Source of the DNA: a virus
Taxonomy: Duplodnaviria > Caudoviricetes
Reading direction: 5' to 3' (one strand)
Length of the DNA: 48,664 nt
Virus record (IMG/VR): IMGVR_UViG_3300033407_000891
Span: 1-48,664 of that record
Shown: one piece after another, positions 1 to 48,664 of the stretch
How the letters are laid out: each line of letters starts with the position of its first letter
How positions within the stretch are numbered: position 1 is the first letter of the stretch
Program-made: the position numbers and the translations under genes
Notes under the pieces: generated by a model
The model's input: only the letters and a program-made list of their open reading frames with translations
Database searches by the model: none
What the model was told of the DNA's origin: nothing

Positions 1-17
1 TGTGTGTTGTATATAAA

Positions 18-162
18 ATAATCGGCCCGTCTATACCCCTTTCCTGAAGAAAAAATAATAAATTATAATCCCCTAGGGGTACCAAGCGGGCCGATTATCT
101 TACAACCCTGTATTTTTTGGAGGGTATAGACACTAGAACATATGTCCGGTATCTATACCCTC
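18..162. repeat. Cluster of inverted repeats/palindromes at the left end (possible origin or terminal structure)
   Basis: ATAATCGGCCCG (18-29) / CGGGCCGATTAT (87-98) perfect 12-bp IR; palindrome CCCCTAGGGG (70-79); GAGGGTATAGA (120-130) / TCTATACCCTC (152-162) perfect 11-bp IR. Confidence 0.75.
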
Positions 163-187
163 TCTCTGTTTGTTATTTTCTCTTTTG

Positions 188-397
188 CTATACCTCTCTA
201 TTAGGAAATGTGGGATACAAAGGAAGATCATAGTCTTTTCTTAGCTCGTTCAGGTACTCTACTATGAATCTTGTTTGATGGTTGATGACTGTCCTCTTTG
301 ATTCGTACTGTTCTAGAATCTGTAATCCTTTTCGCATTTCTTGTAGTTGTAGGATTGCGTTTTGTATCCTGTTCGTTTCGTTGTGTGTGATTGCCAT
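188..397 (-). CDS. Hypothetical protein (69 aa, helical)
   Basis: ATG preceded by AGGAA; downstream of promoter 556-584; purine-rich coding strand like other genes. Confidence 0.65.
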   Translation of the reverse strand: MAITHNETNRIQNAILQLQEMRKGLQILEQYESKRTVINHQTRFIVEYLNELRKDYDLPLYPTFPNREV

Positions 398-426
398 TTT
401 ACTTTCCTTTCTGTGTGTTCTGTTCT

Positions 427-516
427 CTATCGCTTGTCTGTGTTTCCCTTCCTCTTGTTCTCATTCTCAATTGCTTTCATGACCTTGCCATACTCTCCAA
501 GAAATGTCTTGCTCAT
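427..516 (-). CDS. Small hypothetical protein (MSKTFLGEYG..., 29 aa)
   Basis: Start moved from 660 to ATG at 516 because promoter 556-584 and an AGGAA RBS lie inside the longer ORF. Confidence 0.45.
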   Translation of the reverse strand: MSKTFLGEYGKVMKAIENENKRKGNTDKR

Positions 517-555
517 TTCGTTTCCTTTCTGTGTTCTGTTTCTCTCTACATTCTT

Positions 556-584
556 ACTATACTCTCTTTCTTTCTGGGTGTCAA
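556..584 (-). promoter_or_regulatory. sigma70-type promoter pointing to the left end
   Basis: TTGACA-17bp-TATAGT on minus strand. Confidence 0.85.
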
Positions 585-617
585 TACTTTTGGGTGGGAA
601 TTTCTTTTCATTTTTTA

Positions 618-651
618 CAAAAGAAAAGGACTGCCATTTCTGACAGTCCCT
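618..651 (-). terminator. Intrinsic terminator after ORF 693-899
   Basis: Minus strand GGGACTGTC-AGAAAT-GGCAGTCCT followed by TTTCTTTT. Confidence 0.7.
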
Positions 652-692
652 CTCTTTCATCTATTCAGTTTTCAGTCTTGTGCTTGAAGTTT

Positions 693-899
693 TTATCGAG
701 GAGCAAGTCCTACCTTTGCAAGCTCTTCAGTCTTGAAAACCTCAAACTCACGCTCATACTTCTGGCGCAGTCGAGCATTGGCCTTCGCATACGCCTCACT
801 CCGCTTCGCCTGAGTCGCCTTGTCGTCCTTAATCTTCATCAGGGCGTCATACTCTTCCTTCGAAATCTGCATGACGTTGCCCTTGTTCTCCTGGGTCAT
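693..899 (-). CDS. Hypothetical helical protein (MTQENKGNVMQISKEEY..., 68 aa)
   Basis: Start reassigned to ATG 899 (GAGG RBS) because the ORF-track start coincides with the -35 box of promoter 961-989; followed by a terminator. Confidence 0.75.
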   Translation of the reverse strand: MTQENKGNVMQISKEEYDALMKIKDDKATQAKRSEAYAKANARLRQKYEREFEVFKTEELAKVGLAPR

Positions 900-960
900 T
901 CTCTGTACCTCTTTCTCGCGTCGGGCTAGATTTTGTGTCCCGCCGCTTTCCTCTATATGT

Positions 961-989
961 ACTATACTCCAACGCTCTATGGGTGTCAA
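961..989 (-). promoter_or_regulatory. sigma70-type promoter
   Basis: TTGACA-17bp-TATAGT. Confidence 0.85.
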
Positions 990-1167
990 GGGTTTTTCGG
1001 AGGAATTGGGTATTAAGGTTTTCTATAAGGGTATTTGTGTAGTCTATATGTGAGGGGTGTCTTTTATTTCATGTTTTCTATACCTGGTTTTATTGTTCTA
1101 TTTTGTTCTATACTTTGTGTTCTATTTTGTTCTGTTTTTGGGTAAGGTATAGATTTGGTATAGGGTC

Positions 1168-1196
1168 TTGACTTTGGGTGTCTAGTGTGTTAGACT
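1168..1196 (+). promoter_or_regulatory. sigma70-type promoter for the plus-strand helicase region
   Basis: TTGACT-17bp-TAGACT, divergent from 961-989, two GGTATAG motifs just upstream. Confidence 0.6.
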
Positions 1197-1361
1197 TATC
1201 TGGAATAGTTCTTTTTGGGTTGTTTTGATTTTTGTAGTAAAATAAAAAAGGGTATAGATAGGTACCTGGGTGAACCTAGGTGTGTGTAGGATTACACACT
1301 TTCGCTACAATTGGACGTAGCGGAATGAGTGTTCTAGGGTGTACAATAGGAGTGTGAAGAA

Positions 1362-1616
1362 ATGCAGGAAAGCTTTGAAATGGACAAGAGTGAATACGAA
1401 AAGCTAATGCAGAAAGCACGTAAGGAAGCACGAAAAAAGGGGATAACTATAGAGGAATATCTTGGAACAAATAGAAATTATAAATTTGGTTCGCCGGTAA
1501 AAAGTGATAATTTTGTTCCTGTTGAAAAAGAAATGATAGAAATAAGTAAAGAAGAATACGAAAAAATAATTGCGAGTGTGCATAAAAGGGTTAATAGGAT
1601 AAAGCCTGAAAATTAA
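1362..1616 (+). CDS. Hypothetical protein (84 aa)
   Basis: AGGAG RBS; internal repeat DKSEYEKL / SKEEYEKI. Confidence 0.75.
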   Translation: MQESFEMDKSEYEKLMQKARKEARKKGITIEEYLGTNRNYKFGSPVKSDNFVPVEKEMIEISKEEYEKIIASVHKRVNRIKPEN

Positions 1617-1627
1617 GGAGTATTCAG

Positions 1628-1900
1628 ATGAAAATTAGTATAGTTTATTTTAACAGTAGAATTGAATCGTCTCAAATGGCTATTTATAATAGTGAGGATG
1701 TTGAACGAATTACTTTTGAGGGTTTTGATAATGTGGATGTTATCTATACTTTTAATAGCTTTAAAGACATACTAGGGGGAGAAGATGCAAAGGAGCCTTC
1801 AATGTCATATAGGCTATATTCCCATTTTGAACATTCATATGATGAAATAGAAGCACGTGTAACAGTTAAATGTAAGAGTTTAGCTGAAAATAGAAATTAG
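1628..1900 (+). CDS. Hypothetical protein (90 aa)
   Basis: AAGGAG RBS, ATG start, directly after previous gene. Confidence 0.7.
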   Translation: MKISIVYFNSRIESSQMAIYNSEDVERITFEGFDNVDVIYTFNSFKDILGGEDAKEPSMSYRLYSHFEHSYDEIEARVTVKCKSLAENRN

Positions 1901-2164
1901 GGATTTTTATTTGATTTTTATTTTCATACACTGTATTCAAGGGTTTTTTGAGTACAGTAATGAGAGTGAAAGTTAGTTAGAAAAGGGGAGAAAATAAAAA
2001 TGAGAAATGAAACATATATAAGGTATATAGAGTTAATGAAAGAGATAAGAAGAAAGTTAGAAGAAAATAGAGTTAAAATAGAGCTTGAGTGGAAAAATAA
2101 ATATAGTGAACAAGTAATAAATAGAGCTAAAAGAAAGTAACAATAAAAAAGTAGGAGCAGAAAA

Positions 2165-3730
2165 GTGGTAATTAATAACGACACACAAAAGAAATATTAT
2201 GTGTGTATGCATAAAGGCTGTAGGCGCTCAATCGGTGAGCATGATGTTTATTGTTTTGTGCATAAGTCTTTGTATATTTCTGACTCCTCGGAGTTAGAGA
2301 CTGTTTCTGGAGATTTGGGATGGAATCTTCCTCTTTTTGATTATCAGAAAGAGGATGTAGATTATCTAATTGAAGTTTTGCAGGAAAAAAGAGGCGCATT
2401 TAATTTCAATGAGATGGGTACTGGAAAGACTATTGAAGCTTTAGGTGTAGTTGAGCGTTTGGGTGCCTCTACGGTCCTTATCATTTGTCCCAATGCCCTA
2501 CGTTTTGAATGGCAAAGACAGATTCGCCTCTTCACTCAAGAGGACTCCGCTGTTACTTTGACGGCGGCGAATAAAAAGTGGGACGATTGGGTAGGGAAAA
2601 GATTTAATTTGAAAAACATGACAAGAAAAGAGGATGCGCCTCGTTTCTATATTACTAATTTCGAGACACTCCGAAATCAGGGGTATTTAGGGATTTTGAA
2701 TAGTTTGGATGCTGATTTAGTTATTATGGACGAAGCACATAGAATTAGGACTGTTGATGCTAAACAGGCTTTTGGTGCTAGAGGAGTAAAAGGAAAGAAG
2801 TTTCTGTTACTTACAGGAACGCCTATTGTCAATAGTGCGGGAGATTTATTTACAGGATTTTCTATAGTTTCCCCTGGAAAATTTTCTGTTTATACTCAAT
2901 TCCTGAATGAGTTTACTATGGGTTACGGGTATTCTAGGTTTGGAGTAAAAAATAGGAGTAGATTGTTAGGAATAATTGAAGAGTATGGGATACAGAGGAA
3001 GAAAAAGGATGTATTGAAAGATCTTCCCGATAAACTATTCCGACATATCCCTTTGGAAATGGATAATAGTCAGAGAAAAATTTATGAACAAATGGAAAAT
3101 CAGCTTTTTGTACTGCTAGAGAATGGGGAAGAGTTATATGCAACTAATGTTTTAGCTGCATTAATTAGACTTCGCCAGCTTTGTTTAGAACCTGCAATTT
3201 TGGATGGAATGGGGAATAATATAGGTTCTGCAAAAACCGATTTTCTTATGGATTTTATAGAGGATGACTTAGATCAAGATGAACCTTTGGTGATATTTAC
3301 GACGTTTGAAAAATACGTCTCTTTTATAGAGGGGAGTTTGAGGAAATTCGGAAAAGTGGGACGAATAACAGGATTAGAGAAACCGGAGGAAAGAAGGGAT
3401 GTAGTTTCCTCTTTCCAAAACGGGGATATAAGGTTTTGTATAGGGACTGTACAAGCGATGGGAGAGGGGATAACCTTAACTAGAGCAAATAAGGTATTCC
3501 TGATGGATAGATGGTGGAGCAATGCGAGTAATAATCAAGCGATAGATCGGCTACATAGAATAGGACAAAGGGATAATGTGGAGGTTTTTATTCCGACTAT
3601 TGCAGATAGTATAGATGATAAATTAACAGAAATTTTAGGAAGAAAGGAACAGGATGCTAGAGAATTGGAAATAAGGACTGCTGTTGTGTTAGAGAGAATG
3701 AGAGAAAAGGGACGAAAAGTTATTGTATAG
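2165..3730 (+). CDS. SNF2/SWI2-family superfamily 2 helicase/translocase
   Basis: Motif I EMGTGKT, Ia IICP..LR..W, II DEAH, III LTGTP, V GEGITLT, VI QAIDRLHRIGQ; N-terminal Cys/His motif. Confidence 0.93.
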   Translation: MVINNDTQKKYYVCMHKGCRRSIGEHDVYCFVHKSLYISDSSELETVSGDLGWNLPLFDYQKEDVDYLIEVLQEKRGAFNFNEMGTGKTIEALGVVERLGASTVLIICPNALRFEWQRQIRLFTQEDSAVTLTAANKKWDDWVGKRFNLKNMTRKEDAPRFYITNFETLRNQGYLGILNSLDADLVIMDEAHRIRTVDAKQAFGARGVKGKKFLLLTGTPIVNSAGDLFTGFSIVSPGKFSVYTQFLNEFTMGYGYSRFGVKNRSRLLGIIEEYGIQRKKKDVLKDLPDKLFRHIPLEMDNSQRKIYEQMENQLFVLLENGEELYATNVLAALIRLRQLCLEPAILDGMGNNIGSAKTDFLMDFIEDDLDQDEPLVIFTTFEKYVSFIEGSLRKFGKVGRITGLEKPEERRDVVSSFQNGDIRFCIGTVQAMGEGITLTRANKVFLMDRWWSNASNNQAIDRLHRIGQRDNVEVFIPTIADSIDDKLTEILGRKEQDARELEIRTAVVLERMREKGRKVIV

Positions 3731-3742
3731 GAGGAAAATATA

Positions 3743-3937
3743 GTGAGTAATGAAAATAAAGGTGTAATAGAATGTATTATGTGTTATGGGGGAGAGGAAG
3801 GTTGTATTTTGTGTGAAGGTACAGGGATAGTAAATCGAGATAAGTGGATTTGGTATTTTGAATTTAAAAAGGAAGTTTTGGTACAAAAATTAAAATATAT
3901 AGAAGGGACAAAAAGAGAAGGAAGATATAATGGTTAA
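3743..3937 (+). CDS. Small Zn-binding protein (CxxCxG..CxxCxGxG)
   Basis: DnaJ-type Zn-finger-like motif CIMCYGGEEGCILCEGTG; AGGAGG RBS. Confidence 0.65.
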   Translation: MSNENKGVIECIMCYGGEEGCILCEGTGIVNRDKWIWYFEFKKEVLVQKLKYIEGTKREGRYNG

Positions 3938-4138
3938 AAAATTCAGGAATCAATGTCCTTATGGAAAAGATTAGGAGGGTTAGATTTTGATTAGAGTTTT
4001 ACCTTGCGGTTGTCATTTTATAGGGGATTTATTTAAGTTAGGTGAATTTTGTATGGAAAGACATGGACAAGTAATAAGAAAATTGATGGAGAAAGTTTAT
4101 GGTTCCTAGGGATTACTAAAATGAAAAAGGTGTAAAAA

Positions 4139-4522
4139 TTGATAGTTTTAATTTGTGGAGACAGAAATTGGACTAATGAGGATTTAATAAGGGAGAAAAT
4201 TTTAGAATATAATCCTAAAGTTATCCTAGAAGGCGATGCTAGGGGAGCGGATAAAATAGCTGGAAAATTAGCAAAAGAGTTGGGAATAGATTTAATAGTT
4301 TTTCCAGCTAAGTGGTCTATTTACGGTAAAAGTGCAGGGCCTATGAGAAATAGAGAGATGCTATCTATAGGTTTACCTGAATTAGTTTTGGCTTTTCACA
4401 ATGATATAGTTTCTAGTAAAGGAACAAAGGATATGATAAAAGCAGGACTTAAAGGAGGGGTAAGAGTTAGATTGTTTACTGAAAAGAGGGAAGAAGATTT
4501 GTTTGCTTTGGGATTATATTAA
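4139..4522 (+). CDS. SLOG-family protein (DUF2493/YspA-like)
   Basis: ICGDRNW, EGDARGAD, GKSAGPMRNREM, LAFH, SKGTKDM motifs. Confidence 0.88.
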   Translation: MIVLICGDRNWTNEDLIREKILEYNPKVILEGDARGADKIAGKLAKELGIDLIVFPAKWSIYGKSAGPMRNREMLSIGLPELVLAFHNDIVSSKGTKDMIKAGLKGGVRVRLFTEKREEDLFALGLY

Positions 4523-4572
4523 TTTTAGGTGGCCAGTTTCTTAATGGGTCTGGCTCTTTCTTTTCTTTTTAT

Positions 4573-4719
4573 TTACTTTCTCTTACTTTTACGTTTCTTA
4601 CCTTTTTTGGATTTCCTATATGAATTTTTTCTCCTTTTCTTTGTAGTTTCGTCTAAAATTTTCATGGATATTCCATATGCTGCTACTGCGGGGACTAGGC
4701 TTACTAATGATTCGGGCAT
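4573..4719 (-). CDS. Small basic protein (48 aa, Lys/Arg tail); not in ORF track
   Basis: Own translation MPESLVSLVPAVAAYGISMKILDETTKKRRKNSYRKSKKGKKRKSKRK. Confidence 0.55.
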   Translation of the reverse strand: MPESLVSLVPAVAAYGISMKILDETTKKRRKNSYRKSKKGKKRKSKRK

Positions 4720-4897
4720 TATTAAAACCTCATAGGGATTTTATAGATTCTGTTTCTTTTTCTCCTGTTCGTATATTTTATTACTGGTTTCCAATAGCTT
4801 TTTTAGTTATTTTAGTTTGGTTTTCTGGAAGTTTTGTTTTGTATCTAGTTGTTAGGGGACTTATGATTTATTGGATTGTTGTTGCTTTGTGGTTATT

Positions 4898-5071
4898 TTA
4901 TCGTACATATATTAGATAATAATTCTTTTTCCCAATGTTCCCTTTTCTAATCTGTGCTAAATTTCCTTGTTTTCTATATCTTTCTGCTAATATTCTGGCT
5001 CTTTCTTTATTTGTTTCTACGTGTTTTAATTCGTAGAGCTTTCCTCCTTTCATTCTTCTTTGTAGGGGCAT
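4898..5071 (-). CDS. Small basic paralog, family A (57 aa); not in ORF track
   Basis: MPLQRRMKGGKLYELKHVETNKERARILAERYRKQGNLAQIR...YLIYVR matches family A pattern. Confidence 0.75.
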   Translation of the reverse strand: MPLQRRMKGGKLYELKHVETNKERARILAERYRKQGNLAQIRKGNIGKKNYYLIYVR

Positions 5072-5072
5072 T

Positions 5073-5225
5073 TTAATACAGTCCCACTTTCAATTTTCTA
5101 GTCCTAGTCCTCTTAGGACTTTTCTTTCTTCCTGTTTTTGCAAATCCCATATGGTTTCTATAGGCTTCACTTCCTAAATAGTGATAGCCTTTGTCTTTTT
5201 TACAGTAATATTTTATTGCTGCCAT
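5073..5225 (-). CDS. Small basic Cys/His protein, family B (50 aa); not in ORF track
   Basis: YYCKKDKGYH-x9-H aligns with 5830-5982 and 10596-10826. Confidence 0.65.
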   Translation of the reverse strand: MAAIKYYCKKDKGYHYLGSEAYRNHMGFAKTGRKKSPKRTRTRKLKVGLY

Positions 5226-5228
5226 ATC

Positions 5229-5426
5229 TTATTTATAACTCCTTGTATATACTTTATATACTGTTCTCTTAGCTCTTGGATATTTGGTTTTCCACTCCTG
5301 CTTTACAACTCTAGCTTTAAATCCCTGCCTCCTCGCTTTTTCTGCTAACATTTCTGCGTTATTTTTTATTCCTGTCTCTAGCTGTAAATGGTATCTTTCC
5401 CCATTAAGTTTTCTTGTCTTTACCAT
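5229..5426 (-). CDS. Small basic paralog, family A
   Basis: KLNGERY...K..AEMLAEKARRQGFKARVV...YKVYTR. Confidence 0.8.
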   Translation of the reverse strand: MVKTRKLNGERYHLQLETGIKNNAEMLAEKARRQGFKARVVKQEWKTKYPRAKRTVYKVYTRSYK

Positions 5427-5587
5427 TCTCCTATCCTATGTTTTCTTATTTTTTTATCTACAGTTAAAGTTACTCTTTTTCCACACTCAAAACATTCTAT
5501 TTTTTGTCCTGGTTTTCCTGTCTTTACTTCTATTCCACTTCCTGGACAGATTCTCTTATATTTATATCTTTTTGCTTTTGTAGCCAT
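5420..5587 (-). CDS. Small Zn-ribbon protein (55 aa); not in ORF track
   Basis: Own translation ...ICPGSG...ECFECGKRV...RKH. Confidence 0.65.
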   Translation of the reverse strand: MATKAKRYKYKRICPGSGIEVKTGKPGQKIECFECGKRVTLTVDKKIRKHRIGEW

Positions 5588-5590
5588 TTT

Positions 5591-5827
5591 CTAACTCTTT
5601 TTAGGTCTACCTCTTTTCTTAGCAGGTTTTTGCATATATACAGGAGTGGGTTTGTATCCTGTAACAACTAAAATTTCTGCAACACTCTTAGGTTTAGCAG
5701 GTCTGCCTACCCGTCTTTTTGTTGTTCCAACTCCCATTTTCTTTATTTGTGCTATAGTTAACTCTTTAACCTTGCTCCTCTTTCTTCTCCGAGCCATCTT
5801 GTCTTTTGCTCCAGGTGTACGTGCCAT
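5591..5827 (-). CDS. Highly basic AT-hook-like DNA-binding protein
   Basis: RRVGRPAKPK and KKRGRPKK motifs; very K/R-rich. Confidence 0.75.
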   Translation of the reverse strand: MARTPGAKDKMARRRKRSKVKELTIAQIKKMGVGTTKRRVGRPAKPKSVAEILVVTGYKPTPVYMQKPAKKRGRPKKS

Positions 5828-5829
5828 TT

Positions 5830-5982
5830 TTATTTCTTTCCTTTCTTACTAAATTTTCCAGTCTTAACATATATTCTTTTAGGTTTTAAGTTTTTCATGT
5901 CATGTCGATAATATACCTCTGATTTTCCATAATGATTCCTTTTACACTTCTTACAAAAATAGACATCTGTTGATTTTGACAT
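5830..5982 (-). CDS. Small C2H2-like Zn-finger protein, family B (50 aa); not in ORF track
   Basis: YFCKKCKRNH-x9-H. Confidence 0.7.
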   Translation of the reverse strand: MSKSTDVYFCKKCKRNHYGKSEVYYRHDMKNLKPKRIYVKTGKFSKKGKK

Positions 5983-5995
5983 AATCGGACCTTTT

Positions 5996-6181
5996 TTACA
6001 TCTCCACTATCTTTCCATTTTTATCTACGTGAAACTCTCTACCCTTTCCTTCTATTAATACATCATATGTTTTGGGCCAATTTCTCCAAAGGGTTCTTGC
6101 TGATTTCTTAGCTGTCTCTAATGTTTTTCTGTGTCCATATCCATAGATATGTCCCTTTTTAAGGACTTTGACAGTGTACAT
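5996..6181 (-). CDS. Small basic protein, related to 6193-6447
   Basis: YTVKVLKKG...TLETAKKSA...WPK vs YIIKVLRKG...TLGDAILLA...YPK. Confidence 0.7.
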   Translation of the reverse strand: MYTVKVLKKGHIYGYGHRKTLETAKKSARTLWRNWPKTYDVLIEGKGREFHVDKNGKIVEM

Positions 6182-6192
6182 TAAATCTTCCT

Positions 6193-6447
6193 TTATTGTA
6201 TAACTCTTTTTATAAATTTTCCTTTTATTGTGTATTCTATTATTATTTTATGTGGTTTAGGGTAATCTAGTTTGTACATTTTTGCCAATAAAATTGCATC
6301 TCCTAGAGTTACACTTGATGCGGTTTCTAATATTAGTCCTTTCCTTAGGACTTTTATTATATATTTATCCTTAGACCTTCTTTTACTTCTTCTTCTTGAG
6401 GGGGCTGATACATAATTTACATTGAAAATTGAAGGGGGAACTATCAT
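6193..6447 (-). CDS. Small basic protein, related to 5996-6181
   Basis: Shared pattern as above; start overlaps the upstream stop. Confidence 0.7.
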   Translation of the reverse strand: MIVPPSIFNVNYVSAPSRRRSKRRSKDKYIIKVLRKGLILETASSVTLGDAILLAKMYKLDYPKPHKIIIEYTIKGKFIKRVIQ

Positions 6448-6644
6448 TATAATACCCTTACTTTTCCTAAACTAATTACTCCTCTAACTTTTCCTGCTAT
6501 TGTAGGATTAATATGTGTGTGGTAGTGTTCACCTTTATGTTTATTTATTTCTGTTCCATATCCTACTTTATATGGATGACGGTGTGCATGAGCATGATAA
6601 ACTTTTCCATGCTTGTGTCTGTGGAAATGAAAATTAGTCGGCAT
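6447..6644 (-). CDS. His-rich (HxH-repeat) small protein
   Basis: HFHRHKH, HAHAHRH, HYHTH; GGAGG RBS region. Confidence 0.7.
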   Translation of the reverse strand: MPTNFHFHRHKHGKVYHAHAHRHPYKVGYGTEINKHKGEHYHTHINPTIAGKVRGVISLGKVRVL

Positions 6645-6984
6645 TTCTTTCTCCCTCCTTAATTGTTTTTACTACATATTTCCATAATTTTCTTCTTAAG
6701 CTAAACCAAGAAGTCCAAATCCATCCAGTAAACATCATTACTCCAAGAGACATAAATCCCCAAGCTAAATTTATATTATTTTCTTGATTTTTGCTCCATT
6801 GAGGTAGTTGGATTGGTTCATCTAGGGACAATGAGGGATTAGATATTAATATAGAAATCATGGGTTTCACTAGCCACACGAACGATACTCCAAAAATTAG
6901 TATATCACTAAAGAGTCCTAATAATTTCTCTCCCTTAATATCCCCTTTCAAAATCCAATTTAATTTCCTCAAATCCTTTTTCAA
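6634..6984 (-). CDS. Two-TM membrane protein
   Basis: Two hydrophobic segments, basic termini. Confidence 0.7.
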   Translation of the reverse strand: MKKDLRKLNWILKGDIKGEKLLGLFSDILIFGVSFVWLVKPMISILISNPSLSLDEPIQLPQWSKNQENNINLAWGFMSLGVMMFTGWIWTSWFSLRRKLWKYVVKTIKEGERNAD

Positions 6985-7413
6985 TTAAAAAAATCCTCCC
7001 AATAAATCTACTCCTGTTCTTGTTGCTGCTTCTGCTTTAGATTCTTTATAAGGACTTTTTTTTGGACTTTTTGAGTTTATTTTCTTTTTACCTGTTTTCT
7101 TCTTAGCTTTTTGTGCAGACACCCCTGATATTGCATCCATTCCCCTAGCAAATCCTCCAGCTAATTTTTTAGCTAGTGCTTTGTCCCCTTCAGTTATTCT
7201 AAATGGCCCTTTTCCATTTTTTTTACGATACTTTTCCATCTTCTTTCTTGTATCTTCTAACTGTGCTCTTTGTTGTGCTACAGTTAATTGTTTTTCTGCT
7301 AATTTTTGTTCCCTGGCAATCTTAGCTAACTCATCCTCAATTTTTTGGTCTTTACTTCTTCCGTTTAAACCCATCGCTCTAGCTACTCTCGTCCCTGCTT
7401 TTCTAAATACCAT
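6985..7413 (-). CDS. Basic coiled-coil protein
   Basis: Heptad-like segment and Lys-rich C-terminus. Confidence 0.75.
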   Translation of the reverse strand: MVFRKAGTRVARAMGLNGRSKDQKIEDELAKIAREQKLAEKQLTVAQQRAQLEDTRKKMEKYRKKNGKGPFRITEGDKALAKKLAGGFARGMDAISGVSAQKAKKKTGKKKINSKSPKKSPYKESKAEAATRTGVDLLGGFF

Positions 7414-7591
7414 TCCTATTTCTCTCTTTCTCTTTCTCTATTAAATATTTATCTTCTGTTTGTTTAATATGTCTATGACTATGTGAGTGTGTTCTTACTT
7501 TAGTTTTAGGATGATCGTGAACATGCGTATGCCAGAATGTTCTCTCTCCACCCAAAAATTGGTGCTCATGACCGTGACTAAAAACGGGCAT
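7403..7591 (-). CDS. His-rich (HxH-repeat) small protein
   Basis: HGHEH, HTHVHDH, HSHSHRH; AGGAG RBS. Confidence 0.72.
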   Translation of the reverse strand: MPVFSHGHEHQFLGGERTFWHTHVHDHPKTKVRTHSHSHRHIKQTEDKYLIEKEKERNRNGI

Positions 7592-7611
7592 CTTTTCTCC
7601 TTCTTATATTT

Positions 7612-7887
7612 TTACTTCTTATTGAGTTTTAATTTAGGGTTAGTATAAATTATCCATATTACTATTTCTTTTCCTATAGAAAACATAGTATGAGGTATCG
7701 TTATAGCTTTCTTCATCATAATAATTGTTTTGTACTTACTTTTTTCTAGTTGTCTAGCTTTATTTCTTGAGTTGGTATATTTTCTGTATATGTGTTCAGT
7801 TCTATAATAAATTTGATTTAATATTTTTATTTTATTTTGAGCTGTTACCTCGAAAAAATCTGTTTTTTCATCTTTAGCTACCCTCAT
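7612..7887 (-). CDS. Basic protein, divergent family A member
   Basis: AGGAG RBS; C-terminal half loosely follows family A pattern. Confidence 0.65.
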   Translation of the reverse strand: MRVAKDEKTDFFEVTAQNKIKILNQIYYRTEHIYRKYTNSRNKARQLEKSKYKTIIMMKKAITIPHTMFSIGKEIVIWIIYTNPKLKLNKK

Positions 7888-7909
7888 TTAAATCTCCTTT
7901 ATATATTAA

Positions 7910-8071
7910 TTATCTTGAATATATTTTATACCCTCTTACTGTTTTTACTATTCTTATTTTTCCACCCTCTTTTTTTATCTTATTGGCAAGATTTTTAGTA
8001 TTCTTTTTATTTGTACGAAATCCTACTAAGAAGTAATCTAAACCATTGAATTTCTTTGTAAGTCCAAACAT
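7910..8071 (-). CDS. Small basic paralog, family A (53 aa); not in ORF track
   Basis: MFGLTKKFNGLDY...TNKKNTKNLANKIKKEGGKIRIV...YKIYSR. Confidence 0.75.
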   Translation of the reverse strand: MFGLTKKFNGLDYFLVGFRTNKKNTKNLANKIKKEGGKIRIVKTVRGYKIYSR

Positions 8072-8082
8072 AAAGGAATCCC

Positions 8083-8280
8083 CTAATTATAATATCCTCT
8101 TTTATAAGGCGTAGCATACACACAAAACTTTCCGTTTTTACTAATTACTCTGGCGTAGTGTCCCATATCTCTTTGTTTCTTTGCTAATTGTTCAGCTTTA
8201 GTTCTGGATGCAAATTCTGGTTTTTGGAGAAGATATGCTTTTCCTTTAAATTTCTTTGTCTTTATTGGTAATTCGTGCAT
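8083..8280 (-). CDS. Small basic paralog, family A
   Basis: TKKFKGKAY...KAEQLAKKQRDMGHYARVI...CVY. Confidence 0.8.
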   Translation of the reverse strand: MHELPIKTKKFKGKAYLLQKPEFASRTKAEQLAKKQRDMGHYARVISKNGKFCVYATPYKRGYYN

Positions 8281-8375
8281 TTTCCTGTTCTCTTTTTATC
8301 TTTATATATTCACTAAACCCTTGTATTCCATATTTTCTCTTTAGTTCTTCTATTAACTTTTTATCTTTATTCATT

Positions 8376-8597
8376 TTATTTTATCAGTATATACACACTG
8401 TATATTTCTTTTGGTTGCATAGAAATTTTTCTTAGAGGATTAACTTCTTTTACTACTCTCGCTAAATGTCCTCTAAATCTTATATTTTTTGCTACATCCG
8501 TAGCGGCTCTTTTAGTAGACCAATTTGAATGTAGAGAATATTTCTTACCCCCTGGAGAAAATCTTTTAGTTTTAGAACCCGCTCTAATTAATAACAT
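8376..8597 (-). CDS. Small basic paralog, family A
   Basis: TKRF..GGKKY...TKRAA..VAKNIR.RGHLARVV...YSVY. Confidence 0.78.
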   Translation of the reverse strand: MLLIRAGSKTKRFSPGGKKYSLHSNWSTKRAATDVAKNIRFRGHLARVVKEVNPLRKISMQPKEIYSVYILIK

Positions 8598-10395
8598 TTT
8601 TCCTCCTCCTTAAACTTTCTTCTAGTTGATATTCAAATAATAATTCCTGTGTCCCCCACTGTTCACTCTTAAACACTTCTTCTAATAAATCGCCTCCTCT
8701 AACTGGGGGGTCTAACCATAACCTTTTTCTATCTTTTCCAATACTTACCATTAAATCTGGTGTTGCTGTCTCTTCTACTGCCCTACTAAAATCTCCCAAT
8801 CCAAAAGCCTCACAAATTTGTAATCTTCTAGGATTCATTTCTATTCCATAAACTCTATCTCTAGGTTTATTTTTTATTCTTTCTACTATTGGGATGTGAT
8901 GATGGGGAAGATTGCTCATTAAGGAACCTGCTATAGTTATGTCTTTATATTCATTCCATTTTAATTGTCCAATACTGTAGGTGCTTTCTTTTTTATTTAT
9001 TGGAAGGGTGGTTGTAAATCCATCCACAGTTATTGTTACTACTTCATTTTTAGATTTTAGTAGTAATTCAGCGATTCGTATTTTTATATTAGTCATTACT
9101 ATACAGGCATAAATTGGATTGAAGGTGGGGGATATTTCCCAAAAAGTCTGCTTTTCTTCCTCTGTATCCTCTACTATTTTTTCTATTCTCTGCAAAAACT
9201 TTCCTACAACTCTTGCTGATGCTTTCTTTAAAAGATAATTAGTTAGAGCACTTATCCTTTTTATGTCTTCGTCTTCTGATTCTTGTTCTAATTCTATTGC
9301 TTTAGCTCTAAGTTTAGCTATTGCTGCTACTGTTCTTCCAAAAGGTTTTATCTTTCTTTTTACAAAAAATTCCCAACCACCGATAACTTCTACTTCTCCT
9401 ATTTTTCTCCTTTTTATAAATTCTACTTCTTGTTTAGTTATATATCCTATCCACTCCCCGTGAGGAGCTAAAAGTTTTTCTTTGTATCTTATAAGTATTG
9501 GTGAAGGAGTATACTTTTTTAATTTTATTTGGGCTATATAGAAACCGTAGGTTGCATTAAAATTGTGTTGTGTAGTCTGTATCCACTCTCCACAACTATT
9601 ATCTATATGATAAAGATTTGCAATTTCACTAGGATATGCTGCATTAATATCATAATCATATAATTTCTCAAAAGTTCCCTGTTGATACATTTCAATCCAA
9701 GGAGCATGAATACAATTATACGCTATAGAATAAACATCCTGAGGAATTGTATTTGCTCCAACTTTTACTCGCTTATAATCCTGATATAAAAATTGTTTAG
9801 TCAAAACTGTTGGAGTAGAAAAATCTCCGTTTTGATAAGGATAGAGTTCTCTAGTCGCTTTATTTATTTTTTCTGCCAATTCTTTATATGCTTCTGCTCC
9901 CTCTTTTTCTATTTGTAATTCATTTAATATTTTTCGGTCTTCTCGTTTGTCAAACCAATTTCCCAATGCAAAAATTCTTATAGTCTTCTTATTAAAAGTA
10001 ATAGTTATTTTAACTGTAGGTATATACCAAATTCTGAAAATATATTCATTTAGTCTTCCAAAATCTGTTAAATCCTTACACTTTTCTTCCCCTAACATTT
10101 TTACGATAGATTCTAAGACATAAGGATAATAAGTAACAAAACTTGCGTTTTTGTTTTGTATATTCTCCTCTAGGAAATATATTACTTCTTTTAGGGATTC
10201 GGGACGATATAGAATTTTTCCAGTAGAAAGATATAATGAAATCAAAGAGCCATCAGGTAAAACTCCTGCATCTAGCCCTATAATTTCTTCTGTCTTGATT
10301 CCTGTTGCTACTAAAATATTGTCAACATCTTCAAGAGGAAGCTCCTCTATTGGAGGATTGTTAGGGGGTTCATCTACTAGGATTTGTTTTTCCAT
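8584..10395 (-). CDS. Divergent family B DNA polymerase, protein-primed type; exonuclease motifs degenerate
   Basis: Motif A YDINAAYP; degenerate motif B KKASARVVGKFLQ; P..A..(V/I)...K/R segment FNPIYACIVMTNIK; motif C ITVDG; IGQLKWNE; no DxE at the expected ExoI position. Confidence 0.78.
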   Translation of the reverse strand: MEKQILVDEPPNNPPIEELPLEDVDNILVATGIKTEEIIGLDAGVLPDGSLISLYLSTGKILYRPESLKEVIYFLEENIQNKNASFVTYYPYVLESIVKMLGEEKCKDLTDFGRLNEYIFRIWYIPTVKITITFNKKTIRIFALGNWFDKREDRKILNELQIEKEGAEAYKELAEKINKATRELYPYQNGDFSTPTVLTKQFLYQDYKRVKVGANTIPQDVYSIAYNCIHAPWIEMYQQGTFEKLYDYDINAAYPSEIANLYHIDNSCGEWIQTTQHNFNATYGFYIAQIKLKKYTPSPILIRYKEKLLAPHGEWIGYITKQEVEFIKRRKIGEVEVIGGWEFFVKRKIKPFGRTVAAIAKLRAKAIELEQESEDEDIKRISALTNYLLKKASARVVGKFLQRIEKIVEDTEEEKQTFWEISPTFNPIYACIVMTNIKIRIAELLLKSKNEVVTITVDGFTTTLPINKKESTYSIGQLKWNEYKDITIAGSLMSNLPHHHIPIVERIKNKPRDRVYGIEMNPRRLQICEAFGLGDFSRAVEETATPDLMVSIGKDRKRLWLDPPVRGGDLLEEVFKSEQWGTQELLFEYQLEESLRRRKNVIN

Positions 10396-10402
10396 ATTAT
10401 TT

Positions 10403-10585
10403 TTACTTTTCTCTCCCCCAAATGCGATAAAAGGTAGTAGTGTATATACCTCTAATTTCTGTTATTCTGGAAAATCCTATTCTCCCCTTTAAACTTTTAG
10501 CATAATCCCTTGCTTGTTTCTTATTTGTGTATTCTCCGAATAGAATATATTTCTTTCCGTTGAATAATTTGGTTTGTAGGAGCAT
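10403..10585 (-). CDS. Small basic paralog, family A (recent duplicate of 11107-11319)
   Basis: Nearly identical protein LQTKLFNGKKYILFGEYTNKKQA...WGREK. Confidence 0.82.
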   Translation of the reverse strand: MLLQTKLFNGKKYILFGEYTNKKQARDYAKSLKGRIGFSRITEIRGIYTTTFYRIWGREK

Positions 10586-10595
10586 TTTATTTTTC

Positions 10596-10826
10596 CTAAT
10601 TCCAAAATTCTTTTATTGGTATAGAGTTATATACTTCTTTTTTTTCTTTCCTCTCTAAATTTCCTATTCCCACAAATCCAATGCCAGGGATATGACTTCT
10701 TTTTTCTTTTCTTTTAGGGGGTCTATGTTGCGTATATATTTTTGTTCCTGGAAGGTGTCTTACACCACACTTTCTACACATATAACCTTTTTTATTTTCT
10801 TTTCTAGGCGTTACGCTTTTCTTCAT
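10596..10826 (-). CDS. Small C2H2-like Zn-finger protein, family B
   Basis: YMCRKCGVRH-x9-H. Confidence 0.72.
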   Translation of the reverse strand: MKKSVTPRKENKKGYMCRKCGVRHLPGTKIYTQHRPPKRKEKRSHIPGIGFVGIGNLERKEKKEVYNSIPIKEFWN

Positions 10827-10884
10827 AAAATATACCTTGCTTTTGCCATTTTACTTCTCCCTTATTGGAGGATTATTCGGAGGC

Positions 10885-11107
10885 TCATCGACTAGAATTT
10901 GTTTTTCCATCTAATCTTTTCCAACTTCCATCTCTTGTGCTTATCCATCTATCTTTAATATCTTTAATTAATGTTATTGTTATCCTTTGAGGAAAGGAGC
11001 GATATATAGTAATTCTTTTAATATACTCAGAGGGGAAAGCTTTAGGTTTAGAGTCCCTGTAATATTTTTGTATTTGGGGGGGGGGGAAGTTCAGAAAATC
11101 TAGACAT
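10885..11107 (-). pseudogene. ORF interrupted by a C11 homopolymer frameshift
   Basis: ATG overlaps the upstream stop (TAATG). With 11 C it stops after 19 codons; with 10 C it reads ~73 aa to TGA at 10885. Confidence 0.5.
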
Positions 11108-11319
11108 TATTTTTCTCTCCCCCAAACTAGATAAAAAGTAGTATTATATCTACTTCTTACATTTCCCCAAAGATAAGGTCTATCTCTAATTTCTGTTATT
11201 CTGGCAAAGCCCATTCTACTCTTTAAACTTCTAGCATAATCTTGTGCTTGTTTTTTATTTGTATATTCTCCAAATAGAATATATTTTTTTCCGTTGAATA
11301 GTTTAGTTTGTAGGGGCAT
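11107..11319 (-). CDS. Small basic paralog, family A
   Basis: Duplicate of 10403-10585 with a ~10-aa insertion. Confidence 0.82.
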   Translation of the reverse strand: MPLQTKLFNGKKYILFGEYTNKKQAQDYARSLKSRMGFARITEIRDRPYLWGNVRSRYNTTFYLVWGREK

Positions 11320-11690
11320 TACGCTGCACTCCTTATCCCAAAATACTCAGCGTACCATTGAATAATCTGTTCATCCATAGGTCTACTTAAGTAACGTTCC
11401 CATAATTCATTGTATATTCCACTTCCTTCTTCTGTACTGCTCCCCGTTATTCCTCTTCTTCTTAAATTTGCAATTAATCTTCTTCTGTTCCTTGTCATTC
11501 CATTAATAAATGTTCTATTTCTACTTACAGCAATATTAAATCTTGCTAACTCATCTGCTTCCTCTGGAAGAAATCCATTTCTTGTCCAGAAATTATATCT
11601 TGCATCATAATATCTAAGTATCTTTCTTCGTTGTCTTTGTACTCTTGAAAGGTCTATCCTTATTCTTCTTCCACGAGGGCCTTGAGTCAT
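11319..11690 (-). CDS. Arg-rich basic protein
   Basis: AGGA RBS; very Arg-rich; stop overlaps next start. Confidence 0.78.
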   Translation of the reverse strand: MTQGPRGRRIRIDLSRVQRQRRKILRYYDARYNFWTRNGFLPEEADELARFNIAVSRNRTFINGMTRNRRRLIANLRRRGITGSSTEEGSGIYNELWERYLSRPMDEQIIQWYAEYFGIRSAA

Positions 11691-11691
11691 T

Positions 11692-12141
11692 TTATATTTC
11701 CTTTAGGAGTAGCTGTCTAATTTTTGGATAAGCCCTTCTCTCTACTTCATTAACAACATCAAAAAATTCACTCAAATTAATTTCAAACTCATCAAAAGCA
11801 TTATCTCCAATCTCAATATATCTTTCTACAATTTCATCTAATCTCTCGTTTGGCTTTTTTCTGTACTCTCTTTCTATCTCTGCAACTAATAATTTTAACC
11901 CAAAGGCTTCTTGATTTACTATCTCTTTGGGGAGTTCTATTTGGGGCCGCAATCTCTCTAACTCTTCTGCTAACCCTCTTGTAAATTTTCCTCCGTTGTG
12001 CCACTTTTCTAATTCAGTTTTTAATGTCCTTAAATCCTTTTTTCCCCAACTAATTATTTTAGGATTATTCCTAATAAATCTTTTTATCCATGTCCTGTAG
12101 CTATCGTAGGACATCCCTTCTATTTTACGATAAATAGGCAA
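11692..12141 (-). CDS. Hypothetical helical protein
   Basis: 149-aa ORF, TTG start with GAGG RBS. Confidence 0.75.
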   Translation of the reverse strand: MPIYRKIEGMSYDSYRTWIKRFIRNNPKIISWGKKDLRTLKTELEKWHNGGKFTRGLAEELERLRPQIELPKEIVNQEAFGLKLLVAEIEREYRKKPNERLDEIVERYIEIGDNAFDEFEINLSEFFDVVNEVERRAYPKIRQLLLKEI

Positions 12142-12144
12142 AAT

Positions 12145-12297
12145 TTACCTCACATAAACTCCATAAAATTTCTTTTTTCCGGCTTTTCCAGTAATTACCC
12201 TTACTTCTTTTCTCTTTCCTATATATCTAATTGCTAATTTCATAGCATCCCCTTTTCTTGTAAGGGGTTTTTGATGGACTCTATCGTAATTCATCAT
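12145..12297 (-). CDS. Small basic paralog, family A (50 aa); not in ORF track
   Basis: ...TRKGDAMKLAIRYIGKRKEVRVI...FYGVYVR; first gene after promoter 12327-12355. Confidence 0.7.
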   Translation of the reverse strand: MMNYDRVHQKPLTRKGDAMKLAIRYIGKRKEVRVITGKAGKKKFYGVYVR

Positions 12298-12326
12298 TTC
12301 TATATCCTTTTCCTATCCTTACGGAT

Positions 12327-12355
12327 AGTATACTCTATCTGACTCCCCTTGTCAA
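12327..12355 (-). promoter_or_regulatory. sigma70-type promoter driving the PolB/basic-protein array
   Basis: TTGACA-17bp-TATACT. Confidence 0.85.
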
Positions 12356-12375
12356 GTCCTTCTGTCTATACCCTT

Positions 12376-12561
12376 TTATGTAACTGTTACCTCTATCCTC
12401 CCTTTTCTAACCTTCTCAACAAAATCCTTCTCTAACTCTTTCACTAATTTTCGTCCCATCTTTTCACTTATAGGACACCCCTCTAAATTAATCCTATCTC
12501 CCAAACTCTCCTTAATTAATCTTTCCCTATTTTCTAAAAACCATCTAATAACTTTACTCAT
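12376..12561 (-). CDS. Hypothetical protein
   Basis: Overlaps upstream gene end; typical composition. Confidence 0.65.
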   Translation of the reverse strand: MSKVIRWFLENRERLIKESLGDRINLEGCPISEKMGRKLVKELEKDFVEKVRKGRIEVTVT

Positions 12562-13066
12562 TTTTTACTTTAACCCAACCTTCCTTTACTCCTTCAAGAA
12601 TATTTCTTGTTCTTTCATTAGTCATAATTTCGAAAATGTGGTTTACTCTTCGTGCTGTTAACCCTCTAGTTTCTAATCCCCAATCCTCTTCTTCTATAAA
12701 TAAAATTGCTCCATCTCGCTGATATTGTTCTATTAATTTATTATAATTTTTACTTACATAATCTCTAGCTATTCTTGTTCCTTCTACAGGTCTTACCTGC
12801 AACAATAAACTTTCAAAAATATAATAACGATTCTCATTATCCAGGTCTTCTGGAATATCCCTCCAATTCCACAATCCTAATAATTTCCTAACTAACTCTG
12901 TCCCATCATCTCCTTCTAACAATTCATCCCCTAGTGCTTCCCATAAAATATTTTTTATTAGTTTTATCTCGTTTACTGTCCATATTTCTTTTAATTCTTC
13001 CCACTTTTTTATATATTCATTTGCTTTCTGATGTAGGTCGTTATCTTCGATTGAAAAATTTGGCAT
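12554..13066 (-). CDS. Hypothetical protein (170 aa)
   Basis: Long ORF in the minus-strand operon. Confidence 0.75.
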   Translation of the reverse strand: MPNFSIEDNDLHQKANEYIKKWEELKEIWTVNEIKLIKNILWEALGDELLEGDDGTELVRKLLGLWNWRDIPEDLDNENRYYIFESLLLQVRPVEGTRIARDYVSKNYNKLIEQYQRDGAILFIEEEDWGLETRGLTARRVNHIFEIMTNERTRNILEGVKEGWVKVKNE

Positions 13067-13140
13067 ATTTCTATTTCTATTTCTCCTTCTTATCTCTTCT
13101 TAAATCCCGTTTCTTCTTTATCTTCCTCTTCTATTCTCCC

Positions 13141-13371
13141 TTAAAATCCCATTCCTCCCTCTTCATCGTCCCTCCACTGTGCAATTTGTCTCGTATTTGG
13201 ATCTATAGGAGAATCATCTGCTAATGCGTTTCTTATTTCTTCCTCATTTGCTAAATTACCATCAGCAGTCTGTCCTGTAGGTTGCCCAAATCTATTTAAA
13301 ACAACAAAGTTTCCAAATCCACCATCTGCATATACATAATTAATTTTCTTTCCGTTAGCATACCAAGACAT
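13141..13371 (-). CDS. Hypothetical protein
   Basis: AAGGAG RBS, ATG. Confidence 0.7.
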   Translation of the reverse strand: MSWYANGKKINYVYADGGFGNFVVLNRFGQPTGQTADGNLANEEEIRNALADDSPIDPNTRQIAQWRDDEEGGMGF

Positions 13372-13474
13372 TTTAGTTTCTCCTTATTATTCTCGAATTT
13401 ATACTTTCCTGCTTTTTTCTTTATTTTTCTAAATTATTTCTAAACCATTTTACACCCTCCTTTATCATAAACTA

Positions 13475-15403
13475 TCAGAAAACTTGGCAAGACCACACAA
13501 CATCCAAATTTGACGCACCAGGGTCATTCTCGACATTAACGGTAAATTGAGTTGAAGTATATGTATCTATCCATAATGCCCCAGGACTATTTGTCGGGTC
13601 TTCGGCGGCTGTTACCATACAATTTCCTGCACTAGGAGTTACATCAAGCCCATGTGTGATGGCAATTGAAGTTGTACTATTTGCAATAGTGGCAGTACCA
13701 GAATTTTCGGTTGTGTGGTTAAGATTGTTGCGTCTTACGAGTCGCGTGATAGTCCCGTCACCCTCGGTTGTAACAGTCCCAGTTGTTGGAGTGTTGTCTA
13801 TCTGGTTATCTAGCACATATACATCCTCTAATATCCCATCGGCATGAAGCCTTATCCCAACATGTGTTGTACCACTTCCTGTCAACTTACGAATAATATT
13901 TTGAGCTATGGTAGTATGTTTAACTGTGCTGTTTTCATCGGCCCATAAGTATATTCCTACTGTACTATCCCCCGCGCCCCCAATTCCATCAATAATATTA
14001 CCCGTAACAAGAATATTTCCTTCATCGTTATCCGAGTTCATGCGGAGTTCAATAGCTGCTGACTTGAGATTAGAGGTTAGAGCGCCAGTATCAAAAATGA
14101 TGTTATTGCTAATAACAATGCGCCTACCCGCCACAACAATACCGTCTGTTGCACCTTCAATCCAGTTTCCATTTATAATAACTTCCCCTCTAGGGTCTCC
14201 TTCCAAACCACGCCTGACTTCTATTCCAGTTAAACTCATTCCAGATGTGACAACTTCAGAAAATCTTATTATATTATCAGAGATGTTGTTTGCATACGCC
14301 CAAGGCGTACTAGGGTCGCTATCATCACGAGAAGGCCCTACGACAATTATTGCCCCTGTATTCCCCCCAGCATCCATAAGAGTATTACTAGTGATAATTG
14401 AAAACCTTGCTTTTATATATATACCATGCGCCTCAGTTCCTTGTTCAGACCCTACTCTTTCAACGGTATTTCCCGAAATTAGCATATGGTCTCCATATGC
14501 AAGTATCCCAAAAGTAGGTGTAGTGTTCTCGGAGATTACATTCTTAATACTATTATTAGTGATATGGTAGTGACGCCGAACAGGTACAGGGTCAGTGCTA
14601 AAATTATTATTGCCCAGGCGTACTGCTATATCGTGGACGTTCTCTATCAGGTTCTCACTGACAAATGCGTTTGCTATTTGTCTCCAAGCAATCTCTAATC
14701 CACGCTCAACTGTGTCTATTTCCGAATCAGTAAAGACCAAGTTCTGGAGGGTATCCGTCGTATTGGTGAGATTGTCGCGCTGGACTGCACGGTCTATATT
14801 TGCGAATCGGCATCGGCGAACGTACAGGCTGAAATCCCCTGCAGGAGAAACAGCCGGACTCCCCACTAGTATTGCGTACCGAAGATTGGTGAATCCTATA
14901 TCTTCCAGGGTTAGCGTTCCGCTCTGAAGGTCAAACGGGTCGCCGCTGGGAAATTCAATAATTGTTTCCCTCATTCCCATACCGACTAACTTTACTCTCT
15001 CAGAGGGACTATTTAGAGTTATAGAATCCCCAAAAGTAAATGTTCCTCGGCTAAGGACTACTTTTCCCTTACTGTCAGAAAGCGAATCAATCCCCAAATT
15101 AATTTCTACATGATCATTAGTACCATCGGCAGTAAAAGTACATTTATCAATTTGTCCTGCTAATTCTAAAGTTTCAGTATAACTTTCAGAGCAAATAAAA
15201 ACAGTTGTTGAGCCGGACAGTGCTCCAGGAGCAGAAGCAAAAACTGTATATCCTGCTGCTCTTACAGTTTGTATAGCTGAATTTAAGTTAAGAGGGCCTA
15301 ATAATATTGGAATTATAGCTACAACTACTACTGCTAATATCAGCCAAATTATAATGGGTGGCAGTCCTAAAGGACTTAAAGAGCCAGGAGGTCTCTGATA
15401 CAT
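13475..15403 (-). CDS. Membrane-anchored right-handed beta-helix (pectin lyase-like) adhesin/spike
   Basis: N-terminal TM; GKVVLSRGTF and KLVGMG tailspike-like motifs; repeated I(S/T)xNxI beta-helix rungs; short beta C-terminal domain. Confidence 0.82.
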   Translation of the reverse strand: MYQRPPGSLSPLGLPPIIIWLILAVVVVAIIPILLGPLNLNSAIQTVRAAGYTVFASAPGALSGSTTVFICSESYTETLELAGQIDKCTFTADGTNDHVEINLGIDSLSDSKGKVVLSRGTFTFGDSITLNSPSERVKLVGMGMRETIIEFPSGDPFDLQSGTLTLEDIGFTNLRYAILVGSPAVSPAGDFSLYVRRCRFANIDRAVQRDNLTNTTDTLQNLVFTDSEIDTVERGLEIAWRQIANAFVSENLIENVHDIAVRLGNNNFSTDPVPVRRHYHITNNSIKNVISENTTPTFGILAYGDHMLISGNTVERVGSEQGTEAHGIYIKARFSIITSNTLMDAGGNTGAIIVVGPSRDDSDPSTPWAYANNISDNIIRFSEVVTSGMSLTGIEVRRGLEGDPRGEVIINGNWIEGATDGIVVAGRRIVISNNIIFDTGALTSNLKSAAIELRMNSDNDEGNILVTGNIIDGIGGAGDSTVGIYLWADENSTVKHTTIAQNIIRKLTGSGTTHVGIRLHADGILEDVYVLDNQIDNTPTTGTVTTEGDGTITRLVRRNNLNHTTENSGTATIANSTTSIAITHGLDVTPSAGNCMVTAAEDPTNSPGALWIDTYTSTQFTVNVENDPGASNLDVVWSCQVF

Positions 15404-15463
15404 TATCTTCCTCTCCTTCTAACCATAAAATTTTCACATCCTAAAAAACTCAATAAAAATAAA

Positions 15464-17146
15464 CTAATAATAAAGAACAGTAACAGTATTAGGTAATCTC
15501 TCTTCAAATTCTCTTAAATTCCCCCTCAATTCTACTCCCTTTTGCTGGTCGAATACATAAAAACTTACTACATTGTCCCCCAACTGAAAAATATGTTCCA
15601 CGCGCCATTCAGCTATTTTTATCCACCCATCTTCCACTACATTCCCATTTTTATCAATCTCTCCTTTTATTTCAGGCATACCTGGGTGCCACGGCACTTT
15701 TTCATTACTCAACCAAGCATCGTAAACTAAAATTAAATCTGTCCCTTCCTTTCTCAAAATCCGATCTATCTCCTCTATGTCCTGTCTTTTTTCCACCCAC
15801 ATTTTTCCTGTTTCTAAATGCCCTAATCCCCATATATCAACTAATTTACTTTTCCCTAGGTAACTTACCCACCCTATATCATTTAGACCTATAACATCCC
15901 CTTCATAAATTCCCTCTCCATTTACTTTTCCATTGTAATACTCTTCTACAAACTTCCCCATCTGATATTGTTGAATATATATTTGGTTTGAATATGTAGG
16001 AAGCATACCTATATTGGAAACCCTTAATAGAGAAATAATTAGTGAAAATATTACGAATCCTGAAACTACTCTTTGTTCTTTTATACTAATTTTCAACCAA
16101 TCCCAATTTATATTACTAATATTAATCCCTACTGCTATTAATCCTATTGGAACTAAATAAGCCTCATATCTATTTAACCAACCTACGTCAGCAAAAACTG
16201 AATGAAGATAGATAGTTACAAGAATAATAAAAGTGTAGCTTGTAGCAGTATAATCTCTTTTATAGAGAAAAATCGTTAAGAGATTAACAATTTTAAAGGG
16301 AATATACTCTAAATCTTTTTTACAATAAAAAAAGGAAATTCCTAATAAAATTACAAGAGCAAATAATCCAGGAGACTTAGGTAGTACCCAAAAAATTCCT
16401 ATTAACAAACTCCATAACCAATCTACTAAATTTTCAGGTAAATTTCCTTTGACCAAAATGCTATTTGGAGCAATCATCCATCCTTGAGATAAAGAGATTA
16501 TAGCATAAGAAATTATGGGAATAAGTCCTGCTGCTCCTATTATAACTCCCCAAATAAACTTTCTATTTATCCAGAATAATAAACCTAAACTCCCAATTAA
16601 AAATAAGGACTCATATCGAACAGAAACTAGGACTAAACTTAATAACCCAATCTTCCAATCAAATATTCCCTTTTTTAAGCTCTCAACTCCCCAATAAACA
16701 AATCCTAAAGTTAATAATGCATGTAATAAATGCTCCATTCCGATTAAAGTCATCGGTGGAAGTGGAGTAATAAATAATATTAATGTTAGGAGTAGGAGCC
16801 TGACCTGTAAGGGGATTTTATACCCCTCTAAAATCCTCCAACTAAACAAGAGAATAGCAAACCCAAACAAAATGTTCAGTACAAAAGGAATCCACTCTAC
16901 AACACCAAAAACCTTAAATAGTCCTGCTAATAAAATAGTCCATAATAAAGAGGAAGATGAACCAGAAAATTCAAATTGAGTTATCCCCCAAATTCCGTGT
17001 AAAGATAAATTCTTTGCTATAGCTAAATGAATGTAAGTGTCATCCAATGGAGATATAAAATGTCCATTGTTCATTTGGAAAGAAATACCAAAAAGGACAA
17101 TAAGTAAAATTAAATATAATCCTGAAGGGATATAAAGACTACGCAC
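15464..17146 (-). CDS. GT-C fold multi-TM glycosyltransferase (ArnT/PMT-like)
   Basis: DDTYIH...A.NL..G motif after TM1, GSSSLLW, GME, RYE, RY motifs, many TM helices, soluble C-terminal domain. Confidence 0.8.
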   Translation of the reverse strand: MRSLYIPSGLYLILLIVLFGISFQMNNGHFISPLDDTYIHLAIAKNLSLHGIWGITQFEFSGSSSSLLWTILLAGLFKVFGVVEWIPFVLNILFGFAILLFSWRILEGYKIPLQVRLLLLTLILFITPLPPMTLIGMEHLLHALLTLGFVYWGVESLKKGIFDWKIGLLSLVLVSVRYESLFLIGSLGLLFWINRKFIWGVIIGAAGLIPIISYAIISLSQGWMIAPNSILVKGNLPENLVDWLWSLLIGIFWVLPKSPGLFALVILLGISFFYCKKDLEYIPFKIVNLLTIFLYKRDYTATSYTFIILVTIYLHSVFADVGWLNRYEAYLVPIGLIAVGINISNINWDWLKISIKEQRVVSGFVIFSLIISLLRVSNIGMLPTYSNQIYIQQYQMGKFVEEYYNGKVNGEGIYEGDVIGLNDIGWVSYLGKSKLVDIWGLGHLETGKMWVEKRQDIEEIDRILRKEGTDLILVYDAWLSNEKVPWHPGMPEIKGEIDKNGNVVEDGWIKIAEWRVEHIFQLGDNVVSFYVFDQQKGVELRGNLREFEERLPNTVTVLYY

Positions 17147-19085
17147 GAAGGACTCTCCTATTCAAAATCCAATAAATTGTACATCCTATTACAAAACTCC
17201 ATCCAAAAACAAACATAACTGACATAGGAACATCAAATCCTAAAATTCTCTTAAAACTATAATTATCACTGTCCCAATAAGGATGCTCGAAATCTCCTCT
17301 GATAAATGCTGCCCAATAAGGACGCCCCTCTACTCCGTTTAACCATCCATTTTCGTACCAGCGGGAGTAATAATTTGCGTTTTCATCTTTTATATAAGAT
17401 GTAGGGTCTTGTTTCGTTATATATATTCTTTCTTCTGGTATTCCGTACTGCTCCCCTAATGTATCGTGAGGGTTGACTGTGTGGTAATGTATGTTCGGAT
17501 TGTTTTGTAGTGCTCTTAATCCTTCTTCAGCTACACAATAATAAGTTTCAAAAGGAATAAAAGAGGCATCTGGAGGCATACAGTGAGTTATATTAAATTC
17601 ACTTGTTGAATTTTTTTGTAAGAGATTTGTGTATCTCTCTGAGATATTATTGTCTTGAATTGTATAAATAGAAGGAATGACAATAACAGGTGCAATATCT
17701 GAAAAGAGAAGGGAAACCCTTCTATTATTTAATTCCCCTAAATTCATTCCTTCTATTTTTTCTACCTCTCCAATCTCCTCCAAACTTTTAACTTCTCCAT
17801 TCACTACTACAATATCATCCAAAAATCCATGATTAAAGACTTCATTCCAATAAGTCCCAATAACTTCATTGTAATATTGTGTTAATATTATCTGTTGTTC
17901 CCCTGTTTCCTCTGCAATCCCTTTTAGCTCATACAACTTATCCCTCATTTTTTCCATATCATTGTTGGGGTATAAGAAATGAATTTGGAAAAGAAGAAGA
18001 AAAGATATTATAATAAAACAACTGGATAGAGAAAACCAAATAAAACCCTTTTCTTGTACATAGGAGAATCCTTTAAAAACTAAAGGTAAGAGAATAATTG
18101 GAAGGACTGTATAATATCTGTATCCTTGGGTAGAAAGATAAGTAAGAACATAAAAGATATAAACACTTGACAAAATCCAATAAAGTTTCTCTTCCCTAAA
18201 AAACTCTTTTCCCTTAAACGCCAATCCCCAGGAAAGAATAAGAATTGGAATAGCAAAGGAAATAATAAAAATAGGAATATGGGAAAATATTCTAATAGGT
18301 AAGTCTGAATAATTTAAAAGAAATATGGGAGTTAATGCACGGAAATAGTGCAAAACCCGCTCCGCCGTATAATCAATTTGTGCATCAAAAGTTAGTCCAA
18401 AAAAGCCACGAAAAACAATAGTAGAATATATAAAAAGTCCAATTAACCCACTCCAAAAAGCCTCTTTAGGTATTCCTCTCCAAAGAGTAATATTCTCCTT
18501 GTGCCTAAAAAACATTCCTAATAAATAAGTAAGTGCAACTACAAATAAGAGGGTATGATGCGATCCTATACATAAACCTCCAAAAATAATCTGAATCCAC
18601 TTCCAACCCTTCCAATTATTCCTTCTTCCCATATCCCAACTAAAAAAGAAAACTAACAATAAAAGTGCATGGAGTGGATAGCTCTCAATAACTCCAAACT
18701 GAGAGAAGGATATAGCAGAAAGAATTAAGGTAAAGGCAGCTATAGAAGAGAAATAAACATTAAGACCGCGAACCATTGCCCAATAAAAAGCAACAGAAAC
18801 AGTCAAAAGTCCAATAAAAGTATTCATCCACAAAAGTGAATCATACACAGAAACATCAAAAATTAGAAATAAATTAGACCACAAAAAGCCCAAAAAAGTA
18901 TAAACAGTTGCTCCCCCAGGATGTGCTACCCAGAAATTAGGAATAAAAGCTAAATAAATTCCAGCATCTGATGATGTCGTGGACCAAGTATGAAAGGGAG
19001 GAGTTATTAGGCGGAGAGAGACTCCTGTAATAAGTAAAAGAAAAAGTCCAGCGGAAATATTCCGCTTGGTCATTACGTTTTCCAT
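17139..19085 (-). CDS. DUF2723/TMEM260-like GT-C glycosyltransferase (putative protein O-mannosyltransferase)
   Basis: SDAGIY...VAHPGG..VY..LG and SQFGVIESY resemble the DUF2723 D-x-G-E / AHPPGYPLY / AEVY motifs; many TMs. Confidence 0.72.
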   Translation of the reverse strand: MENVMTKRNISAGLFLLLITGVSLRLITPPFHTWSTTSSDAGIYLAFIPNFWVAHPGGATVYTFLGFLWSNLFLIFDVSVYDSLLWMNTFIGLLTVSVAFYWAMVRGLNVYFSSIAAFTLILSAISFSQFGVIESYPLHALLLLVFFFSWDMGRRNNWKGWKWIQIIFGGLCIGSHHTLLFVVALTYLLGMFFRHKENITLWRGIPKEAFWSGLIGLFIYSTIVFRGFFGLTFDAQIDYTAERVLHYFRALTPIFLLNYSDLPIRIFSHIPIFIISFAIPILILSWGLAFKGKEFFREEKLYWILSSVYIFYVLTYLSTQGYRYYTVLPIILLPLVFKGFSYVQEKGFIWFSLSSCFIIISFLLLFQIHFLYPNNDMEKMRDKLYELKGIAEETGEQQIILTQYYNEVIGTYWNEVFNHGFLDDIVVVNGEVKSLEEIGEVEKIEGMNLGELNNRRVSLLFSDIAPVIVIPSIYTIQDNNISERYTNLLQKNSTSEFNITHCMPPDASFIPFETYYCVAEEGLRALQNNPNIHYHTVNPHDTLGEQYGIPEERIYITKQDPTSYIKDENANYYSRWYENGWLNGVEGRPYWAAFIRGDFEHPYWDSDNYSFKRILGFDVPMSVMFVFGWSFVIGCTIYWILNRRVLRA

Positions 19086-19409
19086 CTAATTTCTTCCCTC
19101 CAAAATTTTAATTAGTCTTTCCTCAATCCATTTTCCTATAACTAAAGCTAAATTAAGGGCACCAATTAGATACAGAAGAGAAATTAAGGCCATAAGAAAA
19201 GTAACCCAATTCTCTCCTGCACCTGTAACTCTGATATGATGAACAAAAGGCTTTATATTGTCTTGGGCCAATGTCAAGAACGGAAAAAGAAGAATAAATA
19301 TAAAAGCAGAACTAGTCCATCTAAAATAACCTCTAATTACTCCTTCCCCCTTTCTTTTTATTCTTATCTCATTCTTTTCTTCATACTTTTGCAATTCCTG
19401 CTCTATCAT
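19086..19409 (-). CDS. Two-TM membrane protein
   Basis: Two hydrophobic helices; within the glycosylation cluster. Confidence 0.7.
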   Translation of the reverse strand: MIEQELQKYEEKNEIRIKRKGEGVIRGYFRWTSSAFIFILLFPFLTLAQDNIKPFVHHIRVTGAGENWVTFLMALISLLYLIGALNLALVIGKWIEERLIKILEGRN

Positions 19410-19744
19410 ATCTTTATATTTCCTATTAGGATATTTCCTACATAATTACTAAAAGCTGCTATACATATACCTACAAAACCTGCAATTTTATAATCTAACT
19501 CAAAAACCTCAACTAAACTTAAAAGAACACCCATATTTATTAATATTCCAATTCCACCAATAAACCAAAACTTAAAACCTTTAAGTAGAAAAGTCCTTAC
19601 TCTAAATTTTGAAAAAAATCTAAATATTAAAGCCCATACTCTAAATGCGGAAAAAAGAATGGGCTCCTCATCTAACTCTTTTAATGTTTTATAATGCATA
19701 AAACTATAAACCCTCATTAAATGGAGTTCTCTTTGAGCCTGCAT
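19406..19744 (-). CDS. GtrA-like lipid-linked sugar flippase (short)
   Basis: KFWFIGGIGILINMGVL..LVE...Y.IA......A..SNY is the GtrA N-terminal signature. Confidence 0.75.
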   Translation of the reverse strand: MQAQRELHLMRVYSFMHYKTLKELDEEPILFSAFRVWALIFRFFSKFRVRTFLLKGFKFWFIGGIGILINMGVLLSLVEVFELDYKIAGFVGICIAAFSNYVGNILIGNIKI

Positions 19745-20276
19745 TTAATTTTTCTCCTAAAGAATTCAACCTTTTTACATCATTTATGATATTAGCTTTT
19801 TCTTGTTTATACCATTTTCCATCTGTCATAGACAACTTCCAAGTATTTTCTACACCTAATATATTTACTGGATGTCCTCTTTCTCCTGCATATGAGATTA
19901 ACTCCCCTGAAGAAGGAGCAAATGCAGTTTGTTTTCCTCCATCTTCTTGAAATTTAACTTTATATTCATTTATTATATCTGCTCCAGGCCATATCTGGAG
20001 AGCCTTTTCTAATGTAAGCATATTATCCTCTACAATATAATTTCCCTCTAACAACTCTACAATCTCACGAGCAATAACATACGCTCTATCCAATTCTAAA
20101 AATAAGGGAATTTTAACTGTAACTATTCTCCATTTATGCCTTACGTGACCCCATATAATTCCTACTCCAGAAGGAACTAATTGTAATCTAGTTTTTTCAG
20201 CAGAGCCAAAAGGCTTTATCCTGAAATCGTGAGTAAGATCGGTTTTTGTATATATGAGTTCTTTGTCTGTCTGCAT
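19704..20276 (-). CDS. Hypothetical soluble protein (190 aa)
   Basis: GGGGGG RBS-like site; follows the ATPase gene. Confidence 0.75.
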   Translation of the reverse strand: MQTDKELIYTKTDLTHDFRIKPFGSAEKTRLQLVPSGVGIIWGHVRHKWRIVTVKIPLFLELDRAYVIAREIVELLEGNYIVEDNMLTLEKALQIWPGADIINEYKVKFQEDGGKQTAFAPSSGELISYAGERGHPVNILGVENTWKLSMTDGKWYKQEKANIINDVKRLNSLGEKLNAGSKRTPFNEGL

Positions 20277-20309
20277 ATTTCCCCCCTTTTCTCTTGTACC
20301 CTTATTTTT

Positions 20310-20930
20310 TTATCTTGTGAACGTAGCCTTCTTCAAATACTGGGGGATTCCAGGCTTTTCTCTAGTATTATATAGAGGGAATATTTCTTTTGCATCATAA
20401 GTTAAAGTACTCCATTCCTTATATTTTCTGTTATAAATTTTTACTCTACATAAACCTGTTTTTTCATCTAAATTTGGATGTAATTCTAAATGAATATATC
20501 TTCTAACTTTCCTATCAATATCAGTTTCTTCAGGAGAAACTAAATATAAATCTGTAGCTCCTTTTCGTATTGTAGTAGCATAGGCTACAATAATCTGATT
20601 CACTAAAGAAGCAGAACGGTTAGAACCTGCTGTCAAATAGAATTCATCAAAACCGACTGTGCAGTTATCTAACTCGTTGTCTTCCATCATCCTAAGAAAT
20701 CTTCTTAAATCTACGTTACTACGGATAGCTAAAAATTCAGGGTCTTCAACTATATACCCTAATTCCCTCATTTCTTCCTTAGAAGGAAAATCTAAATGGA
20801 AATCAGAATATATTTTCTTTCCTAACAACCAATCTTCAAATAGCATTTTAGCACAAGTTACAGTTTTGCCTTTTCCTAAATTCCCTCCTATATAAACCAT
20901 CTTTCCGCCAATAAAATCTTGCATAACCAT
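20310..20930 (-). CDS. Zot/pI-like (FtsK-HerA superfamily) morphogenesis ATPase
   Basis: Walker A GNLGKGKT, IYSD, Walker B VGFDE, IRKG..DLYLVS, Arg-finger region IDRKVR; no C-terminal TM. Confidence 0.82.
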   Translation of the reverse strand: MVMQDFIGGKMVYIGGNLGKGKTVTCAKMLFEDWLLGKKIYSDFHLDFPSKEEMRELGYIVEDPEFLAIRSNVDLRRFLRMMEDNELDNCTVGFDEFYLTAGSNRSASLVNQIIVAYATTIRKGATDLYLVSPEETDIDRKVRRYIHLELHPNLDEKTGLCRVKIYNRKYKEWSTLTYDAKEIFPLYNTREKPGIPQYLKKATFTR

Positions 20931-20964
20931 TGTTACGCTTCTCCTCTTCTCCTAATCTATTCTT

Positions 20965-21423
20965 CTATAATCTCCTATCACCCTCTTCATCCTCTTCACT
21001 ATGCAATCTAATATCTCGGAGTCCATCTAACATTTCTTTTCTACCTGCCCCTTTTTCTCCTATTCCAGGAGCTAACATATATCTTATTATTCTTTTGTGT
21101 ATATCCGTATTTGCCCTTCTATCCATAGCCAACATCTGCGCTATGGCTTCTATTTGACTAGATTTAATCCTAGATAATGATATTAAATTTAATACACTAC
21201 TTTCTGTTAACTTTCCAGGAGAGCTTTCGTCATCTGCACCATCATTAAATAATACATCAAACATAGCCGTTATTGGATGTTTAGCATCTTTTTCCTGTTG
21301 AGAAGGGACGAATCCAAGACTATTTGCTCTTCTATCTGCTATTTGTTGAGCCATACTCCTAATAGGTTTTTCTTCCTCTTCTTCCTCTTCTTCTTCTACA
21401 TCTTTATTATTTATATTTACCAT
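20965..21423 (-). CDS. Hypothetical protein with poly-Glu N-terminus
   Basis: GGAG RBS; directly upstream of the ATPase. Confidence 0.75.
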   Translation of the reverse strand: MVNINNKDVEEEEEEEEEKPIRSMAQQIADRRANSLGFVPSQQEKDAKHPITAMFDVLFNDGADDESSPGKLTESSVLNLISLSRIKSSQIEAIAQMLAMDRRANTDIHKRIIRYMLAPGIGEKGAGRKEMLDGLRDIRLHSEEDEEGDRRL

Positions 21424-21441
21424 TTTATTTCTCCCTCTATT

Positions 21442-21945
21442 TTACGCAAAAGGTTTCATGTAATGTGTAGCTGCTCCAATAGCTAGAAGAATAATTCCAG
21501 CAGATATAAAAATCATTTTTAGCAGAACTTCATTGTCAACTCCTCCAAAACCTTCTAGGAATTTCTTTATAGCTTGACTTTCTACAATCTTAGTTAATTC
21601 TTCTCCTCCAATTACTCCTGCACCTAGACCTTTATCAAAGGGTTGAGGATTAGGATTTCCTTCTAAATAATATCCAGTCTTTAACCATTCATATATTCCA
21701 GGAATAATTTGCAAAGGTGTTTCTTCTGTAGAAATTTTATAATCCCAATTATATGTAGTAACTCCTACCTTAAACGCCCCTTGGTGTAATTTTACTGCGT
21801 GGGGAAATACTTTTTTATTTTCATCTCTAATAAAAGCTCTAACTTTATCCTTAAGGGACATCTTTACATAATAATAATAGGTACCTAAAACTAAAAGAAT
21901 AACTCCTAAAGTAGCTAACGCCGTGGTTAATATTTCCACGTTCAT
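21442..21945 (-). CDS. Membrane protein with N- and C-terminal TM (putative assembly factor)
   Basis: Two terminal hydrophobic helices around a soluble domain; AGGAG RBS. Confidence 0.78.
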   Translation of the reverse strand: MNVEILTTALATLGVILLVLGTYYYYVKMSLKDKVRAFIRDENKKVFPHAVKLHQGAFKVGVTTYNWDYKISTEETPLQIIPGIYEWLKTGYYLEGNPNPQPFDKGLGAGVIGGEELTKIVESQAIKKFLEGFGGVDNEVLLKMIFISAGIILLAIGAATHYMKPFA

Positions 21946-21983
21946 TCTTTTCTCCTTCTCTATTTATTATTCCAGACCTTTTT

Positions 21984-22178
21984 CTATCTATATCTAAAAA
22001 ACCAAACTCCAAAAGCAGCAAATAATAATATTAATAAAGTCCAAAAAGGAACATCTTTAGTCCAAAAAATTAAATATAGAAATCCTAAAGCTACTCCTCC
22101 TAATCCTCCATATAAATTTTTAGTTAATCCAAAACCAAAAACCCCCATTATTCCTAGGGGAATCATTATATCAATCAT
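21984..22178 (-). CDS. Small hydrophobic membrane protein
   Basis: Almost entirely hydrophobic, Gly-rich. Confidence 0.7.
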   Translation of the reverse strand: MIDIMIPLGIMGVFGFGLTKNLYGGLGGVALGFLYLIFWTKDVPFWTLLILLFAAFGVWFFRYR

Positions 22179-22185
22179 TAGTCTT

Positions 22186-22611
22186 TTACTCTTTTATTTT
22201 ACAATTTCCTATTAGGACTTCTATATTTTCCTGTTTTGCCTCTGAATTTATAGTATTTATTCCTAACATATCAAAACCCATAACTTCCCCACTAAAAATT
22301 ATAATATCTCCTATCCGAATAGAGGCCCAATCCGAATATACACAAACAACCCCATTAGATAAAATTAGTTGGGACAATATAGGCTCTTTTCTAATTACCT
22401 CTGACCTAAAAGTTACAGTATGTCCTATTCTTAAATTTTCATCTTCGACTAGACTTTTAGCGTTTCTTATCCCGTCAATTTCTGAGTTATTTTCTCCTCC
22501 TACTATTTTTTCCCCATAAACCAAAAATCCCCCTAAAGCCATAACTCCAACCAGGAAAGCTAAAACTATAAATAGCCCCCAATTCTTATTTCTTTTCTTT
22601 GACTTATACAT
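22186..22611 (-). CDS. Membrane-anchored protein with OB-fold-like domain
   Basis: N-terminal TM; G.TV.F...V and IGD.I.F.G.V.G...I..C.I pattern. Confidence 0.65.
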   Translation of the reverse strand: MYKSKKRNKNWGLFIVLAFLVGVMALGGFLVYGEKIVGGENNSEIDGIRNAKSLVEDENLRIGHTVTFRSEVIRKEPILSQLILSNGVVCVYSDWASIRIGDIIIFSGEVMGFDMLGINTINSEAKQENIEVLIGNCKIKE

Positions 22612-22612
22612 T

Positions 22613-25117
22613 TTATTCCCCCTTCAAAAGTAATCTATCCCATGTTAGATACAAGAAAACAGCAAGTAAAATTAAAGCTAAGAAAAGATTTATAATATCT
22701 AATAATCCCATAATAATCATCATAAAATACATACATAACAATCCAAATTGTATCTTAGCAGGGGGAAATAACCCAAACATAAAAGTATAACCAAGTAAAA
22801 AGAACCCTGTAGCAAAGGAAATAAATATAATTATTCTACCCTGTATTGAATCCCAACCTATAGCTTGGATTAAATTATTTAGTTGTGTTTTGATATTATC
22901 CTCTATAGTTTCCCATGTTTCAGTGATATCATAATGAAACCCTTCACCTAAAAATGTATTCAAAACTCCCGAAGTTAATCTTAGTCTTACTATTCCATCC
23001 TCATTTGTATCAGGGTCTGTAGTATTTAATTCAATTGTTTGGGTATTTGTAAAAGTTGAAGATAAAGAAGCTGTTACTAAAGAATCTAAGTCAGTTAATA
23101 ATTTAGTAGAAAAATCAGTATACACTTTAGAAGTTTGAGAACTAACTATTACTTCAACTCTATTTCCTCTTGCAATATCGGGGATATCAAGAGTAAAAGG
23201 AGGATTATTTGATAAAATTAGAGCTTTATTTTGTGTAGTTTTTGGAGTTACTTCTGTAGGAGAATCAGATAATATAGAGAACGAATTGACTTCAAATTCA
23301 TTATCTACACCTATAATTCCCCAATCTAAAGCCTCAGCTTCGGGGTCTAAAGTAAAAGTATGAGTATCAACCAACTCCTCATCTAAGTACAAATCATATT
23401 CTGTATCCGAAACAGTTTCTACTCTTAAAGTATGAATATCTCCTTCTTGAAAATTTATTGTATCCCCTACTTTTTCTGCTTCATACGTTCCATCTTGATA
23501 AGCATAAACAAATAGACTTTTTAGTCTAGGGTCTATTACATATTGCATCCCAACCCATGTTGCTACAGAAGTTTCCTCTGTCTCCTCTTTATATCTAAAA
23601 GTTAATCCTACTAAATCTGTTCCTATTTCAAATTCAGCTTCTGCAATCACAGAATCTCCTTGTTCTGTAGTTACTATTCCTCTAAGATTTGAGGCTTCAA
23701 TCTTATTTACTAAAACGCTCTCTGTGTTTGTTGTATCTTCACTATAAGCTGCAATCCCACTAAATCCTTGAGTTATAGTTCTAATCCGTGTAGCGGAAAT
23801 TGCAAAATTACTGGGATTATCTTGTTCCTGAACAAAACACAACCATTCTTCATTTGTAGAATCTGTAGCAACATATTCTATAAGTCTGATTATATGCACT
23901 ACATCTCTAGTTATGGTATATGTAACAGTTTCAGGGCCTCCTCCCGAAGCAGTAGTAGCAGTTACTAATTCATCTGAATTAGCGTCAAGGCCACAAATAA
24001 AATCTAATCCTACATCGTCTGTGGAATCGAATCCAGGGCCAACAACCCAATTATTGTCCCCAGAAGGAATAATAACTTCCATGTAGATATTATTATAATC
24101 TTCTGTCTCAGGTACTAAAGCATTAACTATATTCCCTGAAGCTCCCGAATCATTAGAAATTTCTACATAGGGCCTAGAAATATTTATATTTATACCTGAA
24201 TCTACATTTGTACTCCAAGTTAATCCACCCGTATCCGTTGTAGAGCCATCTAAATTTCCTGTTCTATCAAAAGAGTCTGTATATAAATAAGCAGGAGTAG
24301 TTAAAGATGTAAAATCAGAATTTGCAGGAATTTCCCAATCCCCCTCTCCACTCTCAAACCAACGTAACCCAGGAAAATTAACTAAATCAGGGTCATGTGC
24401 ATCTAAAGAAACAGCAGAGCTAGTTTCATTTGTAAATGAATCAAAGAAATCACGTATCAAAACTGATTTAAAAGAAAATACTCCAGAGGAAGAAAGCTGA
24501 AGGGTACGAGAATTTATATCATCTGAAGATGTATCTAGTCCTGTAATTACAATATTCTGTAATAAACCTGTCCCATCTGCTATCCAGTCAAATGTATCTT
24601 CATTTCCTGCACCATCAGAATATTGAATTTGCCAGCCACCAGGCTGCTGAGCACATAAATATATTACAGAATATCCAGAAAGGGGAATTAAATATCTGTC
24701 TAGATTTGATGACCAATCAGTTTCAATATCTCCAATAAATAGTTGTCCCTCTCCCTCTACTCCACAATTAATATCTATAAAAGGGACAATAAAAAATATC
24801 TCCGAGACATTGCCTGAACCTAAAACAGTAATATAATAAGGATATAGGGAAGATAGGTCATTTTCTATAAAATTAAAACTAATTTCATCATTAACATCTC
24901 CTGTTAATTGTTGAGATTTTAAAACACTTTCAGTTATAGAGTTTATTGCTTGTACTGTTACTTCTTCATCCTGTGGAACATGGATAGTAAAAATAACTTC
25001 TGAACCTGCTAAGGAATTTGTTTTACTAACAGATAAAATATCTCCTGTCTCCTGAGCATAAACAGGAAAAGAAAATAATAATAAAATTAAAGGGAGGAAC
25101 CAGAAAATCCTCTTCAT
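22613..25117 (-). CDS. Large exported beta-rich virion/surface protein with C-terminal TM helices
   Basis: Signal peptide (VYA-Q), acidic S/T-rich ectodomain, YTDSFDR lectin-like start, 2-3 C-terminal TMs. Confidence 0.8.
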   Translation of the reverse strand: MKRIFWFLPLILLLFSFPVYAQETGDILSVSKTNSLAGSEVIFTIHVPQDEEVTVQAINSITESVLKSQQLTGDVNDEISFNFIENDLSSLYPYYITVLGSGNVSEIFFIVPFIDINCGVEGEGQLFIGDIETDWSSNLDRYLIPLSGYSVIYLCAQQPGGWQIQYSDGAGNEDTFDWIADGTGLLQNIVITGLDTSSDDINSRTLQLSSSGVFSFKSVLIRDFFDSFTNETSSAVSLDAHDPDLVNFPGLRWFESGEGDWEIPANSDFTSLTTPAYLYTDSFDRTGNLDGSTTDTGGLTWSTNVDSGININISRPYVEISNDSGASGNIVNALVPETEDYNNIYMEVIIPSGDNNWVVGPGFDSTDDVGLDFICGLDANSDELVTATTASGGGPETVTYTITRDVVHIIRLIEYVATDSTNEEWLCFVQEQDNPSNFAISATRIRTITQGFSGIAAYSEDTTNTESVLVNKIEASNLRGIVTTEQGDSVIAEAEFEIGTDLVGLTFRYKEETEETSVATWVGMQYVIDPRLKSLFVYAYQDGTYEAEKVGDTINFQEGDIHTLRVETVSDTEYDLYLDEELVDTHTFTLDPEAEALDWGIIGVDNEFEVNSFSILSDSPTEVTPKTTQNKALILSNNPPFTLDIPDIARGNRVEVIVSSQTSKVYTDFSTKLLTDLDSLVTASLSSTFTNTQTIELNTTDPDTNEDGIVRLRLTSGVLNTFLGEGFHYDITETWETIEDNIKTQLNNLIQAIGWDSIQGRIIIFISFATGFFLLGYTFMFGLFPPAKIQFGLLCMYFMMIIMGLLDIINLFLALILLAVFLYLTWDRLLLKGE

Positions 25118-25495
25118 TTATCGCCTCACAAATTCAATAGCTCTAATACCAAAGAATAAGACTACAGGAAAAAATATTCCAATTCTAACCAACTCTGGAA
25201 TTTCAGGATTAGTTGCTAATCCAACTAATATAATTAATGGGGGGAGAAATAAAGAACCCACTACTGCATTAGAGAATGTAAATCCAGAAGCAAAACCAAA
25301 ACCAGGTAAAACAGCAGAAGCTATAATAGTTGCTACAGTAGCCAAAAATCCAAATAAAAGAAAAGTTTCTACACTACCAAAAAGTGAAGGAACAACCCCC
25401 AAATCTGGACCTACACCTAAATTAGTCAAAGTAAAGTGTAGTATGGCTAAATATATATACATAAAAACGACTGTAGGGGCAAATGCACTAGTCAT
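25118..25495 (-). CDS. Multi-TM hydrophobic protein (putative virion membrane protein)
   Basis: About four hydrophobic helices. Confidence 0.78.
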   Translation of the reverse strand: MTSAFAPTVVFMYIYLAILHFTLTNLGVGPDLGVVPSLFGSVETFLLFGFLATVATIIASAVLPGFGFASGFTFSNAVVGSLFLPPLIILVGLATNPEIPELVRIGIFFPVVLFFGIRAIEFVRR

Positions 25496-25543
25496 TATTT
25501 TTCTCTTGTTAGTTTTCTATAGGTTTGTTTTTGGGTTCTAGCC

Positions 25544-27061
25544 CTATTCTGCTTCTCGTGGTTTTATAATTTTTGTTATTCTTAAAATAATAAATACTGT
25601 TACTAACCCTACAGGAATTAATAGAAGCCACCAATCATAATACTCATAAATTACACCTACAAAAACCCCTATCAAAACAAATCCTAACATTAAATGTACA
25701 GTTCTTGTTGCTGCATATAAAACTAACCCAATAATTCCTATAATTCCTGTAGCAAATACATCTTTAGGAAGAAGAAATAAAGAAGCTATGAAGTCAGCAC
25801 CAGATTTTAAATCTTCAGAAATTACTGTTTCAGGAAAAATAGTTTGCATAAAAGTTATTTCGTCAAGGGATAAAACTCTATCCCATAGACGCATTTCATC
25901 TAATACACCTTCAAAATTCTCTCCCATAACTAAATCATTTGTATTTGTTGTTAAACTTTCAGTCCCTCCCGAAATAGCATCGTCACAAACAGGAATAGCT
26001 GCACCAAATAACCCCCTACAAAAAATTACATCTCCTGTTGTTCCATCTCTTGTTACTGTATATAGAGCAGTTACTCCCTCTTGATCTTCAATTAAACTTG
26101 ATTGGAATGGAGTATTTGTAACTCCTGGGAGATTTAATTCTATATTTTCTAAAGAGGTGGCCTTAATAGCCTGGAAGCCATCCACAAAAGCTACTACACT
26201 TTGCCCTGCTGTAGTTGAATCAGTATCAATTTCAATTCTAAGTGTTGCTGTACTAGAAGGCGATGTAGCTGTTCGGGTAACTTGTACCCATCCAGAAGTT
26301 ACCCCCGTAAGAGAGTCAGTTAGAACCTGTAATTGATTCCCTCCACTATCCCTCCACCTAATACGCAATCGGACAGTATTTATATCAAAATCTATAATGT
26401 TTATCCAAACTCCGACACTCCATATTTCTCCTTCCGACGCTGAAATATCCTGACGTATAAAGCTGATACCTGCTGCGGAAGTATCGCTGATATTAATCTT
26501 AGCGGACGCTTCACCGAATTTTGATTCTTCCTCGGACCTTGTAATTGTCCCTGTATGATTGCCGCTAACCGTAGCTGTCCAATCATCTAATGCAGGAGAA
26601 TCCTCTTCAAATGAGGAATTTAATACTTCATTTTCAACTGTTCTTAATTCATATGCTCCATCTTTTACAAATAAATTTTGTGTTCCTTCATAAAATTCTA
26701 CTGCATCAGGATTCATCCAAAAAGAAAGAGATAAATCAGAATCCAAATCCAAAGAATCAGAATCCGAAACAGTTAAATCCGCAGAACCATCAAAATAATA
26801 TGCAGTATTTGCTGGCCCAGGAGTAGGAGTTGCACCTTGTACTAAAGCATTATTTTCATTATTTGCTTCAGCAGTATCGGGTGTAACAGTTCCACTAGTG
26901 GGAGTTTCTGCAATATCTACACTTCCAGGAAATTCAGTATCAAAAGACCAATAAGATACTAAATCTTCTTGCAGGTCGATAACTGCAAAAGAAATAGTGA
27001 AAACAAAAACAGAGAGAACAGCAAAAATTATAATTAATTTTTTACTTAAGCGAGAGAGCAT
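25544..27061 (-). CDS. LamG/ConA-like jelly-roll protein with inserted CBM-like domain and C-terminal TMs
   Basis: LVSYWSFD, YFDG, LSFWMNP, FEGVLDEMRLWDRVLS (LamG); LNSSFEE...W...QDI...FVDG (CBM4/9-like). Confidence 0.82.
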   Translation of the reverse strand: MLSRLSKKLIIIFAVLSVFVFTISFAVIDLQEDLVSYWSFDTEFPGSVDIAETPTSGTVTPDTAEANNENNALVQGATPTPGPANTAYYFDGSADLTVSDSDSLDLDSDLSLSFWMNPDAVEFYEGTQNLFVKDGAYELRTVENEVLNSSFEEDSPALDDWTATVSGNHTGTITRSEEESKFGEASAKINISDTSAAGISFIRQDISASEGEIWSVGVWINIIDFDINTVRLRIRWRDSGGNQLQVLTDSLTGVTSGWVQVTRTATSPSSTATLRIEIDTDSTTAGQSVVAFVDGFQAIKATSLENIELNLPGVTNTPFQSSLIEDQEGVTALYTVTRDGTTGDVIFCRGLFGAAIPVCDDAISGGTESLTTNTNDLVMGENFEGVLDEMRLWDRVLSLDEITFMQTIFPETVISEDLKSGADFIASLFLLPKDVFATGIIGIIGLVLYAATRTVHLMLGFVLIGVFVGVIYEYYDWWLLLIPVGLVTVFIILRITKIIKPREAE

Positions 27062-29579
27062 ATTTGCTCGTTCCCCATTGAATTACCGCAGTATTCCCAT
27101 CAGGACTTAAAGCTCTAACATAAGGGCCTTTGACACTTTTGGACTTTCCATAATTTATAAATCCCGCCGCAAAACTCCTAAATTGATTTTCTGTAATCCT
27201 TTTTGTTATTTTAGGAGTTTCTTCTTCGGACAAAAAAGGTGCTCTTAAAGGTGCAGGAGGAACAGGGGTAATACCTCCTCTTAATACTCCTGGAGTCCTT
27301 AAAGTTTCCGTTGCTGTTTGTGTTAATCTTGGAGTTGTAAACGGAGTTGTAGTTTCTGTTTGAGTTTCTATTTGCGCTTGAGTTTGAATTTGTGTTTCTT
27401 CTAGGGGTTGTACTTGAGTTATTTCTCTTGGTCTTGTTTGTAATTCTGTCTCTGTAACAGGTTTAGTTTCAACTTTAGTAATAGGAGCAAGTTTAGGAAT
27501 AGTTTCTATTCTAGTTTCCATAAAAATTTCAGGATTTGCTACTAATTGTTGAAGAGTTTTTACATTAGTGTTTAATTGTGGGAGGGAAGCAACATCTAAT
27601 TGCCTTGCAATTTCTCTTTGCTCTTGTATAATTCCCTGTCTTTGAGTTAAATTCTCTGTTCCTGCTAAGACTCCCTCTAAAACTAAAATTCTATTTACAA
27701 TATTAGCCTGTTCCTGTAATTGAGGAGAGAGTTGAGGAGTAGCTCTTTGTAAAGAATCTAAATAATTTCTTATTTCTGTATCTCTAGATTCCCTAGCAGT
27801 CCTACCAGGAATTGTAGACCTTAAGGAGACTCGGGATTTTATTGTTCCTATCCTACCTATTCGAGTAGATTTAGCTAAAACATTCTGTAATTGTCCCCTT
27901 AATATTCCAGAAATAGGAGCTATTTTTCCTAAATCAACATAGCCAGCTTGAGACCTTAAAGCTATAGGAGCAGTCCTTTTTACATAATCAATAATTCTAG
28001 GTGCTACATATCTAAGTCCCCGAATTAGTAGGGACGATGCAGCAAAAGAAACAGGAATACTAGCAATAGATATTCCAGCAGAAATTAAGTGTTGTTTTCT
28101 TTGTTCATCAAATATCATAGCAACTTCAGGTCTATCTTTATTTTCCTGAAGCCACTTATATTCAGCTACAGATATCCAATATCTTTCAGGTAATTCAAAA
28201 CCTGAACCTACAACAGAAAGTTGTAAATCTAATTTTTGGGCTATATCTACAGCTTTATTTATATTTTCAGCAATGGCCCTAGATTCTATGTCCTGGGCAA
28301 TAACGTCTGAAGGGCTAGGAGGAGGAACATTCGGATTTATTTCAAATCCAACAGTCACAAGCCCCGTTTCTTTATCCTCAAAAAGAGGATATTGGGAAGG
28401 GTCAATATTCCATTTCTCAATTAATTCTCTAGTTTCAGGGGTAAATTGAGCTAAATATTTTTGTCTATAATGCTCCTGTAATCCCTCTAGACCACTCTCC
28501 TCTAAAATCTGCTTTTCCTCTTGTCCTAAATCCTCATACCAACTCTTTAATTCTTCTATATCCTTTTGTTCAAATCCTATATTTATTAACTCAGCTTCAT
28601 TAGTACCTTTTCTTATTTCTTCTAATAAATCATATTCTCTTGTCTCTGTTATTTCTTGTTCTTGTTTTTGTTCAGGTACTATTTCCTGCTCTTCTTGTTC
28701 AGTTACAAGTATATTTAATTCTCGTTCGTAACTTCTCTCCCAATTTTCAATACTTCTATTTAACTGTAAAGCCTGTCTATTAAACTCTCTAGGAGAAAGT
28801 GTATCCCTTTGCTCTTCTAATTCTTGAACTCTTTCTATTAATCTTTCTCTATTAGTCTCAAAATCTCTAAGTCTAGCAGATATTCTATCTAATTCTTCCC
28901 CTTGTTGCTCTTCTTTTTCTTCCTCGGTATCTTTTATTTCTTGGTCTTTTTCTGATATTTCTTCTATTTTTTCTTCTTTATCCCTTTTTTCCTGTAGTTC
29001 TATCTGTCTCCTTGCTGCTTCTATTGCTATAATTTCTTGTGGACTCGGGATTCTTACTGATTTTTCCTCTTCTTCTTCCTGCTCTTGTTGTATTGTCTCT
29101 TCCTCCTGTTTTATAGCTTCCATTTTTTGTATAGAATTTTCTGGTTGTGTGTGGATAGCATCTGAATTATTTTGATTTTCACTTATTGGATTTTCGGATT
29201 CAACTCTAGCACTTATTCTCTCTCCCTCTACACTATCCCCATCCCTTTCAGGAGTATTAGGAGTACCATTAGGAGAATTGTCGGAGTTAGAAATATCGCT
29301 ATTATCAGAGGAAGGAGGATCAATATCCTCCAAAATATTTGGATTTGGATTTGGACTTGACTGGTCATTATAGTTATTTAAAACCTCTCTCTCACTATCA
29401 TCCAATTCTTGTTTATTTATTTCACCATTTCTCTCTAGCCTTTGCAATAAAGCTCCAGCTTCAGACTCCCTACCTTGAGATATTAAATCAGAGACTTGCT
29501 CTCTATAAGAATAAGTCTCTGGCTTGTATTCTTTTGGTTCTGTAGAATTAACTTTTATGGGAGTAATATTGACAGCCAT
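27042..29579 (-). CDS. Large acidic coiled-coil protein with one central TM
   Basis: E/Q-rich coiled coil, hydrophobic segment LISAGISIASIPVSFAASSLLI, T/Q/P-rich tail. Confidence 0.78.
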   Translation of the reverse strand: MAVNITPIKVNSTEPKEYKPETYSYREQVSDLISQGRESEAGALLQRLERNGEINKQELDDSEREVLNNYNDQSSPNPNPNILEDIDPPSSDNSDISNSDNSPNGTPNTPERDGDSVEGERISARVESENPISENQNNSDAIHTQPENSIQKMEAIKQEEETIQQEQEEEEEKSVRIPSPQEIIAIEAARRQIELQEKRDKEEKIEEISEKDQEIKDTEEEKEEQQGEELDRISARLRDFETNRERLIERVQELEEQRDTLSPREFNRQALQLNRSIENWERSYERELNILVTEQEEQEIVPEQKQEQEITETREYDLLEEIRKGTNEAELINIGFEQKDIEELKSWYEDLGQEEKQILEESGLEGLQEHYRQKYLAQFTPETRELIEKWNIDPSQYPLFEDKETGLVTVGFEINPNVPPPSPSDVIAQDIESRAIAENINKAVDIAQKLDLQLSVVGSGFELPERYWISVAEYKWLQENKDRPEVAMIFDEQRKQHLISAGISIASIPVSFAASSLLIRGLRYVAPRIIDYVKRTAPIALRSQAGYVDLGKIAPISGILRGQLQNVLAKSTRIGRIGTIKSRVSLRSTIPGRTARESRDTEIRNYLDSLQRATPQLSPQLQEQANIVNRILVLEGVLAGTENLTQRQGIIQEQREIARQLDVASLPQLNTNVKTLQQLVANPEIFMETRIETIPKLAPITKVETKPVTETELQTRPREITQVQPLEETQIQTQAQIETQTETTTPFTTPRLTQTATETLRTPGVLRGGITPVPPAPLRAPFLSEEETPKITKRITENQFRSFAAGFINYGKSKSVKGPYVRALSPDGNTAVIQWGTSKYALSLK

Positions 29580-29642
29580 AATAAGGACATCCTAAAACAA
29601 ATCAAAATATTAAAAAGATTGCTAAAAAATAAGAAAAAAAAT

Positions 29643-29795
29643 CTACTCGTACCTACTAATTTCTGAAACTGCTTTATCTAGTGCATCTCTCTTAGAAACT
29701 TTTTGGTTCTTATAAATAGAATTAGCAGAGTTAAGAATTCTTCTCCAAATATCTTCTTTAGGATTTTTTCTGCGATCTTGTTTTCTAGTAGTCAT
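29643..29795 (-). CDS. Small basic protein after the capsid-like pair (50 aa); not in ORF track
   Basis: MTTRKQDRRKNPKEDIWRRILNSANSIYKNQKVSKRDALDKAVSEISRYE. Confidence 0.55.
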   Translation of the reverse strand: MTTRKQDRRKNPKEDIWRRILNSANSIYKNQKVSKRDALDKAVSEISRYE

Positions 29796-29859
29796 TGTTT
29801 TTTTTTCATTTCATAGTCTGGTTTTTTAACCGCCAGACCTTTTTCGGATAAATTTGAAT

Positions 29860-30060
29860 TTACCCTCTACTAGAAAAAGCTCCAGAAGCTAATCTCCACA
29901 GTAACACAGCCGCCAAAATGACGGCCATAACCGAGAAAATAGCCGTAACGCCATTAGCGCCTGTAACCGCTGCAAACTGCGTGATAATAGTAGGGAATAA
30001 TGCAGAAGCAACAACAGCCACTAACAAAACACCAATAACCCAGTTACCGATTTTGTCCAT
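29860..30060 (-). CDS. Putative major capsid protein paralog 2 (two-helix hydrophobic, spindle-virus VP1/VP3-like)
   Basis: Two hydrophobic helices joined by FPTIITQFAAVTGANG; basic C-terminus; strong GGAGGT RBS. Confidence 0.72.
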   Translation of the reverse strand: MDKIGNWVIGVLLVAVVASALFPTIITQFAAVTGANGVTAIFSVMAVILAAVLLWRLASGAFSSRG

Positions 30061-30087
30061 TATTTTTAACCTCCCTTCTACAAAAAA

Positions 30088-30294
30088 TTACTTACTACGA
30101 CCAAATGCACCACCTGCAATCTTCCATAGAAAGACAGCAGCTAAAACTACCGCCATAACAGAGAAGATTGCCGTAATACCATTAGCTCCTGTAACTGCCG
30201 CAAATTGAGTTACAATTGTTGGGAATAATGCACCCCCAATAACTGCAATCAATAAAAGAGCAATTACCCAGGTAGCCACAGAATTTCCTTTCAC
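30088..30294 (-). CDS. Putative major capsid protein paralog 1 (two-helix hydrophobic, spindle-virus VP1/VP3-like)
   Basis: Closely similar to 29860-30060 (LFPTIVTQFAAVTGANGITAIFSVMAV); GGAGGTGA RBS, GTG start. Confidence 0.72.
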   Translation of the reverse strand: MKGNSVATWVIALLLIAVIGGALFPTIVTQFAAVTGANGITAIFSVMAVVLAAVFLWKIAGGAFGRSK

Positions 30295-30354
30295 AAGATT
30301 TCACCTCCCTTCTTTCAAAATTTTGTTTTATCCACCTTTATGATTTCCTTTCCT

Positions 30355-31443
30355 CTAATCCCTAACTACCTCATATATTCCGTACCTCCCATTTCCAATA
30401 CTTGCACTTACAAATAAAGAATCTTCAATAAAAAATAAATGAGTCAAATAAGAGAGTTTATTCTCTAAAATAAGTTCCGGTATACTCTCTAAATTATACT
30501 TCCAAATTCTCCCACTACAAAAATCCCCAAAATAGATACTTCCATCTTTTTCCCCAATTCCTTCTTTATAAGGTCCACCTATTATTGCACAGTTACCTTT
30601 ATCGTAGATTGGATAAAAGTAATTAGGAGGAGTATAATTTTGAAGTTCAGGCTCAAAACCTAAAAATCCTTCTACACCCGTAAATTCAGCACTAAACTCA
30701 TTCCCCTCATAGTAGGGCCAACCATAATTTCCTAATTCTTCATCTAAATCAATTATATTGATTTCTTCCCAACTAGTTTGGCCTGTATCAAAAACAACTA
30801 ACTTTTTTCCAATTTTCTCAAATCTCCAAGGATGCCGAAAACCATAACCTAAAATATCTACCGAACCAGAAACCAAATCAATCCTTGAAACTGTACCCCT
30901 ATAATTACTGTTATCTTGTGCCCAGGTACAATCTTCTAATCCTAAAGTACAAAAATATCCATCCCCAAAACTAGCAAAAAGTATGTCATTATCTAAAATT
31001 AACCCTCCGCCTGCATGAACATCCCCATCACGCTCTACCCTTAAAATATACTCTTCACTCTCAACATCCCAAAAATCAAAATAACTTACTGTTACAGATC
31101 CCCCAACTTCCGTATAGGATAAGAAAAACCCCTTTGCATCCTCTGTAACCTCTACACTTTGTAACCCATTTTCGTGATGATATTCCGGCTCTTCTATTTT
31201 ATTTCTAAGGTCAAAAACTAGTTCTCCATCTTCTTTCCAAATATATCCTTGCTTCTCAACAAAATACAATTCTTCATCTAAAGTAAAAGTGTCAACAATC
31301 TCCGTATCAAAAACTAAATTTTCAAATGCTAAAGCTACTTCCCAATTCTCATTAGCTTTATTCCAATAGTCTATTTCTTCTTCAGCCTCAATAGGTGTAC
31401 AACCAAAAAATAATAAAGATATAAAAATTAAATATCTAAACAC
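30355..31443 (-). CDS. PQQ-dependent glucose/sorbosone dehydrogenase-like beta-propeller lipoprotein
   Basis: Lipobox-like LFFGC; ENGL, HAGG, FGDG, GFRHPWR, WEEIN, NYGWPYYEG, YFGDFCSGRIW motifs. Confidence 0.85.
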   Translation of the reverse strand: MFRYLIFISLLFFGCTPIEAEEEIDYWNKANENWEVALAFENLVFDTEIVDTFTLDEELYFVEKQGYIWKEDGELVFDLRNKIEEPEYHHENGLQSVEVTEDAKGFFLSYTEVGGSVTVSYFDFWDVESEEYILRVERDGDVHAGGGLILDNDILFASFGDGYFCTLGLEDCTWAQDNSNYRGTVSRIDLVSGSVDILGYGFRHPWRFEKIGKKLVVFDTGQTSWEEINIIDLDEELGNYGWPYYEGNEFSAEFTGVEGFLGFEPELQNYTPPNYFYPIYDKGNCAIIGGPYKEGIGEKDGSIYFGDFCSGRIWKYNLESIPELILENKLSYLTHLFFIEDSLFVSASIGNGRYGIYEVVRD

Positions 31444-31461
31444 TTAGACTCCCTCATGACT

Positions 31462-31490
31462 AGTTTACCTTATCCCGTCCTGATTGTCAA
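31462..31490 (-). promoter_or_regulatory. sigma70-type promoter upstream of the lipoprotein/capsid/morphogenesis operon
   Basis: TTGACA-17bp-TAAACT. Confidence 0.75.
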
Positions 31491-31560
31491 TACCCTCCGA
31501 AAAAGTCTATACCCTTTTTCTCCAATAACCGTTCATACTATCTATCTTTGATTCTAATTT

Positions 31561-31794
31561 CTATCCCTCCTTATTCCTCCATTCCTTAATAGCATTAAAT
31601 CCAGGAAGTAAAAATCCAAATCCAGGGAAAAGACAAGACAAGCCAAAAATAGGAAAATCAGAAATTACTATAAAAACTGTAGCCAACCAAACTACTCCTG
31701 CTGCAAAGGAGAACAAAATTCCTACAGTTTCATTTCTAAGAAAAACTGCTAAACCTGTAAAAGCTCCTACGATTATAGCTAAACCTAAATCCAT
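31561..31794 (-). CDS. Small three-TM protein
   Basis: Hydrophobic; resembles the C-terminal TM block of 31921-33630. Confidence 0.72.
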   Translation of the reverse strand: MDLGLAIIVGAFTGLAVFLRNETVGILFSFAAGVVWLATVFIVISDFPIFGLSCLFPGFGFLLPGFNAIKEWRNKEG

Positions 31795-31920
31795 TTTTTT
31801 CTTCCCCTTTATCCTTCTTATCAGTTTTTTTTATTGTTATTTATTTTTTAGTTTCACTTTTTTATTCCTATCCCCTATCCCTAATCTCCTCATATCTTTT
31901 ATTCCTAATTTCTCCATTTT

Positions 31921-33630
31921 CTATTCCTGATTTCTCCATCTTCTAACTCGTCTGTATGCCCAAGGTAGTATAAATGCGAAAGCTATAGCTACTGACGCTA
32001 AAGAGTAAACAAAATTAATATCCGTTTCTATTCCTAGACCAAAAATTACACTTATACCGAACCATTTAGATGCTGCTCCCCATTTAAATAAATCGTCTCC
32101 AGCCCAATCTAATCTTAATCCGGCCAATATAGAAGAAAATATAGTCAATAGAAATAATCCTACTAAAGGAGATATTTCTGTAGGCTCACCTCCGCCACCA
32201 CCTATAGGTGTAGCTGTAGGTGTAGGAGTTGGAGTATTTGTCGGAGTTGCAGTAGGTGTAGGCGTAGGTGTAGGGTCTAAACCATCTGAAGCCATAAAAT
32301 TATCTGAGGATGTAGCAGAACCTCTTAAAGTAAGTCCAGTATACAAATTACCAGAAATAGAACTATCTGTAATCTGTATTTTTTGTACGTCTTCATAGAA
32401 ATAAGTTAGTGTAGTACCTTCTATATCAAATTTAGCTTCTCCTGGAAAAGTAGGAGCAGGGCTTTCATTAGCTCCTGTAAGCTCACTCCTAGTCCCAGTA
32501 ACAAATTTTTCAAATCTATGTGAAACAGAAGTATTCGGTCTACTCCAAGCCGAATATAAAGTAATATCTGATTCGTGAATTCTTACTCCAGGACCATTAA
32601 CTAAAGAAGAAGCTCCCATACTTACAATATCGACTTGGGAAAAATGGTCTGCACTAGATAAAGCCTCTTCAGCCCTAGCAACTGTATCCACACCCGCAGA
32701 AACACCCACGACTATATTACTAGAAATATTTATTGAAGCAACTAATACACTCCATGTCCATCCTTGTCCCACAGAGTCTATTGTAGCTTCTGAATTATTT
32801 AAAGAACCATCTCCTCTATTAAAATCATCTTGGATTGTAGTTTTAGGCTCTACTGAAACTATACCATCATCTCTAAACTCTTCAGGTTTAAAACTTTCAT
32901 AATTACCAATATTATATTTATCGCTCTGTAAGCTTAACCACATCCCTAACTTTTCATTTGTTAGAGACTCTCTTAATTCTCTATAATCTTCCTGTATCCC
33001 TTTTACAATATATTGCCACTCCTCAGAAACTTCAGGTACTATTATCTTTTCCTTTATTGCTCGTCCATCCACTGAAATTCCGTATAAATATAATCTTAAG
33101 CCTAAATCTCTCTCAGGAATTATAGGTTTAGGTCCAGTTAACCCAGTAGAATCTGAATGAACAGTAAAAATTTCCCATAACATATCTTCAAAAGTAGAAG
33201 AAAAAGGGGAAAAAGAATCTACAAAATCTAATTTAGTTATCAACACATCCTTTATATCAGGATTTACAAATCCTCCTTGAAAAATTAACTCTAAATCTAA
33301 ACCTAAATCAGAACTCAGTATAGGTCTATCATAAACAAAAACCCCACAACAAATAGAGTCTCCTTCAAATCTTCCCTTTTGTCCCATATCAGTAATGGAA
33401 CGCAAATCCAAAATACCTAAAACTGAATCAAAAATGGGAGCAGCCCAATAACCCTCAGAATCCCCTTCGTCAATATACCACTCCCAAGAACCTACATAAA
33501 CATAATTGTTCAAATATGAATTATTTGGAGAAGCATAGGCATAAATGAAAAAACTAATAACTAGAGAAAATAAAACTCCAACAAAACCAAGGAGTAATAA
33601 AAATCTTTTCAACTTCAATTTTTCTTCCAC
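31921..33630 (-). CDS. Exported protein with lectin-like domain, Pro/Thr linker and C-terminal TMs
   Basis: N-terminal hydrophobic signal, IQDDFNR...SDNF ConA-like domain, PTPTPTPTATPTNTPTPTPTATP linker, 3 TMs. Confidence 0.8.
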   Translation of the reverse strand: MEEKLKLKRFLLLLGFVGVLFSLVISFFIYAYASPNNSYLNNYVYVGSWEWYIDEGDSEGYWAAPIFDSVLGILDLRSITDMGQKGRFEGDSICCGVFVYDRPILSSDLGLDLELIFQGGFVNPDIKDVLITKLDFVDSFSPFSSTFEDMLWEIFTVHSDSTGLTGPKPIIPERDLGLRLYLYGISVDGRAIKEKIIVPEVSEEWQYIVKGIQEDYRELRESLTNEKLGMWLSLQSDKYNIGNYESFKPEEFRDDGIVSVEPKTTIQDDFNRGDGSLNNSEATIDSVGQGWTWSVLVASINISSNIVVGVSAGVDTVARAEEALSSADHFSQVDIVSMGASSLVNGPGVRIHESDITLYSAWSRPNTSVSHRFEKFVTGTRSELTGANESPAPTFPGEAKFDIEGTTLTYFYEDVQKIQITDSSISGNLYTGLTLRGSATSSDNFMASDGLDPTPTPTPTATPTNTPTPTPTATPIGGGGGEPTEISPLVGLFLLTIFSSILAGLRLDWAGDDLFKWGAASKWFGISVIFGLGIETDINFVYSLASVAIAFAFILPWAYRRVRRWRNQE

Positions 33631-33641
33631 CTAAATTCTCC

Positions 33642-34037
33642 TTATATTTTCCCTTGAGCTAACTCTTCCATTCTTTCCCTATATCTTTCTAATCCTAATT
33701 TTTCTAATTCCTTGAAATCCCATCCCATACGCTCACAGAAAGATTTAACTTGAATAATTAAATCAGAAAACTCTAATTTAGCATCATTTCTATGTGCTTT
33801 GTAAACATCTTGTCTCTTAATTGGATCTTCAATATTTACATTAGCACTTACCATATATTGAATTCTTTTTTGTACATAACCTAGCTCATAGGAAAGGATA
33901 TTAAGGTTTATAAATAAACCTAAAGTTCTTTCATCATGCAAAAATCTAGCATCAATTCCCTCTGGGCGCATATCTAAAAGAGGAGTGAAGGAAAAATAAG
34001 GCTTATCCAAAAGACCATCGGAAGGAAAATCGGACAT
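33642..34037 (-). CDS. MazG-like all-alpha NTP pyrophosphatase (putative)
   Basis: ELGYV...EFSDLIIQ...ERMGWDF pattern. Confidence 0.55.
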   Translation of the reverse strand: MSDFPSDGLLDKPYFSFTPLLDMRPEGIDARFLHDERTLGLFINLNILSYELGYVQKRIQYMVSANVNIEDPIKRQDVYKAHRNDAKLEFSDLIIQVKSFCERMGWDFKELEKLGLERYRERMEELAQGKI

Positions 34038-34054
34038 AAAAAACCTCCTAAAAA

Positions 34055-36700
34055 TTAATGAATCCCTCTGCTAACTAAAAATTCCTCAATTTGTTTAGAC
34101 TTACTAAACATATTTCCCCAATTATCCCCAACCTTAGTATCCACTTTGAAAGGAACTTTAGCAAATTCCTTCCCTAGATATTTCTCCCCAGTACCTACCA
34201 TAACTTCATCAATAACCTTCATACAATTATCAAAACTATCTTCTGGAACCTCAAACATTATTGAGTCATGAACAGGAAACATACAATGAAAACCGTATTT
34301 TTCCTCTAAAGGCTCAAGGTCTACAATGGATAAAAGGTTAAGGTCACTGGCTAATGATTGTATTTCAAAATTACAGCCTTGATTTTCCAAACGGCTTATA
34401 TTATAATCTGTAACTATAGGAAAGCGCCTTCTCCTTCCTAAAACAGTCTCTATCTCTCCATTATTAATTATTTTTTCCAACTGCCTCTTAGAGTATCCTT
34501 TAGCTTCGGGGTATTGTTTATCTAATTCATTTAACCATCTTTGAGCTTCATTTAAAGTAACATTATGCTCCAAAGCTACAGCATAAGCAGTTCTATTATA
34601 TAATCTTCCAAAAACAGTATACTTAGCCCTCTTTCTGAAAAGAGTATAAATTTCTTCATCCTCTTTTATACCTAATTCCATTCCTTCTCTAACCTTTAAA
34701 TACCTATCTCCGAACAATACAATAGAATTTTCATGGTGTAAATCCCTTCCAGCTCTGAAAATTTCTATCATATTTTGGTCATTTGTTACACAAGCATAAA
34801 TTCTTAATTCAAATTGCGCTTGGTCTTTTTCAACTAAAACATATCCAGGACGTGCTTTGAAAAAAGATCGAATCAAAAGATTATGAACAATATTCATAAT
34901 ACTAGGATTTCTTGCTGCACCTCTTCCTGTAACCGTAGCAGCTAGAGAGATAGAAGGATGGATACAAGAATCTTCCCTATAAATATCGTCAACTAATCCC
35001 TTGACATAAGTATTCTGGAGTTTTGTTAAGGAGCGATAATCTAGTAGGTAGCGGAGCATTTGTAATTCTCTAGGAAACTGTCCCATTATTTCCTCTGGAA
35101 TATCTGCTCTTCCAGAAACATTTTCATCCTTAATCTTATCTATATAAACCTCCCCAACCTCATTTTCAACATCTTTTCCGAGTCTAGCAACTAACCCATT
35201 CAATATATTTAAGGTTACAGCCTTATCAAGTCCAGCACTACCTACTGGACGCGTAAGTCCAAAGCCTCCATCAATTTTATTTCCAAATAAAATTTTCTGT
35301 ACCTGTTGGGTAGAACCCAATTGTACATAATTTCGAGTTAGTTTAGAGGCTTTCTCTTCTGTATACTCTATCTGCTCCTTTAAAATATTATTGACTTCTA
35401 AAAGCCTTCTTACATCAATATAAACTCCGCGCATCTGACTCTTAACAAATCTCCTACCTACAGGCATTAAAACAGTTTCATATAACTTTTTATCGGGTTC
35501 CTCCCACAAATTTTTCTCCATATATTCATCAATTAACTTAGTATAGTAAGAATCATAACCATTATAAAGAAGTAATTTATCCTTTGGAATTTTAGTATAA
35601 TCCCTCTTTTTTTTGCTTCTCCCTACATATGTATAAGGTAAAACTTCCTCTTCCCAGTTAGGAATAAAGAAAGTAGAAGTTGCAATTTCTTTTAAGGAAT
35701 GAGAGCCACCCGTTGCAGCGTATCCTTCTCCTTCTTGTCCACCAGAACCTATTGTAGATTCATCAGTAGAATAATGTTTTAAGAGAGTATCATCAGAAAT
35801 ACTTACCTGGAATCCAAGAAAAACCTTTCCTAATTCCTTATTCAAAAATATAACATCAAATGCAATCCCATTATGCCAAACAGAAGGATTATCCCTCAAG
35901 ATAGAAGCTAGAAGAAAGAGAGTTTCCTCAGAAAGAACAGTCCAATCCAAGGAAATAATAAAATCATTCTCATCACAAATAGAAATAGAAATTATATTTC
36001 CAGGATAAGCAGTTAGAGAGTCAGTCTCAATATCACACCAAATTTTTCCAGGGGTTAAAGAGGAAAGTAAGTTATAAGCATCAATATCAGTAAATGCAGA
36101 ATGGATAGGAGGAATATTATCTCCAAACCTATCATCTAAATAATTCTGCTTCAAAGCAATCAAAGTCCTAGCGAATCCAATAAATTCATTAAATGCTTGA
36201 CGCATAATAAAAGATGGATGCAAAAGAGGAAGCAAAGGCTGAGTAAAATAAGGAGATTGAAGTAGCTCCCCCTTAACTTTAGTTATTTGAAGTTTAGAGT
36301 TATTAGTAACAGCGTGCAAAGCCTCCGCGCCCAAAGCAACAACGACACGAGGAGAAAAAGAATTAACTTCTTTTATCAAACGGTCTCTACACAAATTACT
36401 TGCAGTTTCGTAATCATAATCATTTCCATTAGGTTCACAAGGAACAGCATTTGTGTAAGCTATCTTATTTCTATTTATACTTGCTATTTCTTCTGCCCCA
36501 TGCAGTAACTGTCCAGAATCCCCAACAAAAGGAATTCCTTTATTTACCTCATTATACCCAGGAGATTCTCCAACAAAAAGAATATCAATATCAACGGGAC
36601 TAGAAGGCAAGCCAGAACCGCAAGACTCAGAATATGGAGGAACCAATTTCTGAGACTTTAAAGGACAAGAATCGCACTTTGCACCAGGAAGTTTTTCCAC
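34055..36700 (-). CDS. polA: Family A DNA polymerase with N-terminal family-4 uracil-DNA glycosylase domain (SPO1-type)
   Basis: UDG: CxxCPL, VGESPG, FVGDSG, TNAVPC, HPS; 3'-5' exo DIET, HN..FD, YNGYD; Pol motifs DQAQFELR, RAK..FG.LY, VHDS. Confidence 0.93.
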   Translation of the reverse strand: MEKLPGAKCDSCPLKSQKLVPPYSESCGSGLPSSPVDIDILFVGESPGYNEVNKGIPFVGDSGQLLHGAEEIASINRNKIAYTNAVPCEPNGNDYDYETASNLCRDRLIKEVNSFSPRVVVALGAEALHAVTNNSKLQITKVKGELLQSPYFTQPLLPLLHPSFIMRQAFNEFIGFARTLIALKQNYLDDRFGDNIPPIHSAFTDIDAYNLLSSLTPGKIWCDIETDSLTAYPGNIISISICDENDFIISLDWTVLSEETLFLLASILRDNPSVWHNGIAFDVIFLNKELGKVFLGFQVSISDDTLLKHYSTDESTIGSGGQEGEGYAATGGSHSLKEIATSTFFIPNWEEEVLPYTYVGRSKKKRDYTKIPKDKLLLYNGYDSYYTKLIDEYMEKNLWEEPDKKLYETVLMPVGRRFVKSQMRGVYIDVRRLLEVNNILKEQIEYTEEKASKLTRNYVQLGSTQQVQKILFGNKIDGGFGLTRPVGSAGLDKAVTLNILNGLVARLGKDVENEVGEVYIDKIKDENVSGRADIPEEIMGQFPRELQMLRYLLDYRSLTKLQNTYVKGLVDDIYREDSCIHPSISLAATVTGRGAARNPSIMNIVHNLLIRSFFKARPGYVLVEKDQAQFELRIYACVTNDQNMIEIFRAGRDLHHENSIVLFGDRYLKVREGMELGIKEDEEIYTLFRKRAKYTVFGRLYNRTAYAVALEHNVTLNEAQRWLNELDKQYPEAKGYSKRQLEKIINNGEIETVLGRRRRFPIVTDYNISRLENQGCNFEIQSLASDLNLLSIVDLEPLEEKYGFHCMFPVHDSIMFEVPEDSFDNCMKVIDEVMVGTGEKYLGKEFAKVPFKVDTKVGDNWGNMFSKSKQIEEFLVSRGIH

Positions 36701-36701
36701 T

Positions 36702-36971
36702 TTACTTTTCTGCCTCTATTATCTTATTTTCCCTATTATTATCCCAAAGCATCATAGCATAATTTGCTATATCCAAACAACTCTTTAAGAAATTCTCTAT
36801 TGTAATTTCATTATCCTCTAAATTCCAAACATTATCCCTTATACCTTCTATTAGAAATCCTTCCGGAGCACCAGCCCAACCACCCTTATAATCATTTTCC
36901 CTTAAAACTCTTTCACATTCAGAAGAAAAATCCCTCAAAGTAGGACGTAAAGTTAAAAGTTCCATAATCAA
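36702..36971 (-). CDS. Conserved phage-type hypothetical protein
   Basis: ENDYKGGW...CLDIANYAMML; in the nucleotide metabolism cluster. Confidence 0.7.
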   Translation of the reverse strand: MIMELLTLRPTLRDFSSECERVLRENDYKGGWAGAPEGFLIEGIRDNVWNLEDNEITIENFLKSCLDIANYAMMLWDNNRENKIIEAEK

Positions 36972-37408
36972 GAAATTTCCTTAACCAAACTCTTAGGAGG
37001 AGTAACTCCCTTTTGATTCTGATAACGACCATTATAAATTTCAGGAGGGAAAGAAGAATAAACAGGAACCAAAATTAAACTACAAACTCTATCTCCCTCA
37101 CGTAAATGAATAGTATTATAACTATTATTCATTATTTCTAAAGTAATATTTCCTTTAAACCCAGGATCGACAATTGTAGGAGGACATATTAAACCTAATC
37201 TGGCAAATGTAGATCTAATTTGCACAAATCCCCAACTATCTTCAGGCATAACAACCCATTCTTCAGAAGAAAATAATAAACCATCAACGGGAAGTAAATT
37301 TACAGGCATAGAGTGGAAAGTATACAATTTTTCTGGAAGAGCATAAGGGTCTAAAACTCCCCCAAATACCTGCTGAACAGCATAGTTAGAACCTAAAGAT
37401 AAATCCAT
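36968..37408 (-). CDS. dcd: dCTP deaminase/dUTPase family protein
   Basis: RSTFARLGL, VDPGFKGNITLE, YNGRYQNQKG. Confidence 0.85.
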   Translation of the reverse strand: MDLSLGSNYAVQQVFGGVLDPYALPEKLYTFHSMPVNLLPVDGLLFSSEEWVVMPEDSWGFVQIRSTFARLGLICPPTIVDPGFKGNITLEIMNNSYNTIHLREGDRVCSLILVPVYSSFPPEIYNGRYQNQKGVTPPKSLVKEIS

Positions 37409-37419
37409 AATAAAAACTC

Positions 37420-38469
37420 CTAATAAACTTTCGGAGGATTAATCCGTAACACATCTTGCTTGCTTATATATTTCCTGTAAACTTCATTCTCTTCTAACTT
37501 AAATTTATTAAAATCAAAATTATTTTTAGGAAAAACAGACGAAGAAACTGATAAAGTCGCGCTATCTAAAGAAGCGAGAAAACCCCTAGTCTTATACTTT
37601 AAAAGAAATCCCTGTAACTTCCCTTTAGCTTCCTCTTCTCTTCGCTCAAATTCTTTTCTCTTTCCGTTAGTCTCTGCATATTCCATTAAAATACCTAAAA
37701 TTTCCCTTCCCTCTTCCCCTAAATTCCCAATATCTAACAGTCCCTCATTTAATTTACTAAAATCCCTTCTCAAATAGTTAACTGGACAAAACATACAGGG
37801 AAATCCATCTAAATTATTCCCACAGTCGGGAGGATTATCCTCTTTACAAACTTCCTCAACCAACCATTTAGCATAATCCCCAATATCTCTACCCAAAAAA
37901 TCCTTATCCTCTAAGACTAACTCATCTATCCACTCATTATTATTGGTATTAACATAAACTAAAATAGCTCCTGCTAATTCATGCGGGGATAAAATAGAGT
38001 GAAGATGCTTAGAAGATAAATAAACCTGCATTTGAGCATATGCAGCTTTTTCATTTCCGTCTTTAAAACCATTATTTACAAAGTTATTAAATCTCCAATC
38101 AGATACAGCCTTCACATCCAAAACATAAGGTTTCTCATTCCACTCTACTAATAAATCTAGTCTTCCTCTTTTCCATATATAAGGTAAATCAAAATTAACG
38201 AAAAGTTGAGAAGAGCTAGGAATTATAGATATACCTGGAATTTTAGGCAATAATTCAAATTCTACCCATCTCTCAAAAACTTCTCCTACAGTAGCTCTAA
38301 GTCCAAATCCTTCTGTTTCTATTCCTATTTCTCCTGTAGAGAGAACATTATTATTCTTCATCCAGAAAAGAGTAGGACACTGAAAAATATTAGAAGCAGG
38401 AATATACTTTCCTGACTGCACATTTCTTTCTTGTTCCCTGGAATCAAAAGATTTACGAAGAAAACCCAT
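37420..38469 (-). CDS. PD-(D/E)XK exonuclease (Cas4/RecB-like)
   Basis: S....CP, GRLD..., DVK, Q.Q.Y, C..CP motifs. Confidence 0.8.
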   Translation of the reverse strand: MGFLRKSFDSREQERNVQSGKYIPASNIFQCPTLFWMKNNNVLSTGEIGIETEGFGLRATVGEVFERWVEFELLPKIPGISIIPSSSQLFVNFDLPYIWKRGRLDLLVEWNEKPYVLDVKAVSDWRFNNFVNNGFKDGNEKAAYAQMQVYLSSKHLHSILSPHELAGAILVYVNTNNNEWIDELVLEDKDFLGRDIGDYAKWLVEEVCKEDNPPDCGNNLDGFPCMFCPVNYLRRDFSKLNEGLLDIGNLGEEGREILGILMEYAETNGKRKEFERREEEAKGKLQGFLLKYKTRGFLASLDSATLSVSSSVFPKNNFDFNKFKLEENEVYRKYISKQDVLRINPPKVY

Positions 38470-38471
38470 TT

Positions 38472-39170
38472 TTATATTCCAAATCCTTCCCTATAAAGTC
38501 TAACTAATTCTCTAGCAAATCTATATCCTTCTCTCCAGGTTGCTTTACTTTTTCCTCTTTCTCTATCTTTAAATGTTATAGGAACTTCATATTTATCCGA
38601 ATCGGGAAGAGTAGAAGCAATTTCCATCATTATTTTATATCCATTTTCCTTAGTTTTCAAAAGTAATTCTCTTTCTGTAACAAAAAATCCACTCATTGAA
38701 TCCTTAAGTCCAGTAATAGGGTAAGAAAGAAAATTAGAAATAGAGGAAATTATACGGCGAGAAAAAGGCCATCCTATAATTCCTCCACCTTTTACATAAC
38801 GAGAACCGACAACTAGACGATAATCAGAATAAAAATAAGAACGAAGTAAAGCAATAGTATAGATAGGAGAATGAGATAAATCAGCATCCATAACTAAAAT
38901 ATCAGGAAAATTAGCAAATTCTGAAGCATAACGAACAGCAGCACCTAAACCTTTATTTTCACAAGACACACATCTAATATTTTCATTTCCATCCCCAAAA
39001 CCTAAAGCTCTTATTCTAACACTATCATCTGATGTATCATCAGCAAAAATAACCTCCCAGGGAATGTTACAAATATGCAGAAAAGCAGTAAGACTAGATA
39101 AAAGGGGGTAGATATTTTCCGATTCGTCTAGTGTCGGAATTATAACCGACACTTCTTTAATTTTAGACAT
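38472..39170 (-). CDS. Polyprenol-phosphate mannose synthase (DPM1-like GT2)
   Basis: VIIPTLDESENI, DD.S.D, GLG.A, VMDADLSHSP, GSRYVKGG, DSMSGFF, EVPITF.DR..GKSK. Confidence 0.9.
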   Translation of the reverse strand: MSKIKEVSVIIPTLDESENIYPLLSSLTAFLHICNIPWEVIFADDTSDDSVRIRALGFGDGNENIRCVSCENKGLGAAVRYASEFANFPDILVMDADLSHSPIYTIALLRSYFYSDYRLVVGSRYVKGGGIIGWPFSRRIISSISNFLSYPITGLKDSMSGFFVTERELLLKTKENGYKIMMEIASTLPDSDKYEVPITFKDRERGKSKATWREGYRFARELVRLYREGFGI

Positions 39171-39498
39171 TTTGCAATTCCTTTAACTTATCCTTTCCCT
39201 TTTCAGTAACTTCATAATAATAATTCATACCCTTAGACAAACCGCCACCAAACTTATAATATTTTCTCCTCTTAATAAAACTCTCAAGAATTAAAGAAGT
39301 TAAGTAGGTAGTAAAACTACCTATTCCCATAGCTAAAATTCCAGAAGCCGTACTAAAATTAATATCTTTCTTTCTTCCAGAAAGACCATTTACATAATTC
39401 AAAACTCTTAACTTATTTTGCTCCTGCACAATCCATCCTGCTATCCCTTTATCTTTTATTTCTTTCTCTTCTATCCTTTCTTCATACATAACTACCAA
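39163..39498 (-). CDS. Winged-helix DNA-binding protein (putative)
   Basis: C-terminal YYYEVTEKGK wing motif. Confidence 0.6.
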   Translation of the reverse strand: MVVMYEERIEEKEIKDKGIAGWIVQEQNKLRVLNYVNGLSGRKKDINFSTASGILAMGIGSFTTYLTSLILESFIKRRKYYKFGGGLSKGMNYYYEVTEKGKDKLKELQNV

Positions 39499-39725
39499 TC
39501 CTCAGGTGCAACTTCTAAATTTCTAAAAATATATTCAGGAAGTTCCACTAAACCCTTATCAATTTCTATATTTTTAACAGCTTTACGCGCAGCTATAGAT
39601 AAAACTTTAGCTAAAATAATAGGGACTTGGATTACAACTTCCTCTTCAGTAGCCTTATTATATAAAGCAAAACTAAAAACTTCACTAGAAGTAATAATCT
39701 CTACATTGTCAAAATAAGCCATCAA
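39492..39725 (-). CDS. Hypothetical protein
   Basis: AGGAGG RBS; in operon. Confidence 0.68.
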   Translation of the reverse strand: MMAYFDNVEIITSSEVFSFALYNKATEEEVVIQVPIILAKVLSIAARKAVKNIEIDKGLVELPEYIFRNLEVAPEDW

Positions 39726-39731
39726 ATCCTC

Positions 39732-41969
39732 CTAACACTCCGAATATCCACAATTATAACATTTACTACAGCCTTCTTCCCTAACCAAACCACTTTCACA
39801 TTCAGGACACATAGAAGAAATAACAGATAAAATAGGCTCTTCCAAATAATTAGACAAAACTTTAGCAACACCATCAGGAATAGACGAAATAGAAGAGCCA
39901 TTAACCCAGATGGGTTTATCTCTTATATCCTTTAATTGATCAATTACTATTCTTAAATCTGCTCTTTCTCCATTTTCTCCTCTAACTTGTAGAAACTTAG
40001 AAATAACTCTACCCAATGCTTCAGCCCAACAATAAATATCTGAGCCTGATTTACCAATATTGATGAAAACTCCAAAAGGAACCTTTCTAACTACCCCTAA
40101 ACTATTCTTTTCCTCATAAATATTGACTGTTATATAACATTCTCCATAACTTGTATCTAATTTGTATGTATCCCCTGGAGAGACTAGAGGATGAACAAGA
40201 GAAGAAAGAATGTTAGAAATAGAAGAGGAAGGGGAAGAAGGGGAAAACTTAGTTAAAATTTGCCCTTCTCTAGACCCATCTCTATAAATTGTAATTCCTT
40301 TACATCCTAACTCCCAAGCTAATAAATATGCTTTTTCTACATCCTCAACTCTAGCCTTGTTTTCTAAATTAATTGTCTTTGATACCGCATTTCCTATATA
40401 CTTTTGCCAGATAGCCTGAGTTTTTACATGAGATTCAAGAGAAATTTTATCAGAGGAAATATACCAAGGAAATTCTGCACAAAATCCTTTACCTAGAACC
40501 TCTTGCTTTTGTTCCTCAGTTAATAATTCTTCTAATTCCCCTGCAACCTGCTTAAACTCCATTCCATCGGACGTAATTCGTTTAGTAACTAAAGAATAAT
40601 ATGGCTCTATCCCCGAAGAACAGCTCGCAATAATAGAAATTGTTCCTGTAGGGGCAATAGTTGTAGCCCCTAAATTTCTATTAACTCTTTCCTCTTCTTT
40701 TAAATTATATGCCGCAGGGTAAGCTCCACGTTCTCTAACTAAAATTTCCTGCGCTCTATTAGAATAATCCTTAAAATCTAACCCCATATCTTCAGTTAAC
40801 TCAAAAGCCTCTACGCTTCCATAAATAATCTTCATTTTAGCTAATAAATCTGCATACCCCATAACTCCTAATCCAGTTCTTCTAGTATTCTCTGCTGACT
40901 CTTCTATCTCTTTTAATGGATAAGGAGTTCTATCAATAACATTATCTAAAAATCTAGATGCAATAGATATACAATCTTCAAAAGAAGAATAATCAAAATT
41001 AGAACCCTTATCAGAGTCTATAAAAAAAGCACCCAAGTTGATAGAGCCCAGAGTGCAAGCCTCAAAACTTCTTAAAGGCTGCTCTGCGCATGGATTTGTT
41101 CCGTCCACTTTTCCCAAAAATGGAGTCATTTCATCTTGAATTCTATCTAAAAATACAACTCCAGGGTCTCCAGTTATCCAGGCATTTTTTATTAATTTAT
41201 TCCATATCTCTTTAGCTTCCACAAATCTCACTGTTTTTCCAGAAACAACATTCCTTAACTCATAAACTCCATTGTGCTCTAAAGCATACATAAACTCATT
41301 TGTAATCCCAACAGAGATATTGAAATTTTGCATTTGGGATAAATCTGATTTTAATTCAATAAATTCTTCGATATCTGGATGATGAACATTAAGAATAGCC
41401 ATATTAGCTCCACGCCTAGTGGAACCTTGTTTTATTTGCTCAGTAGCCTCATTAAAAATTTTCATAAAAGAAACAGGTCCACTTGCAATTCCTTGTGTAG
41501 AACCAACAATAGCACCTTTTTGCCTTAAATTAGAAAAAGAAAATCCTGTCCCTCCACCAGCTTTCTGCACTAACATTTGATTTTTAACTGCTTCACCAAT
41601 GTCTTCAATACTGTCTCCAACAGGAAGAACAAAACAGGCCATATAATTCAATCCATTATTTAGTCCTGCATTAAATAGGGTAGGAGAGTTAGGAAGAAAT
41701 TGACGAAGAGCCATAACATTATAAAATTTACGTGCCCAATAATCTACAACACTTAAATCTCCACCATAATTTAATTCTGCCAAGGCTATATCATAGGCAA
41801 CACGCCAAATAAACTCTTTTAGGTTTTCTTTTCTCTCACCATCTACAAACAATCTAACCTTAAAATATCTTTTCTCCAAAACTTGAAGAGAGTTTTCATC
41901 AAAATTAGGTTCAATTAAATCATCTGGAACAGCAGGGATTAAAGGGTAAAGTAAAGAAACAGAAGACAT
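39732..41969 (-). CDS. nrdJ: Class II (adenosylcobalamin-dependent) ribonucleotide reductase
   Basis: PNSPTLFNAG, ACFV, NPCAE, C.LGSINL, TIAPTGTIS, KGITIYRDGSR; TSCPD-like domain and C-terminal CPEC...EGC..C..CG. Confidence 0.95.
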   Translation of the reverse strand: MSSVSLLYPLIPAVPDDLIEPNFDENSLQVLEKRYFKVRLFVDGERKENLKEFIWRVAYDIALAELNYGGDLSVVDYWARKFYNVMALRQFLPNSPTLFNAGLNNGLNYMACFVLPVGDSIEDIGEAVKNQMLVQKAGGGTGFSFSNLRQKGAIVGSTQGIASGPVSFMKIFNEATEQIKQGSTRRGANMAILNVHHPDIEEFIELKSDLSQMQNFNISVGITNEFMYALEHNGVYELRNVVSGKTVRFVEAKEIWNKLIKNAWITGDPGVVFLDRIQDEMTPFLGKVDGTNPCAEQPLRSFEACTLGSINLGAFFIDSDKGSNFDYSSFEDCISIASRFLDNVIDRTPYPLKEIEESAENTRRTGLGVMGYADLLAKMKIIYGSVEAFELTEDMGLDFKDYSNRAQEILVRERGAYPAAYNLKEEERVNRNLGATTIAPTGTISIIASCSSGIEPYYSLVTKRITSDGMEFKQVAGELEELLTEEQKQEVLGKGFCAEFPWYISSDKISLESHVKTQAIWQKYIGNAVSKTINLENKARVEDVEKAYLLAWELGCKGITIYRDGSREGQILTKFSPSSPSSSISNILSSLVHPLVSPGDTYKLDTSYGECYITVNIYEEKNSLGVVRKVPFGVFINIGKSGSDIYCWAEALGRVISKFLQVRGENGERADLRIVIDQLKDIRDKPIWVNGSSISSIPDGVAKVLSNYLEEPILSVISSMCPECESGLVREEGCSKCYNCGYSEC

Positions 41970-42235
41970 TAAAACACCTTTTCCAAATCATTTTTAGTCC
42001 CAGATATCAAATGAGACTCGTTAACACTTAAAACATCCAAAGAATTAAAATTCTCTAAAGCAAATCTAACAGCTAGGTCAACATTATTTCTACAATTATT
42101 CTTCTGCATAACAGAGAATATAAATTTGTTTATGGTGTAGGGAGAAAGAAAAACCTTGGAAGCAATTTCCCTATATTTATAACCTTTAGCTAATAAACCC
42201 ACTACCTCCCTCTCCCTAGCAGTTAAAATTAACAT
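41969..42235 (-). CDS. LuxR-type HTH regulator
   Basis: LTAREREVVGLLAKGYKYREIASKVFLSPYTI. Confidence 0.88.
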   Translation of the reverse strand: MLILTAREREVVGLLAKGYKYREIASKVFLSPYTINKFIFSVMQKNNCRNNVDLAVRFALENFNSLDVLSVNESHLISGTKNDLEKVF

Positions 42236-42256
42236 AAATCCTCACAAAAAAAATAA

Positions 42257-42341
42257 TGGTGCCCCGTATAGGATTTGAACCTATATGCTATAAAGCGGTT
42301 GATTTTAAGTCAACTGTGTATACCTATTCCACCAACGGGGC
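42257..42341 (-). tRNA. tRNA-Leu(TAA), CCA encoded
   Basis: Anticodon arm GTTGA-CTTAAAA-TCAAC, long variable arm, GGTTCAAAT T-loop, acceptor stem GCCCCGT/ACGGGGC. Confidence 0.93.
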
Positions 42342-42349
42342 ATTTAAAA

Positions 42350-42553
42350 CTAACCCCAAAGAATAAAACCAAACAAGCCCAATAACCAATTTGGTACGCC
42401 AGGATGGAAAAGAATAAAACCAACAAGAAGTCCTATCACCAAAGCATAAATTTGTGTAATTACAGCAAACTTAACTAATCTATTAAAAGTAGCAGGAAAA
42501 TTAGATTGCATTTCCTTTTCTTCAGCTCTTACTCTCTTAATATAATTAATCAT
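42350..42553 (-). CDS. Small membrane protein
   Basis: Hydrophobic C-terminal half; between tRNAs. Confidence 0.6.
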   Translation of the reverse strand: MINYIKRVRAEEKEMQSNFPATFNRLVKFAVITQIYALVIGLLVGFILFHPGVPNWLLGLFGFILWG

Positions 42554-42678
42554 AATCTATCCTTATTCTCTATCTCAAATCTCTTCTTTATTTTCTTTTC
42601 TTCTTTGTAGGCCCAATAACCAATAAAACCCATAATAATAATTAAAGAATAAGATAATAACATCCAAAATAAATCCAT
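42550..42678 (-). CDS. Small single-TM protein (42 aa); not in ORF track
   Basis: GAGGAG RBS; MDLFWMLLSYSLIIIMGFIGYW...; ATGA overlap with next gene. Confidence 0.55.
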   Translation of the reverse strand: MDLFWMLLSYSLIIIMGFIGYWAYKEEKKIKKRFEIENKDRL

Positions 42679-42694
42679 AAAAACTCCTCTTATT

Positions 42695-42770
42695 TGGTTT
42701 GGGGAGAAGGACTCGAACCTTCAATTTCCTGAGCCAAAATCAGGCGTCATACCAATTAGACCATCCCCAA
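42695..42770 (-). tRNA. tRNA-Gln(TTG), CCA encoded
   Basis: CCTGA-TTTTGGC-TCAGG anticodon arm, GGTTCGAGT T-loop, TTGGGGA/TCCCCAA stem. Confidence 0.92.
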
Positions 42771-42785
42771 ATAAATTATAAAAAG

Positions 42786-42858
42786 CGCCCTTATCGGGAC
42801 TCGAACCCGAAGCCTACTGATTAGAAGTCAGTTGCTCTATCCATTGAGCTATAAGGGC
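42786..42858 (-). tRNA. tRNA-Arg(TCT)
   Basis: ACTGA-CTTCTAA-TCAGT anticodon arm, TAGCTCAATGG D-arm, GGTTCGAGT. Confidence 0.94.
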
Positions 42859-42869
42859 AAGAATAAATT

Positions 42870-43031
42870 TTATAGCTCCTCTAGATATACAGAGAATCCC
42901 TCAATATTTGCATTGAATAACTCTATCAAACCGTCTAAAGCCGCAGTATGAGCAGAAGCAAAAGCTACTTGACTAACCAAAAGTAAAAGTACAACTACCC
43001 AAGAGAAAATAGAAACAATTCGCCAACTCAT
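42870..43031 (-). CDS. Small exported/TM protein (53 aa); not in ORF track
   Basis: AAGGAG RBS; signal-peptide-like N-terminus. Confidence 0.55.
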   Translation of the reverse strand: MSWRIVSIFSWVVVLLLLVSQVAFASAHTAALDGLIELFNANIEGFSVYLEEL

Positions 43032-43058
43032 ATAAACTCCTTATGAGTAATAAAAAAG

Positions 43059-43131
43059 TGCCTCCGGTGGGACTCGAACCCACAACCTTCTGATTAAAAG
43101 TCAGACACTCTGCCAATTGAGTTACAGAGGC
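43059..43131 (-). tRNA. tRNA-Lys(TTT)
   Basis: TCTGA-CTTTTAA-TCAGA anticodon arm, GGTTCGAGT, GCCTCTG/CGGAGGC stem. Confidence 0.94.
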
Positions 43132-43316
43132 GTATTTACTAATTCAGAACCTTTTTTAGTCGTAGACCAAAAACCATCAGAGAAAAAAATTAAGTCCTCG
43201 GATTTCAAAAATGAAATCTCACCTTCATAACCTACAGGAATTTCCGTTCCTGAATAAGCAAACTCTAAAACAAATAATTGTCTAGGACTTAAACTCTCTT
43301 TATCCATAATCCACAA
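43122..43316 (-). CDS. Small winged-helix-like hypothetical protein
   Basis: LSPRQ...W..T.KG pattern; its 3' end overlaps the 5' end of tRNA-Lys by 10 nt. Confidence 0.55.
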   Translation of the reverse strand: MWIMDKESLSPRQLFVLEFAYSGTEIPVGYEGEISFLKSEDLIFFSDGFWSTTKKGSELVNTPL

Positions 43317-43332
43317 CTATTACACTTCTTCA

Positions 43333-43662
43333 TTATCTGTCATCCCCACTTCCCTTTAAAACATCTCTTTCTTTTCTATCTGCTAACTTTAATAAATTAC
43401 TTACCGCAACCTCATTCAAATTCAAACCCATTACAGTACAAATCTCTGCCAAATACCAAAGAACATCTCCAATTTCTTTAGAAACAGCAGTCACAAAAGC
43501 CCCGTCAAAATCCTTATCAAAATCTCCTCTTAAAGATTTCTTAAAAAGTCCCTGTAATTCGCCGGCCTCATTCCCTACGCCTAAACCCACATAAGGAAGG
43601 GCATTTTGTTCAGGATAAATAGCAGTTTCGTGTGCTTTCATTTGATATTCGTTAAAATTCAC
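43333..43662 (-). CDS. MazG-like nucleotide pyrophosphohydrolase
   Basis: FNEYQ, LG..NEAGE, EIGDVLWY, NL.KL.DR..R..L.GSGDDR. Confidence 0.92.
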   Translation of the reverse strand: MNFNEYQMKAHETAIYPEQNALPYVGLGVGNEAGELQGLFKKSLRGDFDKDFDGAFVTAVSKEIGDVLWYLAEICTVMGLNLNEVAVSNLLKLADRKERDVLKGSGDDR

Positions 43663-44287
43663 ATCTACCTCCTACAAATAATTTAATCATTTTACTTTCC
43701 CCCTTTAGAATCCCCCTAAACAAAACAAAGATAAAAATCTACAATAAAAACTGTTTAGAGGGCATATAAACAAGGAAAATAACTTAACGTAATGTACCTT
43801 AACATAACGTAACATAAATTAAGTTCCCACTATATATCACATATTACTTCTCCAATCTACCTCTATTATACTTACTAAATCTCAGGCGTCCCCAAGAATT
43901 TTTCATCTATAATAGAAATCGCAGACGTAAAATAAAAATAGATTACTTCTTTAAACTTCCTGGACGCTTATAAGCATTAGAGTTATGCTTCCACTAAACT
44001 TATTCTTAGTCTTCATAATATACCCCTTTTAATATAAATTATAAATCTTAGAGGCTGTAACACTTTACAGTGGTTACTAATTAAGGCAGACACTTAGAAA
44101 ATTTGCCGGATAATTCTCGTCTTAGTATTACTGCCACCTCAAAACTATTCTTATTCCCTAGGCTTCGTCATATATTCGAGGGTTGTACGACTCTGTTAAG
44201 GAGCGACCTTACAGACTATATACCTCTACGTATCCGCCTTCAGGAAAAAATTGTTAATTACAGCAGAAGGAAAAAATTATCTAAAAG

Positions 44288-44719
44288 TTACGCTGCCACC
44301 GCATTATTTACAATATCCACAGTACCAGGTCTCGCCCAAGCAACAATATTTGCTCTAGGCTTTCCTGCATACTCCGTAATTTCTACCTTAGCACAAACCT
44401 GCTTTCCAGAAAACTCACGGTCATCAATTTCCACATTTGCAAGAGCAATCTTACGCTCCTCATCATCTTCTGGAAAATCATGACCAAAAGCCTCTAGCAT
44501 AGCAGCAACATAAAATGCTGACTCCTCACCCATAGCCTGTTCATTGAAAAGCTTAATATTATCTGAACCAACAACAATAGATTCCGTATAAAGAGTTGTA
44601 GTCTCCTTAGTAGCACCCCTACCAGTACGAAATTCAGACTTTTCTACATTAACGAGATTCCAACCCTCATTAGGAAGCTCACGGACACCAGAAGAAAGAT
44701 TCAAACTGATCTTAGGCAT
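44288..44719 (-). CDS. Phage ssDNA-binding protein (DUF669-like)
   Basis: LPNEGW..V.V, GK.V...V...EY.GKPR.NI pattern; downstream of AAA_24 gene; AAGGAG RBS. Confidence 0.7.
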   Translation of the reverse strand: MPKISLNLSSGVRELPNEGWNLVNVEKSEFRTGRGATKETTTLYTESIVVGSDNIKLFNEQAMGEESAFYVAAMLEAFGHDFPEDDEERKIALANVEIDDREFSGKQVCAKVEITEYAGKPRANIVAWARPGTVDIVNNAVAA

Positions 44720-44753
44720 TTTTATTTAACTCCTTTTTATTTTTATGCCTGAT

Positions 44754-45566
44754 TTATTTGCGTGTAGTTTCTAATTTTTGTTCTTGTTCGTGTCCATTTA
44801 CACTCACCTTTCTTAGATAACTAAAAACTTTATCCATTGTGGGCATTTCCAAAACTATTGGAAGTTGTCCACTCCTATCTTTTCCTTCTGCTGCTTCTGT
44901 AATCTGTGTTGTAACCCAGTTTTTATAACTTTTCTTTCCCTGACTATACTCAATATCACCTTCAAAATGTAAAACTAAATCAAAAACTCCAACCATGTCA
45001 ACGGAAGCATTTTCCGTCAGAAAGGGACGAAGAATCGTACGAGATACTGCGTTTCCATCATCATCAAATTGTCCAAATCTCCTCTCTTTAGCATTTATCC
45101 CCAAATGAATAGGTAAGGAATTCAAATCACGAAACAAAGTAGAAAGAAAATCTAAAACCTGTCCATGTTCATCCCAAGTAGCTTTAGGTTTACTTCCCTT
45201 TAATTTATTCAGATATTGTCTAGCAAATTCGGATATAGAATCAATCCCAATAAATTTAAAAGGTAAATCAGAAGAATCTAAAAGCTTAGTAATGATAGCA
45301 CGAGTAGCAGAAGAAACATCAGAATAATTATTTATATGCATAAATTCAGGCATATAAACTACAGAAATAGAACCAGGAGAACGTAACAAAGAAGATTGCT
45401 GCCCACGTTCAAAATCCAAAATAAGAGAAGGATTAGTAAAAACACAATCAGCAGAGGATGAAAGAAATTGAGACTTTCCAGAACCGGAACGCCCATAATT
45501 GACTATATGCCAATATTCAAAAGCAAAAGAATTTACCGGAAGTTTTAGGGAGCCTAGCTGAATCAT
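44754..45566 (-). CDS. AAA_24 / Sak4-like ATPase (ssDNA-annealing recombinase)
   Basis: YGRSGSGKS, LDFERG, IDSISE, FDLV, GKDR motifs. Confidence 0.85.
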   Translation of the reverse strand: MIQLGSLKLPVNSFAFEYWHIVNYGRSGSGKSQFLSSSADCVFTNPSLILDFERGQQSSLLRSPGSISVVYMPEFMHINNYSDVSSATRAIITKLLDSSDLPFKFIGIDSISEFARQYLNKLKGSKPKATWDEHGQVLDFLSTLFRDLNSLPIHLGINAKERRFGQFDDDGNAVSRTILRPFLTENASVDMVGVFDLVLHFEGDIEYSQGKKSYKNWVTTQITEAAEGKDRSGQLPIVLEMPTMDKVFSYLRKVSVNGHEQEQKLETTRK

Positions 45567-45633
45567 TTTGTCTACTCTTAATTTCTATTGTTTCTAATTC
45601 TTATTTTTCTCAAATCGTCTCTAAAGCACAGTC

Positions 45634-45662
45634 ATCATACACTACCCCTAACCCCCTGTCAA
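45634..45662 (-). promoter_or_regulatory. sigma70-type promoter of the replication/nucleotide operon
   Basis: TTGACA-17bp-TATGAT. Confidence 0.85.
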
Positions 45663-45835
45663 TCCCCCTAGCTATCAGAGTTTTCTATAAGGGTATAGGT
45701 TAGGTCTATATCTATACCCCTTGCAAATTTTCAATTTCTATTCGCCTTTCCCAATCCATTTCATATTCATAATGAAGCCATGCCTTTCTACAATAACTAC
45801 AAATAATAAGAAAACCTAAAATAACTACTTGGTTA

Positions 45836-46114
45836 TCACAATGAGGACATATCATGAAATTCCCCCCGCTCCCCCCATTTATCCCTTTGTTTATTAAAAG
45901 GATTTTTTCCTCCTATTATCCAATCCCTATCCTTAAAATCCAAAAAACCATTATAAATTAAATCGCTGTTAAATTCAGAAATGGTAATATTAGGACAATC
46001 AGTTGTTAAAGAACCCTCCAATAAACCACAATTTTTACAAATAAATAAACCACCATCACAAACACCACAAGCATATATATTACAATTTTCGTGTTTTACT
46101 GCAATATGTTCCAT
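45836..46114 (-). CDS. Cys-rich Zn-binding phage protein
   Basis: CGVCDGGL..CKNCG..EGSLTTDCP. Confidence 0.75.
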   Translation of the reverse strand: MEHIAVKHENCNIYACGVCDGGLFICKNCGLLEGSLTTDCPNITISEFNSDLIYNGFLDFKDRDWIIGGKNPFNKQRDKWGERGEFHDMSSL

Positions 46115-46115
46115 A

Positions 46116-46415
46116 TCAAATTCCTTTCAACTTTTCATTTATTTTCATCATTTCCTCATTAGTCCAACCTTTACCATTAGTCCTTATAACAGTTTTTAAG
46201 TCCTCATATTTCATAATTAGAATATCTAATTGTTCAGCAGCTAAATCTAATAAATCCCCATCCAAATTATGGATTCTTCTATTATTTGCCCACCCTCTTA
46301 ATTCTCTAATAGTAAATTGGACAGAGTGATAATCAAAACCACCATTAGAATTAATAATTTTTCTAATTGAGTTTTTGACTCTTTCGCGCCTTTCTTTTTC
46401 CCATTTAGGAGCCAT
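46116..46415 (-). CDS. Hypothetical protein
   Basis: Tightly packed ORF. Confidence 0.7.
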   Translation of the reverse strand: MAPKWEKERRERVKNSIRKIINSNGGFDYHSVQFTIRELRGWANNRRIHNLDGDLLDLAAEQLDILIMKYEDLKTVIRTNGKGWTNEEMMKINEKLKGI

Positions 46416-46418
46416 TTA

Positions 46419-46868
46419 TTAACTCACTTTCTTATATCCCGTTCCCCAACAATCTTCACAAGAATTTTCCCCACAACACCTATCAAAACCTACAATGACA
46501 CCATTTTTAATACTATTAGCAACATCCAATAATCTCTTCTTTCTTTCTACAATTTGCATCTTATGCAATTTACCTGTATCTGACAGTCCCTTTTTTCTTT
46601 CCCTTTCTCGCATCTTATATAATTTACCTTTATCTGATTTTCGCCATTCAGACCTATTTTGCTTTCCATTTTCAGACTGTGCATATTTTCTCTTAGCAGC
46701 TAATATCCTTTCTTGTCTTTCCTCTTCTGTTAATTTTGTTCCTTCTCTTTCTTCTTCTTGTAAAATCTCACTCTCTATTCTTAATCCCTCTCTTTTATCT
46801 TTATCTTCCTCAGTTAACTCATTATCATTCATATACGCCAAACGCATATTTTCATAATTACTAACCAT
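46419..46868 (-). CDS. Charged helical protein with S.xGK repeats and C-terminal Cys cluster
   Basis: SENGK/SDKGK/SDTGK repeats; CEDCWGTG; GGAGG RBS. Confidence 0.75.
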   Translation of the reverse strand: MVSNYENMRLAYMNDNELTEEDKDKREGLRIESEILQEEEREGTKLTEEERQERILAAKRKYAQSENGKQNRSEWRKSDKGKLYKMRERERKKGLSDTGKLHKMQIVERKKRLLDVANSIKNGVIVGFDRCCGENSCEDCWGTGYKKVS

Positions 46869-47186
46869 AAGGAATCCTCCAAAAAATTACTTAGTCAAAA
46901 CTCCTACAACTGCAAAACACTTATAACATCTTTCATAAAGACCAATCGGTATAAAGATTGACCACTTTCTGCAATAAATACAATACATATATTTATAATA
47001 ACCCCCTAAAAAACTTGCTTCCTAAAAGGAACAGATTTAATTATTTCTATAAATCTACATCTTACACATTGTTCTCCATAATTATCAAAATATCCATATA
47101 CAGAGTCCAAATCCCTAGATTGATAAAAAACTGTTTTATGTAATCCAAAAATACACAACAAAAGAGAAAAATTCATTATAAATCTT

Positions 47187-47396
47187 CTATACTAGTCTCC
47201 CTTGTTCCTGCAAATTTCTAGGCATAAACATAGTTTCAACATCATTTATAACTCTAGGAATTATAGTCAAAATTCCACTATAAATATCCATTTGATCTGC
47301 ACGTTCTACAAACTTCCAATGATATGCACACATAATCCTACGAGACAAAATCATAGTCTCACAAAAACTTATAGGACAATTCTTACTGTTATTCAT
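47187..47396 (-). CDS. Small Zn-binding protein
   Basis: CP...C......MC..HW motif; GGAGG RBS. Confidence 0.68.
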   Translation of the reverse strand: MNNSKNCPISFCETMILSRRIMCAYHWKFVERADQMDIYSGILTIIPRVINDVETMFMPRNLQEQGRLV

Positions 47397-47609
47397 CTTA
47401 ATCCTCCCATAACTTTATTTTTTTCTTTACTTAGCTTCCTCTACATCAATCATATTTTGCAAATTATCCTTATATCTTTGAATTTCCTCTCTTGACATGA
47501 AATTCGCATAAGCACCAAATCTTACCAACAATACTTTTCTCCAATTTGCTACCTGTTCATCTGTCAATCTATTATTCATAATAAAATCCTCCTAAATTCT
47601 AAAAACTCT

Positions 47610-47828
47610 TTAATTATCCACACCCTTAATTATAGGATAATCCTCTCCAGAAACAAAATCTAAATAACCTTTAATGATTTCATGTAAAGTAGGTAAAGAG
47701 TTAGAAAGAAAACCAGAAACACTCAAAAAATTGAAAATTTCCTTTGCTTCCTGTTCAGAAATCCTTAATTGCAAATCCTTATATGTCTTTTCTACAAAAA
47801 CAGTCCTATTAACATATTGATAATTCAT
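47610..47828 (-). CDS. Hypothetical protein
   Basis: AGGAGG RBS; first gene after promoter 47879-47907. Confidence 0.72.
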   Translation of the reverse strand: MNYQYVNRTVFVEKTYKDLQLRISEQEAKEIFNFLSVSGFLSNSLPTLHEIIKGYLDFVSGEDYPIIKGVDN

Positions 47829-47878
47829 AACAAAAATCCTCCTAAATTTTTACAAAATCAAACTTTTACGACAACACA

Positions 47879-47907
47879 ATCATACTCTCTTCTACAACCC
47901 CTGTCAA
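47879..47907 (-). promoter_or_regulatory. sigma70-type promoter (inward)
   Basis: TTGACA-17bp-TATGAT. Confidence 0.85.
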
Positions 47908-48062
47908 GAGTCTAGGTATTACACTTTTCTATAAGGGTATAGACCACACCTATACCTGACAGGGAAGTCATAGAACAACTATTCTATCTCTACCCTCCCT
48001 AACCTATAGGAGAAACCTATAACAAAACAGAAAGATATAGAAAACTTCTATAGAAAAAAGAC

Positions 48063-48091
48063 TTGACACTAGAACACAAAGAGAGTATGAT
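48063..48091 (+). promoter_or_regulatory. sigma70-type promoter pointing to the right end
   Basis: TTGACA-17bp-TATGAT. Confidence 0.87.
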
Positions 48092-48120
48092 AGAGGAAAT
48101 TCCTTAGAAGGAGAAAGAAA

Positions 48121-48345
48121 ATGAACAATGAAAAAGAAGAAAAAATAAACATCACCAAAGAAGAATGGGGAAGACTAGTAGAAACAGGAAAACAATTCAA
48201 GAAGTTTAATGATGAATCTCTTATAAACATGCTCAACAGACGAAAAGAAGAAGAAGCCAAAGAAAGAGCAAATATAATTGCAGGATTCATAGGACTAGGA
48301 ATTATAGGAATAGGAATAATCATAATAATAACACAAATTTCATGA
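48121..48345 (+). CDS. Small C-terminally anchored membrane protein
   Basis: AAGGAG RBS; Gly/Ile-rich TM tail. Confidence 0.72.
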   Translation: MNNEKEEKINITKEEWGRLVETGKQFKKFNDESLINMLNRRKEEEAKERANIIAGFIGLGIIGIGIIIIITQIS

Positions 48346-48378
48346 CAAAAAAGTCATAGAAAATCCACAGAAAAAGGC

Positions 48379-48407
48379 TTGACAAGCAAAACACAAGAGA
48401 GTATAGT
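48379..48407 (+). promoter_or_regulatory. sigma70-type promoter pointing to the right end
   Basis: TTGACA-17bp-TATAGT. Confidence 0.85.
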
Positions 48408-48450
48408 AGTAATAGAACAAGCACAAGAGTGCAGAAAGAGAAAAAAGGAA

Positions 48451-48651
48451 ATGTACCCATACAAAACAGAACAATATGAGAAAATAGACAAAAGCGCGCA
48501 AGGTGCATACTACGCCAAAGGATGGATAACGGGAATAATATACAATATAGAAAAGGGATACACAAAGGATACAGAAAGCGTAAAAAGAAGCCTAAAATTC
48601 CTACTAGAAAGAATGAAGGAAGATTTTGGAATAGTAAGTCAAGATGACTAA
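48451..48651 (+). CDS. Hypothetical protein (66 aa)
   Basis: Start moved to ATG 48451 (AAGGA RBS) because the ORF-track TTG is the -35 box. Confidence 0.68.
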   Translation: MYPYKTEQYEKIDKSAQGAYYAKGWITGIIYNIEKGYTKDTESVKRSLKFLLERMKEDFGIVSQDD

Positions 48652-48664
48652 ATAATAAAATGAA

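Follow-up and report, generated by a model that had tools for sequence, protein, structure and literature searches.

Viruses that replicate with a protein-primed DNA polymerase of family B (pPolB) have genomes under ~50 kb and few other replication proteins, and are set apart from systems based on a family A polymerase (PolA) in a published account (PMC4889955). In phi29, the priming domain of the terminal protein is acidic, fills the duplex/primer cleft and contacts the thumb and TPR2 of the polymerase, and Tyr390 of polymerase motif B helps to form and check the nascent base-pair pocket (sections of PMC4974454). A different arrangement operates at the palindromic telomeres of Streptomyces, where Tap adds 13 nucleotides to the terminal protein and another polymerase extends the product (excerpt of PMC4513846). 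As for virion types, an account of Asgard archaeal viruses states, in the portion relevant here, that spindle-shaped viruses have not been observed in bacteria (10.1101/2021.07.29.453957).

The stretch of viral DNA analysed here (the window; 48,664 nucleotides) encodes polymerases of both families. A sequence-only reading had singled out a degenerate protein-primed-type PolB beside a complete PolA, and had taken it for the ancestral replicase, either kept for terminal-protein priming with hand-off to PolA or repurposed. In the literature searched, mostly open-access main texts, no description of an Exo-less pPolB together with PolA in such viruses was found.

The PolB gene (8584..10395, minus strand) encodes 603 residues of an Exo-less, motif-B-eroded, protein-primed-type family B DNA polymerase. 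By itself the sequence reveals little. Pfam, NCBIfam and PDB-sequence searches with PolB alone give no match and the PHROG search gives a single weak polymerase match (E 9e-5); such single-sequence searches are nearly blind, with no viral locus and one weak phage match to show for them. A first alignment drew on seven homologues at 22-32% identity, and five of its eight members match DNA_pol_B_2. The profile made from it has 1060 cluster representatives among its matches at E 1e-30 or better, the best 150 of which were taken up, and the profile of the PolB family has phi29 as its best match (E 2.8e-8).

Further clues to identity come from the AlphaFold model (133 sequences, pLDDT 93.4). The His1 polymerase comes first in a fold search of a viral library (TMq 0.77, E 2e-26), which also returns tectivirus and ABV polymerases, and phi29 polymerase comes first in the PDB, above RNA-primed PolBs. 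The TPR1 (motif A-to-B) span, which aligns to phi29 TPR1, is 135 residues long (phi29, 128; His1, 131). The TPR2 span is 28 residues, compared with 32 in phi29 and 15-26 in the relatives listed. It is modelled as a hairpin after motif B (strands 403-410 and 415-421), a thumb is also present in the model, and KRxW is retained. The structural comparison with phi29 and His1 polymerases that had been proposed from the sequence therefore yields a pPolB fold with both TPR insertions, and on the strength of the modelled fold and these insertions the ORF is a protein-primed-type PolB.

What has this enzyme kept, and what has it lost? Motif A (YDYDINAAYP; 9631..9660, minus strand) retains the catalytic Asp249 and the steric-gate Tyr254, and motif C (TITVDG; 9019..9036, minus strand) retains the catalytic Asp458. 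Motif B (KKASARVVGKF; 9196..9228, minus strand) keeps the Lys (Lys390) and Gly of the KxxxNSxYG consensus, whereas its Asn, Ser and Tyr are replaced, the Asn by Ala and the Tyr by Val. Aligned to 104 Exo-intact relatives, the protein has no Exo I (DxE), no Exo II and no Exo III (YxxxD), and most of the Exo III region is deleted. The motif assignments of the sequence-only reading, namely retained catalytic Asp, a motif B without Asn and Tyr, and lost Exo motifs, were thus correct. The absent first Asp of motif C might look like a further sign of decay. This can be ruled out because His1, His2, Toil, ABV and piPolB share the absence; the residue is missing throughout the alignment of the PolB family. 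The derived change in this motif is instead Thr to Val, with Val in 48 of 54 Exo-less proteins and Thr in 99 of 104 intact ones.

These losses are not peculiar to the window. When 158 proteins were aligned (leaving out 8 near-duplicates and fragments), 104 were found to keep Exo I-III and KxxxNSxYGK, and 54 to be without Exo motifs. The Exo-less proteins retain the motif A Asp (54/54), the motif C Asp (54/54), the steric-gate Tyr (53/54) and the motif-B Lys (51/54), although the invariance at motifs A and C is somewhat inflated because a profile search favours proteins that have them. In contrast, the motif-B Asn survives in 6 of the 54, compared with 100 of the 104 intact proteins. For the motif-B Tyr the figure is 19 of the 54, with Trp in its place in 23; the Thr of motif C remains in 4.

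The gene is also under strong purifying selection. Comparison of homologues, another of the earlier proposals, gives a dN/dS of 0.074 for PolB and its 96%-identical copy in L043, and the value is 0.031 for residues 1-205 and 0.132 for the remainder. Other pairs are similar, at 0.05 and 0.13 for Exo-less and 0.08 and 0.12 for Exo-intact proteins. A pseudogene or artefact is ruled out by the open frame, the dN/dS of 0.07 and the 54 like proteins. The Exo-less, motif-B-altered pattern is a trait of a lineage and not the mark of a decaying gene.

What if the protein is conserved, but no longer as an enzyme? It might be a catalytically dead scaffold or a DNA-end-binding protein. Herpesviral UL8 is reportedly an inactivated PolB and would be a precedent. 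Motif B is heavily altered in the sub-lineage of the window, and the Exo-less N-terminal third is the most constrained part of the protein. Because selection is strongest there, the structure of that third evidently matters. However, the near-constant retention of both Asp residues, the Tyr and the Lys, even allowing for the preference of the profile search for motif keepers, makes a dead protein highly improbable.

Where does the family come from? Polymerase-domain trees made with FastTree and IQ-TREE both place it as sister to His1/His2, and in both trees the piPolB reference (one reference only) sits beside tectivirus-type enzymes. Together with the fold matches, the trees rule out identity as a piPolB or an RNA-primed PolB. 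The phylogeny envisaged from the sequence therefore puts the family near His1/His2 and apart from piPolB, and one part of the ancestral-replicase proposal, pPolB ancestry, is upheld by fold and two trees. How the Exo motifs were lost is less clear. FastTree recovers a single Exo-less clade, both as 54 of 158 proteins and as 52 of 138 (support 0.917), and shows two basal pairs that have Exo and lack the Asn (L074/P0121 and L086/P0027). IQ-TREE (52 taxa) nests Exo-intact L074 inside the Exo-less proteins (support 68-71) and moves the long-branched L001 beside His1/His2. Its support reaches 98 only for a wider clade of 24 that includes Asn-less, Exo-intact forms. Erosion of the pPolB sequence in steps is suggested, whereas a single origin of Exo loss was rejected as an established point because the two methods differ on L074 and L001.

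The next clue is a candidate partner. Upstream of Exo-less PolBs lies a gene for a basic protein of 100-180 residues with the motif R-x-x-L-x-x-x-G-F-x-x-x-E-A. In the window this is gene Y (11319..11690, minus strand; dN/dS 0.12), which encodes a 123-residue helical protein, basic towards its N-terminus and acidic towards its C-terminus, with a conserved Tyr100, and is separated from PolB by three small ORFs. A first profile, made from 15 copies chosen by eye, found held-out copies in L048, L050, L052, L055, L059, L070, L073 and L074, and a larger profile added a copy in L065. Of 34 Exo-less loci (near-duplicates left out; L043 is a close relative of the window), 21 contain gene Y, including every one of the 16 where 2 kb or more of upstream sequence is available; in each of the 13 that lack it, the upstream stretch is no longer than 1350 bases. 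Gene Y also accompanies the PolBs of L074 and L086, which keep Exo but lack the Asn. Gene X (12554..13066, minus strand; dN/dS 0.10), an ORF of 170 residues, has look-alikes upstream of PolB in L044, L048 and L060, as judged by eye.

Prediction of a PolB-gene Y complex gives a score of 0.69 (runs 0.70, 0.69 and 0.58), compared with 0.00 for the best of three controls. Among solved complexes, 116 of 157 attain this mark, as do 2 of 215 mismatched pairs, a calibration that is only rough with these alignments. Agreement between the runs covers 52% of contacts or more, and the pLDDT of the partner is 60 or higher. The predicted interface on PolB takes in residues 232-236, 307, 457 (beside Asp458), 489-493 and, in the thumb, 548-569 and 583-599. 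On Y it includes residues 97-110, 113 and 117, and the contacts are mostly to the thumb, with few at the TPR1 edge. The interface segment of Y is acidic (net -4), whereas residues 1-82 carry net +16. Tyr100, conserved in 31 of 39 sequences, lies in the acidic segment. Memory may contribute to the score because the phi29 polymerase-terminal protein complex has already been solved. With that proviso, the prediction supports binding of PolB to Y.

Is Y a terminal protein? A fold search with Y finds no match to the phi29 terminal protein or to any PDB entry, and its profile does not match His1 ORF11, His2 ORF15, Toil gp08 or ABV ORF163. It shares one short motif with the upstream ORFs of relatives that bear terminal inverted repeats, at a profile-profile E of 0.026 and a probability of 1.9%. 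A held-out match to such ORFs at E 7.5e-4 falls to 0.12 with the larger profile. Considering its position and the modelled complex, Y is a candidate terminal protein. The idea that PolB was kept for terminal-protein priming thus acquires a co-conserved partner gene and a modelled complex that passes the score mark, which carries it part of the way.

Perhaps Y has another purpose. A lost Exo and a relaxed motif B characterise low-fidelity polymerases, and PolB might be an error-prone enzyme that fills gaps or bypasses lesions on DNA primers, after the model of archaeal PolB2/Dpo2, with Y as its regulator or inhibitor. The retained catalytic residues would suit such an enzyme. An observation that does not fit is the predicted location of Y in the primer cleft beside Asp458, and neither does an ancestry among protein-primed enzymes; this role seems very unlikely.

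The second polymerase of the window is a UDG-PolA fusion (34055..36700, minus strand). Exo I-III and polymerase motifs A, B and C are all present, bearing out the earlier description of a complete PolA beside a second PolB, and this protein is the likely elongating polymerase. Other replication and recombination genes encode a SNF2-type SF2 helicase (2165..3730, plus strand), a Sak4-like AAA_24 annealing protein (44754..45566, minus strand), a Cas4/RecE-like exonuclease (37420..38469, minus strand) and a probable ssDNA-binding protein (44288..44719, minus strand), the last without a family match and so named because in relatives it follows Sak4. The window further encodes ribonucleotide reductase and dCTP deaminase. 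As the sequence-only reading had remarked, the window shows no primase or replicative hexameric helicase: neither a primase nor DnaB is found among its 82 ORFs (Pfam, PHROGs), and a six-frame DnaB_C search finds none. A primase could lie outside the record because CheckV puts its completeness at 27%.

The pairing of the two polymerases recurs. UDG-PolA is present in all three searched Exo-less virus records (G001, G002 and G003) and in neither of two Exo-intact ones, the counts being made on virus records only and the metagenome relatives read as fetched stretches. Coexistence of PolB and PolA is therefore supported as a lineage-wide feature. G001-G003 further resemble the window in having Sak4, the probable ssDNA-binding protein, an ATPase of the extrusion type and either one or two capsid proteins of the two-helix kind. 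However, PolA is perhaps not the sole partner, because the L065 sub-lineage (L065 was read over 15.5 of 25.6 kb) carries near its Exo-less PolB a phage replisome-organiser, that is, a lambdoid-type initiator, and a DnaC-like ATPase loader. The Exo-less PolBs are found in bigger contigs, of up to 88 kb, while the Exo-intact relatives are mostly in contigs of 8-14 kb, usually with a basic ORF of 120-190 residues just upstream.

These contexts bear on whether PolB could still be the main replicase, Y-primed and without proofreading, leaving UDG-PolA to repair, uracil removal or recombination. The full-length polymerase domain, the TPR2 hairpin (403-421) and thumb of the model, the strong purifying selection and the predicted binding of Y are all compatible with this. 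Nevertheless, it would mean that a replicase gave up Exo and let motif B erode in genomes measuring 36-88 kb, when most intact relatives have 8-14 kb, and that a PolA with proofreading motifs accompanies the replicase in three of three such records. It is quite unlikely that PolB still has this role.

If PolB starts replication on a protein, the genome should have ends to match. Comparison of the opening 3 kb of the window with its closing 5 kb reveals no terminal repeat, inverted or direct. The left contig end does contain two long palindromes (1..160), where read depth is low, possibly a telomere. Folding of the first 200 bases is far stronger than that of shuffled sequence (z -5.1 and -6.8), no other of the 49 tiles going as low, and at the other contig ends tested no palindrome falls below z -3.2. 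Read depth is 3.8-6 over positions 1-641, compared with 36.5 inside, and no piece reaches left of base 1; the depth comes from one non-independent run of contigs, maybe the source of the window itself, and concerns the left end only. A contig longer by 199 bases encodes an identical PolB. The left end fits a physical, possibly protein-blocked terminus. Among 34 whole contigs of relatives tested, terminal inverted repeats are present in L078, L079, L080 (near-identical to L079) and L115, and L016 has a subterminal one; eight whole Exo-less contigs tested, which are fragments, have none.

How might these pieces work together? We put at about even the chance that PolB is a dedicated terminal-protein primase that passes the started strand to PolA or to a polymerase of the host. 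Such a role is favoured because the residues for chemistry are kept while those for proofreading and base-pair checking are lost, a candidate primer protein is predicted at the active site, a proofreading PolA is present and no primase was found. PolB would bind the gene Y protein at its thumb and the edge of TPR1, beside Asp458, and would attach the first nucleotide or nucleotides to a hydroxyl residue of Y at the genome ends, with Tyr100 or Tyr116 as candidates. Its products would presumably be short, the genome would be linear with protein-capped 5' ends, and most of the synthesis would fall to the UDG-PolA of the virus or to a host enzyme. PolA, helped by the SF2 helicase and ssDNA-binding protein, might elongate inwards from the two ends. 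Alternatively, the primer might only patch ends that remain after forks have started internally, as in Streptomyces. Several observations were counted against the primase reading. A pure primase could do without TPR2 and thumb, yet both are kept. There are no terminal repeats, the homology of Y to known terminal proteins is weak or nil, and, with a replisome-organiser and DnaC-like ATPase in L065, PolA may not be the universal partner. In addition, loss of the motif-B Tyr may also harm templated initiation, to judge from phi29 Tyr390 in the relevant portion of PMC4974454.

What if PolB and Y do form an adduct that has nothing to do with starting replication? The enzyme would then be a repurposed nucleotidyl-transferase, its adduct might serve in capping, in piloting DNA for extrusion or entry, or as a counter-defence decoy, and replication would rely on PolA or on host forks and recombination. 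The loss of template-sensing residues (motif-B Asn and Tyr, motif-C Thr) with the chemistry intact is as expected for such an enzyme. So is the persistence of the pair beside differing replication modules, PolA in G001-G003 and initiator plus loader in L065. Sak4, the Cas4-like nuclease and the probable ssDNA-binding protein would permit recombination-dependent replication, and a window without terminal repeats would be no surprise. On the other side are the retained TPR1, TPR2, thumb and KRxW, the lack of any primase found in the window and a left end that is palindromic and low in depth. Repurposing of this kind is unlikely on balance.

What sort of virus carries this pair? Two paralogous two-helix major capsid proteins are encoded at 29860..30060 (paralogue 1, His1 ORF21-like) and 30088..30294 (paralogue 2), both on the minus strand. 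A profile of 12 capsid candidates finds held-out His1 ORF21 (E 8e-10), which we take to be the major capsid protein, its record saying hypothetical; the same profile has no match at E 1 among eight further ORFs of His1/His2, of which six encode membrane proteins. A P-loop ATPase is encoded at 20310..20930 (minus strand), and relatives of it give matches to the Zot-type family of virion-extrusion ATPases. Exo-intact L016, L019 and L103 likewise have spindle-type genes for capsid and extrusion ATPase, whereas other intact relatives have unrelated structural genes. The source virus is probably spindle-shaped, going by these genes. Its host is likely bacterial rather than archaeal, as sigma-70 promoters, a LuxR-type HTH regulator encoded in the window, and PolA point that way. 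One consensus promoter (TTGACA-17-TATACT; 12327..12355, minus strand), functional by inference, stands upstream of the gene run with gene Y and PolB, and the window has 8 such promoters against 1.15 +/- 1.08 expected. A genome-bin search for the host gave six matches, to short contigs of mixed taxa, and no spacer or provirus evidence for a bacterial host was found.

It can tentatively be proposed, with more doubt than confidence, that a widespread lineage of bacterial spindle viruses of 30-90 kb has split protein-primed replication in two. The pPolB would have become a terminal-protein primase with a new family of terminal proteins of 100-180 residues, and an acquired UDG-PolA or the host replisome would elongate. 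If true, a virion type thought to be archaea-specific has a bacterial home, and a viral hybrid of protein-primed and conventional replication escapes the ceiling on genome size that goes with pPolB. A conserved lineage joins two strategies treated as separate, a pPolB eroded apparently in steps and a PolA. The sigma-70 promoters raise the question of spindle-shaped viruses in bacteria. PolB and Y could offer a two-protein system for separating the PolB residues needed in priming from those needed in elongation, and Y possibly a new terminal-protein family and a tool for attaching DNA to proteins.

Among known systems, His1 (Halspiviridae) and His2 (Gammapleolipovirus) are the nearest by descent. 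Their polymerases resemble the window PolB in a DINSAYP-type motif A and a single-Asp motif C, they are its sister group in both trees, and His1 is the top fold match. However, they keep Exo I-III and KxxxNSxYGK, and they have genomes of 14-16 kb, terminal repeats and haloarchaeal hosts, whereas the window has at least 48.7 kb, a second polymerase and sigma-70 promoters. In Halspiviridae a linear genome of ~14.5 kb has pPolB as its sole polymerase; the 48.7-kb window has PolA in addition. The piPolBs of pipolins have a similar YDYD-type motif A and an xTDG-type motif C. Their reference, pSE-12228-03, presumably a pipolin, is nevertheless a protein of 1109 residues that keeps its Exo motifs and clusters with enzymes of the tectivirus type, at a distance from the window family.

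The phi29 system is the best PDB match and resembles PolB-Y, as modelled, in TPR1, TPR2, thumb and an acidic partner segment in the primer cleft (PMC4974454, in part). It differs in that the phi29 polymerase proofreads, primes and elongates, whereas the window PolB is without proofreading residues. The 123 residues of Y also have no fold match to the phi29 terminal protein, and their predicted contacts are mostly with the thumb and few with TPR1. The Wyrdviruses, spindle-shaped viruses of Asgard archaea, share with the window one or two major capsid protein paralogues, an extrusion-type ATPase and exchangeable replication modules that include pPolB; they reach ~20 kb, have archaeal hosts, and the portion of the report drawn on makes no mention of an inactivated polymerase (10.1101/2021.07.29.453957). 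The closest functional analogue of the proposed priming and hand-off is Tap-Tpg of Streptomyces, although in the excerpt used Tap is not described as a pPolB, and Tap-Tpg acts on cellular chromosomes and plasmids whereas the window is viral (PMC4513846).

The window holds eight sigma-70 consensus promoters where 1.15 would be expected (556-584, 961-989, 12327-12355, 31462-31490, 45634-45662, 47879-47907, 48063-48091 and 48379-48407), and the same genome encodes His1-like capsid proteins. Judged from these sequence features, this is probably a spindle-shaped virus with bacteria as a possible host. The motif TTTTCTATAAGGGTAT / CTATACCC repeatedly adjoins consensus promoters (1006-1051, 45668-45713 and 47912-47957), with shorter cores near 31, 122, 153, 1250, 12366 and 31507. 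Perhaps it is an operator or an origin-binding site. At the left contig end there are two long, imperfect palindromes (1-160), and across the initial 640 bases the read depth drops 6-10-fold.

PolB, the Exo-less polymerase, is flanked on both sides by about 20 tiny Lys/Arg-rich ORFs (4898-8597 and 10403-12297), several of them paralogues and one with a weak SPOR match. They may encode DNA-binding or host-takeover proteins. Between PolB and gene Y, the terminal-protein candidate, stands a local duplication (10342-10586 versus 10857-11320), in which the 5' end of PolB is among the copied sequence. The arrangement at this point differs in the close relative L043.

PolB itself varies among relatives. 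Intermediate forms (L074:14-1792 and L086:656-2371) keep the exonuclease motifs, lack the motif-B Asn and are accompanied by gene Y; L086 also has the annealing protein Sak4. In L059 (9641-12137) a NUMOD3 homing-endonuclease-like ORF interrupts an Exo-less PolB, which suggests an intron. Two genomes with Exo-less PolB encode the same DnaC-like ATPase (L065:5535-6972 and L066:1518-2940). L065 pairs it with a phage replisome-organiser, and in L066 another ORF stands in front of it; L065 also has three capsid paralogues.

A membrane glycosylation cluster (15464-19744 and 38472-39170; GtrA-like, GT2 and two multi-pass proteins), with counterparts in relatives, likely serves virion or host-surface glycosylation. 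Four tRNA genes (Leu-TAA, Gln-TTG, Arg-TCT and Lys-TTT) lie at 42257-43131. In L012-L014, L035 and L052, PolA is adjoined by queC-, queE-, queD- and folE-like genes, which suggests 7-deazaguanine DNA modification in these relatives; the window has no such genes.

Five small linear genomes (L078, L080, L115, L087 and L083) have an intact protein-primed PolB and a terminal-protein candidate bearing an HTH. Their structural genes are dissimilar to the spindle module, and they are unclassified viruses or elements.

Follow-up and report, generated by a model that had tools for sequence, protein, structure and literature searches.

Spindle-shaped viruses have been described as archaea-specific (PMC10848311, in the part of it available), and only archaeal hosts are listed for them elsewhere (PMC10848233). 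In SSV19 the VP1 hairpins form a multi-start helical shell, and the rod-shaped APBV1 uses the same hairpin fold as the SSV19 capsid (PMC9351363). According to the accessible sections of a further study, large archaeal spindle viruses reach up to 72.6 kb and carry an RNA-primed PolB, not PolA; the Itzamnaviridae and Tepeuviridae of ANME-1 have large genomes and a predicted spindle shape (PMC9894754). As far as the available portion of a preprint describes them, the IME1 elements of Dehalococcoides and Dehalogenimonas encode SSV1-VP1-like proteins together with a pI-like ATPase, are 21–28 kb long, integrate by a tyrosine recombinase, carry a primase-helicase and are proposed to be filamentous; abundant filaments were seen, without a link to the genome, and inovirus genomes are given there as ~4–11 kb of ssDNA (bioRxiv 10.64898/2026.09.15.751708).

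We analyzed a soil virus genome in a window of 48,664 nucleotides (~48.7 kb), the whole of the stretch presented, which we read as most or all of the virus genome (Table 1). The record is rated 27% complete by CheckV and no end repeats or terminal direct repeat were found in it, so that genes may be missing and the ends may be unassembled. A second assembly of the same genome is longer by 199 nt only. Short pieces identical to the window, coat genes included, occur in soil runs of two further studies; none of the matching metagenome contigs spans both the coat genes and the polymerase, and no RNA dataset is among those listed as holding window sequence. An Rfam search of the window returned tRNAs only. 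Pfam and PHROGs searches revealed no integrase among the 59 ORFs, and the tyrosine recombinase, primase-helicase and tRNA integration used to define IME1 were likewise not found.

Table 1. Features of the window, with the basis of each assignment.
Feature	Coordinates	Strand	Basis
Seven sigma70 promoters (584-, 989-, 12355-, 45662-, 47907-, 48063+, 48379+)	556..48407	mixed	promoter scan
Divergent family-B polymerase, protein-primed type	8584..10395	-	phrog_11768 E 9e-5
642-aa N-terminally anchored ectodomain protein; candidate spike	13475..15403	-	TM scan; role inferred
GtrA-like gene, 107-aa gene, two multi-TM proteins (648, 560 aa)	15464..19744	-	GtrA PF04138 E 2e-7
pI/Zot-like P-loop ATPase, 206 aa, no TM anchor; candidate packaging/extrusion motor	20310..20930	-	Walker A/B, alignment
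64-aa 2-TM, 167-aa 2-TM and 152-aa acidic genes before ATPase	20965..22178	-	position
125-aa 4-TM, 834-aa anchored ectodomain and 141-aa 1-TM genes; candidate minor virion proteins	22186..25495	-	TM scan
505-aa membrane-anchored ectodomain protein, LamG + CBM	25544..27061	-	PF13385 E 3.5e-8, PF02018 E 0.002, TM scan
845-aa acidic low-complexity protein	27042..29579	-	no family match
Candidate major coat protein 2, 66-aa paralogue	29860..30060	-	Pfam His1_capsid sub-cut-off match, profile, AF2
Candidate major coat protein 1, 68 aa, two hydrophobic helices, His1/SSV VP1-like, GTG start	30088..30294	-	TM scan, profile
Glucose/sorbosone-dehydrogenase-like protein, directly upstream of coat genes	30355..31443	-	PF07995 E 1e-7
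Sigma70-type promoter TTGACA-17-TAAACT, 10/12, nearest upstream of coat genes	31462..31490	-	scan
569-aa membrane-anchored ectodomain protein, common to relative G004	31921..33630	-	27% over 427 aa, E 4e-20
UDG-PolA fusion polymerase, bacteriophage type	34055..36700	-	PF00476, PF03167
GT2 glycosyltransferase, NrdJ, LuxR-type regulator	38472..42235	-	Pfam, NCBIfam
tRNA-Leu(UAA), Gln(UUG), Arg(UCU), Lys(UUU)	42257..43131	-	sequence

By family-level matches and the description in the available part of the preprint (size criterion 23±2 kb), IME1 resembles the window in having no tailed-virus hallmarks, a pI-like ATPase, small TM proteins (phrog_11172) and anchored adhesion proteins; its host is bacterial, as we infer for the window virus. 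However, the small TM genes lie downstream of the ATPase in IME1 and ~9 kb upstream of it in the window, which also differs in size (48.7 kb, with relatives to 110 kb and more), in having no integrase that we could find, and in carrying PolA, a PolB-like gene, NrdJ and tRNAs. The initial annotation had taken a spindle-type module to be new to bacteria; this holds only in part and needs a qualifier, because the accessible preprint text already reports VP1-like proteins with a pI-like ATPase. Beyond that preprint we found no report of the window virus family, in a search that left most subscription papers outside. Among the archaeal families, His1 of the Halspiviridae (NC_007914) shares with the window a two-helix coat homologue (gp21), a related ATPase (gp16), a related family-B polymerase, anchored ectodomain genes and a glycosyltransferase. 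Its genome is, in contrast, 14.5 kb (about 14 kb being usual for the family), linear and flanked by terminal repeats, its host is a haloarchaeon, and neither an annotated PolA or NrdJ nor a sigma70 excess is present, whereas the window has all three. The Fuselloviridae (SSV1, SSV19) have a VP1 matched by the coat profile, two coat paralogues and, in SSV1 B251, a weakly similar ATPase; their ~15-kb circular genomes, integrase and archaeal box-A promoters have no counterpart in the window. Itzamnaviridae and Tepeuviridae, as far as the available description goes, also have separate structural and enzymatic arms, with two coat genes in Itzamnaviridae, but they differ in archaeal hosts, circular genomes (Itzamnaviridae) and RNA-primed PolB (PMC9894754). 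The Inoviridae, whose genomes are small circular ssDNA molecules, have a pI/Zot-family ATPase, small hydrophobic proteins and, like the window, no lysin found, yet the window is set apart by its 49 kb, its PolA, PolB-like and NrdJ genes and a coat homologous to that of SSV and His1.

The initial annotation had pointed to two tandem hydrophobic two-helix genes of ~67 aa with very strong RBSs, and this description proved accurate. The products, of 66 and 68 aa, have two hydrophobic segments each in a TM scan, the genes are 73% alike across 190 nt, and the RBS common to both is GAAGGGAGGT. Both proteins are small, highly hydrophobic two-helix hairpins, as in the spindle-virus capsid family, and the AF2 model of the 66-aa protein is a helix-loop-helix (H3-32/H37-60, pLDDT 81). 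Its match to Pfam His1_capsid (E 0.012) stayed under the cut-off (16 vs 27 bits). The window hairpins fall in a coat family of 201 metagenomic proteins. On a profile built from 116 non-window relatives they scored 21.4 (66 aa) and 17.4 bits (68 aa), with the next window protein at 6.0, and none of 1000 shuffles of either reached the real score; hhalign of the window coat against the family gave 93% (E 3e-7). The sole match of the family profile at E<=10 in the PDB was 7XDI, SSV19 VP1 (E 2.4e-4), and 43 of 107 family members matched His1_capsid at E<=0.1. Among all ORFs of the His1, SSV1 and SMV1 genomes His1 gp21 ranked top with all three profiles, and it came first, at E 0.004, with the profile of the two window proteins and one 79%-identical relative. 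Three relatives of the window coat matched phrog_11172 (SSV1 VP1).

Other comparisons gave weaker signals. Identity of the window proteins to the family is only ~20–30%, and hhalign against a two-sequence His1/SSV1-VP3 alignment reached only 4.5% (window) and 12% (family), with SSV1 VP3 scoring 3.6 bits. Both window proteins lack a helix-2 proline that 102 of 116 relatives, His1 gp21 and SSV1 VP3 possess; an early helix-2 proline is common in the capsid family and, to our knowledge, is not a requirement. A single-sequence PDB search with the window coat returned chance matches only, Foldseek with the coat model gave 0 matches in the PDB, and a BFVD fold search had none at E<=0.001. The helical hairpin is a common fold. 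VIA-align lists contained generic hairpins with no spindle-virus capsid among the 50 best rows, an absence that is not evidence, and in one fold search an R388 conjugative pilin stood at rank 25 (Z 5.3) amid unrelated ties. ESM Atlas feature matches of 0.91–0.95 fell on viral clusters, some with 11–12% His1_capsid members; its structure rows included one Methanobacteriota and one Chloroflexota cluster, which are leads only. Matches of the small proteins to pilins or inovirus coats had been named in advance as contrary evidence; the 14 families listed for 107 coat-family members include no pilin, and no inovirus coat family was matched. We are fairly confident that the window hairpins and the capsid proteins of His1/SSV type are distantly homologous, the homology being transitive and weak, and the proposed kinship with archaeal spindle-virus capsids is supported as distant profile homology to 7XDI VP1 and His1 gp21.

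The ATPase itself had no Pfam match. In its alignment, though, 54 of 68 members matched Zot PF05707, and the alignment profile matched His1 gp16 (7e-9) and SSV1 B251 (0.005), which supports the Zot/pI-like assignment made initially for this module. A quick-method tree of 95 rows put it on a long, weakly placed branch, and a pattern scan of genome-collection contigs found no such ATPase. The coat genes lie ~9 kb upstream of the ATPase gene and are followed on the same strand by ORFs of 845, 505, 125, 834, 141, 64, 167, 152, 206 and 190 aa, with TM segments predicted in seven of the ten, in line with an operon of TM-anchored ectodomain proteins. That the coat genes stand near the operon start is correct, with the refinement that the sugar-dehydrogenase-like gene precedes them and carries the nearest promoter. 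A GGGTATAGAC motif lies upstream of this promoter, which presumably drives the coat genes.

Relatives L006 and G004 have a gene of 759–970 aa after their coat genes, and this position suggests an internal or DNA-delivery role for the 845-aa protein. The LamG/CBM protein is a candidate receptor-binding protein; one weak "tail protein" PHROG match (E 0.002) falls on its CBM part. Weak matches within the same module link the 834-aa protein to G004 (E 1e-4) and the 141-aa protein to G002 (E 8e-5). The 64-, 167- and 152-aa proteins, for which no sequence match was found, are by position only candidate membrane partners of the motor, and the order TM protein, small soluble protein, ATPase is similar in several relatives. 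No significant family match was obtained for the 642-aa protein (Pfam, PHROGs, NCBIfam) and no family match for the 648- and 560-aa proteins, at whose position relatives have TMEM260-like and Wzy_C genes; the latter two may be GT-C-type glycosyltransferases.

Searches for the Caudoviricetes hallmarks terminase, HK97 capsid and portal, and for a lysin, gave nothing among 59 ORFs (Pfam, PHROGs) or 29 ORFs (NCBIfam), nor did a six-frame search of the window with PF03237 and PF05065, limited to these two families in a possibly incomplete record. The same absence had been noted initially, with terminase or HK97 genes in the window named as what would speak against the reading. Terminase_6N and Phage_capsid were found in 0 of 5 records, namely the window and four relatives (G001–G004) of 54–110 kb, two of them rated at least 90% complete. 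The large ORFs of the relatives showed no head, portal or conjugation families (Pfam, 114 proteins; PHROGs, 56), and tail-fibre-like repeats occur in two. All four have UDG-PolA and three a coat gene; the PolB-like gene and glycosylation genes are also among their common features. Members of the conserved coat family were confirmed in 129 metagenome stretches. Direct searches of viral contigs with the window coat or ATPase gave no relative; relatives were reached only through alignments, and none was found in plasmid and phage collections. The only genome-collection match of the coat family is a contig in a Bathyarchaeia MAG, with ORFs that are all virus-like by our reading and no sigma70 site of at least 11/12; an 11/12 site is present in L093, the relative closest to this contig, and that MAG is the only one of 401 genomes of the class with a close coat-family member.

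Sigma70 sites of at least 11/12 with a 17-nt spacer numbered 7 vs 0.67±0.84 in 100 shuffles; all seven are intergenic and lie 30–159 nt before a same-strand ORF. A loose scan alone was not significant (83 vs 72±9). Run on His1, SSV1 and SMV1, the same scan found 0, 0 and 1 sites vs 0.2, 0.2 and 0.9 expected. The sigma70 boxes and bacterial transcription signals reported initially are therefore confirmed, also relative to these archaeal-virus controls. AAGGAG precedes 13 of 65 genes (0.5 expected) and GGTGA one of 65. In the region before the coat gene, 8 of 62 de-duplicated relatives had sites of at least 11/12 (0.5 in shuffles), three of them perfect, and a BRE-TATA pattern occurred in 3 vs 1.7; the reverse-strand check also gave 4 sites at this threshold, and 17 vs 22 at 10/12 or more. 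Genome-wide, the excess is clear in only one of four relatives (G004, 10 vs 1.0); G002 has 4 vs 0.75, and G001 and G003 are near chance. Seven near-perfect promoters, all upstream of genes, are indicative of a bacterial host, and together with the RBS pattern they speak indirectly against the archaeal host common to all described spindle-virus families. On these sequence signals the virus very probably infects a bacterium; Chloroflexota as the host is a guess to which we give slightly less than even odds.

The LuxR-type and UDG-PolA genes named initially were confirmed by Pfam. UDG-PolA has best phage matches of 22–27%, and one UDG-PolA phage record lists a Methanomicrobiales host. The PolB-like gene, absent from the initial account, encodes a protein with a degenerate motif B that is 24% identical over 289 aa to the His1 polymerase (E 5e-5) and 30% to that of G004, with no match in the phage collection. 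Named NrdJ matches are to Archaeoglobi (Geoglobus, Ferroglobus) and bacteria alike (42–45%) and do not discriminate between the domains; no usable host signal came from NrdJ, the dehydrogenase-like protein or the 560-aa membrane protein. Window tRNA-Gln has U1-A72, a bacterial GatCAB determinant.

Bacterial-type promoters, missing head and tail genes and spindle-type coat candidates together point to a likely bacterial virus with an archaeal-type particle, read from sequence alone through gene content, promoter statistics, profile homology and related genomes. That the particle is instead a rod or filament built from the same coat family in a bacterial virus, as proposed for IME1, is unlikely in our judgment. 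In this case cleavage of helix 1 as a signal peptide may even yield an inovirus-like coat of 46 aa. The pI/Zot-like ATPase, the unlinked filaments in the accessible IME1 text, the APBV1 rods with the SSV19 hairpin fold (PMC9351363), a motif of small residues that closes helix 1 and could be a signal-peptidase site, and the greater divergence of helix 1 than of the remainder between the window paralogues all fit. However, helix 1 ranks with the best-conserved regions of the wider family, in most members begins directly at Met1 and lacks a basic n-region, and can be aligned with a helix modelled in 7XDI VP1. In addition, no inovirus coat matched, and the 49-kb genome has its own polymerases. We lean towards a spindle particle.

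We consider it very unlikely that the window belongs to an archaeal spindle-shaped virus of the usual kind, infecting Bathyarchaeia for instance, that has acquired bacterial genes. The Bathyarchaeia MAG, the Geoglobus and Ferroglobus NrdJ matches, the His1-like PolB, the Methanomicrobiales record and the sizes reported for archaeal spindle viruses (72.6 kb, in the accessible part of PMC9894754) would accord with it, but the large ones described there have RNA-primed PolB, not PolA. The MAG contig carries virus-like ORFs only, by our reading, its relative L093 has an 11/12 site, and among 401 genomes of the class this one alone has a close coat-family member. Sigma70 promoters are not used by archaeal RNA polymerase, and the window has seven positioned ones vs chance level in His1, SSV1 and SMV1. 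Least probable of all is that the window represents part of a tailed phage or conjugative element, the hairpins being accessory membrane proteins or pilins: the CheckV value, the replication genes typical of tailed phages and the common hairpin fold with its R388 pilin row would suit it, yet the four relatives, two nearly complete, have neither Terminase_6N nor Phage_capsid, their large ORFs hold no head, portal or conjugation families and tail-fibre-like repeats in two only, the other assembly adds just 199 nt, and pilins are absent among 107 coat-family members.

The reading we favor is a bacterial virus whose particle is likely made from the two hairpin coats, loaded by the pI/Zot-like ATPase as predicted motor, and would leave the cell by budding without lysis; the spindle-shaped or membrane-extruded virus of a bacterium first proposed is in this sense partly supported, through capsid homology, ATPase and bacterial signals. 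The genome would be transcribed by the host RNA polymerase and copied, probably as a linear molecule, by viral PolA and the divergent protein-primed PolB, with NrdJ. Coat hairpins would be embedded in the host membrane and assemble into a shell of multi-start helices, as described for SSV19 VP1 (PMC9351363). The soluble ATPase may dock on the small membrane proteins whose genes directly precede its own and is predicted to drive DNA into particles, which would bud from the membrane. Anchored LamG/CBM ectodomain proteins would form the attachment end and carry sugars added by the virus's own GT2, GtrA and GT-C-like proteins. A genome of at least 49 kb would favor a spindle over a thin rod, a preference for which the model of Wang et al. 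2022 reportedly provides the basis.

The finding is partly anticipated in print by the IME1 preprint; the window virus is larger, shows no integrase and has its own polymerases. Chances are about even that it represents a widespread undescribed family of free-replicating bacteriophages of 49 to >100 kb, with lemon-shaped budding virions of His1/SSV-type coats, a PolA and protein-primed-PolB arm and their own glycosylation machinery. If the reading is true, this would be a new non-lytic phage type overlooked by hallmark-based virus finders, and a His1-like coat found in metagenomes would not safely indicate an archaeal host. Thanks to the IME1 preprint the question can be tested in culture, and the 129-stretch coat family offers probes for host linkage. 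The spindle morphotype would then not be archaea-specific, and the occurrence of this coat in a bacterial lineage would mean that the morphotype predates the domain split or that a whole virion module crossed domains.

Taken alone, the 66-aa coat candidate gave one Pfam match, His1_capsid, with an E-value of 0.012, below the cut-off. Using relatives of the ATPase, we collected loci that have comparable small genes in tandem; a seven-sequence coat profile built from them retrieved 201 proteins, 120 of them being the matches listed. A test profile was made of the 116 listed proteins that remained after removal of both window proteins, a relative 79% identical to them and a single seed; the window proteins scored 21.4 and 17.4 bits on it, the next window ORF scored 6.0, and none of 1000 shuffles per protein, global or local, attained the real score. 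The best PDB match of the coat profiles was 7XDI VP1 (E 0.0027 for the seven-sequence and 2.4e-4 for a 107-sequence profile), the SSV19 major capsid protein, whose hydrophobic hairpin is described as common to rod-shaped APBV1 (PMC9351363). His1_capsid was matched at E≤0.1 by 43 of the 107 family members (best 6.8e-5), and pilins, which the initial annotation had named as hits that would speak against its reading, were absent from the families listed for these members.

With all three profiles, His1 gp21, reported as the His1 capsid protein (PMC9246712), ranked first among the ORFs of the archaeal spindle viruses His1, SSV1 and SMV1. Against homology, SSV1 VP3 reached 3.6 bits, SSV1 VP1 was not among the ORFs extracted by name, and hhalign against a two-sequence archaeal alignment was weak. 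Also against it, a helix-2 proline found in 102/116 relatives is missing from both window coat proteins, and these carry no N-glycosylation sequon. The AlphaFold model of the coat candidate is a hairpin; four fold searches returned no match or generic hairpins and had no discriminating power.

For the ATPase, 88 representatives matched at E≤0.001; 68 of these were aligned and 54 of the 68 matched Zot. Its profile matched 2r2a (3e-15), His1 gp16 (7e-9) and SSV1 B251 (0.005), and no TM segment was predicted in it. Several relatives carry a second, diverged pI-like copy away from the usual place.

The two small genes, their ribosome-binding sites, the anchored ectodomain genes and the ATPase were all found as the initial annotation described them, and its failure to recognise an HK97 capsid, terminase, portal or lysin was borne out: scans with Pfam and PHROGs (59 ORFs) and NCBIfam (29 ORFs) detected none of these and no integrase. 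Six-frame profile searches, in which control genomes gave matches, found neither Terminase_6N nor Phage_capsid in any of five records. The window scans did detect an SNF2 helicase, NrdJ, dCTP deaminase, a Cas4-like nuclease, Sak4, MazG, GT2 and GtrA, together with the LuxR and UDG-PolA already proposed, and the window has four tRNA genes. Its family-B polymerase is divergent and His1-polymerase-like (E 5e-5). Two polymerase families occur together in all five genomes, the window and its four large relatives, and the PolB-like members have degenerate motifs. Two small basic genes are duplicates, 88% alike over 140 nt, and a short copy of the start of the PolB gene was also seen.

The four IMG/VR relatives (110, 88, 54 and 88 kb) all carry the ATPase, UDG-PolA and glycosylation or membrane-transferase genes. 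DNA_pol_B_2 is present in three of them, while the fourth has a gene homologous to the PolB-like one of the window; three have the coat gene, and the 54-kb record stops inside the module. For a conserved coat subfamily, 129 stretches were confirmed by scanning metagenomes, 80 of which were retained, on contigs of up to 119 kb. By sequence, the window is a divergent member of this family, alignable to the relatives only in the coat, ATPase, replication and three ectodomain genes. QueC in all four relatives, with GTP cyclohydrolase I in one (G004), suggests 7-deazaguanine DNA modification; family scans found neither gene in the window.

Coordinates of features in the window and in related loci
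Feature	Sequence	Position
Coat candidate, 68 aa (minus strand)	window	30088-30294
Coat candidate, 66 aa (minus strand)	window	29860-30060
pI/Zot-like ATPase, 206 aa (minus strand)	window	20310-20930
Polymerase genes of two families	window	8584-10395; 34055-36700
Duplicated small basic genes	window	10403-10585; 11107-11319
Short copy of PolB gene start	window	10857-10919
tRNA genes	window	42257-43131
12-bp inverted repeat	window	19-99
GGGTATAG copies (either strand)	window	31, 122, 153, 1250, 12366, 31507, 45691, 45712, 47935
Extra pI-like ATPase copy	L008	11945-12508
Extra pI-like ATPase copy	L054	440-1018
Extra pI-like ATPase copy	L063	1029-1538
Extra pI-like ATPase copy	L065	55-630
77-aa two-helix protein	L118 (G226)	372-605

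Promoters argue for a bacterial host. TTGACA-17-TATAAT occurs at ≥11/12 at seven window sites vs. 0.67±0.84 in 100 shuffles, always with a perfect -35 box, and is at chance level in His1, SSV1 and SMV1. Six of the seven sites lay outside the original gene list; after a revision made when the sites were known (two added left-end ORFs, a later start of the last ORF), all are intergenic, 30-159 nt before a same-strand ORF. Among the relatives, G004 has 10 sites vs. 1.0 and G002 4 vs. 0.75, G001 and G003 being near chance. Of 81 loci, 74 were scorable in the stretch preceding the coat gene, and de-duplication left 62; eight of these had sites at ≥11/12 on the coding strand and four on the reverse strand, vs. 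0.5 in shuffles. AAGGAG precedes 13/65 window genes and GGTGA 1/65, a weaker test because AGGAG also precedes genes of SMV1 (6/40) and SSV1 (4/22). The window tRNAs read the commonest viral Leu, Gln, Arg and Lys codons (TTA 51%, CAA 68%, AGA 58%, AAA 67%), so that the host may be more GC-rich.

Against a bacterial host stands the sole genome-collection match of the coat family. This is a 15.4-kb contig from a MAG of Bathyarchaeia, and the ORFs of the contig in our reading resemble the virion module only. It is the only close coat match among 401 genomes of the class, two others being weak, and was likely misbinned. A 77-aa protein from a second genome of the class (E 5e-5 on the coat profile) is possibly a true archaeal spindle-virus coat. 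NrdJ matches mix archaea and bacteria (42-45%), and PolA matches are mostly bacteriophages (22-27%). A tailed virus with UDG-PolA and groS (BK063670.1) has a Methanomicrobiales host on record and AAGGAG before 20/46 genes; this host label may be wrong. For the bacterial host, the IME1 parallel and one ESM Atlas structure row would make Chloroflexota our guess.

The window covers the record in full, a single virus contig of 48,664 nt (GC 34%) that CheckV rates 27% complete and in which no end repeats were found. Related promoters directed outward at both ends fit, short of proof, a near-complete linear genome. The same coat protein is present in another assembly, of 48,863 nt, and sequence words of 27000-36700 are common to seven soil-metagenome runs from five studies. 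Four runs were aligned to 28700-48664; none of their contigs spans this stretch whole, and short difference-free pieces, one of 504 nt over 30068-30571, came from runs of two studies other than the possible source study. The left-end inverted repeat could form a terminal hairpin. The 8-mer GGGTATAG has nine copies vs. 1.2 expected, of which three form a left-end cluster and five precede sigma70 promoters by a short distance; it is a candidate for the target of a viral regulator or for an origin.

SSV1-VP1-like proteins with a pI-like ATPase had already been reported in bacteria by a preprint on IME1, 21-28 kb integrating elements of Dehalococcoidia, whose authors propose filaments and leave the morphology open (bioRxiv 10.64898/2026.09.15.751708). 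Cited accounts treat spindle-shaped viruses as archaeal (PMC10848311; PMC10848233) and describe an RNA-primed PolB in large ones (PMC9894754); we found no description of the larger, PolA-encoding family in the papers searched. The window virus lies outside every described spindle-shaped family, Inoviridae and IME1, the last compared by description. From SSV19 and the pI role given in the IME1 preprint we infer the steps of virion assembly, and budding would fit a host that has no wall or is a monoderm. In its mode of action the window virus is likely to resemble a spindle-shaped virus that buds, with a bacterium as its host.

Follow-up and report, generated by a model that had tools for sequence, protein, structure and literature searches.

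A Tandem Pair of Likely Spindle-Virus-Type Coat Proteins in a 48.7-kb Soil Virus Genome

The Tandem Gene Pair

The window analyzed here is the whole of one IMG/VR virus record (48,664 nt, classed as linear, GC content ~34%). Two small genes lie head to tail on its minus strand, 27 nt apart: candidate coat protein B (30088-30294; 68 aa, GTG start, two hydrophobic helices) and candidate coat protein A (29860-30060; 66 aa, ATG start, predicted helix-turn-helix with helices at residues 3-33 and 35-63). An earlier note on this DNA had placed two open reading frames here, and both are found on the minus strand; the motif it read in them, LFPTI(I/V)TQFAAVTGANG(V/I)TAIFSVMAV(I/V)LAAV.LW(R/K), is present as claimed. 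The proteins are 70% identical over 61 residues, and the pair constitutes the longest direct repeat listed in the window (190 nt, 73%). Across 62 aligned codons, differences at first, second and third positions number 12, 9 and 31 (dS 1.05, dN 0.20, dN/dS 0.19). In a 32-codon core (residues 20-51) they number 3, 0 and 16, with 15 synonymous and 3 non-synonymous codons and a ratio of 0.03. Purifying selection acts on the paralogues and the duplication is maintained, as had been proposed beforehand from the third codon positions. The paralogues carry no amino-acid change in contig Ga0214471_10000427, which comes from a related strain and aligns in three blocks at 93-99% nucleotide identity; the DNA polymerase (PolA) there differs by 59 non-synonymous and 148 synonymous codons.

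Both proteins are hydrophobic (GRAVY 1.4), with two hydrophobic segments and a basic tail each. Their Shine-Dalgarno sites rank first (68-aa gene, -17.5 kcal/mol) and second (66-aa gene, -12.8 kcal/mol) among 72 genes (median -6.9 kcal/mol), and the density of promoters and terminators near them is not raised (21 vs. 20.8 and 3 vs. 3.1 expected). AlphaFold2 modeled the 66-aa paralogue, from a three-sequence alignment, as helices 3-33 and 35-63 joined by a one-residue turn (mean pLDDT 77, pTM 0.41). The pair thereby shares the hydrophobicity and the predicted hairpin of SSV1 VP1/His1-type capsid proteins, a generic trait.

The sole other family member known, P0004, is 79% identical and lies on a 1.4-kb contig. 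Relatives of the coat candidate, the ATPase described below and PolA were sought in IMG/VR, and relatives were sought in GTDB genomes, in both cases without a find; the 66-aa paralogue has none among annotated phages either. A search of 1.84 billion representatives with the coat family returned the query and six weak matches, two of which were inspected and are spurious. A degenerate coat-motif search gave 12 loci, of which the 11 readable in frame are all unrelated.

Likeness to Spindle-Virus Capsid Proteins

Profile searches relate the pair to the capsid proteins of spindle-shaped viruses, with no capsid match passing a curated cut-off. The best Pfam match of the 66-aa paralogue is His1_capsid (PF25665; E 0.012, 16 bits vs. 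a cut-off of 27). This model matches two of three aligned family members, its best value (E 6.8e-5) coming from the close homologue, and in a six-frame scan of the genome it marks the 66-aa frame alone; with the limit relaxed to E 10, 8 of 14 control genomes give a match as well, none of them above the cut-off. The best PHROG of the 68-aa paralogue is phrog_5402, the fusellovirus VP3 family (92 positions; E 0.072, below cut-off), which SSV1 VP1 matches at E 1.7e-28. The PHROG of SSV1 VP1 itself, phrog_11172, has no match anywhere in the genome; for scale, the genuine His1 capsid protein reaches E 0.029 against it and the Muninn capsid protein gives no match. Among 54 proteins of five spindle viruses, His1 ORF21 is the top match of both paralogues (E 0.0008 and 0.12), and the His1 capsid outscores SSV1 VP1 for both. 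By ESM Atlas features, the 66-aa protein lies at 0.91 to a viral cluster in which 12% of members carry His1_capsid.

The likeness is concentrated in the first helix. Hhalign aligns helix 1 alone, with its proline and glutamine, to SSV1 VP1 (P 0.0012, probability 19%), and across profile comparisons to spindle coats helix 1 aligns and helix 2 does not (probabilities 1-19%). The earlier note had quoted the VP1 stretches LLPVIVSQV and VTGTNATLL, both of which occur in record X07234, and had drawn a parallel through a proline, a glutamine and a VTG-x-N turn; the Pro/Gln helix does align, weakly, and the VTG-x-N turn was not recovered as an aligned block. The pair has a shorter loop than His1, VP1, VP3 and Muninn, and its helix 2 is without the proline that those coats carry there. 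A coat profile assembled by hand from six members gives the 66-aa protein 7.2 bits (6 of 500 shuffles score as high) and the 68-aa protein 3.2 bits (73 of 500). Small profiles of this kind are insensitive, since one built for the ATPase failed too (52 of 500). Neither paralogue has an N-glycosylation sequon (0.2-0.3 expected), and all six archaeal reference coats, among which we count PAV1 ORF121 and TPV1 ORF112 as presumed coats by their pattern, have at least one.

Structure searches added no spindle-virus match. Foldseek found nothing at E <= 0.001 in BFVD, where 22 weak rows name no spindle-virus protein, or in the PDB, where both rows are a transducer hairpin; a PDB sequence search gave chance matches only. 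The proposed likeness to spindle-virus capsids is carried by two profile libraries at sub-threshold scores and by gene context, and found no echo in these two fold searches. Because the scores are sub-threshold and Foldseek returned no spindle capsid, we grade homology of the pair to spindle-virus capsid proteins, judged from sequence, as no more than likely.

Two other readings of these proteins have to be weighed at this point. They could be inovirus-like procoats, in which a signal peptide is cut after residue 20 or 22 to leave a 46-aa single-helix coat for a filament extruded by a pI-like ATPase. By eye, each of the three sequences has small residues at -3/-1 ahead of its conserved Leu-Phe-Pro, and the remainder would be 46 aa long in both paralogues. 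However, the His1 and SSV1 profile matches span helix 1 and its Pro-Gln, which those viruses retain, and cleavage would create an N-terminus free of acidic residues, which the coats of Ff and Pf1 carry there. We consider this reading unlikely. Alternatively, the pair could have no place in the virion and act in the membrane instead, in superinfection exclusion or as holin-like or pilin-like proteins; the record would then be part of a larger tailed phage, with the head genes missing from the assembly. The lack of a significant fold match agrees with this, as does the observation that unrelated membrane families score weakly, near the capsid matches. Against a pilin, the type IV pilin Glu5/cleavage motif is absent by eye and the Flp pilin family reaches only E 4.5.

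The Downstream Membrane, Adhesin and ATPase Block

All genes of this block lie on the minus strand. Directly after the pair comes a 50-aa basic protein (29643..29795; 14 K/R, 7 D/E), for which position and charge make a role as DNA-binding virion protein possible; it has no significant likeness to SSV1 VP2 (E 0.66). The next gene encodes a low-complexity protein of 845 aa in which a single hydrophobic segment lies at the centre (27042..29579; no Pfam or PHROG match). PAV1 ORF898 is similar in size and also has one central segment, a likeness without a sequence match.

The third protein (25544..27061; 505 aa) combines LamG (PF13385, E 3.5e-8) and CBM_4_9 (PF02018, E 0.0018) domains with an N-terminal anchor and three C-terminal helices; its CBM stretch provides the only tail-category match of the genome (E 0.0018). 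It is 72% identical to its counterpart in the related strain and its neighbours are 94-100% identical, which makes it the one fast-changing gene of the block, as expected for a receptor-binding protein. On its sequence, that role is likely. As a separate observation, the central CBM-like domain has been swapped or has strongly diverged between the strains (26064-26707 vs. Ga0214471_10000427:13312-13964), and its flanks are conserved.

A 125-aa four-helix membrane protein (25118..25495) sits between the two large surface proteins; its top match among the 54 reference proteins is PAV1 ORF140, which holds the equivalent position (E 0.015). The second large protein (22613..25117; 834 aa, surface-like) has an N-terminal signal and two C-terminal helices and no Pfam or PHROG match. 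Four small genes (20965..22611; 141, 64, 167 and 152 aa), three of them with membrane helices, precede the ATPase gene. The 152-aa protein resembles the product of the gene preceding the Muninn ATPase (pairwise E 0.001), and the 167-aa protein gives no alignment with the Muninn 124-aa protein. A by-eye idea that the 167-aa and 152-aa proteins correspond to SSV1 B277 and A153 drew no support from hand-built profiles of the insensitive kind noted above, with 50 and 277 of 500 shuffles scoring as high.

The block ends in a 206-aa Zot/pI-like P-loop ATPase with a Walker A motif (20310..20930). In the ESM Atlas it lies at 0.96 to Zot clusters, with a predicted-fold TM of 0.71-0.77, and its top match among the 54 spindle-virus proteins (E 4e-7; pairwise E 9e-7) is an unannotated frame of the Muninn virus. 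The Pfam Zot HMM does not match it, pairwise comparison gives no match to SSV1 B251 (E 1.7) or His1 ORF16 (E 1.0), and a word-index search returned the protein itself and no other homologue. From sequence and model, it is likely a genome extrusion or packaging motor. The Muninn frame (OM716000, 4022-4672, plus strand; 216 aa) lacks Walker A from its listed start, and the true start may lie upstream. That the closest ATPase clusters are Zot/pI is in keeping with the procoat reading; that the pair heads a coherent membrane, adhesin and ATPase block speaks against non-virion membrane proteins.

Replication, Modification and Other Genes

The genome encodes a fusion of family A DNA polymerase and family-4 uracil-DNA glycosylase (PolA-UDG; 34055..36700, minus; PF00476, E 2e-59; PF03167, E 1e-20). 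A second polymerase-like gene, a relative of protein-primed family B enzymes (PolB; 8584..10395, minus), matches His1 PolB (pairwise E 1e-5), phrog_11768 (E 9e-5) and six Microbacterium phages (E 8e-4 to 7e-3); by eye, its exonuclease and motif B look degenerate. One 49-kb genome thus carries two unrelated DNA polymerase genes. Nearby, an internal duplication at 10342-11320 comprises a pair of 60-70 aa paralogues (88% over 140 nt), and the start of the PolB-like gene recurs near 10857-10919. Further genes encode Sak4, a Cas4-like nuclease, ribonucleotide reductase (RNR), MazG and a helicase. The minus strand also carries a LuxR-family helix-turn-helix regulator (41969..42235; PF00196, E 1.9e-12, above cut-off) and four tRNAs (42257..43131; Leu-TAA, Gln-TTG, Arg-TCT and Lys-TTT), with the terminal CCA encoded in the Leu and Gln genes. 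Capsid or head, portal, terminase and integrase families have no Pfam or PHROG match among the 50 proteins scanned, which include every gene above 150 aa on the 73-gene list.

Two multi-pass membrane proteins (560 and 648 aa) with a GtrA-like protein (15464..19744, minus; PF04138, E 1.8e-7) and a GT2 glycosyltransferase (38472-39170, minus; PF00535, E 3e-17) possibly form a lipid-linked glycosylation set; a TMEM260-like match reaches only E 0.18. Cargo for surface modification, all on the minus strand, occupies 15464-19744, 38472-39170, 30355-31443 and 13475-15403, and includes a glucose/sorbosone dehydrogenase-like propeller and a 642-aa anchored protein without a family match. Small basic frames at 5229-8597 and 10403-11319 (minus) give several weak SPOR-domain matches (best E 5.8e-5, 8083-8280), and two His-rich frames lie at 6447-6644 and 7403-7591. 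Small frames near both ends (693-989, minus; 1362-1616, plus; 48121-48345, plus) share (I/M)-x-K-x-E-(Y/W) by eye and are possibly diverged paralogues. The related contig has an extra 277-aa gene (5519-6352, plus) between its 131-aa and 569-aa genes, presumably a ThyX thymidylate synthase, going by its motif.

The Host Domain

Sigma-70-type promoters (TTGACA-17-TATAAT, at most one mismatch) number seven, with 0.82 expected and none of 100 shuffles reaching seven. Five lie on the minus strand (556-584, 961-989, 12327-12355, 45634-45662, 47879-47907) and two on the plus strand (48063-48091, 48379-48407), at both ends and ahead of two replication clusters; those at the termini point outwards. Archaeal RNA polymerase does not read such promoters, and five archaeal spindle-virus genomes (82 kb) contain none. 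Of 73 starts, 25 have AGGAG ahead of them and one has GGTGA, and LuxR and PolA pass their Pfam cut-offs. The tRNA-Gln begins with U; archaeal tRNA-Gln begins with A, and a U start with encoded CCA is a bacterial reading. A tRNA search matched 230 phage records, and the 25 matches listed are all phages, in a collection that consists mostly of bacteriophages. As further observations on the promoters, most have GAGAG or GAG before the -10 box (556-989, 12327-12379, 45634-45713, 47879-48407), and four of the seven share a 14-nt motif ~25-45 nt upstream, a candidate operator.

The host is very probably a bacterium, a reading that the lack of sequons in the coat candidates also favours. Within bacteria, Chloroflexota is a lead only: it is the commonest phylum among the five members of known phylum in the nearest predicted-structure cluster of the 66-aa protein, and a Dehalococcoides primer scan found nothing.

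The competing idea, an ordinary large archaeal spindle virus of the Itzamnaviridae/Tepeuviridae kind that acquired bacterial-looking genes, draws on several features. The PolB-like gene is of the protein-primed type, as in His1 and Muninn, and RNR is near Archaeoglobi enzymes, being equally close to archaeal and bacterial ones (7 vs. 8 of the 15 named, among 120 matches listed). In the literature consulted, classified spindle viruses are described with archaeal hosts, the spindle shape is regarded as peculiar to archaeal viruses (PMC10866085, PMC10848233), and ANME-1 has large spindle genomes that pair two coat genes with ThyX and an enzyme arm of its own (PMC9894754). The seven sigma-70 promoters, LuxR and PolA, the tRNA-Gln start and the ribosome-binding sites weigh against it. 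So do the two large surface proteins, in which sequons are not enriched (3 vs. 3.8 and 5 vs. 8.7 expected), unlike six of eight archaeal-virus surface proteins, where they exceed expectation by at least half. An archaeal virus is accordingly very improbable.

Completeness and Evidence for a Single Replicon

CheckV puts completeness at 27%, and the hallmarks of Caudoviricetes (HK97 capsid, portal, terminase) are missing among the 50 proteins of a record that may be incomplete. This estimate, and the presence of PolA-UDG, Sak4, the Cas4-like nuclease, RNR and MazG, all common in tailed phages, are what a fragment of a larger tailed phage would lead one to expect. In soil run X1, possibly the sample that the record came from, depth is 36.5-43.3 over 637-17617 and 37.8 over 38011-44400, and over the first 640 nt it is only 4-6, down from 36. 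The longest contig carrying these proteins is 48,863 nt, and the outward promoters mark both ends; taken with the coherent block behind the pair, these points make non-virion proteins on a tailed-phage fragment quite improbable.

Depth, a promoter style common to both genome arms, and the PolA-coat-ATPase order kept in contig Ga0214471_10000427 indicate that both arms are one replicon. The record was found in soil metagenome runs, and pieces 99-100% identical also occur in X2, X4 and X6; X3 and X5 contain small shares of it, and no RNA data set is among the runs listed. A hairpin can form from the first 105 nt (raw folding energy -19.4 kcal/mol); the inverted repeat at 1-105, with arms that include 17-28 and 87-98, lies at the low-depth left end and is a possible terminus or origin. 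The last 600 nt contain no terminal inverted repeat of at least 15 nt, and the true ends may be missing. The depth drop, the hairpin and the longest contig fit a near-complete linear genome with blocked ends.

Proposed Assembly Mechanism and Significance

A coat role for the pair fits because no head, portal or terminase match was found and because a lectin-like membrane block ending in a Zot/pI-like ATPase follows it. We regard it as moderately probable that the paralogues are the major coats of a tailless DNA virus, likely of a bacterium, that is built at the host membrane in the style of spindle viruses. A coat design known mainly from archaeal spindle viruses would then likely also serve a bacterial virus.

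Both paralogues would be produced in large amounts and enter the cytoplasmic membrane, each as a helical hairpin. Driven by the ATPase and the small membrane proteins encoded beside it, the DNA would pass out through the membrane, with the hairpins polymerizing helically around it; their basic C-termini would face the DNA, as would the 50-aa basic protein. The LamG/CBM protein may sit at the particle tip and bind host glycans. The two paralogues may co-assemble in one shell, which would account for a helix-turn core that is nearly frozen between divergent ends. Early genes would be transcribed from host sigma-70 promoters; since no strong promoter precedes the coat pair, late expression may use a weaker site at 31490 or the LuxR-type protein. 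For a particle holding 49 kb, a spindle would be a more likely shape than a filament.

A bolder reading, which we put forward as rather doubtful, is a family of non-integrating, self-replicating bacterial viruses with lemon-shaped virions, in which a linear genome with blocked ends would combine an archaeal-type hairpin coat and extrusion module with a tailed-phage-type PolA arm and the relic of a protein-primed PolB. If true, it would break the rule that confines spindle morphology to archaea.

Automatic tools would class such a genome as an incomplete tailed phage. If particles confirm the coat role, many of the "phage fragments" that lack a capsid gene may turn out to be complete viruses assembled at the membrane, and it becomes possible to test where the spindle and filamentous coats of the two domains originated. 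The sub-threshold homology and the negative fold searches hold the verdict at likely coat proteins of the spindle-virus type.

Comparison With Known Systems

In Fuselloviridae, SSV1 likewise has a tandem of hydrophobic coat paralogues, and the small basic gene behind that tandem, VP2, has a positional counterpart here. It differs in being circular, 15.5 kb long, integrating and archaeal, with a long leader on VP1 and sequons in both coats. The fusellovirus frame that the earlier note suggested does not hold for the genome as a whole. Fuselloviridae are circular (~11-24 kb) with a tyrosine integrase; this 48.7-kb linear record is three times the size of SSV1, has no integrase among 50 proteins, and bears bacterial promoters, LuxR, PolA and tRNAs. 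Its sigma-70 promoters, LuxR and PolA, and its recovery from soil metagenome runs, likewise do not suit a Sulfolobales host.

Halspiviridae (His1) and Muninn share the best-matching coat family (PF25665) and a protein-primed PolB relative, and they too separate coat and ATPase by genes for adhesins and small membrane proteins; in Muninn, the best ATPase match is the frame that follows two small genes. These viruses differ in size (12-14 kb), archaeal hosts, terminal inverted repeats, a single coat gene and coat sequons. PAV1 shows the same succession of large surface protein, small membrane protein, large surface protein, small genes and P-loop protein, with LamG in both large surface proteins there and in one here. 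However, PAV1 is circular, 18 kb and archaeal, and the support in sequence is the single match at E 0.015.

Itzamnaviridae and Tepeuviridae of ANME-1 are large predicted spindle viruses (tepeuvirus 72.6 kb) with a structural arm apart from the enzyme arm and an accessory ThyX; the two coat genes of Itzamnaviridae are divergent, whereas the present pair is 70% identical (PMC9894754). They differ further in archaeal host, RNA-primed PolB and circular genomes (PMC9894754). The literature compared also includes, in part, PMC13595969 and PMC9246712.

Inoviruses (Efunaviria) combine a hydrophobic helical coat with an FtsK/pI-like ATPase, a combination also found here. Their genomes are small, circular and single-stranded (4-11 kb), unlike this one of 48.7 kb with PolA, helicase and RNR. 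Characterized filamentous phages package 4-11 kb of ssDNA, which counts against procoats in a genome of this size with PolA; the same source proposes filaments for the similar gene set of IME1, in favour of them (bioRxiv 10.64898/2026.09.15.751708).

IME1 elements of Dehalococcoides and other Chloroflexota, reported in October 2026 as a first bacterial instance, encode SSV1-VP1-like groups HOG00/HOG01 and a pI-like ATPase, and their morphology was left unresolved (bioRxiv 10.64898/2026.09.15.751708). As outlined there, they resemble the present genome in bacterial host, lack of tailed-virus hallmarks, two small hydrophobic groups, a pI-like ATPase and membrane-anchored adhesin-like proteins. 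Beyond this preprint, the titles and abstract openings surveyed outside subscription journals name no spindle-type coat in a bacterial virus. By the preprint's account, IME1 elements measure 21-28 kb, have 44-52% GC, integrate by a tyrosine recombinase (at a tRNA) and encode a primase-helicase. Unlike them, the present genome has 48.7 kb, ~34% GC, PolA, RNR, tRNAs and a PolB-like gene, in a comparison that takes HOG00/HOG01 by description only. The tyrosine recombinase, primase-helicase, ~23-kb size and tRNA integration that define IME1 in that text were not found here, among 50 proteins. The coat-like genes follow the ATPase gene in IME1 as described, and precede it by 9 kb here.

Genome criteria place this virus outside fuselloviruses, inoviruses and IME1, and probably outside halspiviruses too. 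What it suggests is a coat and motor of the same sort on a 49-kb soil virus with its own polymerase, in a gene set that, as read from the genes, works like a spindle-virus morphogenesis module. The genome is a larger variant of the IME1-like precedent, with replication genes of its own.
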